Shown here: piece after piece, positions 1 through 64,000 of the stretch
Position numbering within the stretch: the first letter of the stretch is position 1
How the letters are laid out: each line of letters starts with the position of its first letter
NCBI GenBank assembly: GCA_017394835.1
Contig: JAFPXD010000007.1
Span: 171,591 to 235,590 of the forward strand
DNA length: 64,000 nt
Origin: Clostridia bacterium
Lineage (GTDB): Bacteria; Bacillota; Clostridia; Christensenellales; CAG-138
Direction: 5' to 3'
Notes under the pieces: generated by a model
Told to the model about the DNA's origin: nothing
Databases searched by the model: none
The model's input: the letters and a program-made list of their open reading frames with translations, nothing else
Program-made: the position numbers and the translations under genes

Positions 1-564
1 GTGCTCGTCGATGGACGGGATGTGCGCTCCTACGATCCCAAGGAGTTGAGAAGGAAGATAGGCGTGGTCCCGCAGAAGGCGGCGCTCTTCAAGGGCACCA
101 TCCGCGAAAACCTGCTCTGGGGCTGCGAGACGGCTTGCGATGAGGAGCTCATGCGCGCCGTGCGCCTGGCTCAGGCGGAGGATATAGTCGAAAAGAAGGG
201 CGGCCTCGACGGGATCATAGAGCAGGGCGGCCGCAACCTTTCGGGCGGGCAGAAGCAGAGGCTCACGATCGCGCGCGCGCTCGTCGGGAGCCCCGAAATA
301 CTGATACTCGACGATTCCTCCTCCGCGCTCGATACCGTTACGGACGCCGCGCTCCGGCGCGCGCTCCAAAGCCTTGACAATGCGCCGACCGTGTTCATCG
401 TCTCTCAAAGGACGGGCTCCATCCGCCGCGCGGATATGATCGCGGTGCTTGAAGAAGGGCGCGTCGCGGGCATGGGCTCCCATGATGAGCTCCTTGAAAA
501 CTGCCCTGTTTATAAGGAAATTTACGATTCCCAGTACGCGGGCGGGGAGGTGAGCGCAGTATGA
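1..564 (+). CDS. ABC transporter ATP-binding/permease protein, C-terminal ATPase part (5' end cut by window edge)
   Basis: The ORF is open from base 1. It has the ABC signature LSGGQKQR and Walker B ILILDDSSSALD. Its stop overlaps the next start (ATGA at 561-564). Confidence 0.9.
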   Translation: MLVDGRDVRSYDPKELRRKIGVVPQKAALFKGTIRENLLWGCETACDEELMRAVRLAQAEDIVEKKGGLDGIIEQGGRNLSGGQKQRLTIARALVGSPEILILDDSSSALDTVTDAALRRALQSLDNAPTVFIVSQRTGSIRRADMIAVLEEGRVAGMGSHDELLENCPVYKEIYDSQYAGGEVSAV

Positions 565-2318
565 AGAAGGCGGAACTTCCAAGGGGCGCGGTAAAGCGTG
601 TGCTCGTTTATTTGAAGCCCTATCTCTGGCTCGTGCTCGTTTCGGTGCTGTTTTCCGCCGCCACGGTTGCGCTGACGCTCTATATCCCCGTGCTGATGGG
701 AAGGGCGATAGACCTCGTCGCGGGGGAAGGGAAGGTCGATCTTGCCGGTATGCTCCCCCTGCTTTTGAAGGCGGCCGCGGCAGCGGCTCTGGCGGCGGCG
801 GCGCAGTGGCTTTCCGGCAGCATAAACAACCGCGTCGCGTTCTCAGTGGTGCGGGATATCCGAGGGAAGGCCTTCCGCCATATCCAGGAGCTCCCGCTTT
901 CATATCTCGATCCCCACCCCACAGGCGATACCGTGAGCCGCGTGATCACCGACGTGGATACCTTCGCGGACGGCCTCCTGCTGGGCTTTTCACAGCTCTT
1001 CACGGGAGTCGTCACCATATTGGGCACGCTCATATTCATGCTCTCCATACGCCCTTCGATCGCGGCGATAGTCGCGGTGCTCACGCCCATGAGCCTCTTT
1101 GCCGCGAAATTCATCGCCTCGCGCAGCTATCGCTTTTTCAGGAGCAGGAGCGAGACCCGCGGCGAGCAGACGGCGTTCATAAACGAAACGATAAGCGGGC
1201 AGAAGGTCGTAAAGGCATTCGTGAGGGAGGAGGAGAGCCTCCGTTCGTTCGACGAGGTGAACGAGCGCCTTTCGGATGTGTCGCTCAAGGCGATATTCTA
1301 TTCCTCGCTCACAAATCCCTGCACGCGGTTCGTGAACAACCTCGTCTATGCCGCGGTTGCGCTCGCGGGGGCGTTCGCCTGCATAAGGACCGCGGGCGCG
1401 GCTGCTCCCTTCACTGTGGGCGCGCTCTCGGCTCTGCTCGTGTATGCAAATAAATACACAAAGCCCTTCAACGAGATAAGCGGCGTCATAACCGAGCTGC
1501 AGAACGCACTGGCCTGCGCCTCGCGGATATTCGAGCTCATAGACGAGCCCGCGGAAGCTTCCGACCGCGGCGGCCTCGTGCTTAAAAACGCCGAGGGGCG
1601 GGTGGATATTGAGGACGTTTCATTCTCCTACGTCAAGGATAAGCCGCTCATCGAGCATCTGTCCCTGCGCGTCAAGCCCGGCAGCCGCATCGCGATAGTC
1701 GGCCCCACGGGCTGCGGCAAAACGACCCTCATAAACCTGCTCATGCGCTTCTATGACGTCGATTCCGGCACTGTGAGAGCGGACGGAACGGATATAAGGG
1801 AGCTCACGCGGCACAGCCTCCGCGCACAGTATGGGATGGTGCTGCAGGAAACGTGGCTCCGGGCGGGCGCCATCCGCGAAAACCTCAAAATGGGCAAGCC
1901 GGACGCTTCCGATGAGGAGATGATCGCTGCCGCGAAGGCCGCCCACGCGCACTCGTTCATAATGCGCATGAAGGATGGGTACGATACCGTGATAGGCGAG
2001 GACGGCGGCTCGCTTTCGCAGGGGCAGAAGCAGCTCCTCTGCATAGCGAGGATAATGCTCATAGATCCCCCCATGCTGATACTGGATGAGGCGACCTCAT
2101 CAATAGATACCCGCACCGAGCTCAAGGTGCAGAACGCGTTCACGCGGATGCTCGCGGGGCGTACGGCGTTCATAGTCGCGCACAGGCTGAGCACCGTGCG
2201 CGAGGCCGACCGCATACTCGTCATGCGCGACGGCTCCATAGTGGAGCAGGGCACGCATGAGGAGCTTCTGGCAAAGGGCGGCTTCTATGCCGAGCTGCAT
2301 AAAAGCAGGTTCGCGTAA
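561..2318 (+). CDS. ABC transporter permease/ATP-binding fusion protein (multidrug-exporter type, partner of upstream gene)
   Basis: 585 aa with a hydrophobic N-terminal half. It has Walker A GPTGCGKTT, signature LSQGQKQL and Walker B MLILDEATSSID. It is translationally coupled to the upstream ABC gene. Confidence 0.9.
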   Translation: MKKAELPRGAVKRVLVYLKPYLWLVLVSVLFSAATVALTLYIPVLMGRAIDLVAGEGKVDLAGMLPLLLKAAAAAALAAAAQWLSGSINNRVAFSVVRDIRGKAFRHIQELPLSYLDPHPTGDTVSRVITDVDTFADGLLLGFSQLFTGVVTILGTLIFMLSIRPSIAAIVAVLTPMSLFAAKFIASRSYRFFRSRSETRGEQTAFINETISGQKVVKAFVREEESLRSFDEVNERLSDVSLKAIFYSSLTNPCTRFVNNLVYAAVALAGAFACIRTAGAAAPFTVGALSALLVYANKYTKPFNEISGVITELQNALACASRIFELIDEPAEASDRGGLVLKNAEGRVDIEDVSFSYVKDKPLIEHLSLRVKPGSRIAIVGPTGCGKTTLINLLMRFYDVDSGTVRADGTDIRELTRHSLRAQYGMVLQETWLRAGAIRENLKMGKPDASDEEMIAAAKAAHAHSFIMRMKDGYDTVIGEDGGSLSQGQKQLLCIARIMLIDPPMLILDEATSSIDTRTELKVQNAFTRMLAGRTAFIVAHRLSTVREADRILVMRDGSIVEQGTHEELLAKGGFYAELHKSRFA

Positions 2319-2385
2319 AACGGCGCCCGCGTGCCGCTTTACGCGCCCGGGAATGAGGGAGCAAGGAGCGAAAGAGTGCTATTTT

Positions 2386-3138
2386 TCAGCTCACCGTATC
2401 GAAAAAATCGAAGAACACGGGTATGCGCTTTTCCCAATAGGCCTCCGAATGCTCCGCGCCGCGCTCCATGCGGGCTTCAACGCAGGCTCCGCTTTGGGAT
2501 AAACGCTTTGCGGTGTTGAAAAGGGCGCGAATATCCTTTGCGTCCGCTTCCGCGGTCCCCATGTCGATATAGATCGCGGTGGGGTCCCGAAGCTCGTGAG
2601 ACGTGATGAGCTCGCGCATCCCGCTCGGGTTCACCCAAAGGCTGGGGGAGAGCGCGGCGGCGCGGGAATAGACCGCGTTGTATTCGACGGCGGCATAGAG
2701 CGCCATTATCCCGCCGAAGGAGCTGCCCGCTATCGCGGTGTGCTCCCTTTCGGGCAGGGTGCGGTATTCGGAGTCGATCGCGGGCTTGAGCGTGCCCGTG
2801 AACCATTCCATAGTGAGCCGCCCGAGCCCCTCCATGGAGCCGAGCTTCGTCGCCTTGAAATCCCATGGGGCGTATTCGTTCAGACGGCGCACCCCCTCGT
2901 GAGCGCATTCGACGGCGGCGACTATCACCTTCCGCTTCGAGCGCACAAGGTATTCCTTCATACCCCAGCTCTTGCCGTAGGTGGCGTGGGAATCGAAAAA
3001 CACGTTGTGCCCGTCGAACATATAGAGCACGGGATAGCGCTCGCCGCTTTTTTCGTATCCCTTGGGGAGATAAACGTAAAGCCTCCGCGGGCGCTCCGTG
3101 GGAAGCTCGGGTATTTTGACTTCGCTGATCCTTATCAT
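2386..3138 (-). CDS. Esterase-family alpha/beta hydrolase
   Basis: The ORF track gives 2386..3177. I prefer the Met at 3138 (MIRISEV) because AGGAG lies about 8 nt upstream. YLPKGY..YPVLYMFDGHNVF and the nucleophile elbow GSSFGG are typical of the putative-esterase family. Confidence 0.75.
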   Translation of the reverse strand: MIRISEVKIPELPTERPRRLYVYLPKGYEKSGERYPVLYMFDGHNVFFDSHATYGKSWGMKEYLVRSKRKVIVAAVECAHEGVRRLNEYAPWDFKATKLGSMEGLGRLTMEWFTGTLKPAIDSEYRTLPEREHTAIAGSSFGGIMALYAAVEYNAVYSRAAALSPSLWVNPSGMRELITSHELRDPTAIYIDMGTAEADAKDIRALFNTAKRLSQSGACVEARMERGAEHSEAYWEKRIPVFFDFFDTVS

Positions 3139-3302
3139 GGGCGGTCTCCTTTCTTTTTCAATGAAATGATAGCACATTTCGCGCCCGCAGGCAACGGCTT
3201 GAGCGGGCTCCGTATTGACATCCGCCGCATAAATTTATATACTGTTGCCAAACACATGTGAATCCCGCGGGCTTGGATCGCCGCGGGGATACAGGAGGCT
3301 CA

Positions 3303-4355
3303 ATGATCTTTTTCAGTTCCGATTACAGCCAGGGGGCGCACCCCGAGGTGCTTGCGGCGCTTGCGCGCACCAATCTTGAACATACGGACGGCTACGGGCT
3401 CGATCCGCACTGCGAAAACGCGGCGGATACAGTGCGCTCGCTCATAGGCGACGATACCGCGTCGGTGCATTTCATGGTGGGCGGCACGCCCTGCAACGTG
3501 ACCTTCGCGGCGGCGGTATTGAAGCCGTTTCAGTCGGTGATAGCCGCGCACACGGGGCATATCTATTTCCACGAAACAGGCGCTCTCGAAGGGACGGGGC
3601 ACCGCATAGTGACCGTCGAAGCCCCGGAAGGCAAGCTCACGCCGGAGCTTATAGAGCTTGCGCTTGAAGAGTATCAGGATGAGCATACCCCGAAGCCGGG
3701 CCTCGTCTATATCTCCCAGCCCACGGAGCTCGGCACTCTCTACAAGAAGGCGGAGCTTGAAGCAATATCCCGAAAATGCCGCGAACACGGGCTCATATTC
3801 TATATCGACGGGGCGCGCCTCGGCGCGGCGCTGACCTGCCGCGAAAACGACGCCTCCATCCGCGATATTGCCGCCCTCTGCGATGCTTTCTATATAGGCG
3901 GCACCAAAAACGGCGCGCTTTTCGGCGAGGCGCTCGTTATAAAAAACACGATAGACGATGGCTCCTTCCGCCACATGATAAAGCGCCAGTGCGGGCTTTT
4001 GGCAAAGGGGCGGCTTTTGGGCGTTCAGTTCGAAGCGCTTCTCGACGGCGGGGAGGAGAGCCTGCTTTACCGCATAGGCAGGCATGAAAACGAGATGGCG
4101 GAGCTCCTGCGCGAAGGGCTCGAAAAGCTCGGAGTCGGGTTTATCGGCAATTCCCGCACAAATCAGCTATTCCCCATACTGCCCGCGGAGGCGGTGCGGG
4201 AATTGAAGCGGGATTTCTTCTTCTACGAATGGAGGCGCGAAAAGGATGGCATGATCCCGATCCGGCTCGTCACCTCATGGGGGACCCAAAGGAGCGACGT
4301 TGAGGAGTTTTTGTTGAGGCTCGGGGAGCTCCTTAGAGCATGCCCCGAAGCATGA
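3303..4355 (+). CDS. Threonine aldolase / beta-eliminating-lyase family PLP-dependent enzyme
   Basis: The start is moved to ATG 3303, preceded by AGGAGG. The N-terminus FSSDYSQGAHPEVLAAL..DGYGLD, YIDGARLG and the candidate PLP-lysine block GGTKNG match the aldolase family as I recall it. Confidence 0.65.
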   Translation: MIFFSSDYSQGAHPEVLAALARTNLEHTDGYGLDPHCENAADTVRSLIGDDTASVHFMVGGTPCNVTFAAAVLKPFQSVIAAHTGHIYFHETGALEGTGHRIVTVEAPEGKLTPELIELALEEYQDEHTPKPGLVYISQPTELGTLYKKAELEAISRKCREHGLIFYIDGARLGAALTCRENDASIRDIAALCDAFYIGGTKNGALFGEALVIKNTIDDGSFRHMIKRQCGLLAKGRLLGVQFEALLDGGEESLLYRIGRHENEMAELLREGLEKLGVGFIGNSRTNQLFPILPAEAVRELKRDFFFYEWRREKDGMIPIRLVTSWGTQRSDVEEFLLRLGELLRACPEA

Positions 4356-4373
4356 TATTGCAGAGAGAACAGG

Positions 4374-5132
4374 ATGGAAAAGTATTTTAATGTCAATTCA
4401 AACGGATGCAGCATAAGCTGCAAGCTCTATGCGGACGATCCCGCCCATATCGGGAAGGTTGTGCTGTTCGGTCACGGCTTCAGCGGCAGCAGGGATAATA
4501 AATCGGCCGAAAAGCTCGCAAAGCGCCTCATTTCAAAGAACAAGGGGACGGCGCTCGTCATTTTCAACTGGCCCTGCCATGGGGATGACGTTCGCAAGAC
4601 GCTCCGCCTTGAAGACTGCGAGACCTATCTTGAAGAGATGCTTGCCTACGTAAACGCCGCGTTCCCCGGGGCGGAGCTTTACGGCTCCGCGACGAGCTTC
4701 GGCGGGTATCTTTTCCTGAAGCATATCTCGGAGCACGGCAGCCCCTTCAAAAAGCTCGCGCTCCGCTGCCCCGCCGTCGATATGTACGGCGTTATCACCG
4801 GGACCGTAATGACGGAGGAAGACAGGCGCAGGCTCGAAAAGGGCAAGCCCGTGCAGATCGGCTTCGACAGCAAGATAAGGATAGACAAGCCCTTCGTCGA
4901 AAGCCTTAAGGAAGCGGATATAACGGGAAGGGACTTCCTCGATCATGCGGAGGATATACTCATAGTCCACGGCACCGAGGATGAGGTAGTGCCCTTCGAT
5001 AAGGTGCGCGATTTTGCGGAAAACAATCTGATAGAGCTCGAAGCAGTAGAAGGGGCGGATCATAAATTCAGGGATCCCCTCAAAATGGACCGCGTATTGA
5101 AGGCTTTCGCGGCCTTCTTCGGGATGAAGTAA
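4374..5132 (+). CDS. Alpha/beta hydrolase (prolyl-oligopeptidase/dienelactone-hydrolase-like)
   Basis: 252 aa. It has an oxyanion-type HGFSGS, a nucleophile-elbow-like ATSFGG and a C-terminal HGTEDEVVP..ADH block typical of the catalytic Asp/His region. Confidence 0.6.
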   Translation: MEKYFNVNSNGCSISCKLYADDPAHIGKVVLFGHGFSGSRDNKSAEKLAKRLISKNKGTALVIFNWPCHGDDVRKTLRLEDCETYLEEMLAYVNAAFPGAELYGSATSFGGYLFLKHISEHGSPFKKLALRCPAVDMYGVITGTVMTEEDRRRLEKGKPVQIGFDSKIRIDKPFVESLKEADITGRDFLDHAEDILIVHGTEDEVVPFDKVRDFAENNLIELEAVEGADHKFRDPLKMDRVLKAFAAFFGMK

Positions 5133-5268
5133 AGCGGGGCGCAGGCCCGATAAAACGGCTTTCGGCGCCATGCCGCAAAACCGGTTGACGGAGCCCCCGC
5201 CAATGCTGTATTATTGTTGTGAAAAAGACCGCGGCCGAGGATCGGCCGCAGAACGAACGGAGGTCAAA

Positions 5269-8091
5269 ATGGGCAAGAGCATTGATGAATGGAAGATGGG
5301 CGATCCCATGATAAACGAGGGGGATTACTGGCAGGATCCCGATTACGTTCCCGCGGATCCCGAAAAGGCGGAGCTTGTGAAGAAGCTTGCCGAAATGATA
5401 ACCGACCGCGTAAAGAAAAAGCTTTTCCACAAGATCAATCACCGCGATCCCGAATACTGGATACTTGACATGATCCTCAACAAGGAGCAGGTCAAATTCC
5501 TCCTGAATTTCAAAAAGACGAGGGTGCCCTATTCCGTGCCCGAGCTTGCCGAAATGAACGGCATGAGCATTGAGGATACGCAGAAGATGATAGAGCGCCT
5601 GCGCTGGATAGGCGTCATCGAGCAGAACCGCGCCAAAACCCCCGATAAGCACCTGCAGTACGAGCTTCCCATATTCGTTCCCGGCAGCGCGGAGTTCATG
5701 ATGATGCAGGACAGGCTGACGGATGAATTCCCCCAGCTCGCGACCTTCTTCAACCTCATGACCCAGATACCTCTCGCGGGGCTCACACAGCTCGTTCCCC
5801 CCGGCGGCGCGGGCATAGGCATGCACGTTATCCCCGTCGAAAAGGCGATAAAGGCCGAAAGCCGCAGCGTGCCCGTGGAGCATCTTTCGAGATGGATAGA
5901 TATGTACGATAAATTCGGCATATCCGAATGCTCCTGCCGCAAGCAGCAGGCCATGCGCGGCGAGGGCTCCGGCGAGATCTGCGGCAATTACTGCATCGGC
6001 GTGGGCGATATGGCCGAGTATATGGACGACCGCGGCATAGGCCACTACGTTTCAAAGGAGGAGGTCTATGAGATTCTGGAGCGCGCGGAGCGTCACGGCT
6101 ACGTCCATCAGATAACCAATATAGACGGCGAGGATAAGATAGTTGCCATCTGCAACTGCGCTCCCGGCGTGTGCAACGCGATCCGCACCTCGCAGCTCTT
6201 CAACACCCCCAATATGTCCGCCTCCGCCTACCGCGCGCACGTCGAAAAGGAAAAGTGCGTCGCCTGCGGCAAGTGCGTGGAGGTATGCCCCGTGGGCGCG
6301 GCAAAGCTGGGTCAGAAGCTCTGCCGTAAGGACGGCAGCGAGGTGAAGTACCCCAAAACGCAGCTCCCCAACGGCCGCAAATGGGGCCCCGATAAATGGA
6401 ATTACAATTACCGTGACGACGCGAAGATCAACTGCTACGATACGGGCACCGCTCCCTGCAAGACCGCCTGCCCCGTGCACCTCTCCGTTCAGGGCTATAT
6501 AAAGATGGCAGCCGAGGGCAGGTACGACGAGGCGCTTCGGCTCATCAAGCAGGATAACCCCCTGCCCATGATCTGCGGCGCGATCTGCAACCGCCGCTGC
6601 GAGGAAGCCTGCACGAGGGGCACCGTCGATCAGCCCCTTGCGATAGACGAGATAAAGAAGTTCATCGCCTCGCTCGATCTGAACAGTGAGAAGCGCTATA
6701 TCCCCCTCTGCGAAAAGCACGACGGAGGCATGTGGGGCGATGAATTCAAGGTGGCCGTCATCGGCTCCGGCCCCGCGGGCCTTTCCGCCGCATACTTTTT
6801 AAGGCGCGACGGCTACCCCGTGACCGTATTCGAAAAGGAAGAACGCGCGGGCGGCATGCTGGAGCACGGCATCCCCTCATACCGTCTTGAAAAGGACGTA
6901 ATGGCCGCCGAGATAGACGTTATCCGCGAAATGGGCGTCGAATTCGAATTCGGCGTAGAGGTCGGAAAGGACGTGACCATCGAAGAGCTCCGCCGCCGGG
7001 GCTATAAGGCGTTCTTCATTGCGATAGGCATGCAGGGCGGCAGGCTTGCGGGCGTTCCCGGCGAGGACGCCGAGGGCGTTGAAACGGGAGTCGATTTCCT
7101 CCGCCGCATCAATAAGGATCATTCCGTTAAGCTCGGTGGCAAAACCATAGTCGTAGGCGGCGGAAACGTCGCGATAGACGTCGCGGGCAGCGCTCTCAGA
7201 GCGGGCTCCGAGACCGTCACGATGTACTGCCTTGAGCAGTTTGACGAGATGCCCGCCTCAAAGGATGAGGTCGAAGAGGCCCTTGAGGACGGCGTAAAGC
7301 TCGAAAACGGCTGGGGCCCCAAGGAGGTCGTAAAGGAAAACGGCCGCGTCAAGGCTGTCGTGTTCAAAAAATGCACCCGCGTTTATGATGAAAATCATCG
7401 CTTCGCCCCGCAGTATGACGAAAACGATACCGTCATCGTCCCCTGCGATAACCTCCTGCTTTCGATAGGCCAGAGCGCGGTATGGGGCGAGCTTTTGAAG
7501 GGCACGAAGGTCGAATTGAAGCCCAACGGCACCGTCGTAGCCGATCCCGTAACACGCCAGACCGCCGAGCCCGATATTTTCGTGGGCGGCGACGTGTTCA
7601 CCGGCGCGCGCTTTGCGATAGACGCGATAGCGGGCGGCCGCGAAGGCGCGGTCTCTATAAACCGCTTCGTGCATCCCGGCAACAGCCTGACTATCGCGAG
7701 GGACAGACGCGAATTCATAGAACTCGATAAGGATGACATCGCCGATCCCTCCGGGATGGAGAGCTTCGACAATGCCTCCCGCCAGATCCCCGGCAGGAAG
7801 GCGGGAAGGGCGAGCGCGACCTTCGAGGATCTTCGCCTCACCTTCACCGAGGAGCAGGTCAAAAAGGAGGCCAAGCGCTGCCTCGGCTGCGGCGCTACGA
7901 CCGTCGATGTGAACCGCTGCATAGGCTGCGGCCTCTGCACGACCAAGTGCGAGTTCGACGCGATACATCTGACCCGCGACGTTCCCGCCGCGAGCAATAT
8001 GTACAGGTCCGAGGATAAGGTAAAGGCGCTCCTGCCCTATATGGCAAAGCGCGCTATAAAGATAGTGCTCAAAAAAACGGAAGATGAATAA
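5269..8091 (+). CDS. Multidomain Fe-S / FAD-dependent oxidoreductase (GltD-like NAD(P)H-flavin core, two ferredoxin-type domains, uncharacterised Cys-rich N-terminal 340 aa)
   Basis: GGAGG precedes ATG 5269 (the track ORF starts at 5170). Ferredoxin motifs are CVACGKCVEVCPVGA and RCIGCGLCTTKCEFDA. The GltD-type N-terminal Fe-S segment is CKTACPVH..ICGAICNRRCEEACTRG. Rossmann motifs are VAVIGSGPAGLSAAYFL..VTVFEKEERAGG and IVVGGGNVAID. Confidence 0.75.
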   Translation: MGKSIDEWKMGDPMINEGDYWQDPDYVPADPEKAELVKKLAEMITDRVKKKLFHKINHRDPEYWILDMILNKEQVKFLLNFKKTRVPYSVPELAEMNGMSIEDTQKMIERLRWIGVIEQNRAKTPDKHLQYELPIFVPGSAEFMMMQDRLTDEFPQLATFFNLMTQIPLAGLTQLVPPGGAGIGMHVIPVEKAIKAESRSVPVEHLSRWIDMYDKFGISECSCRKQQAMRGEGSGEICGNYCIGVGDMAEYMDDRGIGHYVSKEEVYEILERAERHGYVHQITNIDGEDKIVAICNCAPGVCNAIRTSQLFNTPNMSASAYRAHVEKEKCVACGKCVEVCPVGAAKLGQKLCRKDGSEVKYPKTQLPNGRKWGPDKWNYNYRDDAKINCYDTGTAPCKTACPVHLSVQGYIKMAAEGRYDEALRLIKQDNPLPMICGAICNRRCEEACTRGTVDQPLAIDEIKKFIASLDLNSEKRYIPLCEKHDGGMWGDEFKVAVIGSGPAGLSAAYFLRRDGYPVTVFEKEERAGGMLEHGIPSYRLEKDVMAAEIDVIREMGVEFEFGVEVGKDVTIEELRRRGYKAFFIAIGMQGGRLAGVPGEDAEGVETGVDFLRRINKDHSVKLGGKTIVVGGGNVAIDVAGSALRAGSETVTMYCLEQFDEMPASKDEVEEALEDGVKLENGWGPKEVVKENGRVKAVVFKKCTRVYDENHRFAPQYDENDTVIVPCDNLLLSIGQSAVWGELLKGTKVELKPNGTVVADPVTRQTAEPDIFVGGDVFTGARFAIDAIAGGREGAVSINRFVHPGNSLTIARDRREFIELDKDDIADPSGMESFDNASRQIPGRKAGRASATFEDLRLTFTEEQVKKEAKRCLGCGATTVDVNRCIGCGLCTTKCEFDAIHLTRDVPAASNMYRSEDKVKALLPYMAKRAIKIVLKKTEDE

Positions 8092-8782
8092 AGCATTCGA
8101 TACGATAGGCGTAAAGGCGGGCATAGAGGCCGAAAACGGCGTCTATGCCGCTTTGGTGCGCGAGCTCATAAACAATGAGGGAGCTTTCCTCATAAACCTC
8201 ATGGCCTCCCCCGGCGCGGGAAAAACGAGCGTCCTCTGCCGCGCGATAGACGCGCTGAAGGGGCGCTTTTCATTCGGCGTTATGGAGGCGGATATGGATG
8301 CGGACGTGGACGCGCGCACCGTCGCGGAGCACGGCGCGAAGGTGATCCAGCTCCACACGGGCGCCTCCTGCCACATGGATGCGAAGATGACCCTTGAAGG
8401 GCTGCGGGCTTTGGGCAGCCCCCTTCCCGAGGTGATAGTGCTCGAAAACGTGGGCAATCTCGTCTGCCCCGCCGAATTCGACGTGGGCGCGGATATGCGC
8501 CTTATGATATTGAGCGTGCCGGAGGGCGACGATAAGCCCCTGAAATACCCGCTCATGTTCACGGTCTCCGATTGGATGCTCGTCAACAAGATCGACACGG
8601 CGCCCATATTCGATTTCGATATGGAGCGGTGCGAAAACAACGTGCGCGCGCTCAATCCCGGGATGCGGATATTCCCCGTTTCGGCAAGGACGGGGGAGGG
8701 TATGGCGGAATTTGCCGGCCGCCTTGCGGAGGCGATCTCCTCCGCCATTGCGAAAAAGAGGGGGGCGAATGAGGAATTATGA
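8084..8782 (+). CDS. hypB: HypB-type nickel-incorporation GTPase, paralogue 1
   Basis: It has the P-loop ASPGAGKTS, the metal-site CHMDA, ENVGNLVCPAEFD, EGDDKPLKYP and the NKxD motif LVNKID. The start overlaps the upstream stop by 8 nt. Confidence 0.8.
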   Translation: MNKAFDTIGVKAGIEAENGVYAALVRELINNEGAFLINLMASPGAGKTSVLCRAIDALKGRFSFGVMEADMDADVDARTVAEHGAKVIQLHTGASCHMDAKMTLEGLRALGSPLPEVIVLENVGNLVCPAEFDVGADMRLMILSVPEGDDKPLKYPLMFTVSDWMLVNKIDTAPIFDFDMERCENNVRALNPGMRIFPVSARTGEGMAEFAGRLAEAISSAIAKKRGANEEL

Positions 8783-9441
8783 AGGTGATCGAGCTCAAAA
8801 TGACCGTTACCGATTCCAACGACCGCGACGCGGAGGCGCTCCGCAGGGAGCTTTCCGAGCGCGGGATATTCCTCGTGAACCTCATGAGCGCGCCGGGCAG
8901 CGGAAAGACGACCCTCCTTGCCCGCACTGTAAAGGATCTTGCGGGCACGGTAAGTATAGGCGTGCTTGAGGCGGATATCGCTTCCGATGTTGACGCCGTC
9001 CGCATGGCGGAGCTGGGCGCGGAAAGCGTTCAGGTGCATACCGACGGCATGTGCCACATGGATGCGGGCATGACCCGCGCGGGGCTCGAAGGCATGGAAG
9101 GCGCAGGCTTCGAAATAGCGTTCCTCGAAAACGTGGGCAATCTCATCTGCCCCGCCGAATTCGATACGGGCGCGCACAGGAACGTGATGCTCCTGAGCCT
9201 GCCGGAAGGCGACGACAAGCCCTTGAAATACCCCTTGATGTTTCAAAGGAGCGACGCGCTCGTCATCACCAAAATGGACGCCGCGCCGTATTTCGATTTC
9301 GATCTCGAAGCGGTGAAGCGGAGAGCCTCGGCGCTCAATCCGAATATCCGCATATTCCCCGTCTCCGCGAAAACGGGCGAGGGCATGGCGGAATGGGAGG
9401 CGTGGCTCCTTTCCGAAAGGGAGAATGACCGCAATGCATGA
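8779..9441 (+). CDS. hypB: HypB-type nickel-incorporation GTPase, paralogue 2
   Basis: It has the P-loop SAPGSGKTT, CHMDA, ENVGNLICPAEFD and EGDDKPLKYP, with TKMD in place of NKxD. It is colinear with paralogue 1 and joined to it by an ATGA overlap. Confidence 0.8.
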   Translation: MKVIELKMTVTDSNDRDAEALRRELSERGIFLVNLMSAPGSGKTTLLARTVKDLAGTVSIGVLEADIASDVDAVRMAELGAESVQVHTDGMCHMDAGMTRAGLEGMEGAGFEIAFLENVGNLICPAEFDTGAHRNVMLLSLPEGDDKPLKYPLMFQRSDALVITKMDAAPYFDFDLEAVKRRASALNPNIRIFPVSAKTGEGMAEWEAWLLSERENDRNA

Positions 9442-9805
9442 GCTCGGCATAGTCAAACACGTGATAAAGACCCTGCGCGAGGTCGCGGAGGAAAACAGCG
9501 TCACCCGCATAGGCTCCGTGACGCTCGAAGTCGGCGAGGTCTCGGGCGTTATCACGGAACAGCTCGTCGATTGCTGGAACTATTTTCGCGAAAGGGATGA
9601 GCTCGTAAGAGGCGCGCCCCTCTATATAGAGACCCTCGAGGCGGTCACGTTCTGCACCGCCTGCGAAAAGACCTACCGCACCGTCGATCACGGCAGAATC
9701 TGCCCCTTCTGCGGCAGCGGGGAGACCTATCTTCTCCGCGGGAACGAGTTTTGCATAAAGCAGATAGAGGCGGAGACGGCGCAGGAGCCCGCCCGTGAGG
9801 AATGA
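9425..9805 (+). CDS. hypA: HypA-type nickel metallochaperone
   Basis: The MHELGIV N-terminus carries the Ni-site MHE; the real start may be ATG 9434. The zinc site is CTACEKT..CPFCGS (CxxC..CxxC). It overlaps the end of hypB2. Confidence 0.8.
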   Translation: MTAMHELGIVKHVIKTLREVAEENSVTRIGSVTLEVGEVSGVITEQLVDCWNYFRERDELVRGAPLYIETLEAVTFCTACEKTYRTVDHGRICPFCGSGETYLLRGNEFCIKQIEAETAQEPAREE

Positions 9806-9989
9806 TCCTTCGCCCGCTTGGGTCTCCCGCGCTCACTGACCAAAGGGATATAAAAGTGCTGGCGCAATTCCGAAAACCGTTCGGAATGCCCGCTCATTTC
9901 CGGCAGGATCGCCGACGTCCAAAACCCGTTGACGGCGGGTGGTTCCGGGAGATAGAATGTTATGAGAAGGAAGTATCGGAGGCAAGAAA

Positions 9990-10802
9990 ATGAAAAGCAT
10001 TATGAACGCGCCCTTCATGGCGGAAATGATACGCACTGCGACGAATATGTACGCCCACGGCTGGGATGAAAGGAACGGCGGCAACATAAGCATGCTGCTT
10101 GACGAGGCGGAATTGAAGGAATACCTCACGATCCCGGCCATCGTCCGCACCATCCCCACGGGCTTTACCGCTCCGGAGCTTGACGGAAAGCTCTTCCTCG
10201 TGACCGGCACGGGCAAATACTTCAAGAACGTTCAGTACGATCCCAAAAAGAATCTCGGCATAGTCCGCCTTGCGGAAAACGGCGCGGAGGCGGAGGTGCT
10301 CTGGGGCTTTTCGGACGGCGGCAGGTTTACTTCGGAATTCCCCGCGCACATGATGAGCCACGCGGCGCGCCTCGCCGCCGATCCCGAAAACCGCGTGATA
10401 ATGCACTGTCACCCGAACAACCTTATCGCCATGACCTATGTTCATACGCTGGATGAGCGCGAGTTCACCCGCACCCTCTGGCGCATGGAAACGGAGTGCA
10501 TAGTCGTATTCCCGGATGGCGTGAACGTGCTGCCGTGGATGCTCTGCGGCACCAACGAGATAGGGGAGGCCACCGCGAAAAAGATGGAGACCGCAAGGCT
10601 TGTCGTCTGGGCTCAGCATGGCATATACGGCGCGGGGCGCGATCTTGACGAGACCTTCGGCCTTATCGAGACCGCCGAAAAAGCCGCGGAGATATACATG
10701 AAAACGGCGCATCTGCCCATACTCAACACCATCACCGACGAAGCGCTCCATCAGCTTGAGGCGCGCTTCGGCGTAAAGGCGAGGGAAGGGTATCTCGATT
10801 GA
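9990..10802 (+). CDS. rhaD: Rhamnulose-1-phosphate aldolase (class II aldolase)
   Basis: It is near-colinear by eye with E. coli RhaD across GWDERNGGN, VTGTGKYFKNVQ, VIMHCHPNNLIA, ECIVVFPDGV and ETFGLIETAEK. GGAGG RBS. Confidence 0.85.
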   Translation: MKSIMNAPFMAEMIRTATNMYAHGWDERNGGNISMLLDEAELKEYLTIPAIVRTIPTGFTAPELDGKLFLVTGTGKYFKNVQYDPKKNLGIVRLAENGAEAEVLWGFSDGGRFTSEFPAHMMSHAARLAADPENRVIMHCHPNNLIAMTYVHTLDEREFTRTLWRMETECIVVFPDGVNVLPWMLCGTNEIGEATAKKMETARLVVWAQHGIYGAGRDLDETFGLIETAEKAAEIYMKTAHLPILNTITDEALHQLEARFGVKAREGYLD

Positions 10803-10844
10803 CCCGGAACTCAACACGGCAGATAACAGGAGAGTTAAAAATAA

Positions 10845-10871
10845 GCATCCACCGGCTTGCCCGGTGGATGC
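10845..10871. terminator. Bidirectional stem-loop between convergent genes
   Basis: Perfect 11-bp stem gcatccaccgg / ccggtggatgc with a 5-nt loop. A T-run (TTATTTTT) follows on the minus strand and a weaker T-rich tail on the plus strand. Confidence 0.6.
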
Positions 10872-10904
10872 TTGCCTTATGCCGCTCGTGTTGCGCACCT
10901 CTGC

Positions 10905-11135
10905 TTATCTGCGGCCCGTGCCCAAATACTGTGCAAAACGCCGCGCCTTTTTCCAAGTGAGCCCCTTTGCGCCGGAGCCGCTTCCGGGATCGGAGGTCGG
11001 CTCCGAGGCGGGCCCGGGAGTGAGATCGGGCGCTTCGGTCAGCACTTCATTAACCGCCGGGGGCTGTTCCTCCGCGCCGTCGTAAAACTCGCTCAAAACC
11101 ACGCTGCCGCCCGTTTCGTAAACGGCGCCGGGCAT
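10905..11135 (-). CDS. Hypothetical small protein (76 aa), Pro/Gly/Ser-rich
   Basis: Support comes only from position: it is the last ORF of a minus-strand cluster, immediately followed by the 10845-10871 hairpin plus T-run. There is no recognisable motif. Confidence 0.25.
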   Translation of the reverse strand: MPGAVYETGGSVVLSEFYDGAEEQPPAVNEVLTEAPDLTPGPASEPTSDPGSGSGAKGLTWKKARRFAQYLGTGRR

Positions 11136-11211
11136 GCTGCGCGCAGAAAAACGGGGCCCATAACGCCGTATGGGCCCCCGCGGGAGCAGCGCTTATTCTG
11201 TTTTTCACCTG

Positions 11212-11922
11212 TCAGTCCAATATCCTGCCGTCGCGTGAGATGGTCATGACCTGCCACGGGATGAACTTGCCGCTTGCCTTCAAGGCGTTTTCTGCGGCGC
11301 GCTGCAGCCCTCCGCAGCAGGGGACCTCCATACGGACTATGGTCACGGACTTTATATCGTTATCGCGGATGATGGCGGTGAGCTTTTCGGCGTAATCGAC
11401 GGCGTCGAGCTTGGGGCAGCCGATTATCGTCACTTTACCCTTCATGAAATCTTCGTGCATGTTGGCGTAGGCGTAAGCGGTGCAGTCGGCGGCGATGAGC
11501 AGCTTTGCGCCGTCAAAGAAGGGAGCCTGCGTGGGGACGAGCTTTATCTGGCAGGGCCACTGTGCAAGCTGCGAAGCGGCCCTTGCCGCCGCAGGCGCCG
11601 CGGCTTCCTCCCTCTTGAACCGCATCATCGCGGAGCCGGGGCAGCCGGGGCGGGGCGCGCGCGGCGCTTCGGCATTCGTTTCCTTGGCTTCCTTCGCCTT
11701 TTTGACGGCCGCTTCGTCGTATTCGGGAGCCTCGCGCTCCTCAAAGCTTATGGCGTTCACGGGGCAGGCGGGCAGGCAGTCGCCGAAGCCGTCGCAAAAG
11801 TTTTCGCGCACGAGCTTCGCCTTGCCATCGACCATCTCGATGGCTCCCTCGTGGCAGGCCTCGGCGCAGAGGCCGCAGCCGGTGCATTTGTCTTCGTCGA
11901 TGCGGATAACCTTGCGGATCAT
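11212..11922 (-). CDS. 4Fe-4S dicluster-domain protein
   Basis: The N-terminus has CTGCGLCAEACHEGAI and CDGFGDCLPACPVNAI, and the C-terminal domain is Cys-rich. The gene sits 1 nt after the TIGR04076 gene. Confidence 0.75.
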   Translation of the reverse strand: MIRKVIRIDEDKCTGCGLCAEACHEGAIEMVDGKAKLVRENFCDGFGDCLPACPVNAISFEEREAPEYDEAAVKKAKEAKETNAEAPRAPRPGCPGSAMMRFKREEAAAPAAARAASQLAQWPCQIKLVPTQAPFFDGAKLLIAADCTAYAYANMHEDFMKGKVTIIGCPKLDAVDYAEKLTAIIRDNDIKSVTIVRMEVPCCGGLQRAAENALKASGKFIPWQVMTISRDGRILD

Positions 11923-11923
11923 A

Positions 11924-12184
11924 TCATTCTTCCTCCTTTTCTATTTTGAATACGTTCATAACGTCGCTGTCGGGGCAGCAGAACAGCACCTCGCCGCTCC
12001 TCGCCCTCGGCGGTTCGCCGCCGTATCGGAGTATGTCGATATAGGGGAAAGCTACGTGCGCCGCCATGGGGCAGAGCGCGCCGCGCTCGGAGTCGAAGTC
12101 GAAGCTGTCGCCCACCTTGTGCCCCCTGTGGCAGGGGCATTCGCCGCGGCGTTCGATGAGAGTGATCCTGATTTTGGGCTTCAT
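11924..12184 (-). CDS. TIGR04076-family small Cys-rich protein
   Basis: 86 aa: KIRITLIERRGECPCHRGHKVGDSFDF..CPMAAHVAFPYI. The pattern matches my recollection of the TIGR04076 family. A second paralogue lies at 16925. Confidence 0.6.
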   Translation of the reverse strand: MKPKIRITLIERRGECPCHRGHKVGDSFDFDSERGALCPMAAHVAFPYIDILRYGGEPPRARSGEVLFCCPDSDVMNVFKIEKEEE

Positions 12185-12270
12185 GGTCTGCCTCCTCTTG
12201 CTTTTCTGCTTTGATTATAGTATCATTCGGGTATAAAGTCTGTTGTATTTACAACGAAAGTGAGCTTTTT

Positions 12271-12924
12271 ATGAAAAAATATGCGGATGTTTTGAAAGGA
12301 TCGAAGCTTTTTGCGAACGTGAGCGAGGATGAGATATTGGCCATGCTCGCCTGCCTCGACGCAAAGGAAAGGCATTACAAGGAGGGCGAATACGTTTTCC
12401 GTCAGGGCGAAACCGTTGATTCCGTTTCCGTTCTTGCGGAAGGAGCGCTCCTCGTGCAGGCGGACGATTACTGGGGCAACCGAAGCATAATCACCTCCGT
12501 CAGCCCGGGCGAGCTCTTCGGGCAGGCGTATTTAGCGGGCGAGGCGATAATGAACGACGTCGCTGCGGCGAAGGATTCGACCGTCGTTTTCTTCGATGCG
12601 AAAAGGGTTTTGACGACCTGCTCCTCCGCGTGCCCTTTCCACAATCAGGTCATACGCAACCTGTTCTTCGCCCTTTCGGAAACGAACCTGCGCCTCGTCA
12701 CGAAGCTTGGGCATATCCAGAAGCGCACCACGCGCGAAAAGCTTATGAGCTACCTTTCGCTAATGGCGAAGAAGGCGGGGAGCAATTCGTTCACGATTCC
12801 CTTCAACAGGCAGGAGCTTGCGGATTTCCTCTCCGTCGATCGCAGCGCCATGAGCGCGGAGCTCTGCCGAATGCGCGACGAAGGCCTGCTCCGCTTTAAC
12901 AAAAGCTCCTTCACGCTTATGTGA
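12271..12924 (+). CDS. Crp/Fnr-family transcriptional regulator
   Basis: The start is moved to ATG 12271 (MKKYADVL). It has an N-terminal cNMP-binding-type barrel (GELFGQAYL) and a C-terminal HTH (RQELADFLSVDRSAMSAELCRMRDEGLL). Confidence 0.8.
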   Translation: MKKYADVLKGSKLFANVSEDEILAMLACLDAKERHYKEGEYVFRQGETVDSVSVLAEGALLVQADDYWGNRSIITSVSPGELFGQAYLAGEAIMNDVAAAKDSTVVFFDAKRVLTTCSSACPFHNQVIRNLFFALSETNLRLVTKLGHIQKRTTREKLMSYLSLMAKKAGSNSFTIPFNRQELADFLSVDRSAMSAELCRMRDEGLLRFNKSSFTLM

Positions 12925-13064
12925 AGGAGCCGGGTCGCCGCGTTTTGTTTACGCTTCGTCCCTGTCCTCGGGCTCGAGGGGGAGAAGGATTATGTTTGCC
13001 ATAGTGCCGCCTCCGTAAAAGGGTGTGCCGGCGCTGTTCCGCGCCGATAAGCATCGCGCTTTCC

Positions 13065-14183
13065 TCACGGCTCCTTTTCGGGAGCCTTTTTTTCCCGCGC
13101 TTCCCGCGCTTCACGTCTTCTGCGCCGCTGTTCGCGGTTGTTCTTTTCGGATGCGAAAAGCTCCACAGCCGCGTCGGTGAGCACGTCGGGCCAGACCTTC
13201 CCGCTGGAAATGATATTCGCCCAGGGGCAGAGCTTTTCGTAATCGTCGTCGAATACGACGGTGTAGGGCGGGCCGCAGCGGTCGTTCACGTCCATGTAGA
13301 GGTGGCGCCCTTCGCCGATGATCTTGTATGTTTCGCGGTCGTCCATGCCGTCTTCCAACAGCTCGAATATCTCCTCCGTGATCTCGTAAAGATGATAGGC
13401 GCCTATCCCGCCTCGCTCGGCGGTGTATGTCCCGGCAGTCTCGTCATAACAGGCCTTCCAGCCGCAGCCTTCCTTGAAATGCAGCTTGTGCAGAGCGGGA
13501 TCGAGCAGCCCTTCAAGCTCGTGAAGATCCGAGATCGTGTGATCCACGCGAAATCCCTCCGGCACGGGCTTGTTTTCGGGATCGTACCAGCAGGTCGCGA
13601 TCCCGGCGTTCATGCCGCCCCTTATGTCGCTCGTAAGCGAATCGCCGACTATCATTATTTCGGAAGGATCCTCTGCGCCGATCGCGGCGAACACCTTCTC
13701 GAAGAAGCCGGGGTTGGGCTTTTCAACGCCAAGTTCCTCCGAAAGGAAAACGCCGTCCATGAGCTCGCCGAGCTTCGACCTTTCGAGCTTCTTCGTCTGC
13801 GCGGCGACGGTGCCGTTTGAAACGACATACTGCCTGACCCTGCCCTTGAGGCTTTTTACGACGTTCAGGCTGTCGTCGCGATAGACTATCGTATCGCCCA
13901 GCGTGAGCTGATAGCGCTCGTTGAATTCGGCCGCGATGGAGGTATCGACCCCGTATTCGCCGAAGAACCGCTCGAAACGGGCGACGAGCGCCTCGGCCTT
14001 TGTGAGCTCGTTCCTTTCGAGCCTCTGCCAGAATTCGACGTTTATTTCGGAATATCGGGCGATCATTTCATCCGTGCATTCGCCCAAGCCGAATTCTTCA
14101 AACAGCGTCTTTATCGCCGCCCGCTCCGCCGCATTGAAATCAAGCAGCGTTCCGTCAACGTCCCAAAGTACAGTTTTTATCAT
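13065..14183 (-). CDS. HAD-family hydrolase (YjjG-like nucleotidase type) fused to an uncharacterised C-terminal domain with a basic tail
   Basis: HAD motif I is LWDVDGTLLDF and motif IV is VGDSLTSDIRGG. About 150 extra C-terminal residues end in REQRRRRREAREAREKKAPEKEP. Confidence 0.75.
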   Translation of the reverse strand: MIKTVLWDVDGTLLDFNAAERAAIKTLFEEFGLGECTDEMIARYSEINVEFWQRLERNELTKAEALVARFERFFGEYGVDTSIAAEFNERYQLTLGDTIVYRDDSLNVVKSLKGRVRQYVVSNGTVAAQTKKLERSKLGELMDGVFLSEELGVEKPNPGFFEKVFAAIGAEDPSEIMIVGDSLTSDIRGGMNAGIATCWYDPENKPVPEGFRVDHTISDLHELEGLLDPALHKLHFKEGCGWKACYDETAGTYTAERGGIGAYHLYEITEEIFELLEDGMDDRETYKIIGEGRHLYMDVNDRCGPPYTVVFDDDYEKLCPWANIISSGKVWPDVLTDAAVELFASEKNNREQRRRRREAREAREKKAPEKEP

Positions 14184-14269
14184 AGGAAAATCTCCTCAGT
14201 CATTGAGCAGCCGGGCCGCTCCTTTGAACTTTAAGCCCTTTGAAGAGCGGCTTCATACGGTATCGACCG

Positions 14270-14857
14270 TTATTTCAGCTTCGCGCCGACCTTGAATGCA
14301 TCCGCAACCTTTTCGCCGAGCGCGAGATAGGCGTTGTTGGCGGGGTCGAACGCGATGGGCCTGAGCTTCTTCACGTCGATATGACCTTCGGTCATCACGC
14401 TCTCGTCGGCGGAAACGTTCACTATCTCGCCGATGAGGATCCCTTTTTCAAAGCTCTTGACCCTGCATTCGAGCGCCATGGGCAGCTCGGCTATGAGGGG
14501 CGCATCGACGAATTCGCTCTTTACCGCATGGAAGCCCGCCCTTTCGAACTTATCGGGGACCTTGCGCGCGGATTCGATGCCCACGTAATCACAGGCGGCG
14601 ACGTGATCCTCCGTCGCCATGCTGACGGTAAACGCCTTCCTCACAGCGAGATTGTCGGTGGTCTTGTGCTCGCCCAGGCTGATGGTGATCTCTCCGAAAT
14701 CCGTGGTGACGCCCCACGCCGCGTTCATCGCGTTGGGCACGCCGTTCTCATCGTACGTCGCGATTATCAGCACCGGCTGCGGCAGCATGATGGGTTTCGA
14801 TCCGAAATTGACTCTGCTCATTTTAACTTCCTCCTTGCCGGGTTTCCCCGTGATCAA
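14270..14857 (-). CDS. Flavin reductase-like (FMN-binding split-barrel) protein
   Basis: 195 aa. PVLIIATYDENGVPNAMNAAW and the overall size match the flavin-reductase domain family by recollection. Confidence 0.65.
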   Translation of the reverse strand: MITGKPGKEEVKMSRVNFGSKPIMLPQPVLIIATYDENGVPNAMNAAWGVTTDFGEITISLGEHKTTDNLAVRKAFTVSMATEDHVAACDYVGIESARKVPDKFERAGFHAVKSEFVDAPLIAELPMALECRVKSFEKGILIGEIVNVSADESVMTEGHIDVKKLRPIAFDPANNAYLALGEKVADAFKVGAKLK

Positions 14858-14979
14858 ATCATCGATACAAGTTTACCATATTCCCGTAAGCTTTTCAATC
14901 CGGCTTCAAAACGAGTATCGCCGCCCTCCGAGCGAAGGCGGCGAAGCGAGCCGGTCACCCGACCGGAAGCTGGATCCCC

Positions 14980-15756
14980 TTATTTTTCATTGCGCTGACC
15001 GAATAATGCGGTCAGCCCGTGAAGCACGAAGTAGGCGATAAGCGGGACAAGAATTGTCCCCGCGGAGATCATGAGCACGTAAACCGTCTGCCCCAAAAAC
15101 GCGCCGAGGCTGTTTATTATGCCGAGCCTTATCTCCTCCAAAAACGGAGCGTTGCTGTGAACGAAATTGTTGAAGTTCGTATCGATAAGCTGCGCAAGCG
15201 GGCCCACTATCAGGCAGTATAAGCCGTAGGTCATTATTACCAGCGGAACGTCCTTCTTCGTATTGAACCTTGCCAAGCCCTGGAATATGAACAGGAAGAA
15301 AGTAAACGTGCCTATCCCGTGGAACAGTACGGTATGCAGCTCGAAGAAGCTTCCTCCTCTGCCCGTGATATAATTCCACATGCTTCTTATCGCGTCGTCC
15401 GAATAAACGACGTTCGGATAGACGGCCATGAACAGGAACAAGCAGGTCGATACCACTCCCGCGAGCAGTATAAACTTACCTCTGTGTTTCCCCTTATAAA
15501 AGCACGCAATGGGATGGATAAACAGAAACAGGCTGCAGAAATGCAGGGGTATCCAATACGTGCTGTAACCCGTGACGACGCCGGTTATCTGCTTTGCGGC
15601 TTCCAGTATAAGCAGCAGAACAGTGCAGATCTTGAGCGGCAGAAGCCTTGTTTCAAGGTCCTTGTTTTTTAATGCGCGGCTCAGAATAAAAGCGATCGCG
15701 GCATAAACGATGAACTGCGGTATCAGCGTGTATGCGTGCAGCGGCGTCCAAAACAT
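14980..15756 (-). CDS. Polytopic integral membrane protein (YwaF/TIGR02206-like)
   Basis: 258 aa with about 7 hydrophobic segments. The family assignment is by recollection only. Confidence 0.5.
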   Translation of the reverse strand: MFWTPLHAYTLIPQFIVYAAIAFILSRALKNKDLETRLLPLKICTVLLLILEAAKQITGVVTGYSTYWIPLHFCSLFLFIHPIACFYKGKHRGKFILLAGVVSTCLFLFMAVYPNVVYSDDAIRSMWNYITGRGGSFFELHTVLFHGIGTFTFFLFIFQGLARFNTKKDVPLVIMTYGLYCLIVGPLAQLIDTNFNNFVHSNAPFLEEIRLGIINSLGAFLGQTVYVLMISAGTILVPLIAYFVLHGLTALFGQRNEK

Positions 15757-15838
15757 AAGCGTTGTTCCTCCTTGTTTGTAAAAAACGGTCCTTCGGATCC
15801 CGGCTCGGCGCTCCCGCTTCGGGGGAGGCCCCTGCGCT

Positions 15839-16894
15839 TCAATTACCTCCGCCCATCAGGACCTCCAGCGCCTGCTCCCACACGGTTTTTTCGGGCCATG
15901 AGGAAGTGTCGAAGGCGTCCCTCAGACAGCGCAGATAAAACTCCGTTTTTATAAGGCACGGCTCGAAATACCTGTCCGGATCCAGCTCGCTGTCGCCCAT
16001 AGCGGCTCTGCTCAGATAGCCCATCAGGTTCGCACGATCCTCCAGGGGATTCTGCATGGCGTAGCTGTTGCTGAAATACTCCAGATATTCGACGTGCTGC
16101 TCGATGATCTCGTTTGTGAGCTCCTCGTCGTCATATGGATAGACAAAGCCCTCCGGGTTGAGCGCGTTCCACGCCTCCTCGGAGAAAAGGCGGCCCTCCT
16201 CGTGCTCCGAAACGTATTGGAGCCGACGGTCCGTCACGTGGGCGAGCTCGTGCGGGAGCGTGTTGGACAAGGTGTCGATGAGAAGATCCTCGCAGTCGAT
16301 ACAGACAAAATGACGCATGCGGGACATATCCATGCCGCCAACCGGATCCACCTCCGGGCCGAAGGAGGTATATCCCATCGCAACGGAGGAATACGCCACC
16401 AGATACAGATCAAGACCATAGAATTCGTCGAATAGGAGCTGATCGAAATAGCCCTCGGGATAATAGCCGAGGATCCGCTCGACCTGATCGAGACTGCGCT
16501 TCACCAGGGCCGGATCGCACTGCGTTTCGTTCCCGTGAGCCAGTATCCAATTCGGCACAAGATCCGCGATGTAGATATAGATCCCGTGACGGCTCCCTAT
16601 CTCCGCCGCCCTTTCATACTGCTCCCGGAGCTCTTCGATCCCGCCGTAGCGCACCTCCTGCGAATGAGCCGCGCTGTTGTCGTTAAGGGAAACCGAATGA
16701 GGCGCCATGTTGGGCTCGGGAGTGGGTGCGGCTGTCGGCGCCTGCGTTTCGGGAACCGCGGTGGGCTTTTCGGTCCACGCCCCGCTCGGAACGGGGGAAT
16801 TTGCGGCATTCCCGCCTTCCGAGCCTTTGCAGGCCGCGAGAAGGATAAGCAGCAGCAGGGCTGCGATAAGTGAAACGATGCGTTTATAGCTCAT
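15839..16894 (-). CDS. Lipoprotein with HExxH zinc-metallopeptidase motif
   Basis: It has a signal peptide with the lipobox LLAAC, a Pro/Thr/Ala-rich linker and TLPHELAHVTD (HExxH). Confidence 0.6.
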   Translation of the reverse strand: MSYKRIVSLIAALLLLILLAACKGSEGGNAANSPVPSGAWTEKPTAVPETQAPTAAPTPEPNMAPHSVSLNDNSAAHSQEVRYGGIEELREQYERAAEIGSRHGIYIYIADLVPNWILAHGNETQCDPALVKRSLDQVERILGYYPEGYFDQLLFDEFYGLDLYLVAYSSVAMGYTSFGPEVDPVGGMDMSRMRHFVCIDCEDLLIDTLSNTLPHELAHVTDRRLQYVSEHEEGRLFSEEAWNALNPEGFVYPYDDEELTNEIIEQHVEYLEYFSNSYAMQNPLEDRANLMGYLSRAAMGDSELDPDRYFEPCLIKTEFYLRCLRDAFDTSSWPEKTVWEQALEVLMGGGN

Positions 16895-16924
16895 GCGCTT
16901 TTCCTCATTAACGACCTTTCTGTT

Positions 16925-17212
16925 TCAAATCTTATAAGGGTTTTTCCCATAAAACGGTTCTTTTTGATCTATTACCTCGCCGTGGATGCGAACTCTGCCT
17001 CCGTCCGGACATTCGGCGTCGAACTCTTTTGCACGACCGTCTCCGTGATCGAGCGAAGCGCCGTTTCGCAGCGCATAGACCGAGGGGTATATGCTGTTCC
17101 ACAGCTCATGGCACAATGGCGGGCACAGATCCTCAACTATAAACTCCTGTCCCTCTTTGAAATACCCGCATCTGCATTTGCTCTCTGTGATCGTCAGCTT
17201 GACTATAGGCAT
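16925..17212 (-). CDS. TIGR04076-family small Cys-rich protein (paralogue 2)
   Basis: The start is moved to the Met at 17212 (MPIVKLTI), with GGGGAG 5-6 nt upstream. Sequence: KCRCGYFKEGQEFIVEDLCPPLCHELWNSIYP. Confidence 0.6.
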   Translation of the reverse strand: MPIVKLTITESKCRCGYFKEGQEFIVEDLCPPLCHELWNSIYPSVYALRNGASLDHGDGRAKEFDAECPDGGRVRIHGEVIDQKEPFYGKNPYKI

Positions 17213-17330
17213 AATACTCCCCCGCAAATTCGGTTTTCTTAAAAACAAGTTTACCACATCCGCGCCGCTATTTCAATCTTGCCGTAATAAAACCGCCCTC
17301 GTGTGAGGGCGGCTGTCTGTGCTGTTAATA

Positions 17331-18176
17331 TCAATTCGTGCAGTCGCACGTCAATTCCAAAAGCTGCAGTTCATCTCCGAGATCCCGAAGGACCGCTTCG
17401 CCGGTTCCGATCCGATAGATCCAGTCCCTTGTCGCTTTGTTTGTGCCTTCGGCGTCAAAGATCGACATGAGGGGCATGATCGGCACATGCCGCTCGGCTT
17501 CCCCGTCCTCCCAAGCGTACGGATTCATCCGGTATAACCTGAAATGCAGAGTGCAGGTCTCCTCGTCCACGCTCTCCACAAGCGCAAAGCGGACCGGGAA
17601 AGAGAACTGTTCGGTCGGATAAGGGGGAACGTTCAAAAACCAGCCGTCTTGGTAAATACAGTTAAAGCTCTCGTTTTCATCGAGCGTAATGCTGTAATCC
17701 TCCCGATCGGGGGAAATGGTTTTTCCGAAGTAATAGGTCAGCGTTTCATTGATCTGCTCAAGCGTCAGCGCCCGGCAGGAAACGCCGTTATACTCCCGTT
17801 CGGCGACAGCTTCCGGATCGTTCGCTCTTCTGAACCCAAAGACAAATCGTATCAGCTCTTCGTCCTCGTCCAGATCGGTACTCGTGTTCGTGATGTTCTG
17901 CTGAACGATGTCGGTAATAAAACGATTCAGCCGCACATTATTCTCATCGACCTCCCATGAGCGAGGTCTTTTTGTTTCTCCGGGAGCGTTGGCCGCCGCG
18001 GAAGGCTCGGGTGTTTTTTCAGCGGCGTCGGGCGTCTCCGTCTGCCCGGTTACCGTCTGTTCGGGCGCAGATTCGCGCCGGATCCGCGCTTTTATCCCAA
18101 AGCCCGCTGCGATCAGAAGCACGACTGCCGCCGCGATGAAAAGCGCCTGCTTCCATCCGAATTTATGTTGTTTCAT
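17331..18176 (-). CDS. Membrane-anchored hypothetical protein
   Basis: 281 aa with a single N-terminal TM (ALFIAAAVVLLIAAGFGI), a low-complexity linker and a C-terminal globular part without recognisable motifs. Confidence 0.5.
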   Translation of the reverse strand: MKQHKFGWKQALFIAAAVVLLIAAGFGIKARIRRESAPEQTVTGQTETPDAAEKTPEPSAAANAPGETKRPRSWEVDENNVRLNRFITDIVQQNITNTSTDLDEDEELIRFVFGFRRANDPEAVAEREYNGVSCRALTLEQINETLTYYFGKTISPDREDYSITLDENESFNCIYQDGWFLNVPPYPTEQFSFPVRFALVESVDEETCTLHFRLYRMNPYAWEDGEAERHVPIMPLMSIFDAEGTNKATRDWIYRIGTGEAVLRDLGDELQLLELTCDCTN

Positions 18177-18295
18177 GTTCGATACCCCTTTTCTCCGCTT
18201 CCCGGTTTTGTTCCGGTCGGCGTATGTGTCGACTGAATTATACTTAGGTATCTCACATATTTCAAGACAATCGCCGCTTGTATGTCGACTTAGAA

Positions 18296-18913
18296 TCAGT
18301 CTTCGAGAACGCTGTAATAGCCCTTGTACCGAAGCCGCTCGATCATTGCGTGGAACTCGTCCTCATCAAAGCCTTCGCCCTCTTCCAGCCACCATTTTAT
18401 AATGGACGCCAGACTGACGGAATAGATTTTGATAAACAGATCGTATTTCTTCTGCTTCTTCCCGTTCTCTGCTTTCAGGATGTTCTGCGCGGCCATTTTC
18501 TTTTCGATCTCGTCCGCAAACAGCAAGAACCCGTCGAACATATCCGTTCTGACGTTCAGTATCCGCGTCAGCGCGCTGCGCCGCTGTGCGAGCCATGAGA
18601 GCAGTTCATCAAAGAGCGCCTTCTCACTATCCGTATCCCGGATGATATTCAGATCGAAGAATCGCTGAAACCACAGGCCGACCAGCGATCTGCACGTTTC
18701 CTTGAACAGCTCTTCCTTCGAGCCGAACAAGAGATAGAACGTCGTCCGGTTGATCCCGGCGCGACCGGACAATTCCGAGATCGTGACGTCGCGGTATTCC
18801 CGTTCGTTCAGACAGCACAAAAGCGCCTGTCTCAGTTTTTCAACCGTACCTGCGGAATCGGCAAGCCGTCTCATGATCATTTCCCTCCGTTTCGGATCCT
18901 TTCCATACATCAT
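18296..18913 (-). CDS. TetR/AcrR-family transcriptional regulator
   Basis: The N-terminal HTH is VTISELSGRAGINRTTFYLLF. The exact start is uncertain because there are several in-frame Met codons. Confidence 0.8.
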   Translation of the reverse strand: MMYGKDPKRREMIMRRLADSAGTVEKLRQALLCCLNEREYRDVTISELSGRAGINRTTFYLLFGSKEELFKETCRSLVGLWFQRFFDLNIIRDTDSEKALFDELLSWLAQRRSALTRILNVRTDMFDGFLLFADEIEKKMAAQNILKAENGKKQKKYDLFIKIYSVSLASIIKWWLEEGEGFDEDEFHAMIERLRYKGYYSVLED

Positions 18914-19140
18914 ACCACAACCGCCCGGAAATCGCCACCGCCATCATGCGGGGATCAAAAAAACGTCCCTTGCGCTCCGCGCGGCGTCTGACCGGGGCGG
19001 ACTGCGGGCCAAGGTCAACGCCCGCAAGCGGTCGATGGGACTTGTTTTTGCACGATGCCTTGTATTCATATTGATTCTCCTTGTAATTTGATTATGAAAA
19101 GGAAAGGCGCCCGCTTGCGCGAGCGCTTCGAGTCTTTGTT

Positions 19141-19199
19141 TATACCCGCTTGGGTATAACGACGAATGTTCAGCACACATTTATACCATTTCGGGTATA
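19141..19199. promoter_or_regulatory. Two TATACC-Nx-GGTATA dyads upstream of the hip-like operon (candidate HipB operators)
   Basis: The dyads are tataccc-gctt-gggtata (19141-19158) and tatacc-atttcg-ggtata (19182-19199). A third half-site, gggtata, lies at 19234-19240. Confidence 0.45.
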
Positions 19200-19215
19200 G
19201 TCTCCGATTTATCTC

Positions 19216-19244
19216 TTGACATTACACCTTAAAGGGTATAAAAT
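19216..19244 (+). promoter_or_regulatory. Sigma-70-type promoter of the hip-like operon
   Basis: TTGACA at 19216-19221, a 17-nt spacer, then TAAAAT at 19239-19244. Confidence 0.5.
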
Positions 19245-19277
19245 AGTTGCATAATTTGATTTATGCGAGGGCATACT

Positions 19278-19487
19278 ATGAACAAGATAGCTCAATTTAT
19301 TAAGGAGAGCCGCAAGCAGGCCGGGCTCACGCAGGAGGAGTTTGCACTGCGCTCCGGGCTCGGGCTCAGATTCGTGCGCGAGCTTGAGCAGGGCAAATCG
19401 ACGGTACGCATGGACAAGGTCAATATCGCGCTCGGTATGTTCGGCTATGAGGCTGTCCCGGGCAAAACGGAAAGGAGCGAGGAATGA
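19278..19487 (+). CDS. hipB: XRE-family HTH protein (HipB-like)
   Basis: The HTH is LTQEEFALRSGLGLRFVRELEQGK. GAGGG precedes ATG 19278 (the track start is 19263). The stop overlaps the next start. Confidence 0.75.
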   Translation: MNKIAQFIKESRKQAGLTQEEFALRSGLGLRFVRELEQGKSTVRMDKVNIALGMFGYEAVPGKTERSEE

Positions 19488-19939
19488 ACATGACATTGGA
19501 TGAATTCCGAATTGCTCACAGTAAAATCATAGCATTGTATCAAGGCCTCGAATTCAATCTGAAGAGGATCTGCTCCATTCTGAGTGATAAAGGCTTTATT
19601 GCAAGCATGGATGACCTTGAACGTGACAGCATGGGCAGCGTGATCCGAGAGCTCGTCAAGCTTACAAAGGATAATGATACCCTTCGTCTTTCCGATACTG
19701 CATACGAGGTGCTGAACAAGTTCCGCGAGAAGCGCAACTATTGGTGCCATCAGTGCTATCTTGATATTTGCGTAAAAAAAGACGCCCAGAGGCGCGAAGT
19801 ACTCAAGGCGGGAAGAAGTGAAGCGATAGGGCATATGCTTATAGACGAGACCTGCGAACTTGAAGCATTCGGTGCGGAACTTGAGGAGTTGTACTTTACT
19901 CTAACTCGAAAGATATTTGATTTACGGAGGAACGCCTGA
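19484..19939 (+). CDS. Hypothetical 151-aa protein with HEPN-type RNxxxH motif
   Basis: FREKRNYWCHQ contains an Rx4H (RNYWCH) motif in a predicted all-helical protein of minimal-HEPN size. The gene overlaps both neighbours (ATGA / TGATG). Confidence 0.5.
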   Translation: MNMTLDEFRIAHSKIIALYQGLEFNLKRICSILSDKGFIASMDDLERDSMGSVIRELVKLTKDNDTLRLSDTAYEVLNKFREKRNYWCHQCYLDICVKKDAQRREVLKAGRSEAIGHMLIDETCELEAFGAELEELYFTLTRKIFDLRRNA

Positions 19940-20277
19940 TGAACACCTTCAGGACCGCTTACATTTACGTTCGCGACAGCTTCGCCGGGCTCCTCTCGGA
20001 GACCGACGAGGGCTATATCTTCACATACGATCCTGCCTATCTGTCCGCTCCAAATGCGTCCGCCGTGTCGCTGACGATGCCGCTGACAAAAAAGCCGTAT
20101 GTCTCGAAAACGATGTTCCCGTTCTTCGACGGGCTCGTTCCCGAAGGCTGGCTGCTCGAAGTCGTCAGCCGCAACTGGAAGCTCGATCCTCAGGACCGCT
20201 TCGGGCTGCTGCTCGTCGCCTGCCGCGACGGTATCGGCAATGTGAGCGTCAAGCCCAGATCGGAGGTGACTGAATGA
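19939..20277 (+). CDS. hipS: HipA N-terminal-subdomain protein (HipS-like)
   Basis: 112 aa: AGLLSETDEGYIFTYDPAYL..FPFFDGLVPEGW is typical of the HipA N-terminal / coupling domain encoded as a separate ORF. Confidence 0.7.
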   Translation: MNTFRTAYIYVRDSFAGLLSETDEGYIFTYDPAYLSAPNASAVSLTMPLTKKPYVSKTMFPFFDGLVPEGWLLEVVSRNWKLDPQDRFGLLLVACRDGIGNVSVKPRSEVTE

Positions 20278-21227
20278 ACTGCCTTTGCTGCGGGAAACCG
20301 CTTGAACCCAATACCGAACACGGATGGCACGACAGATGCATAAAGAAGTTCTTCGGGACCACGAAGCTTCCGCTGATCGAGCTTGACGAGGAATCGCTTT
20401 CCGTACTCGTTGAAAAGAGCACGGACAAGGGCTTTACCGTGCCGGGAGTGCAGAAGAAGCTTTCACTCCATCTCCATTCAGGCCGCGGACAGCAGCCCCG
20501 CCTTACGCTCGTGGACTATCCGACCGGCTACATACTGAAGCCTCAGGTCGAAGCCTTCACGGCGCTCCCGGAGTCCGAGCATCTTGTAATGCAGATGGCG
20601 GCGCACGTCGGGATCAAGACGGTCCCGCACGCTCTCATAAAGGCCGAGAGCGGATACGCTTTCATTACAAAGCGCGTCGATCGTATCAAGGATAAAAGCG
20701 GCATGAAAAAGCTTGCAATGGAGGACTTCTGCCAGCTGGACGAAAGGCTGACGCAGGATAAATACAAGGGCTCGTATGAGCGCTGCGCGAAGCTTATTAA
20801 GAAGTATTCGTCGATCCCGGCGCTCGATATGGCGGAGCTTTTCCTGCGGCTGGTCTTCTCCTTCGCCGTCGGCAATTCAGATATGCACCTCAAGAATTTC
20901 TCGCTCATAGAGACAGCTCCCGAAAGCGGCGTTTACGTTCTTTCTCCGGCTTACGACCTGCTCCCGGTCAATCTGGTCATGCCGGAGGATAAGGAGCAGT
21001 TCGCCCTGCTGATGAACGGCAGGAAGGCCAATCTTCACCGAAAGGACTTCCTTATCTTTGCAGATACCGCGGGCATACCCGAAAAGGCCGCGAACGATTT
21101 ACTGGGCAGCGTCGTCGCCGCGCTTCCCGGGTTTATCGCGGATGCGGAAAGCTCGCTGCTGCCGGATGACATGAAAGCGGGCTTGATAGCGCTGATGGAG
21201 GATAGGTGCGGCGCAATCAAAGCGTGA
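20274..21227 (+). CDS. hipT: HipA-family Ser/Thr kinase core (HipT-like)
   Basis: It has the N-terminal Cys motif CLCCGKPL..HDRCIKKFFG, the P-loop-like GVQKKLS, the catalytic VGNSDMHLKNFSL and the Mg-binding SPAYDLLPV. Confidence 0.8.
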   Translation: MNCLCCGKPLEPNTEHGWHDRCIKKFFGTTKLPLIELDEESLSVLVEKSTDKGFTVPGVQKKLSLHLHSGRGQQPRLTLVDYPTGYILKPQVEAFTALPESEHLVMQMAAHVGIKTVPHALIKAESGYAFITKRVDRIKDKSGMKKLAMEDFCQLDERLTQDKYKGSYERCAKLIKKYSSIPALDMAELFLRLVFSFAVGNSDMHLKNFSLIETAPESGVYVLSPAYDLLPVNLVMPEDKEQFALLMNGRKANLHRKDFLIFADTAGIPEKAANDLLGSVVAALPGFIADAESSLLPDDMKAGLIALMEDRCGAIKA

Positions 21228-21365
21228 TCACCTGATCAAATCGATCACCGAACTATTTCCGATAGAAAGAGCGCCCGCACAAGCGAGCGCTCAGACCACG
21301 GACAAAGCCCGCGATTTTGCGGGCTTTGTTGCATATATCAGTTGTTGAAATACGGTCAAGAGCTT

Positions 21366-21581
21366 TTAAAAGACAGGAGCCCCCAGCCTGTGCAGGACGG
21401 TCGCTATCTTTTTCATGTTCTGCACGGCGGCGGTAAGCAGACATTGCTCTTCGACTTTGGCAAGCCCGCGCATACGGCAATATCTCTGACCGTGGAGCTC
21501 TTTGGACTCCGCAAAGCTTCGCTCGATGGTCTCTTTTCGGCGTTTGTAGATCTTTCTTCCGATATCCGAATCCTCTTCAAA
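21366..21581 (-). pseudogene. IS1182/IS5-type DDE transposase, C-terminal remnant (~71 codons)
   Basis: My minus-strand translation reads FEEDSDIGRKIYKRRKETIERSFAESKELHGQRYCRMRGLAKVEEQCLLTAAVQNMKKIATVL*. It matches the conserved C-terminus of IS1182-family transposases. An in-frame stop lies just upstream, so only the tail survives. Confidence 0.65.
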
Positions 21582-21667
21582 GCAAAGACCTCCTTACCGA
21601 AACGATTACAGAAAAGTGTTTTATATTCATTCTTATCTCGTGCATAATAGCGATCTCCCTGTGTTGT

Positions 21668-21997
21668 CTAAACATCAAAGTGGATAACATACTTATTCTC
21701 GTGCTGTGCCCTTATAAGTATCTCAGCCAACTCGGACAATTCTTTTGTACCCCAAATCAGCTGAATAACAGAATCCAGCGATTCCGGCGGGATCAGTGTA
21801 ATACCCCAATAAGCCAGACCGTATTCAGGTCTGTCCATAGTGTGCCAGTATGACTTTGTCATATTTAGTTTTTGGCAAAGAGGGAGAATATACCGGTCAT
21901 CAACGCTGATGCAGTTATATTTCTCCGGTTCAAAAAGATCATATCTTTCTCCGCTGCATGGAGCTTTTTGCATGATCCCGAAATGGTGATTCGGCAT
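21668..21997 (-). CDS. Hypothetical protein (109 aa)
   Basis: An isolated ORF in a low-GC stretch with no recognisable motif. Confidence 0.35.
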   Translation of the reverse strand: MPNHHFGIMQKAPCSGERYDLFEPEKYNCISVDDRYILPLCQKLNMTKSYWHTMDRPEYGLAYWGITLIPPESLDSVIQLIWGTKELSELAEILIRAQHENKYVIHFDV

Positions 21998-22276
21998 ATA
22001 GCCACCTTCTTTTCAGCCAATGATTTTTGGCTTTTAGTACGGCATAATTATAGTATTGACGACTTTTTTAGTCAAGTTGGATCAAGGCAAAGAAAAGAAT
22101 TGGGCGTGATTGCCGCAATCCTAAAGAAGAGTTGGCTGCTTTGGGCTCTCCGCCGAAAATCAGGTTGTGTATGCTCCGATTCGCAGGATATTTTTTCGCC
22201 AAATCGCAGGTTTTGCTTGATTATTATTCGATAATGCTGTATACTATTATCAGCAAACAGGACGGAGGATAGCCTA

Positions 22277-23554
22277 ATGGCAATTTATAAACCGAGGGTG
22301 ATCGATGAGGCGATCGCTCATCGTTTGAGAAATAAAGGGGCGATACTGGTGGAAGGCGCAAAATGGTGCGGTAAAACGACCACCTGCGAACAGCATGCGG
22401 CAAGCATCCTTTATATGAGCGATCCCGACAGGGTGAGGCAAAATCTGCAGCTTGCCGATATAAGCCCGCGTTCGCTGCTTCAGGGCGAAACGCCTCGTCT
22501 TATTGACGAATGGCAGATGGCTCCGAAGCTTTGGGATGCAGTGCGTTTCGAAGCGGATCACCGTGACGGCTTCGGGCATTTCCTTTTGACCGGCTCCGCA
22601 GTCCCGGCGGATCTTGAGCAGGTGCATCATACCGGCACCGGCAGATTCGCATGGATCAGAATGAGGCCGATGAGCCTTTACGAATCCGGCGAATCCTCCG
22701 GCGCTGTCAGCCTCGGTGCGCTGTTCTCCGAAGGCGACATGCCGATTTTCGCGGAGAACACGGCAACACTTGAAGACATCGCATTTCTGATCTGCCGCGG
22801 CGGATGGCCGCAGGCAACTTTCCTTGAGGGCGAAGACGCCCTTGTGCAGTCCTTCGACTACCTTGATGCAGTTGTGAAATCCGATATCAGCCGCGTGGAC
22901 GGCGTTTCGCGCAATGAGAACCGTGCGCGTCTTTTAATGCGCTCTCTGGCAAGGCATCAGGGCACGCAGGCTCCGAACACCACCATCTGCGAGGATATCA
23001 ACGTCAGCGACGATATGGAGCTGAGCAAAGATACCGTGGTTTCATACACCAACGCGCTGAAAAAGATATTCGTTATCGAGGACTGTCCCGCATGGAGCCC
23101 GAATCTCCGATCTAAAACGGCGATTCGCACCTCCGATACCCGCTATTTCGTGGATCCTTCCATTGCAACGGCCGCTCTCGGCGTCGGTCCCGGCGACCTT
23201 TTGAACGATCTGGAGACCTGCGGCCTGTTCTTTGAAACGCTCTGCATCCGCGATCTGCGCGTTTATGCCGAGTCGATGGACGGCAGCGTGTACCATTTCC
23301 GCACCAAGGAAGGCTTGGAATGCGACGCGGTCATACATCTGCGCAACGGCAGCTACGGCCTTGTCGAGATCAAGCTCGGAGGGGATAAGCTTATCGAGGA
23401 GGGCGCGCATACGCTTAAGGCAGTTGCCGACAAGATCGACACCTCCAAGATGAAAGAACCGTCGTTCCTTATGGTGCTGACCGGAACTTCTCCCTACGCC
23501 TACAGGCGCGAGGACGGAGTTTGTGTCGTGCCGATAACGACACTAAAGAACTGA
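22277..23554 (+). CDS. AAA-type ATPase (AAA_14/DUF4143-like architecture)
   Basis: It has the Walker A VEGAKWCGKTTT and a Walker-B-like FLLTGS. The size (425 aa) and C-terminal region fit DUF4143 ATPases by recollection. Confidence 0.6.
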   Translation: MAIYKPRVIDEAIAHRLRNKGAILVEGAKWCGKTTTCEQHAASILYMSDPDRVRQNLQLADISPRSLLQGETPRLIDEWQMAPKLWDAVRFEADHRDGFGHFLLTGSAVPADLEQVHHTGTGRFAWIRMRPMSLYESGESSGAVSLGALFSEGDMPIFAENTATLEDIAFLICRGGWPQATFLEGEDALVQSFDYLDAVVKSDISRVDGVSRNENRARLLMRSLARHQGTQAPNTTICEDINVSDDMELSKDTVVSYTNALKKIFVIEDCPAWSPNLRSKTAIRTSDTRYFVDPSIATAALGVGPGDLLNDLETCGLFFETLCIRDLRVYAESMDGSVYHFRTKEGLECDAVIHLRNGSYGLVEIKLGGDKLIEEGAHTLKAVADKIDTSKMKEPSFLMVLTGTSPYAYRREDGVCVVPITTLKN

Positions 23555-23610
23555 GCGAATGATCGTCGCACAGCATGAACATATCACGAAGGATTTATAA
23601 GGAATAAACT

Positions 23611-26361
23611 ATGACACCCGAAGAAAGAGCCCGACAACTTATTGACGCTCGCCTTGAACAGTCCGGCTGGGTATTGCAGGATTTGCGCAGCGTTAATCCC
23701 ATGGCGTCGCTCGGCGTGGCGGTAAGGGAATACCCCACCAGCACCGGGCCGGTCGACTACGCCCTTTTTGTCGGCGGCAAACCGGTCGGTGTGATCGAGG
23801 CAAAGAGGGATGATCTCGGTGAAAACATCACCGTGGTCGAAGGTCAATCCGGCCGCTATGCAAACAGCACTTTCAGATACATCACAACCGATTATAATAT
23901 CCGCTTTGCGTATGAGGCGACCGGACAGATCACGCGGTTCACGGATTACAGCGATATCAAATACCGTTCCCGCCGTGTGTTTTCGTTCCACAGGCCGGAA
24001 ACTCTGCAGGCGCTCCTTTCAAAGCCCGATACGATCCGCAATAATATGAAGCGCTTCCCGGTCTTCGATACGACCGGCTTCCGCAAATGCCAGATCACGG
24101 CGATCCAAAACCTCGATGCTTCCTTTGCGGAAAACCGCCCCAAGGCGTTGGTGCAGATGGCGACCGGCGCGGGCAAGACGTTTACCGCAATCACGGCGGC
24201 ATACCGTCTTTTGAAATTCGGAAAGATGCGCCGCATACTGTTCCTCGTTGATACCAAGTCCCTTGGCGAACAGGCCGAGCGCGAGTTCCTTGCCTACACT
24301 CCGAACGACGATAATCGCTCGTTTGCCCAGCTTTACGGCGTGCGCCGCCTGAACAGCTCCTATATCCCGAACGACGTTCAGATCTGCATCAGCACAATTC
24401 AGCGTATGTATTCGATCCTGAAGGGCGAGGAAATGGACGAATCGGCGGAGGAAGAATCCCTCTTCGAGCAGAAAGGCGCAGATTCCCAGCCCGCAAAAGA
24501 GGTCGTCTATAACGAAAAGTATCCCCCGGAGTTCTTCGACTGCATAATCGTCGATGAGTGTCACCGATCTATTTACAATGTCTGGAATCAGGTGCTTGAA
24601 TACTTCGACGCCTTTATCATCGGTCTGACCGCAACGCCGGACAAGCGCACCTATGCGTTTTTCAATCAGAATATCGTCAGCGAGTATTCCCGCGAGCAGG
24701 CCATCATCGACGGCGTCAACGTCGGTGAAGACATCTTCCTGATCGAGACCGACGTCACCAGGAACGGCGCTCACATAATGAAGCAGCAGATCGAATACCG
24801 CGACCGTCTGACCCGTGCAAAACGCTGGAAGCAGATGGATGAGGATATGGATTACACCGCTTCCAACATGGATCGGGACGTGGTCAATCCAAGCCAGATC
24901 CGCACCGTTATCCGCACCTTCAAGGAGTGCCTGCCGACGCAGCTTTTCCCGCATCGTCACGAGGTGCCGAAAACGCTGATATTCGCAAAGACCGACAGTC
25001 ATGCGGACGACATCATTCAGATCGTGCGCGAGGAGTTCGGCGAGGGCAACGAGTTCTGTCAAAAGATCACCTGTCAGGCGGACCGCCCGGAGACCGTGCT
25101 CAGCGCCTTCCGCAACGATTATTATCCCCGCATAGCCGTCACCGTCGATATGATCGCCACCGGCACGGACGTCAAGCCCATCGAGTGCCTTATCTTCATG
25201 CGCGACGTTCGCAGCAAGAACTATTTCGAGCAGATGAAGGGCCGCGGTACCCGCACGCTCGGCAAGGACGATCTGCAGAAGGTCACGCCCTCCGCCACGG
25301 AGAACAAGGACCATTTCGTTATCGTGGACGCTGTCGGCGTTACCAAATCCAGAAAGACCGAGACCCGCACTCTGGAGCGCAAGCCCTCCGTCAGCATGAA
25401 GGAGCTGATGCTCAACGTGGCGATGGGCGCAAAGGACGGGAATACCCTCACTTCGCTTGCGAACCGCGTTATCCGTTTGAACAGTCAGATGACCGACAGG
25501 GAGCGCAGTGAATTCAGCTCCGCCGTCGGCAGCAGCGCGGGCGTTATAGCACAGCGGCTTCTGGACGTCTTCGATCCGGACGTCGTTTCTTTGAAGGCCG
25601 GAGTCGATCTTTCAGACGATCACGAGCCCACCGAGGACGAGCGGCGCCGCATGGACGAGGTGAAAATAGAGCTCGTCAAGGAGGCTGTGCAGCCGTTCTA
25701 TGCTCCCGAAGTCCGCGATTACATCGAAAACGTGCGCCGCAGCCATGAGCAGGTGATCGATTCCGTCAATATCGATGCCGTGCTTTTTGCGGGATTCGAT
25801 GCGGACAAGCAGGCGAATGCCGACAGGATCATAAAGACCTTCCGCGAGTTCATAGAGGAAAACAAGGACGAGATACTTGCCCTGCGCATCGTTTACAATC
25901 AGCGGTATAAGGATCGTCCCATGGCGATCGCCCGGCTCAAGGCGCTGTATGAAAAACTGAAAGCGCATAACATAACCGTTGACCGCCTGTGGGACTGCTA
26001 TGCCATCAAAAAGCCGGAGAAGGTCAGGCGGGGCACGGTTTCGCAGCTCACCGACCTTATCTCGATCATACGCTTCGAGATGGGCTATGCCGATAACCTT
26101 GCGCCCTTTGCGGACAGGGTGAACTATAACTTCATGCAGTGGACGCTGCGCCGCAACGCCGGCAGCGTGCACTTTACCGACGAGCAGATGGAGTGGCTGC
26201 GACTGATAAAGGATCATATCGCCGTATCCCTCAGCATCGAGCCGGAGGATCTGGACCTCAGCCCCTTTGACAGGAAGGGCGGCCTTGGCAGGTTCTATGA
26301 TGTGTTCGGCGCGGAGTATGAAAAGATTTTGTGGGAAATGAATGTAGAGTTGGTGGCTTAG
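23611..26361 (+). CDS. hsdR: Type I restriction enzyme R subunit (locus 1)
   Basis: It has the N-terminal RQLIDARLEQSGW nuclease-domain start, MATGAGKT (Walker A), IVDECHRS (DEAD/DECH box), QMKGRGTR (motif VI) and a long helical C-terminal domain. Confidence 0.9.
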   Translation: MTPEERARQLIDARLEQSGWVLQDLRSVNPMASLGVAVREYPTSTGPVDYALFVGGKPVGVIEAKRDDLGENITVVEGQSGRYANSTFRYITTDYNIRFAYEATGQITRFTDYSDIKYRSRRVFSFHRPETLQALLSKPDTIRNNMKRFPVFDTTGFRKCQITAIQNLDASFAENRPKALVQMATGAGKTFTAITAAYRLLKFGKMRRILFLVDTKSLGEQAEREFLAYTPNDDNRSFAQLYGVRRLNSSYIPNDVQICISTIQRMYSILKGEEMDESAEEESLFEQKGADSQPAKEVVYNEKYPPEFFDCIIVDECHRSIYNVWNQVLEYFDAFIIGLTATPDKRTYAFFNQNIVSEYSREQAIIDGVNVGEDIFLIETDVTRNGAHIMKQQIEYRDRLTRAKRWKQMDEDMDYTASNMDRDVVNPSQIRTVIRTFKECLPTQLFPHRHEVPKTLIFAKTDSHADDIIQIVREEFGEGNEFCQKITCQADRPETVLSAFRNDYYPRIAVTVDMIATGTDVKPIECLIFMRDVRSKNYFEQMKGRGTRTLGKDDLQKVTPSATENKDHFVIVDAVGVTKSRKTETRTLERKPSVSMKELMLNVAMGAKDGNTLTSLANRVIRLNSQMTDRERSEFSSAVGSSAGVIAQRLLDVFDPDVVSLKAGVDLSDDHEPTEDERRRMDEVKIELVKEAVQPFYAPEVRDYIENVRRSHEQVIDSVNIDAVLFAGFDADKQANADRIIKTFREFIEENKDEILALRIVYNQRYKDRPMAIARLKALYEKLKAHNITVDRLWDCYAIKKPEKVRRGTVSQLTDLISIIRFEMGYADNLAPFADRVNYNFMQWTLRRNAGSVHFTDEQMEWLRLIKDHIAVSLSIEPEDLDLSPFDRKGGLGRFYDVFGAEYEKILWEMNVELVA

Positions 26362-26371
26362 GAGATAGAAA

Positions 26372-27562
26372 ATGAAAATGATACGACTTGGAGATATTGC
26401 TACAATCTATAATGGTAACAGTATCAATGCCACAGTAAAAAAAGAAAAATACATGAAAAACGTTCCAGGATGGAACTACATTGGGACTAAGGATGTTGGA
26501 TTCGACGGAACAATATCATACAATACCGGAGTAATAATTCCTTATTTCGAAACCGGATTCAGAATTGCGCCTGCCGGAAGCATATTTGTTTGTTCCGAGG
26601 GTGGAAGCGCAGGCAAGAAGACTGCAATTGTTAATGAAGATGTATGCTTTGGAAACAAGTTATTTGCAATTGTAAATGACAAGGGAAAGTTTCTTCCGAA
26701 GTACCTTTTTTACTATTCAAGATTTGAGAGGTTCAGAGAACAGTTCAGGCTGTTGTCAACATCTCTCATGGGTGGCATTTCTTCAAAAAACTTTGCAGCA
26801 ATTGAGGTTCCTCTATATGATTTGCCCGATCAGGAGCGCATCGTTGCCAGGATTGAGGAAATGTTCTCCCAGCTTGACGCCGGTGTGGAAACGCTGAAGA
26901 AAACAAAAGCACAGCTTGCTGTGTATCGGCAGGCCGTGCTGAAAGAGGCGTTTGAGAATTGTATTGATAGCATCACCATGGCCAGCGTTGCTACAATGAT
27001 TGATCCGCAGCCAAGTCATAGAACACCACCTGAGTTTGAAAATGGGATTCCTTATATTGGCATTGGAGATATAGACTACACCGGAAAAACTATCCGGTTC
27101 AAAGATGCACGCAAAGTGAATCCAGTCGTGCATGAAGAACAATTGCAGCGTTATACATTGCGCGAAGGCGACTTTGTAATGGGCAAAATTGGAACCATAG
27201 GGAAGCCTTTCCGGTTGCCACTTCCGCAGAACTACACCTTATCCGCTAATGTAATTCTGATTCAACCGGATGCAGAAAGAATCAATCCCGAATACCTGTT
27301 CTGGCAGTTTTCCTCACCGTTAATCACAGAGCAGCTTATGGAAGGAAAAAACGAAACCAGTCAACCAGCGTTTGGTATTCAGAAAGCCCGACTGCTCCAG
27401 ATAAAAATGTGTTCTCCAGAGGACCAAGACAGAATTGTTTACGATATTCGAGAGAAAATCTCTGTATGCGAAAATATTGAGCAAACGGTGACTTTGTCAT
27501 TACAGCAGGCAGAAGCCATGCGGCAAAGCATTCTGAAAGAAGCATTTGAGGGGAGTTTATAA
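26372..27562 (+). CDS. hsdS: Type I R-M specificity subunit (locus 1)
   Basis: It has two target-recognition domains separated by conserved helices (..LDAGVETLKKTKAQLAVYRQAVLKEAFE.. and ..LQQAEAMRQSILKEAFEGSL). Confidence 0.9.
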   Translation: MKMIRLGDIATIYNGNSINATVKKEKYMKNVPGWNYIGTKDVGFDGTISYNTGVIIPYFETGFRIAPAGSIFVCSEGGSAGKKTAIVNEDVCFGNKLFAIVNDKGKFLPKYLFYYSRFERFREQFRLLSTSLMGGISSKNFAAIEVPLYDLPDQERIVARIEEMFSQLDAGVETLKKTKAQLAVYRQAVLKEAFENCIDSITMASVATMIDPQPSHRTPPEFENGIPYIGIGDIDYTGKTIRFKDARKVNPVVHEEQLQRYTLREGDFVMGKIGTIGKPFRLPLPQNYTLSANVILIQPDAERINPEYLFWQFSSPLITEQLMEGKNETSQPAFGIQKARLLQIKMCSPEDQDRIVYDIREKISVCENIEQTVTLSLQQAEAMRQSILKEAFEGSL

Positions 27563-27563
27563 A

Positions 27564-28283
27564 ATGATAATAAGAAAAGAAACTACATACCGCAAAAGGC
27601 TGGTTATCTCTCAAAATAGAATTATAGAGTTGGACAGTATTCTTGAAAAATACTGTGAAAGAATACGCTACAAGGCAACGACAGACCAAGGTACATCCCT
27701 CGCTTTTGAAGATCGCGATGAACTCTTGAAGTATGATAATTTTAAGAATGGAAAAACCATAAGCCTCGATGTTTCAGGTGAATCGAAGGATCGCTCGACT
27801 TCGATAGAAATCACCATAGCTCCAACATTTAAACTTAAGGACGAGACTGCTCGATGCAGATATGAGTTTTCGGACAATGATAAAGAAAGGCTGTTTGTTG
27901 ATGATTGGACAACCTTTCTTAAAAAGTGCACAGAGTATCAAATCAGCTATACTATCTGCAAAGTTGCAACATTCGTGTTTTGGCTTTCACTTGGAGTTTA
28001 TTTCCTTGTTCGATTCTTTAATACGAAGTTGAGGGATTTATCATATTATCCATTATTGTTTATACTAATGTTTTCGTTTATCAAAACTGTTACACATGAC
28101 AAAACAATATGGGATAGGGTGTTCCCTCCCGCTGTGTTCCCTTGGGGAGAAGAGAGGGAGAAAAACCTAAAAAGAATCAATATTCGCTCTCAACTGTTCT
28201 GGGCGGTAGTTATCCCAACCGCTATCAGTATCGCTTTTGAAATTGTATCCATTATCAGGATGGCGGGGACGCCAAAGCCCTAA
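27564..28283 (+). CDS. Hypothetical membrane protein embedded in R-M locus 1 (soluble N-terminal domain + 3 C-terminal TM helices)
   Basis: ATG 27564 lies 1 nt after the hsdS stop, with GAGGGGAG upstream. The hydrophobic segments are VATFVFWLSLGVYFLVRFF, YYPLLFILMFSFIKTV and LFWAVVIPTAISIAFEIVSII. Confidence 0.65.
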   Translation: MIIRKETTYRKRLVISQNRIIELDSILEKYCERIRYKATTDQGTSLAFEDRDELLKYDNFKNGKTISLDVSGESKDRSTSIEITIAPTFKLKDETARCRYEFSDNDKERLFVDDWTTFLKKCTEYQISYTICKVATFVFWLSLGVYFLVRFFNTKLRDLSYYPLLFILMFSFIKTVTHDKTIWDRVFPPAVFPWGEEREKNLKRINIRSQLFWAVVIPTAISIAFEIVSIIRMAGTPKP

Positions 28284-28342
28284 GCGATCAGCGCTGGTTT
28301 TTATAAGCCAAAGCCCATCTATATGTCATTAAGGAGAAAACG

Positions 28343-29044
28343 ATGAAAGAGTATGTAGCATACTATTTTGCGTTCATGGACCTCTTGGGGTTCAAAGAAA
28401 TTGTGAAAACAAGCACATGCGATGAAATTGCTGAGATTTTCGATGAAGCGAAAAAGAGATTTGTAATAAATCAAGAAATCGGTGATAAGAGCGTACCTGT
28501 TGTATCACCGCAAGATATTCATTACTATGTAATGTCTGACAGCGTATGTATCTTTATCAGGGATAACATTAAATCAGCGCTTCCGGTTTTGACTTGGCTC
28601 TGTCTGAATTTTCAGGTTAGAATGTTGTGTCAGAAGAGGCCGGTTTTTGTTCGCGGAAGTATCGTCCGAGGGAAAGCGTTCGAAGAGCAGAACGTCTTGT
28701 TCGGCCCTGCAATGGTAGAAGCTTACCTTAGAGCTGAGAAGCTTGCTCAATATCCCCGGATCATTATTCCTATGGATTTATGCGAAGAGATCACCGACAC
28801 GACGGATAAAGCCTTCATGAATGGATTCACACATTTAGAGCAGGATGGGTTTTTCGTAATCAATTATTTGGATTATTTTAGTTTCCATGCTTCTGCAAAA
28901 GAGCACAGAGAGGGAGTAATTAATTATGTGAATCATATGATCAATGATTCTTTAGATCAATCTGTTCGTGATAAGTATTTGTACGTGCAATTCTGGTTGG
29001 ACTACTATACCAAGCAACGGGAGGCAGAAGCACATGAGCAATGA
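28343..29044 (+). CDS. Nucleotidyl-cyclase-fold (class III cyclase-like) protein embedded in R-M locus 1
   Basis: RBS AAGGAG. The ordered motifs are YYFAFMDLLGFKEIV (FxDxxGF), YYVMSDSVCIF (second Asp) and VFVRGSIVRGKAF..LFGPAMVEAYLRAEKLAQYPRIIIP. There is no GGDEF motif. The 3' end overlaps hsdM by 11 nt. Confidence 0.55.
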   Translation: MKEYVAYYFAFMDLLGFKEIVKTSTCDEIAEIFDEAKKRFVINQEIGDKSVPVVSPQDIHYYVMSDSVCIFIRDNIKSALPVLTWLCLNFQVRMLCQKRPVFVRGSIVRGKAFEEQNVLFGPAMVEAYLRAEKLAQYPRIIIPMDLCEEITDTTDKAFMNGFTHLEQDGFFVINYLDYFSFHASAKEHREGVINYVNHMINDSLDQSVRDKYLYVQFWLDYYTKQREAEAHEQ

Positions 29045-30515
29045 AACCTCTATTATCTCAAGAGTTTGGGGGATGTGTAACCCTCTGCGTGACGACGGCG
29101 TTTCCTACGGCGATTATCTGGAGCAGCTTACCTATCTCATCTTTCTTAAAATGTCGGATGAGTATTCCAAGCCGCCGTATAACAAAAAGACCGGCATTCC
29201 CGAGGGCTGCGGCTGGACGGATATGAACACCCTCACCGGCGCGGAGTTGGAAGCGCAGTACAAAAAGACGCTTGAAACGCTTGGCGGACAGGGCGGCATA
29301 CTCGGCCAGATATTCCAAGGGGCGATCAACAAGGTCTCAAACGCCGCGATACTCTACCGCATCGTGCAGATGATCGACCGCGAAAAGTGGGTATCCATGT
29401 CCTCGGACGTAAAGGGCGAGATCTACGAGGGTCTGCTGCAGAAGAACGCCGAGGACGTGAAATCCGGCGCAGGGCAGTACTTCACGCCCCGCGCGCTGAT
29501 ACAGGCAATGGTCGCCTGCATCCGTCCGGAGCCTATGAAGACCATCGCGGATCCCTGCTGCGGCAGCGGCGGCTTCTTCCTCGCGGCGCAGGCGTTCCTT
29601 GCCGATCCCGCTAATTATTCGCTCGACCGCGATCAGAAGGAGTTTTTGAAGAACGGCACGTTCTACGGAAATGAGCTTGTCGCCTCCACCTTCAAGCTCT
29701 GCCTGATGAATCTGTATCTGCACAACATCGGCGATATTTACGGCGCCGTGCCCGTTACCCGCGGGGATTCGCTGCTGACCGATCCGGGCTACCGCGTGGA
29801 TTACGTGCTGACAAACCCGCCGTTCGGCAAGAAATCCTCCCTCACGTTCACCAACGAGGAAGGCGAGCAGGAGGAGGAAGACCTCGTCTATAACCGTCAG
29901 GATTTCTGGACGACAAGCAGCAATAAGCAGCTCAATTTCGTACAGCACATCAATACGATATTGAAAGCGACGGGCAAGGCCGCCGTAGTCGTGCCGGATA
30001 ATGTGCTGTTCGAGGGCGGCGCGGGCGAGATCGTCCGCAAAAAGCTGCTGCAGACCACCGACCTGCATACGATCCTGCGTCTGCCCACCGGCATCTTCTA
30101 CAAGCCCGGCGTAAAGGCGAACGTCATTTTCTTTGACAAGCGCCCCGCCGGCCCCGAAATGCAGACTAAGACCGTTTGGATCTATGATTTCCGCACCAAC
30201 GTCCACTTCACGCTGAAGCAGAACCCGATGCAGTATTCCGATCTGCAGGAATTCATCGCCTGCTATCACCCGGAGAACCGCTTTGAGCGCACCGAAACAT
30301 GGAGCGAGGATAATCCCGACGGCCGCTGGCGCAAGTTCGATATTGCGGAAATACTTGGGCGGGACAAGACCAGCCTCGATATCTTCTGGATCAAGGACAA
30401 ATCCCTTGCGGATCTGGATAATCTGCCTTCGCCCGACGTGCTCGCCGATGAGATCATCGAAAACCTGCAAAGCGCGCTGGAAAGCTTCCGGGAGCTGAAA
30501 GCCCAGCTGAAATAA
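29034..30515 (+). CDS. hsdM: Type I R-M DNA methyltransferase subunit (locus 1)
   Basis: The start is moved to ATG 29034, preceded by GGGAGG. SAM motif I is IADPCCGSGGFF and motif IV is LTNPPFGKK. Confidence 0.9.
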   Translation: MSNETSIISRVWGMCNPLRDDGVSYGDYLEQLTYLIFLKMSDEYSKPPYNKKTGIPEGCGWTDMNTLTGAELEAQYKKTLETLGGQGGILGQIFQGAINKVSNAAILYRIVQMIDREKWVSMSSDVKGEIYEGLLQKNAEDVKSGAGQYFTPRALIQAMVACIRPEPMKTIADPCCGSGGFFLAAQAFLADPANYSLDRDQKEFLKNGTFYGNELVASTFKLCLMNLYLHNIGDIYGAVPVTRGDSLLTDPGYRVDYVLTNPPFGKKSSLTFTNEEGEQEEEDLVYNRQDFWTTSSNKQLNFVQHINTILKATGKAAVVVPDNVLFEGGAGEIVRKKLLQTTDLHTILRLPTGIFYKPGVKANVIFFDKRPAGPEMQTKTVWIYDFRTNVHFTLKQNPMQYSDLQEFIACYHPENRFERTETWSEDNPDGRWRKFDIAEILGRDKTSLDIFWIKDKSLADLDNLPSPDVLADEIIENLQSALESFRELKAQLK

Positions 30516-30592
30516 CAAAGAACGGAACTCTAATTTCCAGAAAGTGTGCAACGGGATCGTGCCGGGAGCGGAAAAAATGCTAAACAGCTGAG

Positions 30593-30643
30593 AAAACAGG
30601 ATCCAAAACCGTGTGCAACCGGTGTGCAACGCATCCTGTTTTT
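30593..30643 (+). terminator. Large-loop hairpin + T-run downstream of hsdM
   Basis: The 10-bp stem aaaacaggat / atcctgtttt has a 30-nt loop containing two tandem GTGTGCAAC copies. The 3' arm runs into TTTTT. Confidence 0.4.
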
Positions 30644-30725
30644 AACGATTCTAAGTTGATCCAAGTTGAAATACTGAGCTTCAAAAAACCTTATGATCAT
30701 TGGGTTTTAGGCATTTTGGGCAAAG

Positions 30726-30755
30726 AAAAACCCGGGCCCGAAAACCCGGGTTTTT
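30726..30755. terminator. Symmetric A5-stem-loop-T5 terminator-like hairpin
   Basis: The sequence aaaaacccggg-cccgaaaa-cccgggttttt could work in either direction. Confidence 0.5.
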
Positions 30756-30898
30756 GGTGCGAATAGCGATAACGGATTATTTGAACGGAGTACGATTATT
30801 CCTGCAATCAAAAGCTTTTTTTGAATAAAGCTTTCGCACGTTCGACAGCATAATTATCCTTTGCTATGCTTTTCATCGTTAAAAAGGAGGATGCACAC

Positions 30899-31060
30899 AT
30901 GGAGATCGACCGTCAGGCCAATGAGCAGATCGATTTCATTACCTCCCGGCTCGCCAAAGCCGAAGGTGTGACCACGGACCTTAAAGCAAACGATCTTCTC
31001 AAATGGATCCGCGGGGCGAACTCGGTCCGCATCCGCGCTGAAGCGCAGGTGATCCGGTAA
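30899..31060 (+). CDS. TnpV-like transposon protein, C-terminal-half homologue (53 aa)
   Basis: AGGAGG precedes ATG 30899. LAKAEGVTTDLKANDLLKWIRGANSVRIRAEAQV resembles the conserved C-terminal half of clostridial TnpV-family proteins as I recall them. Its short length suggests a remnant. Confidence 0.45.
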   Translation: MEIDRQANEQIDFITSRLAKAEGVTTDLKANDLLKWIRGANSVRIRAEAQVIR

Positions 31061-31083
31061 ACGGTGTTGAGCTGACGTTATGG

Positions 31084-31113
31084 ACGCCGGAGTGAAAAAT
31101 CTCCGGCGTTTTT
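31084..31113 (+). terminator. Rho-independent terminator
   Basis: The 9-bp stem acgccggag / ctccggcgt has an 8-nt loop and runs into TTTTT. Confidence 0.7.
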
Positions 31114-31137
31114 CACAGATCCCGATCAATTAAGGGC

Positions 31138-31188
31138 TTGACAAATGTGGTCTATGGTTATAGAATAAAGTTAGTCTATAAATATAGA
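31138..31188 (+). promoter_or_regulatory. Promoter of blaI-like operon with two TCTATNNNNATAGA dyads (candidate BlaI-family operators)
   Basis: TTGACA at 31138-31143, a 17-nt spacer, then TAGAAT at 31161-31166. The dyad tctatggttataga (31151-31164) overlaps the -10. The dyad tctataaatataga (31175-31188) lies just downstream. Confidence 0.6.
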
Positions 31189-31204
31189 ACAACCAAAAGG
31201 AGCG

Positions 31205-31585
31205 ATGACCGTGGATTATAAAAGGCTTTGCGAAAGCGATCAGAAGCTGATGAACCTCATTTGGGACAACGAGCCCATACCTTCGGGCGAGCTTGCAAGG
31301 CTCTGCCTCGATGAGTTCGGCTGGAAGAAATCGACCTCCTATACGATCCTCCGCAAGCTTATCGACAAGGGGCTTGCCAAAAACGAGGACGGCATGGTCT
31401 CCGCCGCCGCAAAGCGCGAGGAAGTCATGGGGCTTGAGAGCGCCGTGTTCGTGGAGCGGTCCTTCGGCGGTTCGCTGCCCGGGTTCCTCGTTTCGTTCCT
31501 CGGCGGCAGGCGCATCAGCAAAAAGGAGGCGGACGAGCTTCGCCGCCTGATCGACGAGTATGAGGAGGACGGTGACGAAGAGTGA
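31205..31585 (+). CDS. BlaI/MecI/CopY-family transcriptional repressor
   Basis: The winged-helix N-terminus is LMNLIWDNEPIPSGELARLC..WKKSTSYTILRKLIDKGLA. 126 aa. The stop overlaps the next start (GTGA). Confidence 0.85.
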   Translation: MTVDYKRLCESDQKLMNLIWDNEPIPSGELARLCLDEFGWKKSTSYTILRKLIDKGLAKNEDGMVSAAAKREEVMGLESAVFVERSFGGSLPGFLVSFLGGRRISKKEADELRRLIDEYEEDGDEE

Positions 31586-33576
31586 GCGCGCTTTTCCAAA
31601 CGGTGCTGAGGATGAGCCTCTTGGGAGCGGCGACGGTCGTGTTCGTGCTGCTCGTTCGGCTATTGCTCAGGCGCGCACCGAAGAAATGGTCATATCTCGC
31701 GTGGCTGCCCGTGCTGTTCCGGCTCGTCTGCCCCGTCGGTCCCAGGGCGGCGTTCAGCCTGTTCGGGCTGTTCACGCGCAAAACGACCGCGCCTGGCGAC
31801 GGTTGGACGGTATTCCGAGCCGCCGAATTATTCAATGCTTTCGAAGCCGTGCCGCAGACCTCCGTTCCGGCGGAGACCGCCGCGCCGTATGAAGCCGTGC
31901 CCGCCCAGCCCGCATTCGATTGGATGAAGCTGATCGCGTTCTTCTGGCTTATCGGGATGCTTGCGCTCGCCGTGATCTCCGCCGTCAAAACGGTCGAGCT
32001 TATAAAAAAACTGCGCGGAGCCCGAATGACGGGCGGCGTTTACGAATCGGCAAAGGTCGTTTCGCCCTTCGTTTTCGGCATTTTCCGCCCGCGTGTGTAT
32101 CTGCCCGCCAGTCTCGACGCGGAGACAAAGGGCATTATCATCGCCCATGAAAACAGTCATATCAGGAGGGGCGACCATATAGTAAAGCTCATTGCGTTCG
32201 CCGTGCTCTCGGTGCATTGGTTCGATCCGTTCGTCTGGCTCGCGTTCCTGCTGATGACGCGCGATATGGAGATGAGCTGCGACGAAAGCATCATCGCCCG
32301 GGATCCGAAGCTCAAGAAGCAGTACGGAAAAGCGCTTTTGAGGTTTGCCGAAACGCGGGAGAGCGGCTTCCCCTCCCCCTGCCCGGTATCGTTCGGCGAA
32401 ACGTGCGTTAAGGCCCGCATTAAAAACGTGCTGGGCTATAGGAAACCGAAAAAGCTCGTTTGCGTCATCGCCGTGCTGCTTATAATAGCCGCAGCGACCG
32501 TCTGCATCACCGATCCGGCCGTCAAGGCCGCCGCCGGTCCGGAGGATACGCCGCAGGTCCTGCCGACTCAATTGCCGGTTCCGGCTGCGACCTCATTCCC
32601 GGAGCCGACCGTATCGCCGGAGCCCGGGGAGCCGGCTGCCGCATTTGCGGATCCGCTCGTTGAAAAGGCGGTGCTGGCGCAGCTCGGGCGCGAAAGCGGT
32701 CCCGTGTATGGATCCGAGCTTTTGAGGATATCCGGGCTTGCGCTCTGTGAAGGCCGGTTCGATGATCTGTCCGACCTTGACAAGCTGCCGAATCTGTTTT
32801 CCTTATTCTTGGTCGAAGCGGAGATATCGGACACAGCCTCCCTCGCCCGGCTTTCAAATCTCAGGCACCTTGTAGCATGGGACTGCAGTTTTTCCGATAT
32901 ATCGTTCCTTGCGAGAACGACGAAGCTGACCGTGCTCCGGCTGGTCCACTGCGGCCTGACGGACGTCTCCCCGCTTGCCGGGCTAAGCGCTCTTGATGTG
33001 CTCGATCTCACCGGCAATCGGATAACGGATCTATCACCGCTTATGGGGCTCGGCGGTCTTGCACAGCTTACGATATCGTGGAACCCGTTCCCGATCGGGC
33101 AGGCGGAAGCGCTCGACGCCGCACTTGGATGCACCGTTCGGCACTCATCCGCCGCTGATGAAAACGCGATGCTTTGGCCGCTCGATATCGACGGCGACGG
33201 CAAGGATGAATACGCGGCGATCGACCGGAAAGAGCTCGCCGCGGGCAGCACTTGCGCGGTGCTGCTTGACGACGACATGAGCTATATCGCAAGCCTTTCG
33301 TCTGTCGGCGTCACACAAAACGGCGAGCGCGTGTGCATTGCCGCAGTGCATGACGAGCCCTTCGGAGACTGCATACTCATCTGCTTCATGGACAGGGAGA
33401 ACGCGCTCCCGACCTATAATCTGCTGCATGTCAGCGGCGGAATGCTCTGCTCCGTCGAGCATCAAAGCGGCGAAACGGACCGCGACCGCCTGCTGGCACT
33501 GTATAGAAAGAGTTCGATCATAGTCTGTACGGATGAACGGATAAGCGAAAGCTTATCTTCGTCTGCGAACGACTGA
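31582..33576 (+). CDS. BlaR1-type M56 peptidase signal transducer with C-terminal leucine-rich-repeat domain
   Basis: It has N-terminal TM helices, the M56 HExxH block IIAHENSHIRRGDH and a Pro-rich linker. These are followed by about 6 LRRs (LSNLRHLVAWDCSFSDISFL..LTVLRLVHCGLTDVSPLAGLSALDVLDLTGNRITDLSPL). Confidence 0.8.
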   Translation: MSALFQTVLRMSLLGAATVVFVLLVRLLLRRAPKKWSYLAWLPVLFRLVCPVGPRAAFSLFGLFTRKTTAPGDGWTVFRAAELFNAFEAVPQTSVPAETAAPYEAVPAQPAFDWMKLIAFFWLIGMLALAVISAVKTVELIKKLRGARMTGGVYESAKVVSPFVFGIFRPRVYLPASLDAETKGIIIAHENSHIRRGDHIVKLIAFAVLSVHWFDPFVWLAFLLMTRDMEMSCDESIIARDPKLKKQYGKALLRFAETRESGFPSPCPVSFGETCVKARIKNVLGYRKPKKLVCVIAVLLIIAAATVCITDPAVKAAAGPEDTPQVLPTQLPVPAATSFPEPTVSPEPGEPAAAFADPLVEKAVLAQLGRESGPVYGSELLRISGLALCEGRFDDLSDLDKLPNLFSLFLVEAEISDTASLARLSNLRHLVAWDCSFSDISFLARTTKLTVLRLVHCGLTDVSPLAGLSALDVLDLTGNRITDLSPLMGLGGLAQLTISWNPFPIGQAEALDAALGCTVRHSSAADENAMLWPLDIDGDGKDEYAAIDRKELAAGSTCAVLLDDDMSYIASLSSVGVTQNGERVCIAAVHDEPFGDCILICFMDRENALPTYNLLHVSGGMLCSVEHQSGETDRDRLLALYRKSSIIVCTDERISESLSSSAND

Positions 33577-33609
33577 CAAGCCTCAACACAGCAAAAAGGA
33601 GAATACGGT

Positions 33610-35043
33610 ATGTTTGAATTGAAAGCCAAAAGGCTTGCAAGCGTGTTTCTTGTACTCATAATCGCGCTCTTTGCCGGGTGCTCGGGCGTAAAGATCGATC
33701 CGCTCGCGCCGGATCCGACGGCGAGCGCCGCTTCTCCCGTGCCCATTCCCACGGAAAAGGCTTCCGATACCGCCTCGCCCGCTCCGACACAAGCCGCGCC
33801 CGATAAGATAGGACCGCCCTCGGACTTTTTCAGTCTTACGATGCGGGAATCATACGAAAAATACGGCATTTTCTCGGCTTTTGCATTCGTATCCTATGAG
33901 AACTTCTATGATGACGGAAAGTTTTATTCCGTGCGCTACGTCAACGAAGACGCCGCCTCTCCTTACGCGGCTTCAACGCTGAAATACCGCGAGTATCCGG
34001 ACGGCGACGCCTGGCTGCCGGTCTGTTCCGATCCGCTCTGCACCCACACGGGGGCGGCGGGCTGCCCGCTTGCAAAATGCGCCAATCTCTTTTCGTTTGC
34101 CATGCTCGACGGCAAGGTGTTCTTTATGGGGCCCGACGACGCGCTGTATCGTTATGATCCGCTGACGAACAGCAGTGCAAAGCTCATGGATCGATGCCGT
34201 GAATGGAGGCTTTTCAAGCAGGACGGCTCCATCTACGTCGTCTATAAAATCGAAGACGATGCGTTCAACGCCCGGTTCGCCGCCTTAAAGGCGGAAGCGG
34301 ACGGCAGCATAACGGAGCTTGGGAGCGTTAGCGGGCTGTTCACAACGCAGCAGAACCCCGTGTATGCCGACAGATACCTTATCGATTCCCGATTCGATCC
34401 CGAAAACACCCATAATAAAGCGGTCATGTATCTTCGGGATCTTGAGACGGACGAGCTGCGCGAGGTTTTGGAGCTCGATTATTCCGATGCCGGCAGTATC
34501 ATCCCCGAATGGGCGTACGCAGTTGCGGTATACGGCAGCCGGGTGCTTTTCAGGGTCTCTTACATGATCGGGGACTCCGAAACGAGCTCCGTGCGGAATG
34601 ATGAATACTGGCTTTTCGATATCGCCTCCGGTGAAAAACGCCTGCTTTGCAGCGGAGACGATCTGGGCACAAATCTGCTGTATTCCGGCAAGTGCATCGT
34701 GTTCTGCGATGAACGGACCGACGACGCCGATCCGTTCCTGCTGCATCTGCTGTTTGTCGATACGGGCGAGGAGCAGGTGTTCGATCTCGGCGCCGCCGCC
34801 GGGCGGGAGGGTGCGCTGATCACCGAAAATGCGGATCTGATCTCGCTCAACAAGGGCGCCGTTCAGCTTCAATGCGTCTATGCAATGCAGGACGGGATCG
34901 ATGACGAAGGGAAGCCCGTCTACGATATGACGCCGTATCCCCTGCTGGACTATGATCTTGCGTCGGGCCGGATCTTCTTCTACGATAAGCCCGAGCTGCC
35001 CGAATTCTACGGCCTGACTTCGCAGGGGAGCGGAGAAAGCTGA
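33610..35043 (+). CDS. Lipoprotein, function unknown
   Basis: It has a signal peptide with the lipobox LFAGC and a Pro/Ala/Ser linker. The 400-aa body has repeated aromatic/Asp strands suggestive of a beta-propeller. No catalytic motif was recognised. Confidence 0.55.
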   Translation: MFELKAKRLASVFLVLIIALFAGCSGVKIDPLAPDPTASAASPVPIPTEKASDTASPAPTQAAPDKIGPPSDFFSLTMRESYEKYGIFSAFAFVSYENFYDDGKFYSVRYVNEDAASPYAASTLKYREYPDGDAWLPVCSDPLCTHTGAAGCPLAKCANLFSFAMLDGKVFFMGPDDALYRYDPLTNSSAKLMDRCREWRLFKQDGSIYVVYKIEDDAFNARFAALKAEADGSITELGSVSGLFTTQQNPVYADRYLIDSRFDPENTHNKAVMYLRDLETDELREVLELDYSDAGSIIPEWAYAVAVYGSRVLFRVSYMIGDSETSSVRNDEYWLFDIASGEKRLLCSGDDLGTNLLYSGKCIVFCDERTDDADPFLLHLLFVDTGEEQVFDLGAAAGREGALITENADLISLNKGAVQLQCVYAMQDGIDDEGKPVYDMTPYPLLDYDLASGRIFFYDKPELPEFYGLTSQGSGES

Positions 35044-35044
35044 A

Positions 35045-37471
35045 ATGAGGCTTTTATTCAACGAGATAAAAAAGCTTGCGGACGCAAGGCTTCATATCGT
35101 GATCCCCGCGATACTGCTCATCGCCTGCGCCGCGGTCTGCTTTTTGACGGTCCCCAGCAGCGGCGGGTATTCTGGCGCTGCGGCGGACCGGGCGGCGGAG
35201 GAGTTCTGTGCCGCATTCTCTGACGACCCCGAGGGGCTCGATGTGTTCAAAGAGCGTTATCACGAGGCGGTCAAAGCCAAAACCGGGGAGTTGCTCCAAA
35301 AATACGGCGACGCACTGCCGGATCTTCACAAGCATCCGGAGCTGCTTTACACCTTCGTTTTCAGCCCAGATATGCCGGACAGCCTGCTGCTTCGGGGCTT
35401 TGAGGAGACCGAGGCGAGAACGAGCGAATACAGAACGGGCGTTGCGACCGTTATAGCGCAGGCCGTGACCAATATGGAGCGGCTGAAGCAGGACGCCGGC
35501 GCGGGGCTTTCCGATCCGCTCTACCAATATCAGGCATACGCCTATCTGAAATACGCGAACGTGCGTGATAATGCCGCCGTCGGCATAGCCCGGGTCCGCG
35601 GATGGGATACGCTCTTTTCATGGAACTACGGCGGGATATTCCTGTTCGCCTCGCTCATCATATTTGCAAACGCGGTGTTCATCCCCGAAAAGCAGCGCGG
35701 GATGTTGCCAGTGCTTCGCACTGCAAAGCGCGGCAGGCTCGCGTCCGCCACGGCAAAGACCGCGCTGCTGATCGCCGGCGATACGATCCTGTCGCTTCTT
35801 TTTGCGCTCATTCCGTTCTCGGTCATCCTTATAAAGCAGGGCTATTCCGATCCGAATGCCGTCGTGCAGAACATCCGCGCGCTCGCCCTCTTTCCCGAGG
35901 TGTGGAGCATAAAGCGGTTCTTCCTGTACGATCTCGGCGTTAAGCTCCTCGCCGGCACGGCTTTCGGCGCGCTCTGCGGGGCGGTCTCGCTTTTGACATA
36001 CGAGCTCGTTTCTTCCCTCGCCCTCGGGAGCCTGCTTTACGGCGTTTCGTTCGCCTGCTCGAATGTGAGCGCGGCACGATTTCCGCTCGTTCATGCGCTC
36101 AACACCTATTCCGCATACGATATCGCCGCCGTCTCGGACAGGCTGCATATTATCCAGCCGGGGCTGAAATGCATAAGCCTCAACGCCGCCGCGCCCGCCG
36201 CCTGCGCCGTGTGGCTCGCGCTCGGAGCCTGCGCCTGCGTGCTGCTGTTCACGTTCAAAAGGGGACGCGCCGGATCGGCGGGCGGGAAGCTGAAAGCGCA
36301 TATCGCGGCGGGGCTTGCCGCTGTCAAAACAAAAACGCACCGGAAGGAACGGCCCGCGAAGAACCGAGGATACGGCGGAAGCCTCATCGGCTGGGAGCTG
36401 AAAAAGCTGCTCTTTGCCAATACCCCCGTGCTCCTTGCGGTGATCGTACTCTTTGCCGCGTGGCTGGGGTTTCTCGCTTTCCGCCGCGTACAAACCGAGC
36501 CCAGCCGGGAATACCGCATCTGGAAGACTTTCCTTTTGATGGAGGCCGAAGGAGTTTTTTCCGGAAAGCGGGAGCTTTATTCGCTCCTCCTTTCCGCGTA
36601 TTCCTCGCCGAACACCGGTAAGGAACTGCTTGACGAGGCGCTTGACCAAGGCCGAATAACGCCGGAACAGCATTCTCGTTACAGCGAAGCGCTTAATAAG
36701 ATAACAGACGGCGAGCTTTCGGACGACCTTGGTTACGCCTCGGAGCTGTATTTCGAATACACACAGCTGGCGGACGAGGGCATGGAGCCTCACTTTACCG
36801 ACACGGCGGGCGCGGAGCCTCTTATCACTGGCGGAGCGTCGTATCCGCTGTATGCCGCGCTGCTTTTGATACTGCTTGGCGCGTACTTGAAGGAACGCGG
36901 CGGCAAGGACGCGAACGAGCATTTTGAAAGGATCCTCCGCAGCACGAAAAACGGAAGGTCGGCGACCTTCCGTGCAAAGCTTTCGGCGGGGCTCATGCTT
37001 GCGTTCGCGCTGTTTCTGTTGTTCAACGCCGCGGAATTCGCCGCACTGACGGCGGGACGTTCCCTGCGTGCGCTCTCCGCGCCGCTCTGCTCCTTCCCGG
37101 GGTTTGCCGCGGTATCGAGCCGTATGACCGCAGGCGGCTATATGGCGCTGATGTACGCCGTCCGCCTTGCTGCGGCGCTGCTGCTCGCCCTGTTCGCTGC
37201 TGCGGTATCGGCGCTGAGCCAAAGCTTCGTTTCGGCGTTCGGCGCGGCGCTCGGAATAACGCTCCTTCCGACGCTCGTCTTCAAGGCGGGGCTTGACGCA
37301 GCGGGCTTTGCGTCGTTCATGTCCTTCTTCGGAGCAAATGAAATGCTCCTGTTCTCAGCCGAAAAGCAGCTCTTCCGGTCGAGCTTCGGCGTGCTCGCTG
37401 TGTTTACTGCCGCATTTGCATCAATAACGCTCCTGCTGCTTTTCAAAGCATACCGCAAAACTGCGAAATAA
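35045..37471 (+). CDS. Large polytopic membrane protein (putative ABC-2-type permease partner)
   Basis: 808 aa with more than 10 hydrophobic segments in two blocks separated by a soluble insert. It is flanked with 1-2-nt gaps by the lipoprotein gene and the ABC ATPase gene. Confidence 0.55.
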   Translation: MRLLFNEIKKLADARLHIVIPAILLIACAAVCFLTVPSSGGYSGAAADRAAEEFCAAFSDDPEGLDVFKERYHEAVKAKTGELLQKYGDALPDLHKHPELLYTFVFSPDMPDSLLLRGFEETEARTSEYRTGVATVIAQAVTNMERLKQDAGAGLSDPLYQYQAYAYLKYANVRDNAAVGIARVRGWDTLFSWNYGGIFLFASLIIFANAVFIPEKQRGMLPVLRTAKRGRLASATAKTALLIAGDTILSLLFALIPFSVILIKQGYSDPNAVVQNIRALALFPEVWSIKRFFLYDLGVKLLAGTAFGALCGAVSLLTYELVSSLALGSLLYGVSFACSNVSAARFPLVHALNTYSAYDIAAVSDRLHIIQPGLKCISLNAAAPAACAVWLALGACACVLLFTFKRGRAGSAGGKLKAHIAAGLAAVKTKTHRKERPAKNRGYGGSLIGWELKKLLFANTPVLLAVIVLFAAWLGFLAFRRVQTEPSREYRIWKTFLLMEAEGVFSGKRELYSLLLSAYSSPNTGKELLDEALDQGRITPEQHSRYSEALNKITDGELSDDLGYASELYFEYTQLADEGMEPHFTDTAGAEPLITGGASYPLYAALLLILLGAYLKERGGKDANEHFERILRSTKNGRSATFRAKLSAGLMLAFALFLLFNAAEFAALTAGRSLRALSAPLCSFPGFAAVSSRMTAGGYMALMYAVRLAAALLLALFAAAVSALSQSFVSAFGAALGITLLPTLVFKAGLDAAGFASFMSFFGANEMLLFSAEKQLFRSSFGVLAVFTAAFASITLLLLFKAYRKTAK

Positions 37472-37482
37472 AGGTGACGATA

Positions 37483-38352
37483 ATGAAGCTTGAATTTGAA
37501 AAGGTAAGCAAATCGTATGGGAAAACGAGGGCGCTCACAGGCTTTTCGGCCGTGCTCGAGCCCGGCGTTTATGCGCTCCTCGGGCCGAACGGCTCGGGAA
37601 AAAGCACGCTCATGAACATACTGACGGACAACCTAAAGGCGGACGAGGGCCGCATCACCTTCGACGGCAAGGACGTTTTGAAGATGGGCGGCAGATTCCG
37701 CGAAAAGCTCGGCTTCATGCCGCAGTACCCGGGCATGTACGGAAGCTTTACCGCAGAGAGCTTCCTTTGGTACGTCGCCGAGCTTAAAGCCGTTCCGCAC
37801 GAAAAGGCGAAAAGGGATATCGCCGAAGTGCTTGAAGCAGTCGAGCTCTCTGACGCCGCGGGGAAGCGTATTTCATCCTTCTCCGGCGGCATGAAGCAGC
37901 GGCTCGCGCTCGCTCAAGCGGTGCTCGGCGATCCTGCCGTGCTCGTGCTCGATGAGCCCACGGCCGGGCTCGATCCCAAACAGCGCATAGCCGTCCGCAA
38001 TTACATTTCAAAGATCGCCTTCAACAAGATCGTGATCATAGCAACGCACGTCGTTTCCGATATCGAATACATCGCCCGCGACGTCATCATGCTCAAAAAG
38101 GGCGTGATAGTCGATAACGCTCCACCCGCCGAGCTCATCTCCCGTATCGATGGCAGGGTCTGGCGCGTGCCCGCGGCGCCAAGCGAGGTGCAGGAGCTCC
38201 AAGCCCGCTTCACCGTCACGAACATCCAGAAGGACGACCGCGGCGTATCCCTCCGCATCCTCTCGGACGAAGCGCCCGCGCCTGAAGCGGAGCCCGTAAT
38301 GCCCTCGCTGGAGGACTACTATCTGCACGTTTTCGGAGAGACGTCGAACTGA
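37483..38352 (+). CDS. ABC transporter ATP-binding protein
   Basis: It has Walker A GPNGSGKST, signature FSGGMKQRL and Walker B VLVLDEPTAGLD. ATG 37483 is preferred over GTG 37474. Confidence 0.9.
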   Translation: MKLEFEKVSKSYGKTRALTGFSAVLEPGVYALLGPNGSGKSTLMNILTDNLKADEGRITFDGKDVLKMGGRFREKLGFMPQYPGMYGSFTAESFLWYVAELKAVPHEKAKRDIAEVLEAVELSDAAGKRISSFSGGMKQRLALAQAVLGDPAVLVLDEPTAGLDPKQRIAVRNYISKIAFNKIVIIATHVVSDIEYIARDVIMLKKGVIVDNAPPAELISRIDGRVWRVPAAPSEVQELQARFTVTNIQKDDRGVSLRILSDEAPAPEAEPVMPSLEDYYLHVFGETSN

Positions 38353-38741
38353 AACGGTTTTATCCTGCGGTACAATAATTCGAGTAAGCTAAATCATCCA
38401 CGCTCCGCGGCATCGGGTCATAGGGCACAGCCCTTGCAAGCGGCGTTTGTGTACACAAAGGCGATGCTTGCAGGGACATTAACCCGCTGGTATTTCATAT
38501 GGTCTTGCAGAGCGCAAAGCACTTTTGATGGACTTGCTCCGTCAAAAGTGCTTTGCGTCACTTTATCACAAAGTAACAAAGGCTTCTGGTGCAACGTAAG
38601 GGAGTTATAAAAGTCGTGATTACCGATCTTTCCATGCAAAAACTATTTGGTAAGGGGCTGATCCTCTAAAACTGATAAATCTATGGCCGCCAGTTTAACA
38701 CATATGACGAAATATTTAAAAAACTTCGACACGTATAACGG

Positions 38742-38770
38742 TTGTGTTTAACAGTAAAGTGTGGTAGAAT
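38742..38770 (+). promoter_or_regulatory. Possible promoter with extended -10 for the HNH-Fic-R-M operon
   Basis: TGgTAGAAT at 38762-38770 is an extended -10. A weak -35, ttgtgt, lies 17 nt upstream. Two leader hairpins follow at 38789-38814 and 38819-38842. Confidence 0.35.
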
Positions 38771-38907
38771 AGTAGCCGAAGACAAAAACCACCACCAGCT
38801 GGCACTGGCGGTGGTATAGGGTAAAATCAGTAGTTTACCCTGCGCTCCTTCAAGCATTCTTATCATAGCATATCTGCTGCGCTTTGTCAATTTCTACTGG
38901 AGAAAGG

Positions 38908-39180
38908 ATGCAAAAAAGCATGGCGTTTTCAAGCAGCGTAATAGCTGCAGCTTGGCAGCGTTCCGGCGGCAGATGTGAATGTTGCCGTACTACTTGCGGA
39001 CATGGTTCCCGACGTTGCAACAAAGTCTTGAACTGGTATGCACGCGGTAACGATTATGCATCGGGCGGTTGGGAAGCACACCACAAAACCGCAGTAGCTT
39101 CTGGTGGAAGCGACACACTCTCTAATTGCGAGATTCTGTGTATCGCCTGTCACAAGAACACACGTACATACGGACGGTAA
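38908..39180 (+). CDS. HNH endonuclease-domain protein (90 aa)
   Basis: GGAGAAAGG precedes ATG 38908. The HNH core is GGWEAHHKTAVASGGSDTLSNCEILCIACHKNT, with additional CxC/CxxC Cys residues. Confidence 0.75.
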   Translation: MQKSMAFSSSVIAAAWQRSGGRCECCRTTCGHGSRRCNKVLNWYARGNDYASGGWEAHHKTAVASGGSDTLSNCEILCIACHKNTRTYGR

Positions 39181-39234
39181 TCACCGGTTGGCGGGCAGCG
39201 CAAACCTGCCCGCCAATATCCAGGAGGTTGAATC

Positions 39235-40362
39235 ATGTTTGATCCGAAACAACCATATAACGAACTGCCGCTGATTTCAACACTCGAAATCGACGTTTCT
39301 ACTGGTCTTGGAAAGCTTGCAGAGGATACTAGGGTTGCAGTCGAGATTCTGAATTACGCAGTTAAAACATTGCCTGATCATAACATCCTTTTGGATACAC
39401 TCGCGCTCCAAGAAGCACGGGCCAGCAGTAATATCGAAAACATAGTAACAACAAATGATGATCTGTATCGGGGCGTCGTCTTTGAAGACTTTACGGCGGA
39501 GGCAAAAGAAGTCAGCTGCTATAAAGATGCTTTGTTTGCCGGTTATACCCGGATGCTGGATAAAGGCCTAATCTCAACCAGTGATATCGAAGCAATCAAT
39601 GCGCCGGTGAATCATAAACAACCTGGGATCCGGACGAACCTTCCGAATTTCAATGACCTTACCAGGATAGAGAATCGCAAATCTAATGGAGAGAGTGAGA
39701 TAATCTACACGCCGCCGCATGGCATTGATCTCCTTCACAGATTGCTAATTGATATGTTGGACTTCGTTTATGATGATGACACATACTCTCTTCATCCACT
39801 GATAAAAATAGCTTTAGCCCACTATCAATTTGAAAGCATCCACCCGTTCCGGGATGGAAATGGCAGAACTGGGCGTATTTTGAATATCCTCTTCCTTTGT
39901 CAAAAAGGTTATCTGGATTCGCCAATCCTATATGCCAGTTCTTACATTATCAGAAATAAAAATCTCTATTACGATCTTTTGCGAGTATCCAAGGAAACGG
40001 AAAAATACGAGCCCATCGTAGAATTTATGCTTCGCTCGTTCAAGGAAACCGCCGAAGAGACATTGAGAATTGTCGAAAGCATACGGGCGCTGATCACGCA
40101 GTATTCGGACAAGGAATACCTCTCGACGCTAAAAGGTCAGATCGAACCGCTGCAAAACACGGTCGAGGCAATCTTCAAAAAGGTCTATGTCCGGGTTGCG
40201 GATCTTGTGGAACTGGGCATCCACCGGCAGACAGCCGCAACTTATCTTGACCAGTTCGTTGACCAGGGCCTACTGAGCAAAGAGCGTGTTGGCCGGGATA
40301 ACATCTATAAAAACATCAAACTGCTTGAGCTGTTTGATTACGATAGTGAGGAAACGAAATGA
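39235..40362 (+). CDS. Fic-family protein (AMPylase-type, class II auto-inhibited)
   Basis: The canonical active site is HPFRDGNGRTGR. The N-terminal inhibitory motif SSNIEN matches (S/T)xxxE(G/N). There is a C-terminal winged-helix-like tail. The stop overlaps the hsdM start (ATGA). Confidence 0.9.
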   Translation: MFDPKQPYNELPLISTLEIDVSTGLGKLAEDTRVAVEILNYAVKTLPDHNILLDTLALQEARASSNIENIVTTNDDLYRGVVFEDFTAEAKEVSCYKDALFAGYTRMLDKGLISTSDIEAINAPVNHKQPGIRTNLPNFNDLTRIENRKSNGESEIIYTPPHGIDLLHRLLIDMLDFVYDDDTYSLHPLIKIALAHYQFESIHPFRDGNGRTGRILNILFLCQKGYLDSPILYASSYIIRNKNLYYDLLRVSKETEKYEPIVEFMLRSFKETAEETLRIVESIRALITQYSDKEYLSTLKGQIEPLQNTVEAIFKKVYVRVADLVELGIHRQTAATYLDQFVDQGLLSKERVGRDNIYKNIKLLELFDYDSEETK

Positions 40363-42098
40363 ATAACACTGCTCTGACTGCTGACGTAACCAGCAAAGTC
40401 AATCTTGTAAAAAGCATTGCAAACAAGACTCGCGGGCCGTACACTCCGGAGAAGTACGGCAGCGTCATCATCCCCATGGCGATCATCCGCCGGTTTGACT
40501 GCATCCTGGCCGAGAAAAACGCCGACATCGAAAAGATCCTGCAGGCCGCCTCCAAGGTCAAAGGTATGACGCCTGATAAACTGGAGGAAATGGTCAAGCG
40601 TTCCTGCGGCGTGCCGTTCTATAACGCAAAGTGCGTCTCTCTGGAACAGCTGGTTGGAGACAGCGACAACCTCAATTCCAATTTCCTGGAATTTATCGCC
40701 GCATACTCACCCAGCATTCAAAGGATCCTGCAGAGTCTGAAATTCCGCGAGGAAGTGGAGTTCATGATTAAGAAGGGCATCTTGTTCGAGGTTGTAAAGG
40801 CCTTCTCGGAAGTTGACTTCCACCCCTCCACCACAAGCCCCATGGCTATGGGTTATATCTTCGAAGAGATCATCCGCACCTATAAGGCCAATGCCGAGGC
40901 CGGTGATCATTACACCCCCCGTGAGGTCATCGAACTTTGCATTGATCTGATGCTCAGCGAGAACGTGGACAGTCTGAAAAAAGAGGGCAAGATCATTCGC
41001 ATCTATGACGGATGCTGCGGTACCGGCGGCATGTTGACTACAGCTAAGCGCATGCTTACCGATCCGGAGGAGGGCTTCAATATCCGTGCCGATAACATTC
41101 GCCTTTACGGTCAGGACAACAACCCGGAGGCGTACGCGGTCTGCCAGGCGGAAATGCTGATGCTGGGCGACGATCCCGCCTATATTCGTGAGGGCAACAC
41201 CCTTACAGAGGACCAGTTTCCGGGAGAGAAATTTGACCTGCTGATCACCAATCCTCCTTTCGGCGTAGAGTGGAAAACGGAAAAGAGCACGGTGGAAAAA
41301 GAGCTCAAGCAGCCCAACAACCGCTTTGTGGCTGGGACACCCCGCGTCAGCGACGGGCAGCTTCTTTTCCTGCAGAATCTGTTAGCCAAAGCCGAGGATG
41401 ACGCCCGCGTGGCCATTATCTTGAATGGTTCTCCGCTGTTTTCAGGCGATGCCGGCAGCGGGGAGAGCGAGATACGCCGCTATGTACTGGAGAACCATCT
41501 GCTTGAAGCAATCGTTGCGCTTCCGGACCAAATGTTTTATAACACAGGCATCTATACCTATATCTGGATTCTGTCCAAAACGCCCAATCGCAAGCGTAAT
41601 AAGCAGATCCAGCTCATCGATGCAACCAAGGAGTTCATTCCTCAGCTTCCGAAATCGCTAGGCAATAAACGCAAATTCATCGACGAAGCAAATCGAAAGT
41701 CAATTGTCGCGGAATACCGCGCCGCACAGCAGTCAGAGATCAGCAAGTTCTTTGACGCGAACGACTTTGGCTATACCAAGGTGACGATGGAATGTCCGCT
41801 GTATGACGAGAAGGGCAACAAAGTCATCAAGCGGGGTGTAGTGCAGGTGGATCCCAAGCGGCGTGATACAGAGATCATCCCGCTCAAGCGGGACATCGAT
41901 GCATATATCAAGGCGGAGGTCCTGCCCTATGTACCCGACGCTTTCCCCGACCGCAGCAAGGACAAGATCGGCTATGAAATTCCCTTCACCCGGTATTTCT
42001 ACAAATATACGCCGCCTCGCAAGAGTGAGGACATCCTCAAAGAGATCATCGCCAACGAAGAAGAGCTGCAGCAGACCCTGAAGGTGGTGCTCAGCTAA
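40359..42098 (+). CDS. hsdM: Type I R-M DNA methyltransferase subunit (locus 2)
   Basis: Motif I is YDGCCGTGGML and motif IV is ITNPPFGVEW. 579 aa. Confidence 0.9.
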   Translation: MNNTALTADVTSKVNLVKSIANKTRGPYTPEKYGSVIIPMAIIRRFDCILAEKNADIEKILQAASKVKGMTPDKLEEMVKRSCGVPFYNAKCVSLEQLVGDSDNLNSNFLEFIAAYSPSIQRILQSLKFREEVEFMIKKGILFEVVKAFSEVDFHPSTTSPMAMGYIFEEIIRTYKANAEAGDHYTPREVIELCIDLMLSENVDSLKKEGKIIRIYDGCCGTGGMLTTAKRMLTDPEEGFNIRADNIRLYGQDNNPEAYAVCQAEMLMLGDDPAYIREGNTLTEDQFPGEKFDLLITNPPFGVEWKTEKSTVEKELKQPNNRFVAGTPRVSDGQLLFLQNLLAKAEDDARVAIILNGSPLFSGDAGSGESEIRRYVLENHLLEAIVALPDQMFYNTGIYTYIWILSKTPNRKRNKQIQLIDATKEFIPQLPKSLGNKRKFIDEANRKSIVAEYRAAQQSEISKFFDANDFGYTKVTMECPLYDEKGNKVIKRGVVQVDPKRRDTEIIPLKRDIDAYIKAEVLPYVPDAFPDRSKDKIGYEIPFTRYFYKYTPPRKSEDILKEIIANEEELQQTLKVVLS

Positions 42099-42126
42099 CA
42101 TTAGGCTAAGACAAAAGGAGATACAG

Positions 42127-42903
42127 ATGTCATTAATCATTACGATCCATGTTGAAGAAGGCATCGTTATGGCTAGCGATAGCCGAACGACTTTCAATAC
42201 ACAAGATTTTAGCCCGCTTCCTGATGGAAAAGGTGCAATTATTACTAAGTACCAAGGTGTTCATTATTCAGATACGACATATAAGACTTTTTTAGCTCCG
42301 AACAGCACAGGCATTTCAACATGCGGAGCCGCTGCTATCAACGGGAAGCCGTTGACAGGGTATGTTGAAAAGTTCATACATAACTCTATTCAAAAAGACA
42401 CTGATATCTGTGATGTTCCCGCGCTCCTTCTTGCACATTTTAGAAGCTATGTTCCGATTCCTGATATTGTCTTTCAAGTGGCGGGCTATTCAAAAACTGG
42501 AACCACATCTGTGCAGAAAGTGTATAGAGTTTTTGTAATGGCCAACCGCATTGACGAACTTGATACTTCCTCCCAGGGTGCGGCATGGAACGGTGAGACC
42601 GAAATCCTGTCAAGGATCATCAATTCATTGTGGACGCAGAAAAAAGGAAAAGATCAAAAAACGGGTGAAGAAATCGTCCTGTATGACGAATTAAAGGCTC
42701 CCCCTATACCTTGGAATTTCTTTTCTCTCCAGGATGGAATTGATTTTGCTACATACGCCATTAATACGACTATAGAAACCATGCGATTCCAAGAACGGCT
42801 AAAAACTGTTGGTGGTCCCATTGATATTCTGATTATCAAGCCAGATGGTGCATTTTGGGCCTCCCATAAAACCCTCCACGTGCGAGGAAAGGGGAAACGA
42901 TAA
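42127..42903 (+). CDS. Proteasome-beta/HslV-like Ntn-hydrolase-fold protein with Ser at position 2, embedded in R-M locus 2
   Basis: MSLIITIHVEEGIVMASDSRTT aligns with the mature TTIVGVxxxxGVVLAADxRxT, which puts Ser1/Asp17/Arg19 at canonical positions. Later blocks follow in order: YKTFLAPNSTGISTCGAAA, IVFQVAGYSK, AAWNGETE and KTVGGPIDILIIKPDG. Confidence 0.55.
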   Translation: MSLIITIHVEEGIVMASDSRTTFNTQDFSPLPDGKGAIITKYQGVHYSDTTYKTFLAPNSTGISTCGAAAINGKPLTGYVEKFIHNSIQKDTDICDVPALLLAHFRSYVPIPDIVFQVAGYSKTGTTSVQKVYRVFVMANRIDELDTSSQGAAWNGETEILSRIINSLWTQKKGKDQKTGEEIVLYDELKAPPIPWNFFSLQDGIDFATYAINTTIETMRFQERLKTVGGPIDILIIKPDGAFWASHKTLHVRGKGKR

Positions 42904-42905
42904 CT

Positions 42906-44198
42906 ATGCGAGCCATGAAAGACAGTGGGATCGAATGGATCGGTGCAATTCCGCAAAACTGGGAGCTGCGAAAAATCAAGACCAACTTTGACATAATTGC
43001 CGGAGCAACGCCGAAAAGCGGTGAGGCAAGTTTTTGGGATGGCGATATTCCTTGGATCACCCCTGCCGACTATACGACCGAAGGTGTATATGTCTCTGCC
43101 GGTCATAAAAGCATTACGCAGGATGGCTTGAACTCCTGCGCAACAAGTCTCATTCCGGAAGGTAGCATCATTTTTTCCAAACGTGCTCCCGTGGGGCTTG
43201 TGGCCATTAACAGCAACTCTCTCTGCACCAATCAAGGTTGCCTATCCTGCGTCCCGAAAGATTCGGTTGATGCGAAATACTATTATTATGTCATGAGCAT
43301 TTATGGCGAACAGTTTGATCTGTTTGCCTCGGGAACCACATTTAAGGAGATTTCGGCAGACGCTTTTGCAAACTTCAAACTTCCATATCCGGATTATGAG
43401 ACGCAGAAGCGGATCACGTCATTCCTCGACACTAAATGTGCCGAGATTGATGCGCTGATTGCCGCAAAGGAAAAGACCAACGCGCTGCTGAAAGAGCGGC
43501 GGCAGAGCATCATCTATGAGGCGGTCACCAAAGGCCTTGATCCCACCGTGCCCATGAAGGATAGCGGCGTTGAATGGATCGGAGAGATCCCAGAGGGTTG
43601 GAAAATTACAGCATTAAAAAGGTTGGGAACACCGGCAACCGGTTCCACACCGTCAAAAGATAATGCCGATTATTGGGACGGCGATATTCCCTGGGTGTCT
43701 TCTAAGGATATAAAATCGGATTATCTCCTTGATTCCGAGGATCATATTACGCAAACCGCTGTTGATGAGTGCGGGCTTACGCTGTTCTCTTCTGGGGCTT
43801 TAATCTTTTGCGTTCGCTCCGGTATCCTTCGTCATACATTCCCGGTTGCTGTAGCAACAATCCCGGTTACGATCAATCAGGATCTCAGATCGCTTAGTAT
43901 GACCGGTGATGTCAATCCAGCCTTCGTGCTCTACTACATGAGGGGAATGAACGATATCATTGTAAGGCTCTATCAAAAAATAGGCGCAACAGTCGAGAGC
44001 ATCGAGATGGATTGGTTCCTATATTTCCCTGTAGTGTTGCCGACGCGTGAAGAACAGGATCGTATTGTTGAAGCGCTTGATTCAAGATGCACATCACTGG
44101 ATCACACAGTAATGCAGAATGAGGCTACCATTAGGCAACTGAAAGAATACCGACAAAGCCTGATCTACGAGGCGATTACCGGAAAAATAGAGGTGTAA
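42906..44198 (+). CDS. hsdS: Type I R-M specificity subunit (locus 2)
   Basis: The two TRDs each open with MKDSG(I/V)EWIG.IP..W. The conserved helices are LKERRQSIIYEAVTKGL and LKEYRQSLIYEAITGKI. Confidence 0.9.
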   Translation: MRAMKDSGIEWIGAIPQNWELRKIKTNFDIIAGATPKSGEASFWDGDIPWITPADYTTEGVYVSAGHKSITQDGLNSCATSLIPEGSIIFSKRAPVGLVAINSNSLCTNQGCLSCVPKDSVDAKYYYYVMSIYGEQFDLFASGTTFKEISADAFANFKLPYPDYETQKRITSFLDTKCAEIDALIAAKEKTNALLKERRQSIIYEAVTKGLDPTVPMKDSGVEWIGEIPEGWKITALKRLGTPATGSTPSKDNADYWDGDIPWVSSKDIKSDYLLDSEDHITQTAVDECGLTLFSSGALIFCVRSGILRHTFPVAVATIPVTINQDLRSLSMTGDVNPAFVLYYMRGMNDIIVRLYQKIGATVESIEMDWFLYFPVVLPTREEQDRIVEALDSRCTSLDHTVMQNEATIRQLKEYRQSLIYEAITGKIEV

Positions 44199-44199
44199 A

Positions 44200-45018
44200 A
44201 TGTTTAACGTGTACTATATCAATTATGCAAAAGCGTTTGAAATCACAATGCAAATGGATAATAAGATACTCGAACAGACTATAAAGGAAAGAGGCTGGGA
44301 TGTTTCTGCTAATGCACATGGAGAATTTGATGTAAAACAGTCCTTTCTAAACGCATTGTTTCCTAAGCTTTCTGCTTCATCCGATCTAAAAGGATCGAAA
44401 TCCAGCAAGACAACGGACACCATAAAAGTGGTTTCTACAAAATCCACCGTTCTATCTCCGATAGTAAAGAAGGCAACCGAGGTCAAGAAAATTGACGATA
44501 ACAAGATCGGGAATCTGATAAAAATCAAAAATGTTCAGTTAACAGTTCATAACGGGAATGACATGATGGCAGTAAAAGCACTCTTGAGCGGCTTTCTTGA
44601 TCAAATACCTGTCGAAGGACTTGGGCAGAAAGATCTTACAGGCCTTGCGGATGCATTTTTTAAAGGTGCATCATACATACTAACGGGGAAAATGCCCGAG
44701 AAAGTAAATACTGGTAAAAAAGGGGATCAGATTATTCTAAAGATCCCGATTCAGCTTGAGAATGAGATGGAATCTCAGTACAGTATTGCCGACATAGAGA
44801 TAGGTCCGGTTACAGTCATTGGTATCTATCGCGGGAAGCATAACGCCGGAGAAGTAAGAGCAAGAATGGACATGCTATCTGCATATAACGAACGTAAAAG
44901 TACAATCGAAATTGAGACGGCAGATGATGCAACCAATCCAGACAGAAAGGGCTTTGATGCAAAAGCAGAGATGCACTACATTGATGTAATTGCAGTTATT
45001 CAGGAATTGAATGTGTGA
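44200..45018 (+). CDS. Hypothetical 272-aa protein, DolA-like by position (partner of ClpB-like ATPase)
   Basis: It starts 1 nt after the hsdS stop. I recognise no catalytic motif. The assignment rests on the gene pair matching the published Dodola gene content (DUF6414 + ClpB-like), which I cannot verify without an HMM search. Confidence 0.4.
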   Translation: MFNVYYINYAKAFEITMQMDNKILEQTIKERGWDVSANAHGEFDVKQSFLNALFPKLSASSDLKGSKSSKTTDTIKVVSTKSTVLSPIVKKATEVKKIDDNKIGNLIKIKNVQLTVHNGNDMMAVKALLSGFLDQIPVEGLGQKDLTGLADAFFKGASYILTGKMPEKVNTGKKGDQIILKIPIQLENEMESQYSIADIEIGPVTVIGIYRGKHNAGEVRARMDMLSAYNERKSTIEIETADDATNPDRKGFDAKAEMHYIDVIAVIQELNV

Positions 45019-45028
45019 GGGTAAGTAT

Positions 45029-46216
45029 ATGGCAGGACTAACGCTATACACATACGATCGAAAAAACTGGGATGCTATCTCAGATACAATTAAGCTTGAA
45101 AACATAAAAGTGTTGACAGCACAGGAGATGAGCTATGTTGCTGTAATCAGAAACACCCCCAAGAAGGATGGAGAAGAAATTAAGATTCATCCGTTTAAAC
45201 ACGAGTATTATGATATTTCGTTGTTAATTTCAGGAGATAATGAAAGAGTCGATGTATGGAGTGGACATCTGATAACAGCTCTTCAACTTGCTGAAGAAGA
45301 TCACAACAAAAACAGGAAATTTATTGTTGACAAGAAATATGCAAGTGATATTCTCAGTGCTTTGTTTTATTTCTTTAGCGACAGTGCGCCATTGGAGAAG
45401 TTTCTAAAGCTGGATGACACGACAGTCACCAATATTGTGGATTGTGCGGACGAGACTATCGTTGGGCTGGGAATTTATCTCCAAGCCAATCTGTTCGGCA
45501 ATCCTAAATTCAAAACCAGATTGATACAAGAGCTAAAGCGATTTCGCTTGTTTAACAAGCTTGGAGAAAGAAAAGTCTTTTCAGCGTTTGTATGCGGGCC
45601 AAGCGGCATTGGCAAAACATTAACAGCAAAGCTGTTGCATGATTTCCTTGCGCCGAATGAAAGATACATCAAGATTAATCTTGGAAATTACAGCGATCAT
45701 AATGCGTTAAGCAGTCTTATAGGAAGTCCACGAGGATATGTTGGAAGCAGTAAAGGGGAACTGTCAAGCAAGATAGCAGAGAGCAAGTCCACTGTTATTC
45801 TGATTGATGAATTTGAGAAAGCAAGTCAGGAGGTGCATAATTTCTTTCTCGAGTTGCTTGCAGATGGTAAGTTTACAGATTCTCAGGGTAGAGAATATGA
45901 TTTGAATAAGTACATCATCATCTTTACTTCTAATATTGATGAAAACGAATTCAACAGAAAGATCCCTCCGGAGCTGCGATCTCGCTTTGACTTGGTTTAT
46001 AAAATGGTTCTGCTATCGAAAGAAGAAAAAACAGCTTATATTCAGTATAAAACCAACTATTATGTAGAACAAGCCAAAGAGATGATGGGTATTTCTCTTG
46101 AGTCGGACAGCATTATCGCCAATATGGGAAGCAAAGTAATGAGCTTGGATAATATCAGGTTTATTACAAGAGAGATTGAGCAGTATATAGCTGCTGCTGT
46201 AGAAGAAAAACAATAA
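45029..46216 (+). CDS. ClpB-D2-like AAA+ ATPase (DolB-like)
   Basis: It has Walker A VCGPSGIGKTLTAKLL, the Clp-type IGSPRGYVGSSKGELS, Walker B VILIDEFEKA, GKFTDSQGREYDLNKYIIIFTSN (sensor 1) and PPELRSRFD. An alternative start is at 45011. The about 180-aa N-terminal region is unassigned. Confidence 0.75.
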   Translation: MAGLTLYTYDRKNWDAISDTIKLENIKVLTAQEMSYVAVIRNTPKKDGEEIKIHPFKHEYYDISLLISGDNERVDVWSGHLITALQLAEEDHNKNRKFIVDKKYASDILSALFYFFSDSAPLEKFLKLDDTTVTNIVDCADETIVGLGIYLQANLFGNPKFKTRLIQELKRFRLFNKLGERKVFSAFVCGPSGIGKTLTAKLLHDFLAPNERYIKINLGNYSDHNALSSLIGSPRGYVGSSKGELSSKIAESKSTVILIDEFEKASQEVHNFFLELLADGKFTDSQGREYDLNKYIIIFTSNIDENEFNRKIPPELRSRFDLVYKMVLLSKEEKTAYIQYKTNYYVEQAKEMMGISLESDSIIANMGSKVMSLDNIRFITREIEQYIAAAVEEKQ

Positions 46217-46266
46217 TTCCCCACCGCCGAGGGTGCCAGACCTCGGAGAGAAAAGGAGGAATCAAT

Positions 46267-49215
46267 ATGGCAGAATCGGATCTTCGGGAAAACCCCTTCC
46301 GGGACGAGATCTATGATTACTTTCTCGCCCATGGCTATGTAGCCGGTCAGAAGGCAGACTATGACTATAAGCACGCTCTGGACGTCAGCAAGCTGTTTGC
46401 GTTCCTGGAAGCGACCCAGTCCAAAGAGCTTGCCAGGTTAAAGGAAACATACGGTTCCCGTTATCAGGAACGGTATGTGGAGCTGCTGTGCCAAAAAATC
46501 GAAAACCGCGGACTGCTGACTGCCCTTAATGAATGGGTTGAGGATTACGCAAGCGGGACGAAATTCAGCCTTGCCTTTTTCAAGTCAGGGCTGAGTGCAA
46601 TGTCCGAAGGACTTGAGCTTTATAAGAAAAACGTGTTCTCGATCCGAAAGGAGTTCAGCTTTGAGGACAAGGCCGATCCCTACCGGGTAGACCTTGCGAT
46701 GTTCTTGAACGGCATTCCCATTGTGATGATCGAGCTGAAAAAGCAGACAGCCGGGCAAAAGGCAGTCTTTGAGGGAACAAAGCAATTCCGGACGACGCGC
46801 AATCCGGACGAACTGATATTCTCCTTTAACCGCCGCACGCTGGCATACTTCACTTTGGATGAGTTTGCGGCATTTCTGACCACACGGCTGGACCGAAAGG
46901 AAACCAAGTTCCTGCCTTTCAACCGTGGATCAGACGATGAAGGTGCAGGCAATCCCGTTGTTCCGGGCAAGCACAGCACCTGCTATGTTTGGGAAGATAT
47001 CCTTCAGCGGGATATGCTGCTGCGCATCATTCGGGAGTTCATGTTTATCGACGATGAGGGGGCCATGATTTTCCCTCGCTTTCACCAACTTCGGGCAGTC
47101 CTGCGCTGTGAACAGGATGTGCAGAAAAACGGAGTCGGCGGACGCTACCTTATCTGGCACAGCGCCGGCAGCGGCAAGACGAAGACCATCGCTTGGCTGG
47201 CGAAGCGGATGATCAACCATCCGGAAATCAACACGGTCATCGTTATCAGCGACCGCACGGTCATTGACGGACAGTTAGGCGCTGAGCTGATGAACGTTGA
47301 TGGAAAAAAAGGCGTGGCGCAGCATATCGATACGACCTCTAAGGATCTGCTGAAAAAGCTGAATGACGGCGGCTATATTATCGTAACAACGCTGCAGAAA
47401 TTCAGACCGATCCTGAGTGAAATCAAACAGCACGAGGATCGCAATTACGCCATTATTATTGATGAAGCTCATTCCTCTACCGCAGGCAAGTCCATGTCCA
47501 AGGCGTCTGAAACCCTGACCGGCAAGTCTTTAAAGGAGGCGGTCGAACTGGATGATATATATGAAGATCTGGAAGATGGGCAGAATCAGCTGATTCGGGA
47601 CGGAGCGGCCATTCGCAGCACTCGCAACGTCAGCTACTTTGCCTTTACCGCTACGCCTAAGAAGGAGACCATGGAGCTCTTCGGTACGCGCACGGAAATA
47701 GGTAAGACGTATTTTGACAAATATTCCATGAAGCAGGCAATCGAGGAACGCTTTATTCTCAACCCGTTGCTCTGTTATACTTCGTATCGGGACTTCTATC
47801 GCGTTGAAAAGAAGAAGGAAGATGATAACGAATATGACAGTGCAAAAGCGCAGGCGGCGATCCTTAATTATGTGACGTCCTCTGATGAAGTGATCCAAAC
47901 GAAAACGGAGATCATGTTGAGCGATTTCATCGAGCGTCGCCAGACCTGGCTTGAGGGAAGATCGAAAGCCATGATTATTACGCCTTCCCGCAAACATGCC
48001 GTATGCTATAAATTAGCCATAGATGAGTATCTGAAAAAGCGTGGCTGTGGGTTCCGCTCTTGTGTTGCCTTTACCGGCACGATCGAGCTTGACGGCATCA
48101 AGTTCACTGAAGAGCAGATGAATAAGGATTATCTTGAACACGGTGTACCTTATGATATCAAATCGATCATTCATAAAAACGACGACTGCAGGATTATAAT
48201 CGTCGCCGACAAGCTGCAGACGGGCTTTGACGAAGATGCTCTTTGTGTCATGTATATTGACAAAAAGCTGAACAGCAGCGTAAAGGCTGTTCAGACAATA
48301 TCGCGTTTGAATCGTACAGCTCGCAACAAGCGCACCTTCGTAATGGATTTTATAAACGATCCTGATATGATCCGGGCTTTCTTTACACAGTATTACGGCG
48401 GTGAACTGTACCTTCCCACCGAGAACGAGACTGATCCGAACATCCTGTTTGCGAAACGGGATCATATTCTGGATTATTGTGTTGTAACGCTTTTAGATGC
48501 ACAGAAGATTTACAGCTTGATTTCTTCCAATGAAGAAAACGGTGGCGAATTGACATCGATGATTGCCAGCATTTCCCGCAATTACCGCGCTCTTGAGCCG
48601 GATCTCAGGAAAGCTTTTGCTCTGGAATTGGATAAATTTGGGAAGCTGTTCTACTATATCTCTGCTGTTTATAATGTATGGAATCGAGATATGGAGCAGT
48701 TGGCGGTTGTCTTTAGTGTCCTGTACAACGTACTTTATGAGAAAGAGGTTACACCTGATATTGATGCCTCCGAACTCGTTGAACTAGTCGAATACTCAAC
48801 CAAGCTGTCCCAGGAAGAATTCACGATTTTTCTATCTGCGGAAGATCAGGCATTTAACGGCATTTCAACGGATGTTACTGCTGCGGATAGAACTATGTCG
48901 GTGATCGATGAGATCATCGAAAAGTTTAATCTTCGCTATGCACACGCAGACGAGGAGATAGGCAATATAATAACTGAGCTTAGCAGTGATAAGGATCTAC
49001 AGTCTAACGTGCAGAATAGTAGTACTAGTGCGTATGAGGCTGCAGTGGCAGAACGCCTCTCGTCTCGTATTATGGATGGCTTATTCGACGGAACAGTTAA
49101 CGGAGAAACGGAGAAGGCAGAATTTTACACTGAATTGAGTGAGAACACCTCAGCACTGATTCAAATCCGCAATTCGATTATTCGAAAGATCAAGGATCTC
49201 TTGCTGGCGAGTTGA
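46267..49215 (+). CDS. hsdR: Type I restriction enzyme R subunit (locus 2)
   Basis: AAGGAGG RBS. It has Walker A WHSAGSGKTKT, the DEAH-type IIIDEAHSS and motif VI QTISRLNR. 982 aa. Confidence 0.9.
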   Translation: MAESDLRENPFRDEIYDYFLAHGYVAGQKADYDYKHALDVSKLFAFLEATQSKELARLKETYGSRYQERYVELLCQKIENRGLLTALNEWVEDYASGTKFSLAFFKSGLSAMSEGLELYKKNVFSIRKEFSFEDKADPYRVDLAMFLNGIPIVMIELKKQTAGQKAVFEGTKQFRTTRNPDELIFSFNRRTLAYFTLDEFAAFLTTRLDRKETKFLPFNRGSDDEGAGNPVVPGKHSTCYVWEDILQRDMLLRIIREFMFIDDEGAMIFPRFHQLRAVLRCEQDVQKNGVGGRYLIWHSAGSGKTKTIAWLAKRMINHPEINTVIVISDRTVIDGQLGAELMNVDGKKGVAQHIDTTSKDLLKKLNDGGYIIVTTLQKFRPILSEIKQHEDRNYAIIIDEAHSSTAGKSMSKASETLTGKSLKEAVELDDIYEDLEDGQNQLIRDGAAIRSTRNVSYFAFTATPKKETMELFGTRTEIGKTYFDKYSMKQAIEERFILNPLLCYTSYRDFYRVEKKKEDDNEYDSAKAQAAILNYVTSSDEVIQTKTEIMLSDFIERRQTWLEGRSKAMIITPSRKHAVCYKLAIDEYLKKRGCGFRSCVAFTGTIELDGIKFTEEQMNKDYLEHGVPYDIKSIIHKNDDCRIIIVADKLQTGFDEDALCVMYIDKKLNSSVKAVQTISRLNRTARNKRTFVMDFINDPDMIRAFFTQYYGGELYLPTENETDPNILFAKRDHILDYCVVTLLDAQKIYSLISSNEENGGELTSMIASISRNYRALEPDLRKAFALELDKFGKLFYYISAVYNVWNRDMEQLAVVFSVLYNVLYEKEVTPDIDASELVELVEYSTKLSQEEFTIFLSAEDQAFNGISTDVTAADRTMSVIDEIIEKFNLRYAHADEEIGNIITELSSDKDLQSNVQNSSTSAYEAAVAERLSSRIMDGLFDGTVNGETEKAEFYTELSENTSALIQIRNSIIRKIKDLLLAS

Positions 49216-49260
49216 ATATAGAATATTTGGACAAAAGTTTGGGAAAGACTATCATAATAC

Positions 49261-49291
49261 GAGGCTCGGAGTAACTCTCCGTGCCTCTTTT
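49261..49291 (+). terminator. Rho-independent terminator after hsdR (locus 2)
   Basis: The hairpin gaggcTcggag-taact-ctccgTgcctc (5+5 bp with one internal mismatch) is followed by TTTT. Confidence 0.6.
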
Positions 49292-49351
49292 CATAATCGT
49301 GACAGTTTTGTCAAGTTTGGACAGATCGGTACAAAACTTTTCAAAAAGGTA

Positions 49352-49405
49352 TTGACAGTGGATAGTGGGGCATGTATAATATGTATGCTAATGAAACATA
49401 TGTTT
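49352..49405 (+). promoter_or_regulatory. Consensus sigma-70 promoter plus Cheo/SOS-box-like palindrome upstream of the LexA-family gene
   Basis: TTGACA at 49352-49357, a 17-nt spacer, then TATAAT at 49375-49380. The perfect palindrome AAACATATGTTT lies at 49394-49405. Its core AACATATGTT equals the centre of the Bacillus-type box CGAACATATGTTCG. Confidence 0.7.
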
Positions 49406-49423
49406 TATTTAATCGGAGGTGGC

Positions 49424-50020
49424 ATGAGAAGCAAGGATAAGACGCTAATGGCCGCAATAGAGCGGTTCGTGTGCGAATACGCGGACAGGCACGGCTACTC
49501 CCCTTCGATGCAGGAGATCGCCGAAGGAGTGGGAAGCTCCAAGCCCACGGTGTATAGGTACATCAGCCAGATGAACCGTGACGGCATACTGGAGTATTCA
49601 GGTGTGAGGAACGTTCACTCCGCAAAGGATAACCCAAGCGCTGCGAGAGTCGGGATACCGGGACGTGTTGCGTGCGGTCTTCCGAGGTTGGCAGAGGAGA
49701 ATATAGAGGAGTACGTTAAGCTTCCTGTATCGTTATTCGGCGAAGGACCCTTCTATCTGCTTACCGCAAGCGGTGATAGTATGATCGAAGCCGGAATCGA
49801 CGACGGAGACTGGGTGCTCGTAAGGCAGCAGGATACCGCCGAACCCGGAAAAATCGTCGTCGCTCTCATTGGGGACGAAGCCACTCTCAAGCGCTACTAC
49901 CCCGAGCCGGAGAATCACCGGATCAGGCTCCACCCGGAGAACCGTACGATGGAGGATATTTACGTCGACTCCTGCGAGATACAGGGTGTCGCGGTAAGTG
50001 TATTCAAGGATCTGACATAA
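49424..50020 (+). CDS. LexA-family repressor (winged-helix + S24 self-cleaving peptidase)
   Basis: GGAGG precedes ATG 49424; the track start at 49352 lies inside the promoter. It has the LexA-type N-domain GYSPSMQEIAEGVGSSKPTVYRYISQMNRDGIL, the cleavage-site-like VACG, the catalytic Ser in SGDSM and the catalytic Lys in EATLKRY. Confidence 0.8.
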   Translation: MRSKDKTLMAAIERFVCEYADRHGYSPSMQEIAEGVGSSKPTVYRYISQMNRDGILEYSGVRNVHSAKDNPSAARVGIPGRVACGLPRLAEENIEEYVKLPVSLFGEGPFYLLTASGDSMIEAGIDDGDWVLVRQQDTAEPGKIVVALIGDEATLKRYYPEPENHRIRLHPENRTMEDIYVDSCEIQGVAVSVFKDLT

Positions 50021-50034
50021 GGAGGCAAGAAGAA

Positions 50035-50223
50035 TTGGAAGACGGCGTTAAGCTGTACGCCTGCTGCCCGAGATGCGGCAGGCAGATCTGTAAGGCAAAG
50101 ACATGTGACGGAATGGAACTGAGCTGCTCGAAATGCGGAGCGGACCTTCGTATTACGGTTGACGAGAACTGCCGCGTAGAGGTCGAGCTGCTCCGATACG
50201 AGCGGGAACGCAAACGGGCTTGA
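50035..50223 (+). CDS. Small zinc-ribbon protein (Mu Com-like)
   Basis: 62 aa with two CxxC pairs (CPRCGRQ..CSKCGAD). TTG start with GGAGG 9 nt upstream. Confidence 0.45.
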   Translation: MEDGVKLYACCPRCGRQICKAKTCDGMELSCSKCGADLRITVDENCRVEVELLRYERERKRA

Positions 50224-50689
50224 TTTAAAAAACAACTGAATACATACTCCGCTGTGCATTGAAGCGACGGACTCGGCATGAACCGTTAGGATCGTCGTGC
50301 ACGGGGAGGATCTGTTAAGGGATGGGACTTGGCTGTGAATCAAGAGGCTTCCGACAGATAGCTTATCCAAGGGATAGGTCTATCGTCGGGGGCTTTTGAT
50401 TTGTGAATCACATTTCGGGTATGGTGCCAAACACGCCGTTTTGGGCATCACAGGGCAGAACGGTGATGCCGCCGTGATGCCAAATTGATACCCGTGAATG
50501 GCTTTGCAAGCATCGCCTCTGTCATGACAAAGGCCGCATGCCTGCGGTGGACAATTGCCCGGATGTTATTGCCGGCAATTGTCCTTGCAAGCATGGGATT
50601 TGTGTCCCCAAATCCGCGCTTGCAAAGACTCCGCCCTTGGACCTCATGCCGCTCAGCGGGAAAAGAACGATAATAAACCGGAGGTATAA

Positions 50690-51010
50690 ATGAGAAACAG
50701 ACAGTATGAAACGCATTTGCGGCTGAACGAAAAAGAACAGAAAAAGCTTGACGAGCTCGCAAAGAAGGCCGGCGTCACCAAGTCGGCGGTGTTAAGAAAG
50801 CTTATCATGGGCACGGAGATCAAGGAGCGCCCGAACGTCGATTTCATCGACCTTATTCAATCGATCGACCATCTGGCAATAAACGTCAACCAGATAGCGC
50901 ATCATGCAAATATGCAGGGCGGTATCACCGTGGAGGAGGCTGCCGAGGCAAAACGATTGGTAACGGAGATACGCAGACGGCTGTATTCGAGGAGGGATAT
51001 TTTCGGCTGA
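50690..51010 (+). CDS. MobC-family mobilisation (relaxosome accessory) protein
   Basis: The ribbon-helix-helix-like RLNEKEQKKLDELAKKAGVTKSAVLRKLI and the conserved NVNQIAHHAN block fit the family. GGAGG RBS. Confidence 0.7.
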   Translation: MRNRQYETHLRLNEKEQKKLDELAKKAGVTKSAVLRKLIMGTEIKERPNVDFIDLIQSIDHLAINVNQIAHHANMQGGITVEEAAEAKRLVTEIRRRLYSRRDIFG

Positions 51011-51029
51011 GCATCGTCCCCATGAAGGA

Positions 51030-52409
51030 ATGAAGCATAATACGATAAGACAAGGAGACAGAACATTGAAATTTCCCGAAGCAACAAAAGATGAAAAACG
51101 AAGCATTCGTTTTACGCGGAACAAGCTCGTAAAGTGCAAGGACGAAAAACCCCTGAGCAGCATATCGAACTTCGTGACGGTCCTTGAAAACGATCCGAGG
51201 CTCGCTGGCGCTATTAGGCTCAATGAGATGAGCGGCAGGATACATATAATCAAACCGCTTGGCTGGAAAAGGGAGGAAAACGGCGCGATCACCGATACCG
51301 ATATAAACTGCATCCGCTTGCTCATAGAGCAGACCTATGGCCTCACAGGAGAAAAACCCGCAATATCGGCTATTGATATAGTCGCTAATGAGAACCGCTA
51401 TCATCCGATACGCGATCTGCTCTTTTCCTTCAAATGGGACGGCAAAGAACGCATACGGTACGTGCTTCATCACTTTCTAGGAGCCGAGGTAAACGATTTC
51501 AATTACGAGTGTATGAAGCTGTTCCTGCTCGGAGGTATAAGCAGGATAATGACGCCCGGTTGCAAGTTCGATTATATGCTCTGCCTGATCGGCGACCAGG
51601 GAGCGGGCAAATCGACCTTCTTTAGGAAGCTCGCCCTGCGCGACGAGTGGTTCACGGATGACATCAAGCGCCTTGATGATGAAAACGTCTATCGCCGACT
51701 GGAGGGGCATTTCATAATCGAAATGCCGGAGATGAGCGCCATAGCCAACACACGCACAATTGAAGAAACCAAGGCGTTCATCTCCCGGGCGAAGGATACA
51801 TACAAGGTCCCGTATGACCGTCTGCCTAAGGACCGTCCCCGCCAGTGCATATTCGGCGGCAGCGGGAACCGTGTGGCATTTCTTCCGCTCGACAGATCGG
51901 GAAACAGAAGGTTCCTTCCGATACTCATCGACATGTCAAAAGCCGAGGTGCATATCCTCGAGGATGAAGCCGAAAGCGAGCGTTACATTGAGCAGGTCTG
52001 GGCGGAAGCGGTCATGCTCTATTGCTTGGGCGAGCCGGTACTTAAGCTCTCCGAGGAGGATCAAAAGGAGCTTACGAAAATCCAACGTTATTTCATGCCC
52101 GAGGACGACCGTCTGGGTGTGATAGCCGGCTTCCTTGCCAAAACGAATGAATCGAGCGTATGCTCCCGTATGCTCTACAAAAAGGCGTTCGGCCGCGATG
52201 ACGAACCCAAGCATTGGGAGCTGCAGGAGATAACCGAGATCATGAACGCAGGTATCGCATCAAAGGAAATAGTCGGCTGGAAGAGATGTGATGACGTCAG
52301 GCACTTCCATGATTACGGCAAGCAGCGCTGCTGGGAGCGAGTTTCCGATAAAGAACCCGAATTCACCGAGATCCAATGTGAATTGCCCGAGGGTCTATTC
52401 GATGATTAA
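51030..52409 (+). CDS. VirE/VapE-family P-loop protein (primase-helicase-associated)
   Basis: It has Walker A LIGDQGAGKSTFF and a Walker-B region FIIEMPEM. The 459-aa architecture matches virulence-associated protein E family members on mobile elements. Confidence 0.75.
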   Translation: MKHNTIRQGDRTLKFPEATKDEKRSIRFTRNKLVKCKDEKPLSSISNFVTVLENDPRLAGAIRLNEMSGRIHIIKPLGWKREENGAITDTDINCIRLLIEQTYGLTGEKPAISAIDIVANENRYHPIRDLLFSFKWDGKERIRYVLHHFLGAEVNDFNYECMKLFLLGGISRIMTPGCKFDYMLCLIGDQGAGKSTFFRKLALRDEWFTDDIKRLDDENVYRRLEGHFIIEMPEMSAIANTRTIEETKAFISRAKDTYKVPYDRLPKDRPRQCIFGGSGNRVAFLPLDRSGNRRFLPILIDMSKAEVHILEDEAESERYIEQVWAEAVMLYCLGEPVLKLSEEDQKELTKIQRYFMPEDDRLGVIAGFLAKTNESSVCSRMLYKKAFGRDDEPKHWELQEITEIMNAGIASKEIVGWKRCDDVRHFHDYGKQRCWERVSDKEPEFTEIQCELPEGLFDD

Positions 52410-52507
52410 CCTTCCTCCCAGTAGGCAAAAAGGGTTGATCATATGGTAACAGTAACGGTAACAAGCACCAAAAAAGAAAAATATGGCGTGTAAAGAAATA
52501 GGGTTAT

Positions 52508-53401
52508 ATGGCCGTGTTTCCAGTTACCGTTACCGGCGGCACGGCGGAAAGGAATAAAAGATTGAAGGAAATAGGCATTACAGAATTAAAGCCCTTTGAG
52601 GGGCATCCGTATAAGGTCAGGGACGATAATGAAATGGACGCCCTTGTTGACAGCATCCGCGAACATGGGATAATGACTCCGCTTATCGTGCGGCGCGTTA
52701 ATGACGGATATGAGATCATTAGCGGGCACAGGCGCGCTCATGCTGCGGAGCTGGCGGGGCTTGCGACCGTTCCTGTTATTGAAATGGAGTTGAACCGTGA
52801 CGAGGCCGCGGTGATGCTCGTTGACAGCAATCTTCACCGGGAGCATATCCTTCCGAGTGAAAAGGCGTTTGCGTATAAGCTGAAATCGGAAGCCTTGGAG
52901 CATCAGGGCAAAAGCTTAACTTCGGGACAAGTTGTCCCGAAGTCGGACGGGAACAGGACGACGGCGGCTATCGGTGCGCAGACAGGCGAAAGCTACAAGA
53001 CCGTACAGCGCTATATCCGCCTGACGCATCTTCTCCCGGCTCTGCTAGAAATGGTCGATTCTGAGCGTATAGCGTTTTCGGTGGGCGTAGAGCTTTCATT
53101 CCTCGATCCCGAGCTTCAGGCCGCGCTCGTTACATCTATCGGGGTCAACGACTGCACGCCATCATATGCCCAGGCAAACCGTATGCACAAGGCTGCTGTT
53201 GCCGGAGAGCTCGACGAGGAAATGCTTTTTGCCATTATGGAGGAAGAAAAGCCCAACCAGCGGGAGAAAGTCAGCATATCGACCGACGAGCTCCGCCGTT
53301 ATCTTCCCAACGCCACGCCCTCCGAAATGCAGGCGTTCGTCCGTAAGGCTTGCGAACATTATTCCGCTTTCCTCAAAAAGAACCGCGAGGAGGTGCGATA
53401 A
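52508..53401 (+). CDS. ParB/Srx-domain protein
   Basis: The ParB N-terminal box is PLIVRRVNDGYEIISGHRRAHAA, followed by an HTH-like region. Confidence 0.8.
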   Translation: MAVFPVTVTGGTAERNKRLKEIGITELKPFEGHPYKVRDDNEMDALVDSIREHGIMTPLIVRRVNDGYEIISGHRRAHAAELAGLATVPVIEMELNRDEAAVMLVDSNLHREHILPSEKAFAYKLKSEALEHQGKSLTSGQVVPKSDGNRTTAAIGAQTGESYKTVQRYIRLTHLLPALLEMVDSERIAFSVGVELSFLDPELQAALVTSIGVNDCTPSYAQANRMHKAAVAGELDEEMLFAIMEEEKPNQREKVSISTDELRRYLPNATPSEMQAFVRKACEHYSAFLKKNREEVR

Positions 53402-53404
53402 ACA

Positions 53405-55352
<1,948 letters not shown>

Positions 55353-55373
55353 CCGATTTTGGACATAAGAAAA

Positions 55374-55409
55374 GCGAGTATTGACGTTAAATCCGTTGTC
55401 AATACTCGC
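55374..55409 (-). terminator. Rho-independent terminator of tRNA-Leu
   Basis: The perfect 12-bp stem gcgagtattgac / gtcaatactcgc has a 12-nt loop. It starts 2 nt after the tRNA CCA end and is followed by TTTTCTTA on the minus strand. Confidence 0.75.
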
Positions 55410-55411
55410 TA

Positions 55412-55494
55412 TGGTGCGGTCGATGGGACTTGAACCCATACGGTCTCCCATACGCCCCTCAAACGTACGCGTCTGCCTATTCCGCCACGACCGC
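55412..55494 (-). tRNA. tRNA-Leu (anticodon GAG), class II with long variable arm, CCA encoded
   Basis: The hand-folded minus-strand sequence is GCGGTCGTGGCGGAATAGGCAGACGCGTACGTTTGAGGGGCGTATGGGAGACCGTATGGGTTCAAGTCCCATCGACCGCACCA. It has a 7-bp acceptor stem, an anticodon stem TACGT/GCGTA with loop TTGAGGG, a T-arm ATGGG-TTCAAGT-CCCAT and an 11-nt variable arm. Confidence 0.9.
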
Positions 55495-55514
55495 AAAATT
55501 CGATTGCGAAAGGT

Positions 55515-55543
55515 ATTATATCGCGCCGCGGGGGAATTGTCAA
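55515..55543 (-). promoter_or_regulatory. Consensus sigma-70 promoter for tRNA-Leu
   Basis: The minus strand reads TTGACA (55543-55538), a 17-nt spacer, then TATAAT (55520-55515). The -10 ends 20 nt upstream of the mature tRNA 5' end. Confidence 0.75.
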
Positions 55544-55600
55544 CCCCGTTTTTTCAAAATCGCGGGTGAAAACCCGGTATATTTTCGCGGGCGCGGATGG

Positions 55601-56031
55601 GCGCGAACGGAGTTAGGCCGAAACGCAGTGCGGAAAAGCGGAGGAGCCCGAGCCTGCGCGAACGGAGTTCGGCCGAAACGCAGTGCGGAATGCGGAGGAG
55701 CCCGAGCCTGCGCGAACGGAATACAGCCGCAACGGAGTGCGGAAGGCGGAGGAGCCCGAGCCTGCGCGAACGGAGTTAGGCCGAAACGCAGTGCGGAAAA
55801 GCGGAGGAGCCCGAGCCTTCGCGAACAGAGTTAGGCCGAAACGCAGTGCGGAAAAGCGGAGGAGCCCGAGCCTTCGCGAACGGAGTTAGGCCGAAACGCA
55901 GTGCGGAAAAGCGGAGGAGCCCGAGCCTGCGCGAACGGAGTTAGGCCAAAACGGAGTGCGGAAAAGCGGGGTAGCCCGAGCCTGCGCGAACGGAATACAG
56001 CCGAAACGGAGTACGGAATGCGGAGAAGCCC
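55601..56031. repeat. Tandem repeat, ~7.9 copies of a 54/55-bp GC-rich unit
   Basis: Units start at 55601, 55656, 55710, 55764, 55819, 55874, 55929 and 55984 (the last truncated). The consensus is GCGCGAACGGAGTTAGGCCGAAACGCAGTGCGGAAAAGCGGAGGAGCCCGAGCCT. Units 3 and 8 share the GGAATACAGCC variant. Confidence 0.95.
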
Positions 56032-56428
56032 AAAATATATTTTCATGAAAAGCCGCTCGAAATGGCTGAAAAACCCGCAAAATGTGATAAGAACAACCAA
56101 AAACTACTCGGTGTAAAATGACGCAAAAACCCGCAAACAGGAGCATCGAAAAAAGCGGAAAGAAGGGGGAACGCCGGTTTTTACCCCTCGGAAATGTGAT
56201 AAAAACGACCAAAACAGACAGGGCGCATACTTCATTCGGCGATTTGCCGTCCGCCCCGAAAACCTCCGCTTTGCGGCCGTTTTTCCGCGCCCGCTCTTTC
56301 GGCCTCCCCCGAAGTCCTTCGGCTTGGCCTGCGCAAAACGCACTCAATACCGTCGATCGCAGACCGAAAGCTTCCGCAGCGGCGAGCGCGGAACGAAAAA
56401 ACGCATACAGCCCGCAAAAACAGTCGAT

Positions 56429-56457
56429 TTGCGCGTTTTCGGGTCGGCCTCTATAAT
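56429..56457 (+). promoter_or_regulatory. Promoter of the Spo0A-C-like gene
   Basis: TTGCGC at 56429-56434, a 17-nt spacer, then TATAAT at 56452-56457. GAAGGAGGG RBS lies before ATG 56487. Confidence 0.5.
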
Positions 56458-56486
56458 GGGTCCCAGCAACCGAAGGAGGGCGGCCT

Positions 56487-56846
56487 ATGGAACCGTGGAA
56501 GATAGGGGAGGAGCTGTTCGATCAGGGCATATCTCCCAAGCTGAAGGGCTTTCACTATATCTGCAGCGCGCTTTCGCTGCTTATCGGGCAGAGGCGCGTT
56601 TTGACGGCGGAGGACGCGGCCCGGGCGATCAGGACGGTCGGCGGGCAGAACGTGCGCAGGACGGAATGCTGCATGCGTTACGCGATCCGCCGCGCGTGGG
56701 AGCTCGGCGAGGGCAGCATCCGCCTTTCGTTTCCGAACCTCAGCTATCCGCCCGCGGTTGTGGAATTCCTGCTCGTGACCCAGTGGAGGCTCGCCGCGGG
56801 GGCGGAGGCCGCGGATAAGGTCGATAAGAGGGTGAAGCGGCTGTGA
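56487..56846 (+). CDS. Stand-alone Spo0A C-terminal (DNA-binding) domain-like protein
   Basis: 119 aa. GISPKLKGFHYICSALSLL.., VRRTECCMRYAIRRAWELGEG and PPAVVEFL parallel the Spo0A effector-domain blocks (..HIKGY.YLREAI.., VERAIRHAIEVAW.., ..NSEFIA). There is no receiver domain. Confidence 0.6.
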   Translation: MEPWKIGEELFDQGISPKLKGFHYICSALSLLIGQRRVLTAEDAARAIRTVGGQNVRRTECCMRYAIRRAWELGEGSIRLSFPNLSYPPAVVEFLLVTQWRLAAGAEAADKVDKRVKRL

Positions 56847-56942
56847 GGGGGAGCCGGCAGCGAAGCGGGCCGAGTAAAGCCCGGAAATAAAAAACCGCCG
56901 GCGGGGCGTAGGGCCCTGCGGCGGCGTGAACAGCAAAACACC

Positions 56943-58016
56943 TTATTGCATCTGCAAAAAGGAAGCGGCGTTGGGATCGATGGAAAGCGGCGAGGGATCG
57001 TGCGCCATGAGCTCGTAATGCCCCTGGCAGGCGATCATGGCGGCGTTGTCGGTGCAGTATTTCATATCCGGACGGCAGAAGCGTATGCCGAACTTATCGC
57101 ATTCCCTCTGCAGCCGCTCCCTCAAAGCGCCGTTTGCGGAAACTCCCCCCGCGAGCGCAAGCGTATTCATGCCGTATTCCCTTGCGGCGCGGACGGATTT
57201 TACGGCCAGAGCGTCCGTCACGGCGCGCTGGAACGAGGCGGCGAGATCCGCCCTGTTCACGCTCTCGCCCTTCTGCTCGGCGTTGTGCATTATGTTCACC
57301 ACGGCGGTCTTTATGCCGGAGAACGAAAAATCATAGCCCTCGCCCTCGTTGAAGGCGGTGTGCAGACGGTATGCCTCCGGGTCGCCGTCCTTTGCGAGCT
57401 TTTCAAGCTCGGGCCCGCCGGGATAGGGGAGGCCCATAGCCCTCGCGACCTTGTCGAAGGCCTCGCCCGCCGCGTCGTCGCGGGTGCGGCCTATGAGAGT
57501 GAATTCGGTGCAGCCGTCAACGCGCACTATATGGCTGTGCCCGCCGGAGGCCACTATGCACATGAAGGGGGGCGTAAGCTCCGGATAGGTGATGTAATTC
57601 GCGGCGATGTGCCCGGTTATGTGATCGACCCCGACGAGGGGCTTGCCCGCGGCGAAGGCGAGGCCCTTGGCGTAGCTCGCGCCTACGAGCAGCGCGCCTA
57701 TGAGCCCCGGACGGTAGGTGACTGAAACGGCGTCTATATCCGAAAGGGTCACGCCCGCCTTTTCCAAAGCGTCGCGCACGACTCCGCCCATCCTCTCGGT
57801 ATGGCTGCGGGAGGCGATCTCCGGCACGACTCCGCCGTAAAGACGGTGGACGGGTATCTGCGTGTGGACGGAGGCGGATAAGACCTCGCGGCCGTTTCTC
57901 ACGACGGCGGCGGCCGTCTCATCGCATGAGGACTCGATCCCCAGCATCAGCGGAGCTTCTTTTTTTCTGTATTCGGCGGCCAGACGGAGCGCCTTTTCAT
58001 AATAGCTTTCAGACAT
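56943..58016 (-). CDS. tsaD: tRNA N6-adenosine threonylcarbamoyltransferase
   Basis: The start is moved to the Met at 58016 (MSESYY). It has GIESSCDETAAAVV, the metal-site VDHITGHIAA and the conserved C-terminal CTDNAAMIA. The upstream 91 codons of the track ORF run through a repeat element. Confidence 0.9.
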   Translation of the reverse strand: MSESYYEKALRLAAEYRKKEAPLMLGIESSCDETAAAVVRNGREVLSASVHTQIPVHRLYGGVVPEIASRSHTERMGGVVRDALEKAGVTLSDIDAVSVTYRPGLIGALLVGASYAKGLAFAAGKPLVGVDHITGHIAANYITYPELTPPFMCIVASGGHSHIVRVDGCTEFTLIGRTRDDAAGEAFDKVARAMGLPYPGGPELEKLAKDGDPEAYRLHTAFNEGEGYDFSFSGIKTAVVNIMHNAEQKGESVNRADLAASFQRAVTDALAVKSVRAAREYGMNTLALAGGVSANGALRERLQRECDKFGIRFCRPDMKYCTDNAAMIACQGHYELMAHDPSPLSIDPNAASFLQMQ

Positions 58017-58065
58017 TATTAACAACCTTTCGTCTCGCGGGCGCCGCCTCGCGAGCCGCATCCCC

Positions 58066-58272
58066 TTGGTCGGCAAGTAACAAAGCTGTTCCGATCCTTC
58101 CCCTATTGAGGGGAAGGGGGACCGCCGCCGCAGGGTTAAAAGCGGCGGTGGATGAGGTGGTCCCGGGGACTGCCCGCAAGACGCTTCCTCACGGTCAGCT
58201 TGCTTATTATAATGAATACTGAAGACTGAAGGATGAATAATGAATAATACGACCCTTCCGTCTTTTCGGAGC
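58066..58272 (+). repeat. Intergenic GC-rich repeat element, copy A (~200 bp)
   Basis: The core at 58087-58160 is tgttccgatccttcccctattgaggggaagggggaccgccgccgcagggttaaaagcggcggtggatgaggtgg. It is near-identical to 62190-62263. Copy A has a shared tail with 2 GAATAAT heptamers (4 in copy B). Confidence 0.85.
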
Positions 58273-58392
58273 AAGCCCCGAAAATCCACCTCCCCTTAAC
58301 AAGGGGAGGCATTGCACACCCGGCTCCCCTTGCGAAGGGGAGGCAGTCAGCCGCTTCGCCGAATTGCGCGCCCTGCGCTTCCCGGTGCGCGG

Positions 58393-58590
58393 TCAGTCCT
58401 TCCCGTTTTCGCGTTCGCGCTTAGCCTCGCCTATCCTGCGGACGGCGTTTATGAAGGTCATGAGGAACGCGGCGAACAGCAGCGCGAGGCCTATAAAGCC
58501 CGCCGCCTTGCTCTTCAGAACGAACATGAGCGCGAAGCACGCGGCGCCGACTACGTAGAGCAGAATGTGGATTATGAGCTTGAGCTTCAC
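58393..58590 (-). CDS. Small two-TM membrane protein (65 aa)
   Basis: It has two hydrophobic helices (IIHILLYVVGAACFALMFVL and FIGLALLFAAFLMTFI) and a basic tail. It overlaps the stop of the upstream gene by 4 nt. Confidence 0.5.
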   Translation of the reverse strand: MKLKLIIHILLYVVGAACFALMFVLKSKAAGFIGLALLFAAFLMTFINAVRRIGEAKRERENGKD

Positions 58591-59501
58591 TTCGTATCCT
58601 CCTTATGCAGGCTCTTGCGGAAGGCCTCTTCGGCCTCCCTGTTTTTTCTTTCGACAGTCAGATTGATGATTTTGAGCACGCTTGCGGCGATCAGAAGAAC
58701 GAACCCCGCGAGACGGAGGGGTTCATAACCGGATATGAGCTCCGCAAAAAGCGCGATGCAGGCCAGCGAATAAAGTGCAAACGCAATAATGGCGGGGACG
58801 GAGAGCCTGGGGCTCGTTATACGGTTGCGTAATACGAGCCACAGCACGCTCACGATCACGGGCGTGAGGAGCCCCAGCCCCGCGATGAGCGCGAAATGCT
58901 TGATGAAATCGGAGAAGAGCTCTGCGGGGCATATGCGGATCATTCGGCTCACCGCGGGATCGAAGGTGGAGCTTTCAAGATCGAGGAACACGACGTGGAA
59001 CATCGTCCAGAAGGAGTCGAAATCGACCGCGATCCATATCCCGAGAGCGATCACGACTATCAGCAACGCGCCGAGGGCGATCAAAAACGCCTTTGAGAAC
59101 GCGATGCACACGTCCTCCTTAAGCACGACGACGAAAACGAAAAGCAGCGAGCCCAATATGAGCGCCGCGAGGCCCAGATTCATCACCGTTACGGTGAGCG
59201 CGCGCACGTCCTTCATGTGGGAAAGCTCGCTTTCGTTGAAGAAGGGCTCGGTATCATAGTCGGGCGGAAGATACACGTCCTCAAGCGTGTCCCTCGCCTT
59301 GATGCTGTAATCCATCATCGAAGTCAGCACGAAGGTGCAGTATTCGGAGCTCCAGCCCGTCTGCGATTGGATATCAAGGCGGTCGTATTCCTTCCTTACC
59401 CACTCGTGGCCGGTGAACACGTGGTAAAGCGCACCCGTGAGCAGGGAGAAGAGGAGCAGCACGGCGGCGATCACAGCCGCGGCCTTGGCAAGCTTTTTCA
59501 T
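58587..59501 (-). CDS. TIGR01906-family integral membrane protein
   Basis: The start is moved to the Met at 59501 (MKKLAKAAAV), with GGAGG upstream. FNESELSHMKDVRAL (HMxDV block) and the C-terminal polytopic region fit TIGR01906/DUF1461 as I recall it. Confidence 0.65.
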   Translation of the reverse strand: MKKLAKAAAVIAAVLLLFSLLTGALYHVFTGHEWVRKEYDRLDIQSQTGWSSEYCTFVLTSMMDYSIKARDTLEDVYLPPDYDTEPFFNESELSHMKDVRALTVTVMNLGLAALILGSLLFVFVVVLKEDVCIAFSKAFLIALGALLIVVIALGIWIAVDFDSFWTMFHVVFLDLESSTFDPAVSRMIRICPAELFSDFIKHFALIAGLGLLTPVIVSVLWLVLRNRITSPRLSVPAIIAFALYSLACIALFAELISGYEPLRLAGFVLLIAASVLKIINLTVERKNREAEEAFRKSLHKEDTK

Positions 59502-59566
59502 GGGAACCTCCTTAAAGCATCGGTTCGTTTTCGGGGCAGGCGGGCTTTTTCCGCTGCGGTCAGCCG

Positions 59567-60397
59567 TCAAAAGGAACCTTCGATAAGCCTCTTGTGCGCC
59601 GCAAACGCCCTTTCGAGATACTCCTCCGGACCCATGCCGAAGTAGGGATCCTTTTCGCGGGGGAGGAGCGCCTTTCCGAATTTGTCGGTGAGGGGATGCT
59701 CTATTTCAAGGCTCCACGCGCCGGTATAGGCGGAGTCGATGAGCTCCCGCCTTATCACGCCCCAGTCGGCATTGCCGTCGAAGGGGATCAGGTGGCTGTC
59801 CGCCGTGCCGTCGTTATCGTGAAGATGGACGGCCTTTATGCGGGGGGCGAAATCGCGGCAGATGCGCGTTTCGGGGCAGACGTAATGATTGTGCCCGCAG
59901 TCGAAGCAGACGCCGACGCGATCGGAATCGACCCTTCGCATCATCTCGTAAAGCGGGTGGATGACCTTCAAATTTTCGAACGCGAGCTCGACCCCGACCT
60001 TTTCGGCGACCTCGATCATCCGCAGGAAGCGGGAAAAGCCGATATCGGTGAAGGGCGGGGGAGTCGAGGTGCGGGTCAGATGCACCACGAGCCTCGGCAC
60101 GCCGTAAACGCCCGCCTCCGCAATGAGGCCTATAAGCTCCTCTGCGTAATGCTCGCCCTCTTCGGAAGCTTCCCAAAGGGAATTCACTCCCGCAAAATGC
60201 AGGTGCGCGTTCTCCACGGCAAGGCCGTGCTTTGCGGCGGTCTCCGCCTTTTTGGGGATGGGCGGCTCGTATGCGGAGCTTGTCGCCCACCATAAAAGCA
60301 CCGCCTTGAAGCCCGCCTCGCTTATGAGGCGGAGGCGGTCGTCAAGCTCCAGCGGGTAGCCGAACCAGCCCGCCATTGCGGGAGTGGGGTTGAACAT
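59567..60397 (-). CDS. Sugar phosphate isomerase/epimerase (xylose-isomerase-like TIM barrel)
   Basis: 276 aa. The blocks ELAFENL, CFDCGHNH and VHLHDNDG are typical of the AP-endonuclease-2/TIM-barrel family. Confidence 0.7.
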   Translation of the reverse strand: MFNPTPAMAGWFGYPLELDDRLRLISEAGFKAVLLWWATSSAYEPPIPKKAETAAKHGLAVENAHLHFAGVNSLWEASEEGEHYAEELIGLIAEAGVYGVPRLVVHLTRTSTPPPFTDIGFSRFLRMIEVAEKVGVELAFENLKVIHPLYEMMRRVDSDRVGVCFDCGHNHYVCPETRICRDFAPRIKAVHLHDNDGTADSHLIPFDGNADWGVIRRELIDSAYTGAWSLEIEHPLTDKFGKALLPREKDPYFGMGPEEYLERAFAAHKRLIEGSF

Positions 60398-60867
60398 TAT
60401 CCTATGCCCCTTTCTTTCAGGAATGAGTCGAGCAGCGCGGCGGCGTATGCGACGAAAGGCGAACAGGGCTTGGGGAACTCCTCCGTGACGAGGGGATGGT
60501 TCGCCTCCGCATAGCGGGGGACGACGTTTTCCTTAAGCTCCGCACAGCTCATCGTGCCGAATTCCGCCTTGAAGGCGTTTATGAGCATCGCGCCCTCCGC
60601 ATAGAGGCGCTGCTTGTGGGAAATATCCTCCGTATCGCAATAGCCGCGGATGAGCCCAAGCGCCATCAGCATTCCGGAGACGGCTCCGCATTGCCCGTGG
60701 GTGCCCGAAACGCCGCCGCCGAAATCGGAGGCGACGCGCAGAAGCGCCTTCTCGTCGAGGTCAATGAGGTCGCGGAAGGCGAGAAGCACCGCCTGGGCGC
60801 AGTTGCAGCCCGAAAGATGCAGCTCTATCGCGAGCGCCGTGCGCTCCGTGCGGGCGAGCTCAGCCAT
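60397..60867 (-). CDS. C_GCAxxG_C_C-family protein
   Basis: It has the signature GCNCAQAVLLAF, QCGAVSGMLMALG and a later CSPF Cys residue. 156 aa. Confidence 0.75.
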   Translation of the reverse strand: MAELARTERTALAIELHLSGCNCAQAVLLAFRDLIDLDEKALLRVASDFGGGVSGTHGQCGAVSGMLMALGLIRGYCDTEDISHKQRLYAEGAMLINAFKAEFGTMSCAELKENVVPRYAEANHPLVTEEFPKPCSPFVAYAAALLDSFLKERGIG

Positions 60868-61702
60868 TTTTTACCTCTTCGCCGCAGATGGACTGCGCAA
60901 GCTTATCCAGCCAGTTCCCCTCGAAAAGCTCTATGAGGCCGGCGTCGCACGCGGCGGCGAGCTTGGGGTTTATGGGGAGCTTCGCAACGTTCAGTATGCC
61001 GTATTCGTTCGCTATCGCGTCAACGTGGCTCTCGCCGTAGATCTTGTGCTGCTCATGGCAGTTGGGGCACTCGAAATAGCTCATGTTCTCGACTATGCCG
61101 AGCACGGGGATGTTCATCATGCCCGCCATCTTGACGGCCTTTTCGACTATCATCTTGACGAGCTCCTGCGGGCTGGTGACGACGATTATGCCGTCAACGG
61201 GGATTGACTGGAACACGGTGAGGGGCACGTCGCCCGTTCCCGGAGGCATGTCGATGAACATGATATCCTCGTTTTCCCAGATGACCTCCGTCCAGAACTG
61301 CTTTACGGTGCCCGCGATGACGGGGCCGCGCCAGATGACGGGATCGGCGGGGTTTTCGAGAAGAAGGTTGATGCTCATCACGTCGATGCCGGTCTTTGTC
61401 CTGACGGGGTAAACGCCGAAGCCGTCTGCCTCCGCGGACTGACCCTCGAGTCCGAAGAGACGGGGGATGGAGGGGCCGGTGATGTCGGCGTCCAGCACGG
61501 CGGTCTTAAAGCCCGCGCGCTGCATTATGGTCGCCATGAGGGAGGTGACGAGGGATTTGCCCACGCCGCCCTTGCCGCTGATGACGGCGATGACCTTCTT
61601 GACGCGGCTCATGGGATTGAGCTGCTCGATCATGCTCGATGAATCGCGGGAGGGGCAGTTTTCACCGCAGGATGAACAATCGTGAGTACAGTTTTCGCTC
61701 AT
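60860..61702 (-). CDS. Mrp/NBP35 (ApbC-type) Fe-S cluster carrier ATPase
   Basis: The start is moved to the Met at 61702 (MSENCTHDCSSCGENC), with AGGAG upstream. It has the deviant Walker A SGKGGVGKS and the CPNC Cys pair. Confidence 0.85.
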   Translation of the reverse strand: MSENCTHDCSSCGENCPSRDSSSMIEQLNPMSRVKKVIAVISGKGGVGKSLVTSLMATIMQRAGFKTAVLDADITGPSIPRLFGLEGQSAEADGFGVYPVRTKTGIDVMSINLLLENPADPVIWRGPVIAGTVKQFWTEVIWENEDIMFIDMPPGTGDVPLTVFQSIPVDGIIVVTSPQELVKMIVEKAVKMAGMMNIPVLGIVENMSYFECPNCHEQHKIYGESHVDAIANEYGILNVAKLPINPKLAAACDAGLIELFEGNWLDKLAQSICGEEVKNG

Positions 61703-61837
61703 TGTAAAGATCTCCTTTAGGGTGTATTTATACAATTACTATTATACCCCGAAAGGGGAAGGTGTCAATGATGGGAAAGGAATATAATGGCGCGATGCAG
61801 GAGCGAAGACGGATGAGGGCATGCTGCCGATCCACCA

Positions 61838-61988
61838 CCTCATCCGGCGCTCCGCGCCAACTTCCCCTCAGTAGGGGAAGGAGGAAAGCAGGTGCAGCGC
61901 ATTACTTCCTCGGCTTTTGCCCAACCAAAAGCCTTCCCCCGCGGCGAAGCCGCAATGCGGGGAAGGTGCCGCGAAGCGGCGGATGAGG
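61838..61988. repeat. Two further partial copies of the hairpin-repeat core (one inverted, one direct)
   Basis: 61838-61881 (ccaccacctcatcc..cttcccctcagtaggggaagg) is the core in reverse orientation. 61930-61988 (ccttcccccgcgg..gcggggaagg..gaagcggcggatgagggg) is in direct orientation. Confidence 0.6.
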
Positions 61989-62167
61989 GGATAAAATCTG
62001 ATACTGCACGTCAGCAGATTGAATGGAAACGATTTTCCCTTCATCCGTCAGCTCGCTTCGCTCGCCCGTTTCTCTCGGCAGCCGCAGCCGCAGCTGCCTC
62101 GTCAAAAAGCTATAAAAGGTTCACCGGACCTTTTATTGCGCTTTTTGCCCCTTGTGCAGGGGAGCCA

Positions 62168-62383
62168 TTTGGTTCGCAAGCAGCAAGGGTGTTCCGATCC
62201 TTCCCCTATGAGGGGAAGGGGGACCGCCGCCCCGCAGGTCAAAGGCGGCGGTGGATGAGGTGGTAGCGGGCACAGCCGGAGAGACGCGGCCCCGCGGCCG
62301 GGCTGCTTAGGGTAATGAATACTTAAGAATGAATAATGAATAATGAATAATGAATAATTACGATCCTTCAGTCTTTTTTGAAG
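62168..62383 (+). repeat. Intergenic GC-rich repeat element, copy B (~215 bp) with (GAATAAT)4 microsatellite
   Basis: The core at 62190-62263 matches copy A apart from a few indels/substitutions. GAATAAT x4 lies at 62331-62358. Confidence 0.85.
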
Positions 62384-62442
62384 GGAGCCCTCTCTTGTGC
62401 GATCCCCTCTTGTAAACGCCCGTCTTTTATGGTATATATATT

Positions 62443-63783
62443 ATGAATCAATATGTTTCGGAGGGACCTATGAGGGATTTTCGCGATTGTTCCTGGGATG
62501 AGGGCACGGAGGCGATATTGGCGCTCCTGCCGAGGCTTACCGTAATGCGCGGCATGCTCGCTTCAAAGCCCATGCGCGAGCTTCAGCGCTGCTGCGAGGC
62601 TGTGGTCGAGGGCAATATCCGCGCCGCGGCAGACGCCTGCTTTTCCATGACGAGCGCCCTGCTTCGGGGCGGTTACAGGCGCATCAGCGGCGATCTTCTC
62701 ATGGATCTCATTCTGCACAAGCTCCTGCTGGAGCCCCATCCCTTTGCGCGGGAGGCCGCCGCGAACCGCCTTGACGAGGCGCTTTACCGCGGCATAAAGG
62801 ATGATATGGAGCTGCTTTCCGCCCTCCGCAGGCTCGATGGTGAAACGCTTTACCGCTTCATACAGGAGCGCTACAAGGAATTGAAGCAGAAGCTCCGTCC
62901 CAACCGCGATTCCGCGACGAGGCTTGCCGAGGCCGCGTGGGGAGGCGGCGCGCTCCGTCCCGAAAAGGAGGAGCCGCAGGAGCCCATGCCCAAGCTCCCC
63001 GCGTATCTTCCCGCCGCCGCGCCCTCATGGGATTACGGCGAGGAGGAGCTTCGCGGCAATTACGTTGCGGACGAGGCGCTTGAAGAGATGTATCACCGCT
63101 TCCTTGAAGGCGGGCCCGATTGGCAGGGCATGGCGGAGGACGTATGGAATTTCTTTGCCGCATACGGCTGCGGCGTGTTCCTTAAGGAGCGCATGTTCGA
63201 GTGGAGAAGGGGAGGTCTCTTCCCCATGGAGGAGCTCCGCACGGAGGAGATGCCCCCCGTGCCGGACAGGGAATACAGGGAATTTCTGGATCACGCGATC
63301 GAATTCATGCGCGGGAGCTGTATGGATCCCGTCCAGATAGTCGGCGCGGCAGGCATGGGCAAGACCTCCATGCTCTTCGCCCTTGCGGAGGAGCTGCCCG
63401 AGCTCCGCTTCATATACGTGCCCGAGTGCCGCTCGATAAACGAGCTTGCGCCCCTCATGCACATACTGCGCGATCAGCCTCTCAAATTCATGGTCGCGAT
63501 AGACGATCCCGCCTTCTGCGGGTTTGCCGAAAGGATGCTCCCCGCGAACGTACTGCTCGCCGCGGTATCCGAAAACGCCGATCCGCGCTTCAAAAAGCGC
63601 ATCCGCGTCCGCGAGCTGAGGCTCGAAGGCTTTATCGACTGCGTACAGCGCATACTCGACCGCCGCGGAGCGGAGCTCCCGCGCGATATAGTGCGCTCCG
63701 CCTGCGTCGATCATCAGGTGGATTCCAAGGGCGAGCTGACCGTAGCCGCCGCGTTTGCCGTTGCGGACGGCCTCATGAGCTGA
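62443..63783 (+). CDS. P-loop ATPase (DUF815-like)
   Basis: 446 aa with the Walker A GAAGMGKTS in the C-terminal third and a Walker-B-like FMVAIDD. The family call is by recollection. Confidence 0.5.
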   Translation: MNQYVSEGPMRDFRDCSWDEGTEAILALLPRLTVMRGMLASKPMRELQRCCEAVVEGNIRAAADACFSMTSALLRGGYRRISGDLLMDLILHKLLLEPHPFAREAAANRLDEALYRGIKDDMELLSALRRLDGETLYRFIQERYKELKQKLRPNRDSATRLAEAAWGGGALRPEKEEPQEPMPKLPAYLPAAAPSWDYGEEELRGNYVADEALEEMYHRFLEGGPDWQGMAEDVWNFFAAYGCGVFLKERMFEWRRGGLFPMEELRTEEMPPVPDREYREFLDHAIEFMRGSCMDPVQIVGAAGMGKTSMLFALAEELPELRFIYVPECRSINELAPLMHILRDQPLKFMVAIDDPAFCGFAERMLPANVLLAAVSENADPRFKKRIRVRELRLEGFIDCVQRILDRRGAELPRDIVRSACVDHQVDSKGELTVAAAFAVADGLMS

Positions 63784-63940
63784 AAATAAGGAACCCGATC
63801 CCGCTTTTTTGAAAAAGGCGGGATATTTATGCAACCGCGAGGGTGCGTTTATCGTCTTTTTAATTGAAGGGCGCATGCCGGCAGGCCCTTTATTCCAAAG
63901 GGCGATGGCCCGCAAACGGAGGGAAAGACCGTGAATAACG

Positions 63941-64000
63941 ACAAAATAATTGAAACGATAGGCGATATAGACCCCGAATTCATTAAGGAGGCGCGTCCGA
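63941..64000 (+). CDS. 5' end of an unidentified CDS (runs off window)
   Basis: GTG at 63941 is preceded by GGAGGG. The open frame VNNDKIIETIGDIDPEFIKEARP resembles a common clostridial N-terminal motif (..IG.IDd.fIeEA). Confidence 0.35.

Follow-up and report, generated by a model that had tools for sequence, protein, structure and literature searches.

A proteasome-beta-type protein with a predicted Ser1 nucleophile as interchangeable cargo and defence candidate in Type I restriction-modification operons

The stretch of 64,000 nucleotides that was analysed (hereafter the window) contains a Type I restriction-modification (R-M) operon with all its genes on the + strand, and the only well-placed terminator-like site of this strand is found after the last gene, hsdR. 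The operon is headed by a gene coding for a small HNH protein (38884..39180; HNH, 3e-4), which is conserved in the relatives of this R-M backbone, followed by the gene of the Fic-domain protein SoFic (39235..40362; PADLOC SoFic, 1e-88; Fic_N, Fic and SoFic-like_C), also located upstream of hsdM in most of these relatives. The Type I methyltransferase gene hsdM (40359..42098; N6_Mtase 5e-56, HsdM_N) and the specificity subunit gene hsdS (42906..44198; Methylase_S 9e-40 in two stretches) flank the gene under study, designated X (42127..42903). The slot between hsdS and the restriction subunit gene hsdR (46267..49215; HSDR_N, ResIII, SWI2_SNF2, T1R_D3-like) is occupied by a separate cargo composed of PDC-M37A (44200..45018; PADLOC PDLC04604, 9e-87) and PDC-M37B (45011..46216, probable start at 45029; PADLOC PDLC04606, 1.6e-113), the latter being a Clp D2-like AAA+ ATPase that also matches DolB at 5e-30 and AAA_2 at 6e-26. 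A serine recombinase and a tRNA-Leu are present in the window as well.

The original prediction described X as a 258-aa open reading frame filling the gap between hsdM and hsdS, and the same arrangement was found on recheck: an ATG-initiated frame starting 28 nt after the end of hsdM at 42098 and ending 2 nt before the hsdS start at 42906. A Shine-Dalgarno sequence, AGGAG, was read at 42116..42120 (+), 6 nt before the ATG. Sequence searches with the single protein were scarcely informative: there was no Pfam match at E <= 0.1 and the PF00227 gathering score was not reached, NCBIfam and the PDB returned nothing, PADLOC-DB v2.0.0 gave 0 families at E <= 0.1, and PHROGs gave only a marginal 38-residue C-terminal match (phrog_5990, E = 9e-4). 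The homologues of X have no precomputed Pfam domain either. They constitute a large family for which Pfam, NCBIfam and PADLOC hold no model, and all its NCBI members are named "hypothetical protein".

The kinship of X with the proteasome becomes visible only with family profiles and structure. The AlphaFold2 model of X (pLDDT 85, pTM 0.79) produced 214 PDB matches at E <= 1e-3 in Foldseek, the best of which were all proteasome beta subunits and Anbu, with TM values of 0.6-0.7 normalised to the target. The model and these matches display the alpha-beta-beta-alpha sandwich with strands S1-S11 and helices H1-H4, and the best viral structure match (BFVD) was a siphovirus protein annotated as "proteasome beta type-2 subunit" (E = 9e-13, TM 0.81). 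A profile built from 121 family sequences matched yeast proteasome beta1 in the PDB (E = 6e-5), residues 4-127 of X being aligned in register with residues 3-111 of mature beta1 and K53 being placed opposite Lys33. The resemblance of the X N-terminus to that of mature proteasome beta subunits, noticed earlier in the sequence, is thus not due to chance. A comparison of the X family with the Thermoplasma acidophilum beta subunit (reference sequence identical to PDB 3c91_H) by hhalign gave a probability of 92.6% and E = 4.6e-7 over 176 columns, and paired the Lys33 region, the IVFQVAGY strand, the GAAW/GSG position and the terminal helix with the GGPIDILII strand; every one of the later blocks that had been listed as following in fold order was aligned in this way. 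Together, model and profiles support X as a proteasome-beta-type Ntn hydrolase by fold, with a putative hydrolase activity.

The active-site residues were analysed over 265 relatives of X. Residue 2 (codon at 42130..42132, +), equivalent to Thr1 of the proteasome beta subunit, is Ser in 224 and Thr in 18 of the about 248 members that reach the N-terminus, always right after Met1, and it is the predicted nucleophile after Met1 removal. D18 and R20 (D18-S19-R20 codons at 42178..42186, +), the equivalents of Asp17 and Arg19, are in register with the (A)DSR motif of beta1 and are kept in 248 and 245 of about 256 sequences, respectively. K53 (42283..42285, +) was paired to Lys33 by both HMMER and hhalign and is kept in 248 of about 255-256 sequences, and G67 (42325..42327, +), the equivalent of the oxyanion-hole residue Gly47, is kept in 248 of 256 and lies in the stretch KTFLAPNSTGISTCG, aligned by hhalign with KLFQIDTYTGMTIAG. 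The counterparts of Ser/Thr1, Asp17, Lys33 and Gly47 are therefore 97-98% conserved, down to about 30% identity to X. The assignment of Asp17 and Arg19 equivalents and of a candidate Lys33, made initially from the letters alone, agrees with these alignments (about 97% conserved).

Methionine aminopeptidase prefers a small second residue, and removal of Met1 is expected. Nearly all X homologues begin at profile position 1, which, with Ser or Thr directly after Met1, supports the call of a propeptide-free Ser1 Ntn hydrolase. The earlier proposal that Ser1 would be exposed by Met removal in a protein lacking a propeptide is consequently retained as a prediction (Ser/Thr after Met1 in about 98%).

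The possibility that X has lost catalysis and retains only the fold, as a scaffold or pseudo-enzyme, has been considered on account of other positions. Proteasome Ser129, Asp166 and Ser169 are not kept, the residues aligned by hhalign being Q150, L225 and V228, and the PF00227 match is absent. Conservation is seen nearby at T227 (Thr or Ser in 243 sequences), D233 and Q202-D203, which may act as substitutes for Ser129, Asp166 and Ser169. Loss of catalysis is very improbable given the conservation of the four central residues to about 30% identity, and the same minimal set, Thr/Ser1, Asp17, Lys33 and Gly47, is common to all proteasome-like homologues (PMC8665760).

Two insertions distinguish X from the compact proteasome core. 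The first, at the S3/S4 site (residues 23-50 approximately; 42193..42276, +), is variable in length and sequence and of low predicted confidence (pLDDT 52-68 over residues 21-50), corresponds to a 20-residue gap against the T. acidophilum beta subunit in hhalign and is gappy in the family alignment. The second, at the H3/H4 site, is a beta-hairpin in the AlphaFold2 secondary structure (residues 168-189 approximately; 42628..42693, +), formed by strands E168-175 and E182-189 between helices H159-165 and H201-220, and is unaligned to the T. acidophilum protein. The loop between H2 and S6 is short in the model. Insertions at S3/S4 and H3/H4 have been argued to hinder ring stacking or to act as a substrate lid (Fuchs et al., PMC8665760). 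Because of them, the reading of X as a classical double-ring, self-compartmentalising protease appears doubtful on the basis of the model.

When compared with the 20S beta subunit (MEROPS T1, PF00227) and Anbu, its best structural matches, X shares the equivalents of Thr1, Asp17, Arg19, Lys33 and Gly47 and a GGxID strand near the C-terminus. It differs from both in the lack of a PF00227 match, in the replacement of Thr by Ser in about 90% of members, in the absence of a propeptide and of an alpha subunit, in about 50 extra residues distributed over the two insertions, and in the lack of a conserved Ser129, Asp166 and Ser169 at the aligned positions. Connectase (MJ0548, PDB 6zvz) is a monomeric proteasome homologue acting as a protein ligase; like X it has no propeptide and stands alone without AAA+, and its substrate lid is located where X carries the S3/S4 insertion. 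However, connectase lacks helices H1 and H2, both present in X (H76-87, H94-106), its S3/S4 insertion consists of two helices whereas that of X is a low-confidence hairpin or loop, and it is restricted to methanogens, with MtrA as substrate. The X family profile matched connectase only weakly at the N-terminus (E = 0.0067), and the identification of X as a connectase was rejected on these structural and sequence grounds.

A catalogue of many orphan prokaryotic proteasome homologues exists already (Fuchs, Alva & Lupas 2021, PMC8665760), and the X family probably is among those surveyed there. With the group II homologues with multiple insertions (PMI) of that work X shares the beta core, Thr/Ser1-Asp17-Lys33 and Gly47, the absence of a propeptide, insertions at S3/S4 and H3/H4, the lack of a conserved AAA+ partner and of a general genomic context, and a patchy spread over Firmicutes, Bacteroidetes, PVC, Deltaproteobacteria and Euryarchaeota. 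The model, hhalign and the start positions of the family members revealed in X the core, the multiple insertions and the missing propeptide that characterise this group. The PMI representatives (WP_115649681.1, WP_137109689.1, OGZ26396.1, HDY66466.1, WP_179179973.1 and WP_103790100.1) were compared by description. Of the described subfamilies, only the small PMI-5 and PMI-6 agree with X in combining S3/S4 and H3/H4 insertions with a short pore loop, and their taxonomy differs. In NCBI, the proteins of the X family are listed under accessions different from those of the representatives. Unlike for X, an association with R-M or defence is not reported in the PMI paper (PMC8665760).

The presence of a Clp-type ATPase two genes downstream had led to the proposal that X is an HslV-like self-compartmentalising protease driven by that AAA+ protein, the two forming a degradation machine within the operon. 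X does have a proteasome-beta fold, the downstream protein does carry a ClpA/B D2-type AAA_2 domain, and both genes are in one operon; HslV also shares the Ntn proteasome-like fold, with its nucleophile bared by removal of the initiator Met. Nevertheless, the AAA+ protein is PDC-M37B, the partner of PDC-M37A and not of X. PDC-M37A/B occur with X only in the window-type operon, among 80 genome loci a single one has an M37B-like gene in the vicinity of X, 8 kb off, and X is present without any AAA+ in loci L086, L099 and L105. In L105 and L106 a PDC-M50/ThsB (TIR) cassette takes the place of PDC-M37A/B and X is retained, the X of the L105-type locus being 74% identical to that of the window; this replacement also led to the rejection of X as a third PDC-M37 component. 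HslV is compact and lacks insertions, and its gene adjoins that of the obligate AAA+ HslU; no AAA+ gene is conserved next to X. Similarity to E. coli HslV (reference checked against 1e94_A) was negligible in hhalign (2.5% probability over 29 columns), and HslV kinship was rejected. The insertions lie at sites thought to hinder ring stacking, and no informative genomic context or co-occurring AAA+ has been described for any orphan proteasome homologue (Fuchs et al., PMC8665760). The HslUV-like pairing, appealing as it was, is already contradicted by the co-occurrence data and has been corrected; we regard it as extremely unlikely.

The comparison of related loci revealed that the backbone, with the layout HNH-SoFic-hsdM-[slot 1]-hsdS-[slot 2]-hsdR, is a two-slot modular Type I R-M system. 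X was absent from all 80 loci (80/80) with an HsdM 59-98% identical to that of the window; the closest of these relatives with hsdS in view reach up to 94% identity; two loci at 98% end inside hsdM. Slot 1 is empty in L108-L110, where hsdS starts 3 nt after hsdM, and in other loci it contains PDC-S13 (5e-119), PDC-S20 with PDC-S32, or a membrane protein of 121 aa. The content of slot 2 changes irrespective of X and is PDC-M37A/B, PDC-M50/ThsB, PDC-S08 or DUF6119 depending on the locus. X belongs to a set of cargo genes that replace one another at the hsdM/hsdS junction, and the slot occupants other than X are mostly catalogued defence candidates. The view of X as a component of the restriction system, included in the original prediction, did not hold, as HsdM relatives up to 94% identical have an empty slot or other cargo, and X was likewise rejected as a core component of this R-M family because close HsdM relatives have hsdS directly next or a different cargo.

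These findings also bear on a regulatory alternative, in which X would degrade HsdR, or HsdM/HsdS, to alleviate restriction upon entry into a naive, unmethylated host. Proteolytic control of Type I enzymes is established, through ClpXP in the case of EcoKI HsdR and through Lon-like proteases in that of HsdR and HsdMS of P. aeruginosa (PMC4231737; bioRxiv 10.1101/2024.10.21.619520). X is co-oriented and tightly packed with hsdM and hsdS, no defence system other than Type I R-M recurs near members of the family, with X in three hsd architectures, and the operon is on mobile elements, as indicated by the recombinase and tRNA-Leu of the window and by an integrase, Mob_Pre and TnpV in the related X operon of L081. 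On the other hand, the closest backbone relatives work without X and have unrelated cargo in the same junction, more than 90% of the homologues lack nearby hsd genes, and the hsd families among which X shifts have subunits with only about 25% identity, an argument against a specific recognition of Hsd proteins by X. A role as R-M regulator is for these reasons considered unlikely.

Neighbouring hsd genes of the X family were sought by tblastn and again by iterative HMMs, for which three hsd families served as seeds; both gave the same result. One sub-lineage lies within Type I R-M operons, with at least three architectures among them: M-X-S in the window, L081-85 and L103-106; S-X-M in L086-90, L001, L003, L018, L074 and L076; and S-X-R in L099-102. 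One of these operons, hsdR-PDC-S72-hsdS-X-hsdM, lies beside a short pAgo and SIR2, and another one, hsdM-hsdS-X-hsdR, lies between CBASS and Kiwa. The whole clade at >=63% identity is embedded in hsd operons. The embedded arrangement was found in 5 of 80 species-representative genomes, at two or three places at least in the family tree, although this neighbour-joining tree is weakly resolved at depth and the number of independent R-M captures is uncertain. The hsdS-X-hsdM unit persists in loci whose X is 44-65% identical to that of the window and whose HsdS is 37-43% identical to that of L001, which suggests selection for linkage.

For more than 90% of the homologues (about 74 of 80 genome loci), the neighbourhood holds neither R-M nor defence genes, so that defence is not the ancestral role of the family. 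These other settings include DegT aminotransferases, asparaginases, GNATs and the holB-PSP1-rsmI region; the most frequent neighbour gene appears in no more than 8 of 80 X loci, and no X homologue was found in 72,556 plasmid or 50,697 phage records. A survey of this kind had been suggested with hsd genes and ClpB-like ATPases in mind: hsd operons do recur around one sub-lineage, while most of the family is outside defence contexts and ClpB-like ATPases are not recurrent. Two other partners were rejected, namely a Fic-domain protein, since just 1-3 of the 80 genome loci have Fic-like genes in the vicinity of X, and a YgjP-like metallopeptidase, encoded next to X in L095 but seen in a single one of these 80 loci. 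The idea that the window's second Type I locus (27546-29044) holds a paralogue of X was likewise rejected.

This distribution is compatible with X being a passenger, that is, a housekeeping or niche metabolic peptidase or amidase captured by chance in the recombination-prone hsd junction. Most homologues are outside defence, some of them in core genome regions, there is no conserved partner gene, and orphan proteasome homologues in general have no informative context (PMC8665760). Chance capture fits less well with the embedding in three hsd architectures, with a fully embedded clade, with the conservation of hsdS-X-hsdM across the divergence mentioned above, and with slots otherwise filled mostly by catalogued defence candidates. 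We consider the passenger reading improbable, with a chance that is still appreciable and higher than that of a regulatory role.

Genes embedded in Type I R-M operons, such as the PADLOC PDC candidates, PrrC and TgvAB (PMC11411939), occupy the same intra-operon slots as X, and embedded genes are often new defences, more than 50% of them being still unassigned (Payne et al. 2024, doi 10.1101/2024.01.29.577857). X resembles the embedded PDC genes in being interchangeable with PDC-S13 or with PDC-S20 plus PDC-S32, co-transcribed with hsd and located on a mobile element. It differs from them in the lack of a PADLOC model and, unlike PrrC, most X homologues are not embedded. By this "guilt-by-embedding" X is best read as an uncatalogued defence candidate, and, as the other slot occupants are mostly catalogued defence candidates, an anti-phage module is the most likely role. 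Our preferred reading, to which we give somewhat better than even chances, is that X is a stand-alone, propeptide-free Ser1 Ntn hydrolase whose embedded lineage serves as an independent, single-gene, protease-based anti-phage module.

According to this anti-phage proposal, methionine aminopeptidase would cut off Met1, leaving the free alpha-amine and the hydroxyl of Ser1, which together with Lys33 (K53), Asp17 (D18) and the Gly47 (G67) oxyanion hole would constitute a proteasome-type active site able to cleave, and possibly to transfer, an amide bond. The modelled S3/S4 insertion at the position of the connectase lid, together with the H3/H4 hairpin, suggests a substrate-specific enzyme rather than a stacked-ring chamber, and one that would need no AAA+ unfoldase. 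On infection, X might cleave a phage or host target, in loose analogy to the Lit protease. More tentatively, and with clearly lower confidence than the anti-phage module itself, the embedded clade could be the first anti-phage effector built on a proteasome/Ntn fold, a single-gene, AAA+-independent Ser1 protease (or transpeptidase) that cleaves a specific phage or host protein on infection or upon inhibition of the Type I enzyme.

In the literature searched, no proteasome-fold protein was linked to R-M or to a named defence system, in line with the original prediction, and the proteasome-type Ntn fold was not among the described embedded or named defence proteins. Prokaryotic proteasome homologues beyond 20S, HslV, Anbu, BPH and connectase are numerous and have no known function (PMC8665760). 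The recurrence of one X sub-lineage as cargo of Type I R-M slots is a concrete, testable lead for such an orphan family. If the anti-phage proposal is true, it would provide a new catalytic fold among anti-phage effectors, would for the first time assign a biological role to a member of the many orphan homologues, and would supply a compact Ser1 Ntn enzyme that may have a specificity lid; connectase is a precedent for enzymes of such kind becoming protein-engineering tools.

SoFic or PDC-S72 accompanies X in two of the operon types, and SoFic is found in the backbone with or without X. The documentation of this two-slot modular Type I R-M backbone is a further result of the analysis.

The gene encoding X extends on the + strand from 42127 to 42903 (258 codons with an ATG start) and is preceded by a ribosome-binding site, read from the sequence as AGGAG, 6 nt 5' of the ATG. 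As originally predicted, it fills the gap between hsdM and hsdS: 28 nt separate it from the hsdM stop (42098), and 2 nt from the hsdS start (42906). Domain matches also agreed with the neighbours proposed at that time, which were hsdM (N6_Mtase, 5e-56), hsdS (Methylase_S, 9e-40) and an AAA+ ATPase gene (45011/45029-46216) of the ClpA/B-D2-type AAA_2 family, all on the + strand. The gene hsdR (HSDR_N, ResIII, SWI2_SNF2), also on the + strand, is located at the downstream end of the operon, whose order is HNH-SoFic-hsdM-X-hsdS-PDC-M37A-PDC-M37B-hsdR (38884-49215), and the sole well-placed + strand terminator-like site within it comes after hsdR.

Single-sequence searches with X gave no matches in Pfam, NCBIfam, PADLOC or PDB, and only a marginal one in PHROGs (38 residues, E = 9e-4). 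The family is large, with 1,154 clusters at 90% identity (E <= 1e-3) and 1,921 representatives at 50% identity; among the members listed, any name that a source provides reads "hypothetical protein", and no Pfam domain was found on any of 120 members among the matches listed. A confident AlphaFold2 model built from a 42-sequence alignment (pLDDT 85, pTM 0.79) gave 214 Foldseek matches in the PDB (E <= 1e-3), each of the top ones being either a 20S proteasome beta subunit or Anbu (target-normalised TM 0.6-0.7). The relationship to beta subunits became significant by sequence when a 121-sequence family profile was used, which aligned X residues 4-127 in register with residues 3-111 of mature yeast beta1 (E = 6e-5), and hhalign of the family against the Thermoplasma beta subunit, a reference verified against 3c91_H, reached 92.6% probability (E = 4.6e-7, 176 columns). 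X has a proteasome-type fold, and the structural part of the original prediction, a proteasome-beta Ntn fold with a candidate Ser1 nucleophile, is well supported by these analyses and by residue conservation.

In these alignments, S2, D18, R20, K53 and G67 of X correspond to Thr1, residue 17, Arg19, Lys33 and Gly47 of proteasome beta, and GGPIDILII to GGMIDVAVI. Among 265 family members, residue 2, which always follows Met1 immediately, is Ser in 224 and Thr in 18, and D18, R20, K53 and G67 are each kept in about 97%. X retains the full minimal catalytic set, strongly conserved, whereas Ser129, Asp166 and Ser169 of canonical beta subunits are not conserved at its aligned positions; a pseudo-enzyme is considered very improbable. 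Almost all homologues start at profile position 1, and hence X and its family lack a propeptide. X also differs from canonical beta subunits in two insertions, one at S3/S4 (residues ~23-50), variable and of low confidence in the model, and the other at H3/H4 (residues 168-189), forming a beta-hairpin. HslV is not close kin (hhalign probability 2.5% with a checked reference).

The same features have been described by Fuchs, Alva and Lupas (PMC8665760) in 22 orphan proteasome-like subfamilies, which share a Thr/Ser1-Asp17-Lys33 triad and Gly47, lack propeptides and carry insertions at S3/S4, where the substrate lid of connectase is located, and at H3/H4, where they may block ring stacking. X agrees with them in triad, Gly47, propeptide absence and insertion sites, and it probably belongs in or near their "PMI" group (proteasome homologues with multiple insertions), judging by the published description. 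Orphan proteasome homologues being already known, the finding of X is not categorically new. For these subfamilies, the authors reported "no genomic contexts" and also "no co-occurring AAA+ interactors". The PPH, AAH and PMI-4 groups are phage-borne. The top viral structure match of X, BFVD A0A8S5LJV3 from the metagenomic Siphoviridae sp. ct3o911 (219 aa, E = 9e-13, target-normalised TM 0.81, 19% identity), is a phage-encoded protein annotated as "proteasome beta type-2 subunit" and is structurally much nearer X than any solved structure. In the window clade, X carries a short basic tail at its C-terminus, HVRGKGKR (residues 251-258, 42880-42900), disordered in the model (pLDDT < 50), with the variants HVHGKGKR and HVPGKRKR in members P0005 and P0012; most other members end near KELH without it.

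The part of the original prediction in which the protease compartmentalises itself and works with the AAA+ is not supported. This ATPase is PDC-M37B (PADLOC, 1.6e-113), a ClpA/B-D2-like protein that also matches Dodola DolB (5e-30), and it is paired with PDC-M37A (9e-87) in a two-gene PADLOC candidate system located between hsdS and hsdR (44200-46216). Relatives of X at 76-88% identity share the operon arrangement of the window, and at 74% identity the arrangement is SoFic-hsdM-X-hsdS-[PDC-M50A + ThsB-TIR]-hsdR. AAA+ genes are absent from the other X-containing hsd operons (L086-type and hsdM-hsdS-X-hsdR). The PDC-M37A pairing, the cassette swap and these AAA+-less operons rule out the ATPase as a partner, so X is independent of any AAA+, and an HslUV-like machine formed by both is close to untenable.

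X was absent from all 80 metagenome loci compared, whose HsdM proteins are 59-98% identical to the one in the window. Their backbone is HNH-SoFic-hsdM-[slot 1]-hsdS-[slot 2]-hsdR. Slot 1 is empty in L108-L110, where hsdS begins 3 nt past hsdM, or contains PDC-S13 (Bro-N domain), PDC-S20 (KAP NTPase) with PDC-S32 (AbiJ-like), or a 121-aa membrane protein; in the window it is occupied by X, which has no PADLOC model itself and uses the same slot as catalogued defence candidates. In slot 2, PDC-M37A/B is interchangeable in sister operons with PDC-M50/ThsB-TIR, PDC-S08 (5'-nucleotidase) and DUF6119 cassettes. Such an arrangement of variable slots corresponds to what Payne et al. 2024 describe as the "embedded defence gene" pattern. 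X as a component of the R-M system is ruled out by its absence from all 80 loci and by the other cargo in slot 1, and X is cargo in an embedding hot spot. It is established that Type I enzymes can be controlled by proteolysis (PMC4231737; bioRxiv 10.1101/2024.10.21.619520), but this cargo behaviour speaks against a role of X as a protease that specifically targets HsdR or HsdMS to alleviate restriction, a reading judged quite unlikely. The small HNH and SoFic (Fic-domain) genes (38884-40362) precede hsdM in nearly every backbone member (L108-L149), with or without cargo, and look like fixed accessory parts of this R-M lineage rather than swappable cargo.

In the best 80 genome loci of the X family, hsd genes surround X in only 5-6, even when searched for with iterative HMMs that were started from three hsd families. 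X is nonetheless embedded in three hsd architectures: hsdM-X-hsdS; hsdR-PDC-S72-hsdS-X-hsdM, adjoining short pAgo and SIR2; and hsdM-hsdS-X-hsdR, flanked by CBASS and Kiwa. No conserved neighbour occurs in more than 8 of the 80, and Type I R-M, in 5 loci only, is the top recurring family among 150 immediate neighbours, the remainder being assorted metabolic genes; loci checked singly showed sensor-kinase, metabolic and core-genome settings. A rough estimate, not a computed statistic, puts the number of loci in which X would adjoin hsdS by chance at about 0.1 of 80. All sampled members of the clade with at least 63% identity are embedded except L002 (hsdR about 5 kb from X), and embedded copies fall in at least 2 or 3 places of a neighbour-joining tree whose deep nodes are weak. 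That X is a passenger enzyme is a possible, unfavoured alternative, to be weighed between these diverse settings and the recurrent embedding. The preferred reading is that X in hsd operons would act as an independent protease-based anti-phage module: removal of Met1 would expose Ser1, and the enzyme would hydrolyse or transfer an amide bond of a specific substrate, chosen partly by the S3/S4 insertion, without a classical stacked chamber. The literature searched seems to contain no description of such repeated embedding in the slots of Type I R-M operons beside defence candidates, and this embedding provides a functional lead open to testing for the family.

In operons of the L086-L090 type, with the order hsdR-hsdS-X-hsdM (e.g. 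L086:108-11569), the Fic-like PDC-S72 lies between hsdR and hsdS, and a short pAgo (Piwi) and SIR2 pair and a PDC-M14A-like gene are found 3' of hsdM, in a dense defence island. YgjP-like (PF01863) metallopeptidase genes start about 10 nt past the X stop in two loci from Firmicutes (L095:8724-9269, L010:10724-11269). Members of this family are themselves frequently associated with Type I R-M operons. Just 1 of the 80 genome loci has such a gene, and therefore the adjacency may be coincidence.

The window operon lies within a low-GC island (~38400-55500; GC 0.40-0.52 versus ~0.6 in the flanks) that is probably an integrated mobile element. It includes genes for a LexA-like S24 repressor (49352-50020), a VapE-like protein (51030-52409), ParB_N (52508-53401) and, towards its end, a large serine recombinase (53577-55352), and its end adjoins tRNA-Leu(gag) (55412-55494). 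The 88%-identical copy (L081) instead has a tyrosine integrase, Mob_Pre and TnpV as neighbours.

The window contains another Type I R-M locus, of a different kind (23611-30515), which consists of hsdR (EcoEI_R_C type, 23611-26361), hsdS (26372-27562) and hsdM (28968-30515), with two unannotated ORFs between hsdS and hsdM, one of ~240 aa with a hydrophobic C-terminal half (27546/27564-28283) and another of 233 aa (28343-29044). Both are unrelated to X and have no PADLOC or Pfam match, and they occupy the slot that X has in L086-type operons, which makes them further embedded candidates. A fusion of a BlaR1-type M56 peptidase with leucine-rich repeats is encoded at 31582-33576, in host-like DNA of high GC content that separates the two R-M loci.

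Follow-up and report, generated by a model that had tools for sequence, protein, structure and literature searches.

A PDC-M37 candidate defence pair, distantly related to Dodola, between hsdS and hsdR of a mobilisable Type I restriction-modification operon

Background

The closest described relatives of the gene pair considered here are Dodola and PDC-M37. Dodola, which combines DolA (DUF6414) with the ClpB-like DolB, is a validated defence system whose two genes give protection when cloned on their own (Millman et al. 2022). PDC-M37 is cassette CAS_00135, one of the 145 candidates of Payne, Hughes, Fineran & Jackson 2024 (bioRxiv 10.1101/2024.01.29.577857), which were defined by "guilt-by-embedding" in Type I RM, BREX, and DISARM loci. 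A literature search on the mechanism of Dodola or PDC-M37 returned no description. Foreign defence cassettes that sit co-directionally between hsd genes are further represented by PrrC (EcoprrI), an ABC-ATPase anticodon nuclease that nearly always occurs embedded and is under the control of the R-M complex, and by TgvAB of the V. cholerae island VPI-2 (PMC11411939), a two-gene unit that encodes a GmrSD-like Type IV enzyme and works without the Type I enzyme.

In the window, the whole analysed stretch of 64,000 nucleotides from a Clostridia bacterium (contig JAFPXD010000007.1), two genes, A and B, lie between hsdS and hsdR. Their placement resembles that of PrrC and TgvAB, and the two-gene format that of TgvAB. 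However, the proteins are unrelated to either, and in contrast to PrrC, A-B is embedded in a minority of its loci. The pair is probably an autonomous, Dodola-like PDC-M37 candidate defence cassette, which was horizontally acquired and is carried as cargo.

Assignment of the pair to PDC-M37

Gene A (44200..45018, 272 aa) and gene B (45029..46216, 395 aa), both on the forward strand, are matched over their full length by the PADLOC models of PDC-M37. PDLC04604 (PDC-M37A) matches A with E 9.3e-87 (residues 1-272 vs 4-288 of 289), and PDLC04606 (PDC-M37B) matches B with E 1.6e-113 (residues 11-400 vs 4-386 of 390). The cassette rule FAM_01269>>FAM_01309 agrees with the locus, in which A ends at 45018, B starts at 45029, and the two share strand and the order A>>B. 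Judged by these profile matches, the pair is a member of PDC-M37 and hence a catalogued candidate anti-phage system. Embedding in a Type I RM locus is the defining property of the family, and nothing material separates the pair from it. The present instance is an uncultured Clostridia-type one on a mobilisable element, and its operon further includes SoFic, an HNH protein, and a proteasome-like gene. Homologues are found far beyond chance in a collection of 5.8 billion proteins (n=179 for A and n=2801 for B). The PDC-M37A family is small, with 314 50%-clusters in 1.84 billion proteins.

The initial annotation, made from the sequence alone, had described a Dodola-like two-gene module inside a Type I R-M operon. 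This description is supported. The label Dodola itself has to be replaced by PDC-M37, as A carries no recognisable DUF6414 or DolA (see below).

The ATPase encoded by gene B

B consists of one Clp/Hsp100 D2-type AAA+ module behind an N-domain of ~130 aa. Pfam AAA_2 matches it with E 6e-26, ClpC and ClpB D2 chains in the PDB with E ~1e-26, and its AF2 model (pLDDT 86) superposes on ClpB NBD2 (4fd2_A) with an rmsd of 3.0 A and TMt of 0.72. On the strength of these three results the Clp D2 assignment holds.

Start codon 45029 is almost certainly the correct one. It is preferred to the in-frame ATG at 45011, which had been left as an equal option, because a GAGGG motif precedes it by 8 nt, homologues measure 394-395 aa, and gene callers report 395 aa on identical contigs. 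Counting residues from 45029, Walker A (GPSGIGKT, 45596..45619) occupies residues 190-197, the GYVG pore loop, which is the substrate-threading loop of Clp/Hsp100 D2 (45734..45745), residues 236-239, Walker B (VILIDEFE, 45794..45817) residues 256-263, sensor-1 (IIFTSN) residues 297-302, and the PPELRSRFD block with the putative arginine finger R319 (45965..45991) residues 313-321. The sequence blocks quoted in the initial annotation were all recovered. Among 34 B homologues, invariant positions include G190, G193, G195, K196, and T197 of Walker A, G236 and G239 of the pore loop (consensus GY[VI]G), D260 and E261 of Walker B, and R319, whose block aligns with RPEFINRID of ClpC. The catalytic and pore-loop motifs of B are thus intact.

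B shares Walker A and B, GYVG, the sensor-1 Asn, the arginine finger, and a sensor-2 Arg with ClpB, ClpC, ClpA, and Hsp104. In contrast to these proteins, it has no D1, Clp_N, M-domain, or ClpP loop, and carries a private alpha/beta N-domain of ~130 aa instead. The absence of the first AAA module, M-domain, and ClpP-binding loop had been read from the sequence at the outset, and both the alignment and the AF2 model agree on a single module. The N-terminal region is shorter than the ~180 aa first proposed, with Clp homology starting at residue ~134. As for the docking loop, no IGF/VGF tripeptide occurs 3' of Walker A, and the sole [ILVM]G[FL] tripeptide, VGL145, lies upstream of it. A ClpC segment of ~25 residues (668-691) between the sensor-1 and arginine-finger blocks likewise has no counterpart in the alignment. 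The profile of the N-domain (residues 1-135) gives zero PDB matches and no Pfam match.

Against the ClpB equivalog TIGR03346, B scores 102 bits (cut-off 1232), with D2 alone covered, and its best-scoring models are those of defence families. By these scores B is not a housekeeping Clp. A match to Sigma54_activat (1.8e-9) raised the option of a sigma-54 enhancer-binding protein. It was set aside as generic AAA+ similarity, given that B has no DNA-binding domain and that Clp D2 scores far higher.

Gene A and the relation to Dodola

A belongs to no Pfam or NCBIfam family. Sequence searches of Pfam, NCBIfam, and PDB give only DUF5689 (E 0.006, below the cut-off) and RPA32 (E 0.13). Its AF2 model is of low confidence (pLDDT 60), residues 22-79 being disordered, and a Foldseek search of the model against PDB and BFVD yields no match at E<0.03. 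An MCM-N/OB-fold/SSB theme recurs among the non-significant hits of that model (E>=0.036, TM ~0.2) and can be taken as a hint only.

The organisation of Dodola is similar, for in both systems the gene of a small protein is followed by that of a single-module ClpB-D2-like ATPase of ~375-395 aa. The window's A, however, reaches no DolA or DUF6414 threshold, with no match to DUF6414 (PF19952) even at E<=10 and none to the PADLOC DolA HMM at E<=0.01. The PADLOC DolB model matches B with E 4.7e-30, though only over residues 153-397, which leaves the N-domain unaligned, and PDC-M37B is better by 275 bits. For A, the lack of a DUF6414 match is an outcome that the initial annotation had itself named as speaking against its reading. 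PADLOC keeps the two as separate families, and the phage-protection data are those of Dodola, whereas PDC-M37 is a candidate. A tblastn search of plasmids with B also returned another PDC-M37 pair (Halobacillus, L047) and not Dodola.

DolA is matched weakly by 20 of the 105 A-family representatives (best 7e-9), collinearly and over nearly the full length, and is the sole non-M37 PADLOC family matched by members of the A family. DUF6414 is matched by 6 of 38 relatives of A (best 3.3e-7). The B of one relative aligns with DolB from end to end (4-388 vs 4-367 of 375), and in some B. cereus genomes the Dodola calls of DefenseFinder and the PDC-M37 calls of PADLOC fall on the same proteins. The weak DolA and DUF6414 matches indicate, as far as profiles can tell, remote homology rather than Dodola membership. 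A is a distant DolA/DUF6414 relative without a recognisable fold, and PDC-M37, again from profile comparison, is a distant sister family of Dodola (DolA/DolB) and a two-gene candidate system.

Operon and mobile element

The operon is a co-directional string of genes on the forward strand, headed by an HNH protein (38884-39180; HNH/mREase_IV, 1e-7) and SoFic (39235-40362; PDLC03963, 1e-88). These are followed by hsdM (40359..42098, 579 aa; N6_Mtase 5e-56, MTase_I 1e-208), a proteasome-like gene discussed below, hsdS (42906..44198, stop included, 430 aa; Methylase_S 9e-40, Specificity_I 3e-108), A, B, and hsdR (46267..49215, 982 aa; TIGR00348 6e-61, HSDR_N/ResIII/SWI2_SNF2/T1R_D3). A starts 1 nt past the hsdS stop, as had been noted originally, and its Shine-Dalgarno sequence, GAGGTG, lies inside the 3' end of hsdS. 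The hsdR gene begins 50 nt 3' of B and has its own ribosome-binding site, AAGGAGG. Promoter and terminator scans perform no better on the sequence than on shuffles.

A and B differ sharply in base composition from their surroundings, having GC3 of 0.39, where hsdM has 0.68, hsdR has 0.57, and host genes have 0.72-0.75. No insertion scars or flanking repeats are found around the pair, and the search returned only an internal hsdS half-repeat. The Type I R-M operon is itself located on an integrative mobilisable element at ~38.8-55.4 kb, which encodes an S24 repressor, MobC/NikA, a VapE primase, ParB, and a serine recombinase.

The proteasome-like neighbour

The gene between hsdM and hsdS (42127..42903, forward strand) encodes a 258-aa proteasome-beta/connectase-like protein, P258, and represents a second, independent embedded gene. 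It has no Pfam, PADLOC, or NCBIfam match, and its profile matches only proteasome beta, connectase, and Anbu N-termini (E 0.009-2.6). The proteasome fold reported for this neighbour survives as a weak signature, and a part in the A-B module does not. The initial annotation had also suggested that B, acting as an unfoldase, hands substrates to P258 in a three-component proteolytic defence machine. Besides the profile matches, the (near-)invariance of M1-S2, D18, and K53 in P258, which resembles the Thr1/Asp17/Lys33 triad, the GC3 of 0.39 common to P258, A, and B, and one locus (L052) in which P258 (76% identical), A, and B again occur together are consistent with such a machine.

Co-occurrence, however, has already largely refuted it. 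None of the 37 other A-B loci has P258, not even L004 and L005, where A is 67-68% identical. A homologue with 65% identity lies within another Type I operon that has no A-B, homologues at <=50% identity have housekeeping contexts, and the same kind of search gives 1154 P258 proteins vs 179 for A. P258 has thus been gained and lost independently of A-B, and the unfoldase-protease idea is not supported. Within the window, hsdS stands between P258 and A-B, and B has neither an IGF/VGF-type loop nor an HbYX-like C-terminus, its sequence ending in EEKQ. Transfer of substrates from B to P258 is very improbable.

Distribution and neighbourhood of the pair

The A-B pair is kept across Bacillota, and its pairing is obligate. 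Adjacency and order are maintained down to ~25% identity, long-form variants included. One partner is often decayed (L004, L008, L012, L014, L035, and L036), and frequent loss of one partner is typical of costly defence genes. According to 135 flanking proteins from 37 loci, restriction and Abi matches comprise EcoRI-like M+R (5), Type I (5-6), GmrSD (5), MmeI (2-3), HNH (4), and AbiEii-like (3) genes, while mobile-element matches comprise TnpV (6) and resolvase (3). The neighbourhood is thus both restriction-rich and rich in mobile elements. Type I RM association, nested or appended, concerns ~7 of the 37 non-redundant loci; elsewhere, the pair has EcoRI-like, MmeI, or GmrSD restriction genes as neighbours or is carried by mobile elements. 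Carriage by phages was considered and rejected, the pair being found in 0 of 50,697 phage records, one IMG/VR contig, and 4 of 72,556 plasmids.

Instead of defence, the pair could serve the element or the cell, for instance as a stress disaggregase similar to plasmid-borne ClpK and ClpL, or in maintenance or addiction. The pair is often cargo of mobilisable elements, beside relaxase, TnpV, and serine recombinase genes. ClpK, ClpL, and similar plasmid-borne Clp paralogues make up the bulk of the plasmid tblastn matches to B, and the literature search found no experimental paper on PDC-M37 defence. In contrast, neighbours are overwhelmingly restriction/Abi rather than stress genes, B joins its single module to an N-domain of its own and has an obligate partner that is not a chaperone, defence models match B best and outscore every Clp model by far, and a defence role has been validated for the homologous Dodola. 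A role outside defence is therefore unlikely.

The strong bias towards restriction neighbours and the repeated nesting immediately 5' of hsdR could mean functional coupling instead of mere proximity, and were counted against autonomy. In a coupled arrangement, A-B would be a restriction-system accessory tied to the restriction enzyme. It might be a PrrC-like guard that the Type I complex keeps silent and that is set free once phage anti-restriction proteins attack and disable the enzyme, or else a self-supplied, portable restriction-alleviation device that remodels or unloads HsdR. Host ClpXP reportedly acts on EcoKI HsdR in restriction alleviation. The order hsdM-hsdS-A-B-hsdR is found at several separate positions of the A tree (the window clade, L017, L043, and L033/34), in L009 the pair comes last, behind hsdR-hsdM-hsdS, and A starts 1-14 nt past the hsdS stop in several Type I loci. 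The Hsd proteins also diverge in step with the pair, identities of HsdM, HsdR, A, and B being 84/78/68/61% in L005 and 42/34/41/46% in L043, and outside Type I loci the pair most often still follows a same-strand restriction system. Such coupling would explain the recurrent site directly upstream of hsdR as well as the preference for several types of restriction-system neighbour; in its alleviation version, it would let a mobile R-M system establish in an unmethylated host.

Several results nevertheless make a restriction accessory decidedly unlikely. Only ~7 of the 37 non-redundant loci involve Type I systems, and many pairs stand alone beside relaxase or recombinase genes, whereas PrrC-type guards are almost exclusively embedded. 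The hsdS-hsdR junction of relatives takes unrelated cassettes, such as a ThsB-TIR-like gene (L005) and an AAA_21 gene (L033), which fits an insertion hotspot. The composition of A-B is sharply unlike that of the hsd genes, and homologous Dodola protects as two cloned genes alone.

Proposed mode of action and significance

As an autonomous cassette, A-B would form a second, non-restriction defence layer, transcribed together with the R-M genes. B may assemble into a Clp/Hsp100-like hexamer and thread polypeptides via its GYVG pore loops; having no ClpP-docking loop, it would unfold or disassemble its substrates rather than degrade them. A would be its dedicated partner, either a sensor or adaptor that brings in a target, phage or phage-modified, and licenses B in the way MecA does for ClpC, or an effector held in check by B. 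Since A has no recognisable fold, both roles are pure inference.

Because PDC-M37 is already in the catalogue, the original observation is correct but mostly known, and the practical value of this "unknown + ClpB-like" pair, as a catalogued candidate, is limited. The homology of both components to Dodola suggests that PDC-M37 and Dodola be studied as one superfamily, for which the present pair, compact, well conserved, with its motifs intact, and from gut Clostridia, offers a sensible starting point for experiments. Among immune effectors, a Clp-D2 unfoldase that forms a single ring and has a partner of its own would be unusual, as its action would be to remodel proteins instead of cutting nucleic acid or depleting NAD. 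Only the recurrent placement beside restriction systems might conceal something new.

Gene order and family assignment

According to the ORF map, eight co-directional genes lie on the plus strand of the window from HNH to hsdR: HNH (38884-39180), SoFic (39235-40362), hsdM (40359-42098), the ORF of a 258-aa protein (P258, 42127-42903), hsdS (42906-44198), ORF A for a 272-aa protein (44200-45018), ORF B (45011 or 45029 to 46216), and hsdR (46267-49215). Together with the Hsd identities, which like those of HNH and SoFic come from Pfam, PADLOC, and NCBIfam, this map bears out the nesting of the A-B pair in a Type I R-M operon proposed in the initial annotation, as well as the start of A 1 nt past the hsdS stop. 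The GAGGTG upstream of A lies within the 3' end of hsdS. For B, the best-supported start is 45029 rather than 45011, because GAGGG is found 8 nt upstream, homologues have 394-395 aa, and on identical metagenome contigs the called gene encodes 395 aa. A gap of 50 nt separates B from hsdR, which is preceded by an AAGGAGG site.

Both proteins match PADLOC models over their full length, A being assigned to PDC-M37A (9.3e-87) and B to PDC-M37B (1.6e-113). PDC-M37 is cassette CAS_00135 (FAM_01269>>FAM_01309) of Payne et al. 2024, whose 145 phage defence candidates came from genes lying within Type I RM, BREX, and DISARM loci. Since the family was defined by embedding, the nesting between hsdS and hsdR is its published discovery criterion. 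Judged by these profile matches, the locus is a further member of an already catalogued candidate family and of modest interest.

Relation to Dodola

The pair had also been taken for a Dodola-like module, which would call for DUF6414 in A. Window A matches neither DUF6414 in Pfam nor DolA in PADLOC, and strict Dodola membership therefore fails. The wider likeness holds, as B matches DolB (4.7e-30), and in a relative from a Halobacillus plasmid B aligns end to end with it. Among representatives of the A family, 20 of 105 match DolA (best 7e-9) in collinear, near full-length alignments, DolA being the sole other family matched among 5027 PADLOC models; DUF6414 is matched by 6 of 38 members (best 3.3e-7). 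An independent survey assigned DefenseFinder "Dodola" and PADLOC "PDC-M37" to the same proteins. On sequence grounds, the PDC-M37 and Dodola families are homologous. Dodola cloned as two genes protects B. subtilis, S. thermophilus, and L. cremoris, and carries a growth cost upon chromosomal integration.

Properties of the two proteins

Pfam, PDB sequence, and AF2 evidence agree in identifying B as a Clp/Hsp100 D2 module. It matches Pfam AAA_2 (E 6e-26) and the D2 chains of ClpC, ClpB, and Hsp104 in PDB (E about 1e-26), with alignments beginning at residue ~134, and its confident AF2 model (pLDDT 86) superposes on isolated ClpB NBD2 (4fd2_A) with rmsd 3.0 Å and TMt 0.72. All sequence blocks quoted for B in the initial annotation were found and correspond to canonical AAA+ elements; the protein has a single AAA+ module and lacks both the M-domain and the ClpP-docking loop. 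K196, D260/E261, N302, R319, and R377 are invariant among 34 homologues compared, and the Clp-D2 motor of B, including its threading pore loop, is intact. A housekeeping Clp is ruled out, as B scores 102 bits against the NCBIfam ClpB cut-off of 1232 bits. Residues 1 to ~130 form an alpha/beta domain that has no sequence match in Pfam or PDB and has its own invariant residues (Y9, D62, R73, W77, and E123).

For A, Pfam and NCBIfam returned no family. Its family is small, with 179 relatives in a collection clustered at 90% and, among 1.84 billion proteins, 314 clusters at 50%. The AF2 model reaches a pLDDT of only 60, with residues 22-79 disordered, and Foldseek gave no significant match for it in PDB and BFVD. 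A weak OB-fold/MCM-N theme in structure matches, along with RPA32 at E 0.13 by profile search, is only a hint.

Pairing and decay

The comparison set comprised 36 genome loci together with metagenome loci; every one is from Bacillota, for the most part Clostridia, with some Bacilli. In the loci examined, each intact A whose contig extends further is followed on the same strand by B-homologous sequence. This adjacency is kept down to ~25% identity and also in long-form variants, in which both proteins are extended at the N-terminus; A is an obligate partner of B. One long-form pair (L060:172-2989) consists of a 427-aa A and a 513-aa B, both with extra N-terminal regions. A variant A of 745 aa (L059:1648-3885), with an unassigned 460-aa N-terminal extension, adjoins putAbiC and a SEC-C/Upx-like giant protein.

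Decay is frequent among genomic copies: L004 (10828-11157) and L014 have a truncated B and L008 and L012 a frameshifted one, while L035 and L036 have a truncated A and have lost B. Such frequent decay fits with the system imposing a fitness cost. Few plasmids (4 of 72,556) and practically no phages carry the pair, which was found in none of 50,697 phage records and in one IMG/VR contig.

The 258-aa protein

P258 has no match in Pfam, PADLOC, or NCBIfam. The N-terminal regions of proteasome beta subunits, connectase MJ0548, and Anbu are the only matches to its family profile (E 0.009-2.6), and M1-S2, D18, and K53 are (near-)invariant, S2/D18/K53 being reminiscent of the proteasomal Thr1/Asp17/Lys33 triad. 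These matches and residues make the earlier suggestion of a proteasome fold plausible, and suggest a Ser-nucleophile Ntn hydrolase.

The accompanying idea that B and P258 act as unfoldase plus protease was not supported by co-occurrence, as P258 is no regular companion of A-B. It is missing from 37 other A-B loci examined, the closest genome relatives included, and accompanies the pair elsewhere only in L052. With 1154 proteins, the family is a large one. Two different types of Type I operon have embedded members at ≥63% identity; one homologue, 65% identical, is found in another Type I operon that lacks A-B, and more distant homologues occupy housekeeping neighbourhoods. Independently of A-B, the P258 gene counts as an uncatalogued 'guilt-by-embedding' candidate.

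Genomic context

Type I association is seen in about 7 of 37 non-redundant A-B loci, scattered across the A tree. The nested order hsdS-A-B-hsdR recurs in L004, L005, L017, L033, and L043, whereas L009 has A-B appended after hsdR-hsdM-hsdS, and only A-B-hsdR is visible on the contig fragment L006; the window's own clade, L052 included, supplies further cases. The main rival reading is that A-B is functionally coupled to the restriction enzyme and serves as its guard or as a restriction-alleviation device. The repeated placement upstream of hsdR speaks for it, but we consider it improbable given that most A-B loci are non-Type I and Dodola is autonomous.

The other loci adjoin different defence or mobility genes, and matches among 135 flanking proteins include EcoRI-like methylase and endonuclease (5), GmrSD (5), MmeI (2-3), HNH (4), AbiEii-like ATPases (3), TnpV (6), and resolvases (3), which places the pair in a defence and mobile-element context. 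Beside A-B, the hsdS-hsdR junction of relatives also holds a 349-aa unknown protein and a ThsB-TIR-like protein (L005:7151-8766), or an AAA_21 (AbiEii/OLD-like) ATPase and three unknown ORFs (L033:6843-9958). GC3 is 0.39 for A and B, 0.68 for hsdM, 0.57 for hsdR, and 0.72-0.75 for host genes. The varied contexts, the other cassettes, and the deviating GC3 indicate that the junction is an insertion hotspot gathering independent defence cargo on a mobilisable element.

The SoFic/Type I/PDC-M37 block lies within a lower-GC island (~38800-55400) that also encodes an S24/LexA-like repressor (49352-50020), MobC/NikA-like protein (50690-51010), VapE-like primase (51030-52409), ParB (52508-53401), and a large serine recombinase (53577-55352). 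Most probably, this island represents an integrative mobilisable element whose insertion point follows an ABC transporter operon.

Another Type I R-M locus occupies 23611-30515 on the plus strand, with hsdR (23611-26361), hsdS (26372-27562), and hsdM (about 28968-30515). Embedded between its hsdS and hsdM are two plus-strand ORFs of low GC (~0.40). The product of the first (27546-28283) has 245 aa and hydrophobic segments in its C-terminal part; that of the second (28343-29044) has 233 aa and an N-terminal sequence, YFAFMDLLGFKE, reminiscent of a nucleotidyl-cyclase motif. A PDB search gave no match for either.

Proposed mode of action

The initial observation of the two-gene insert is confirmed, and its interpretation is partly supported. 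We propose that A would select or license a protein target, which a B hexamer would unfold or dismantle without proteolysis.
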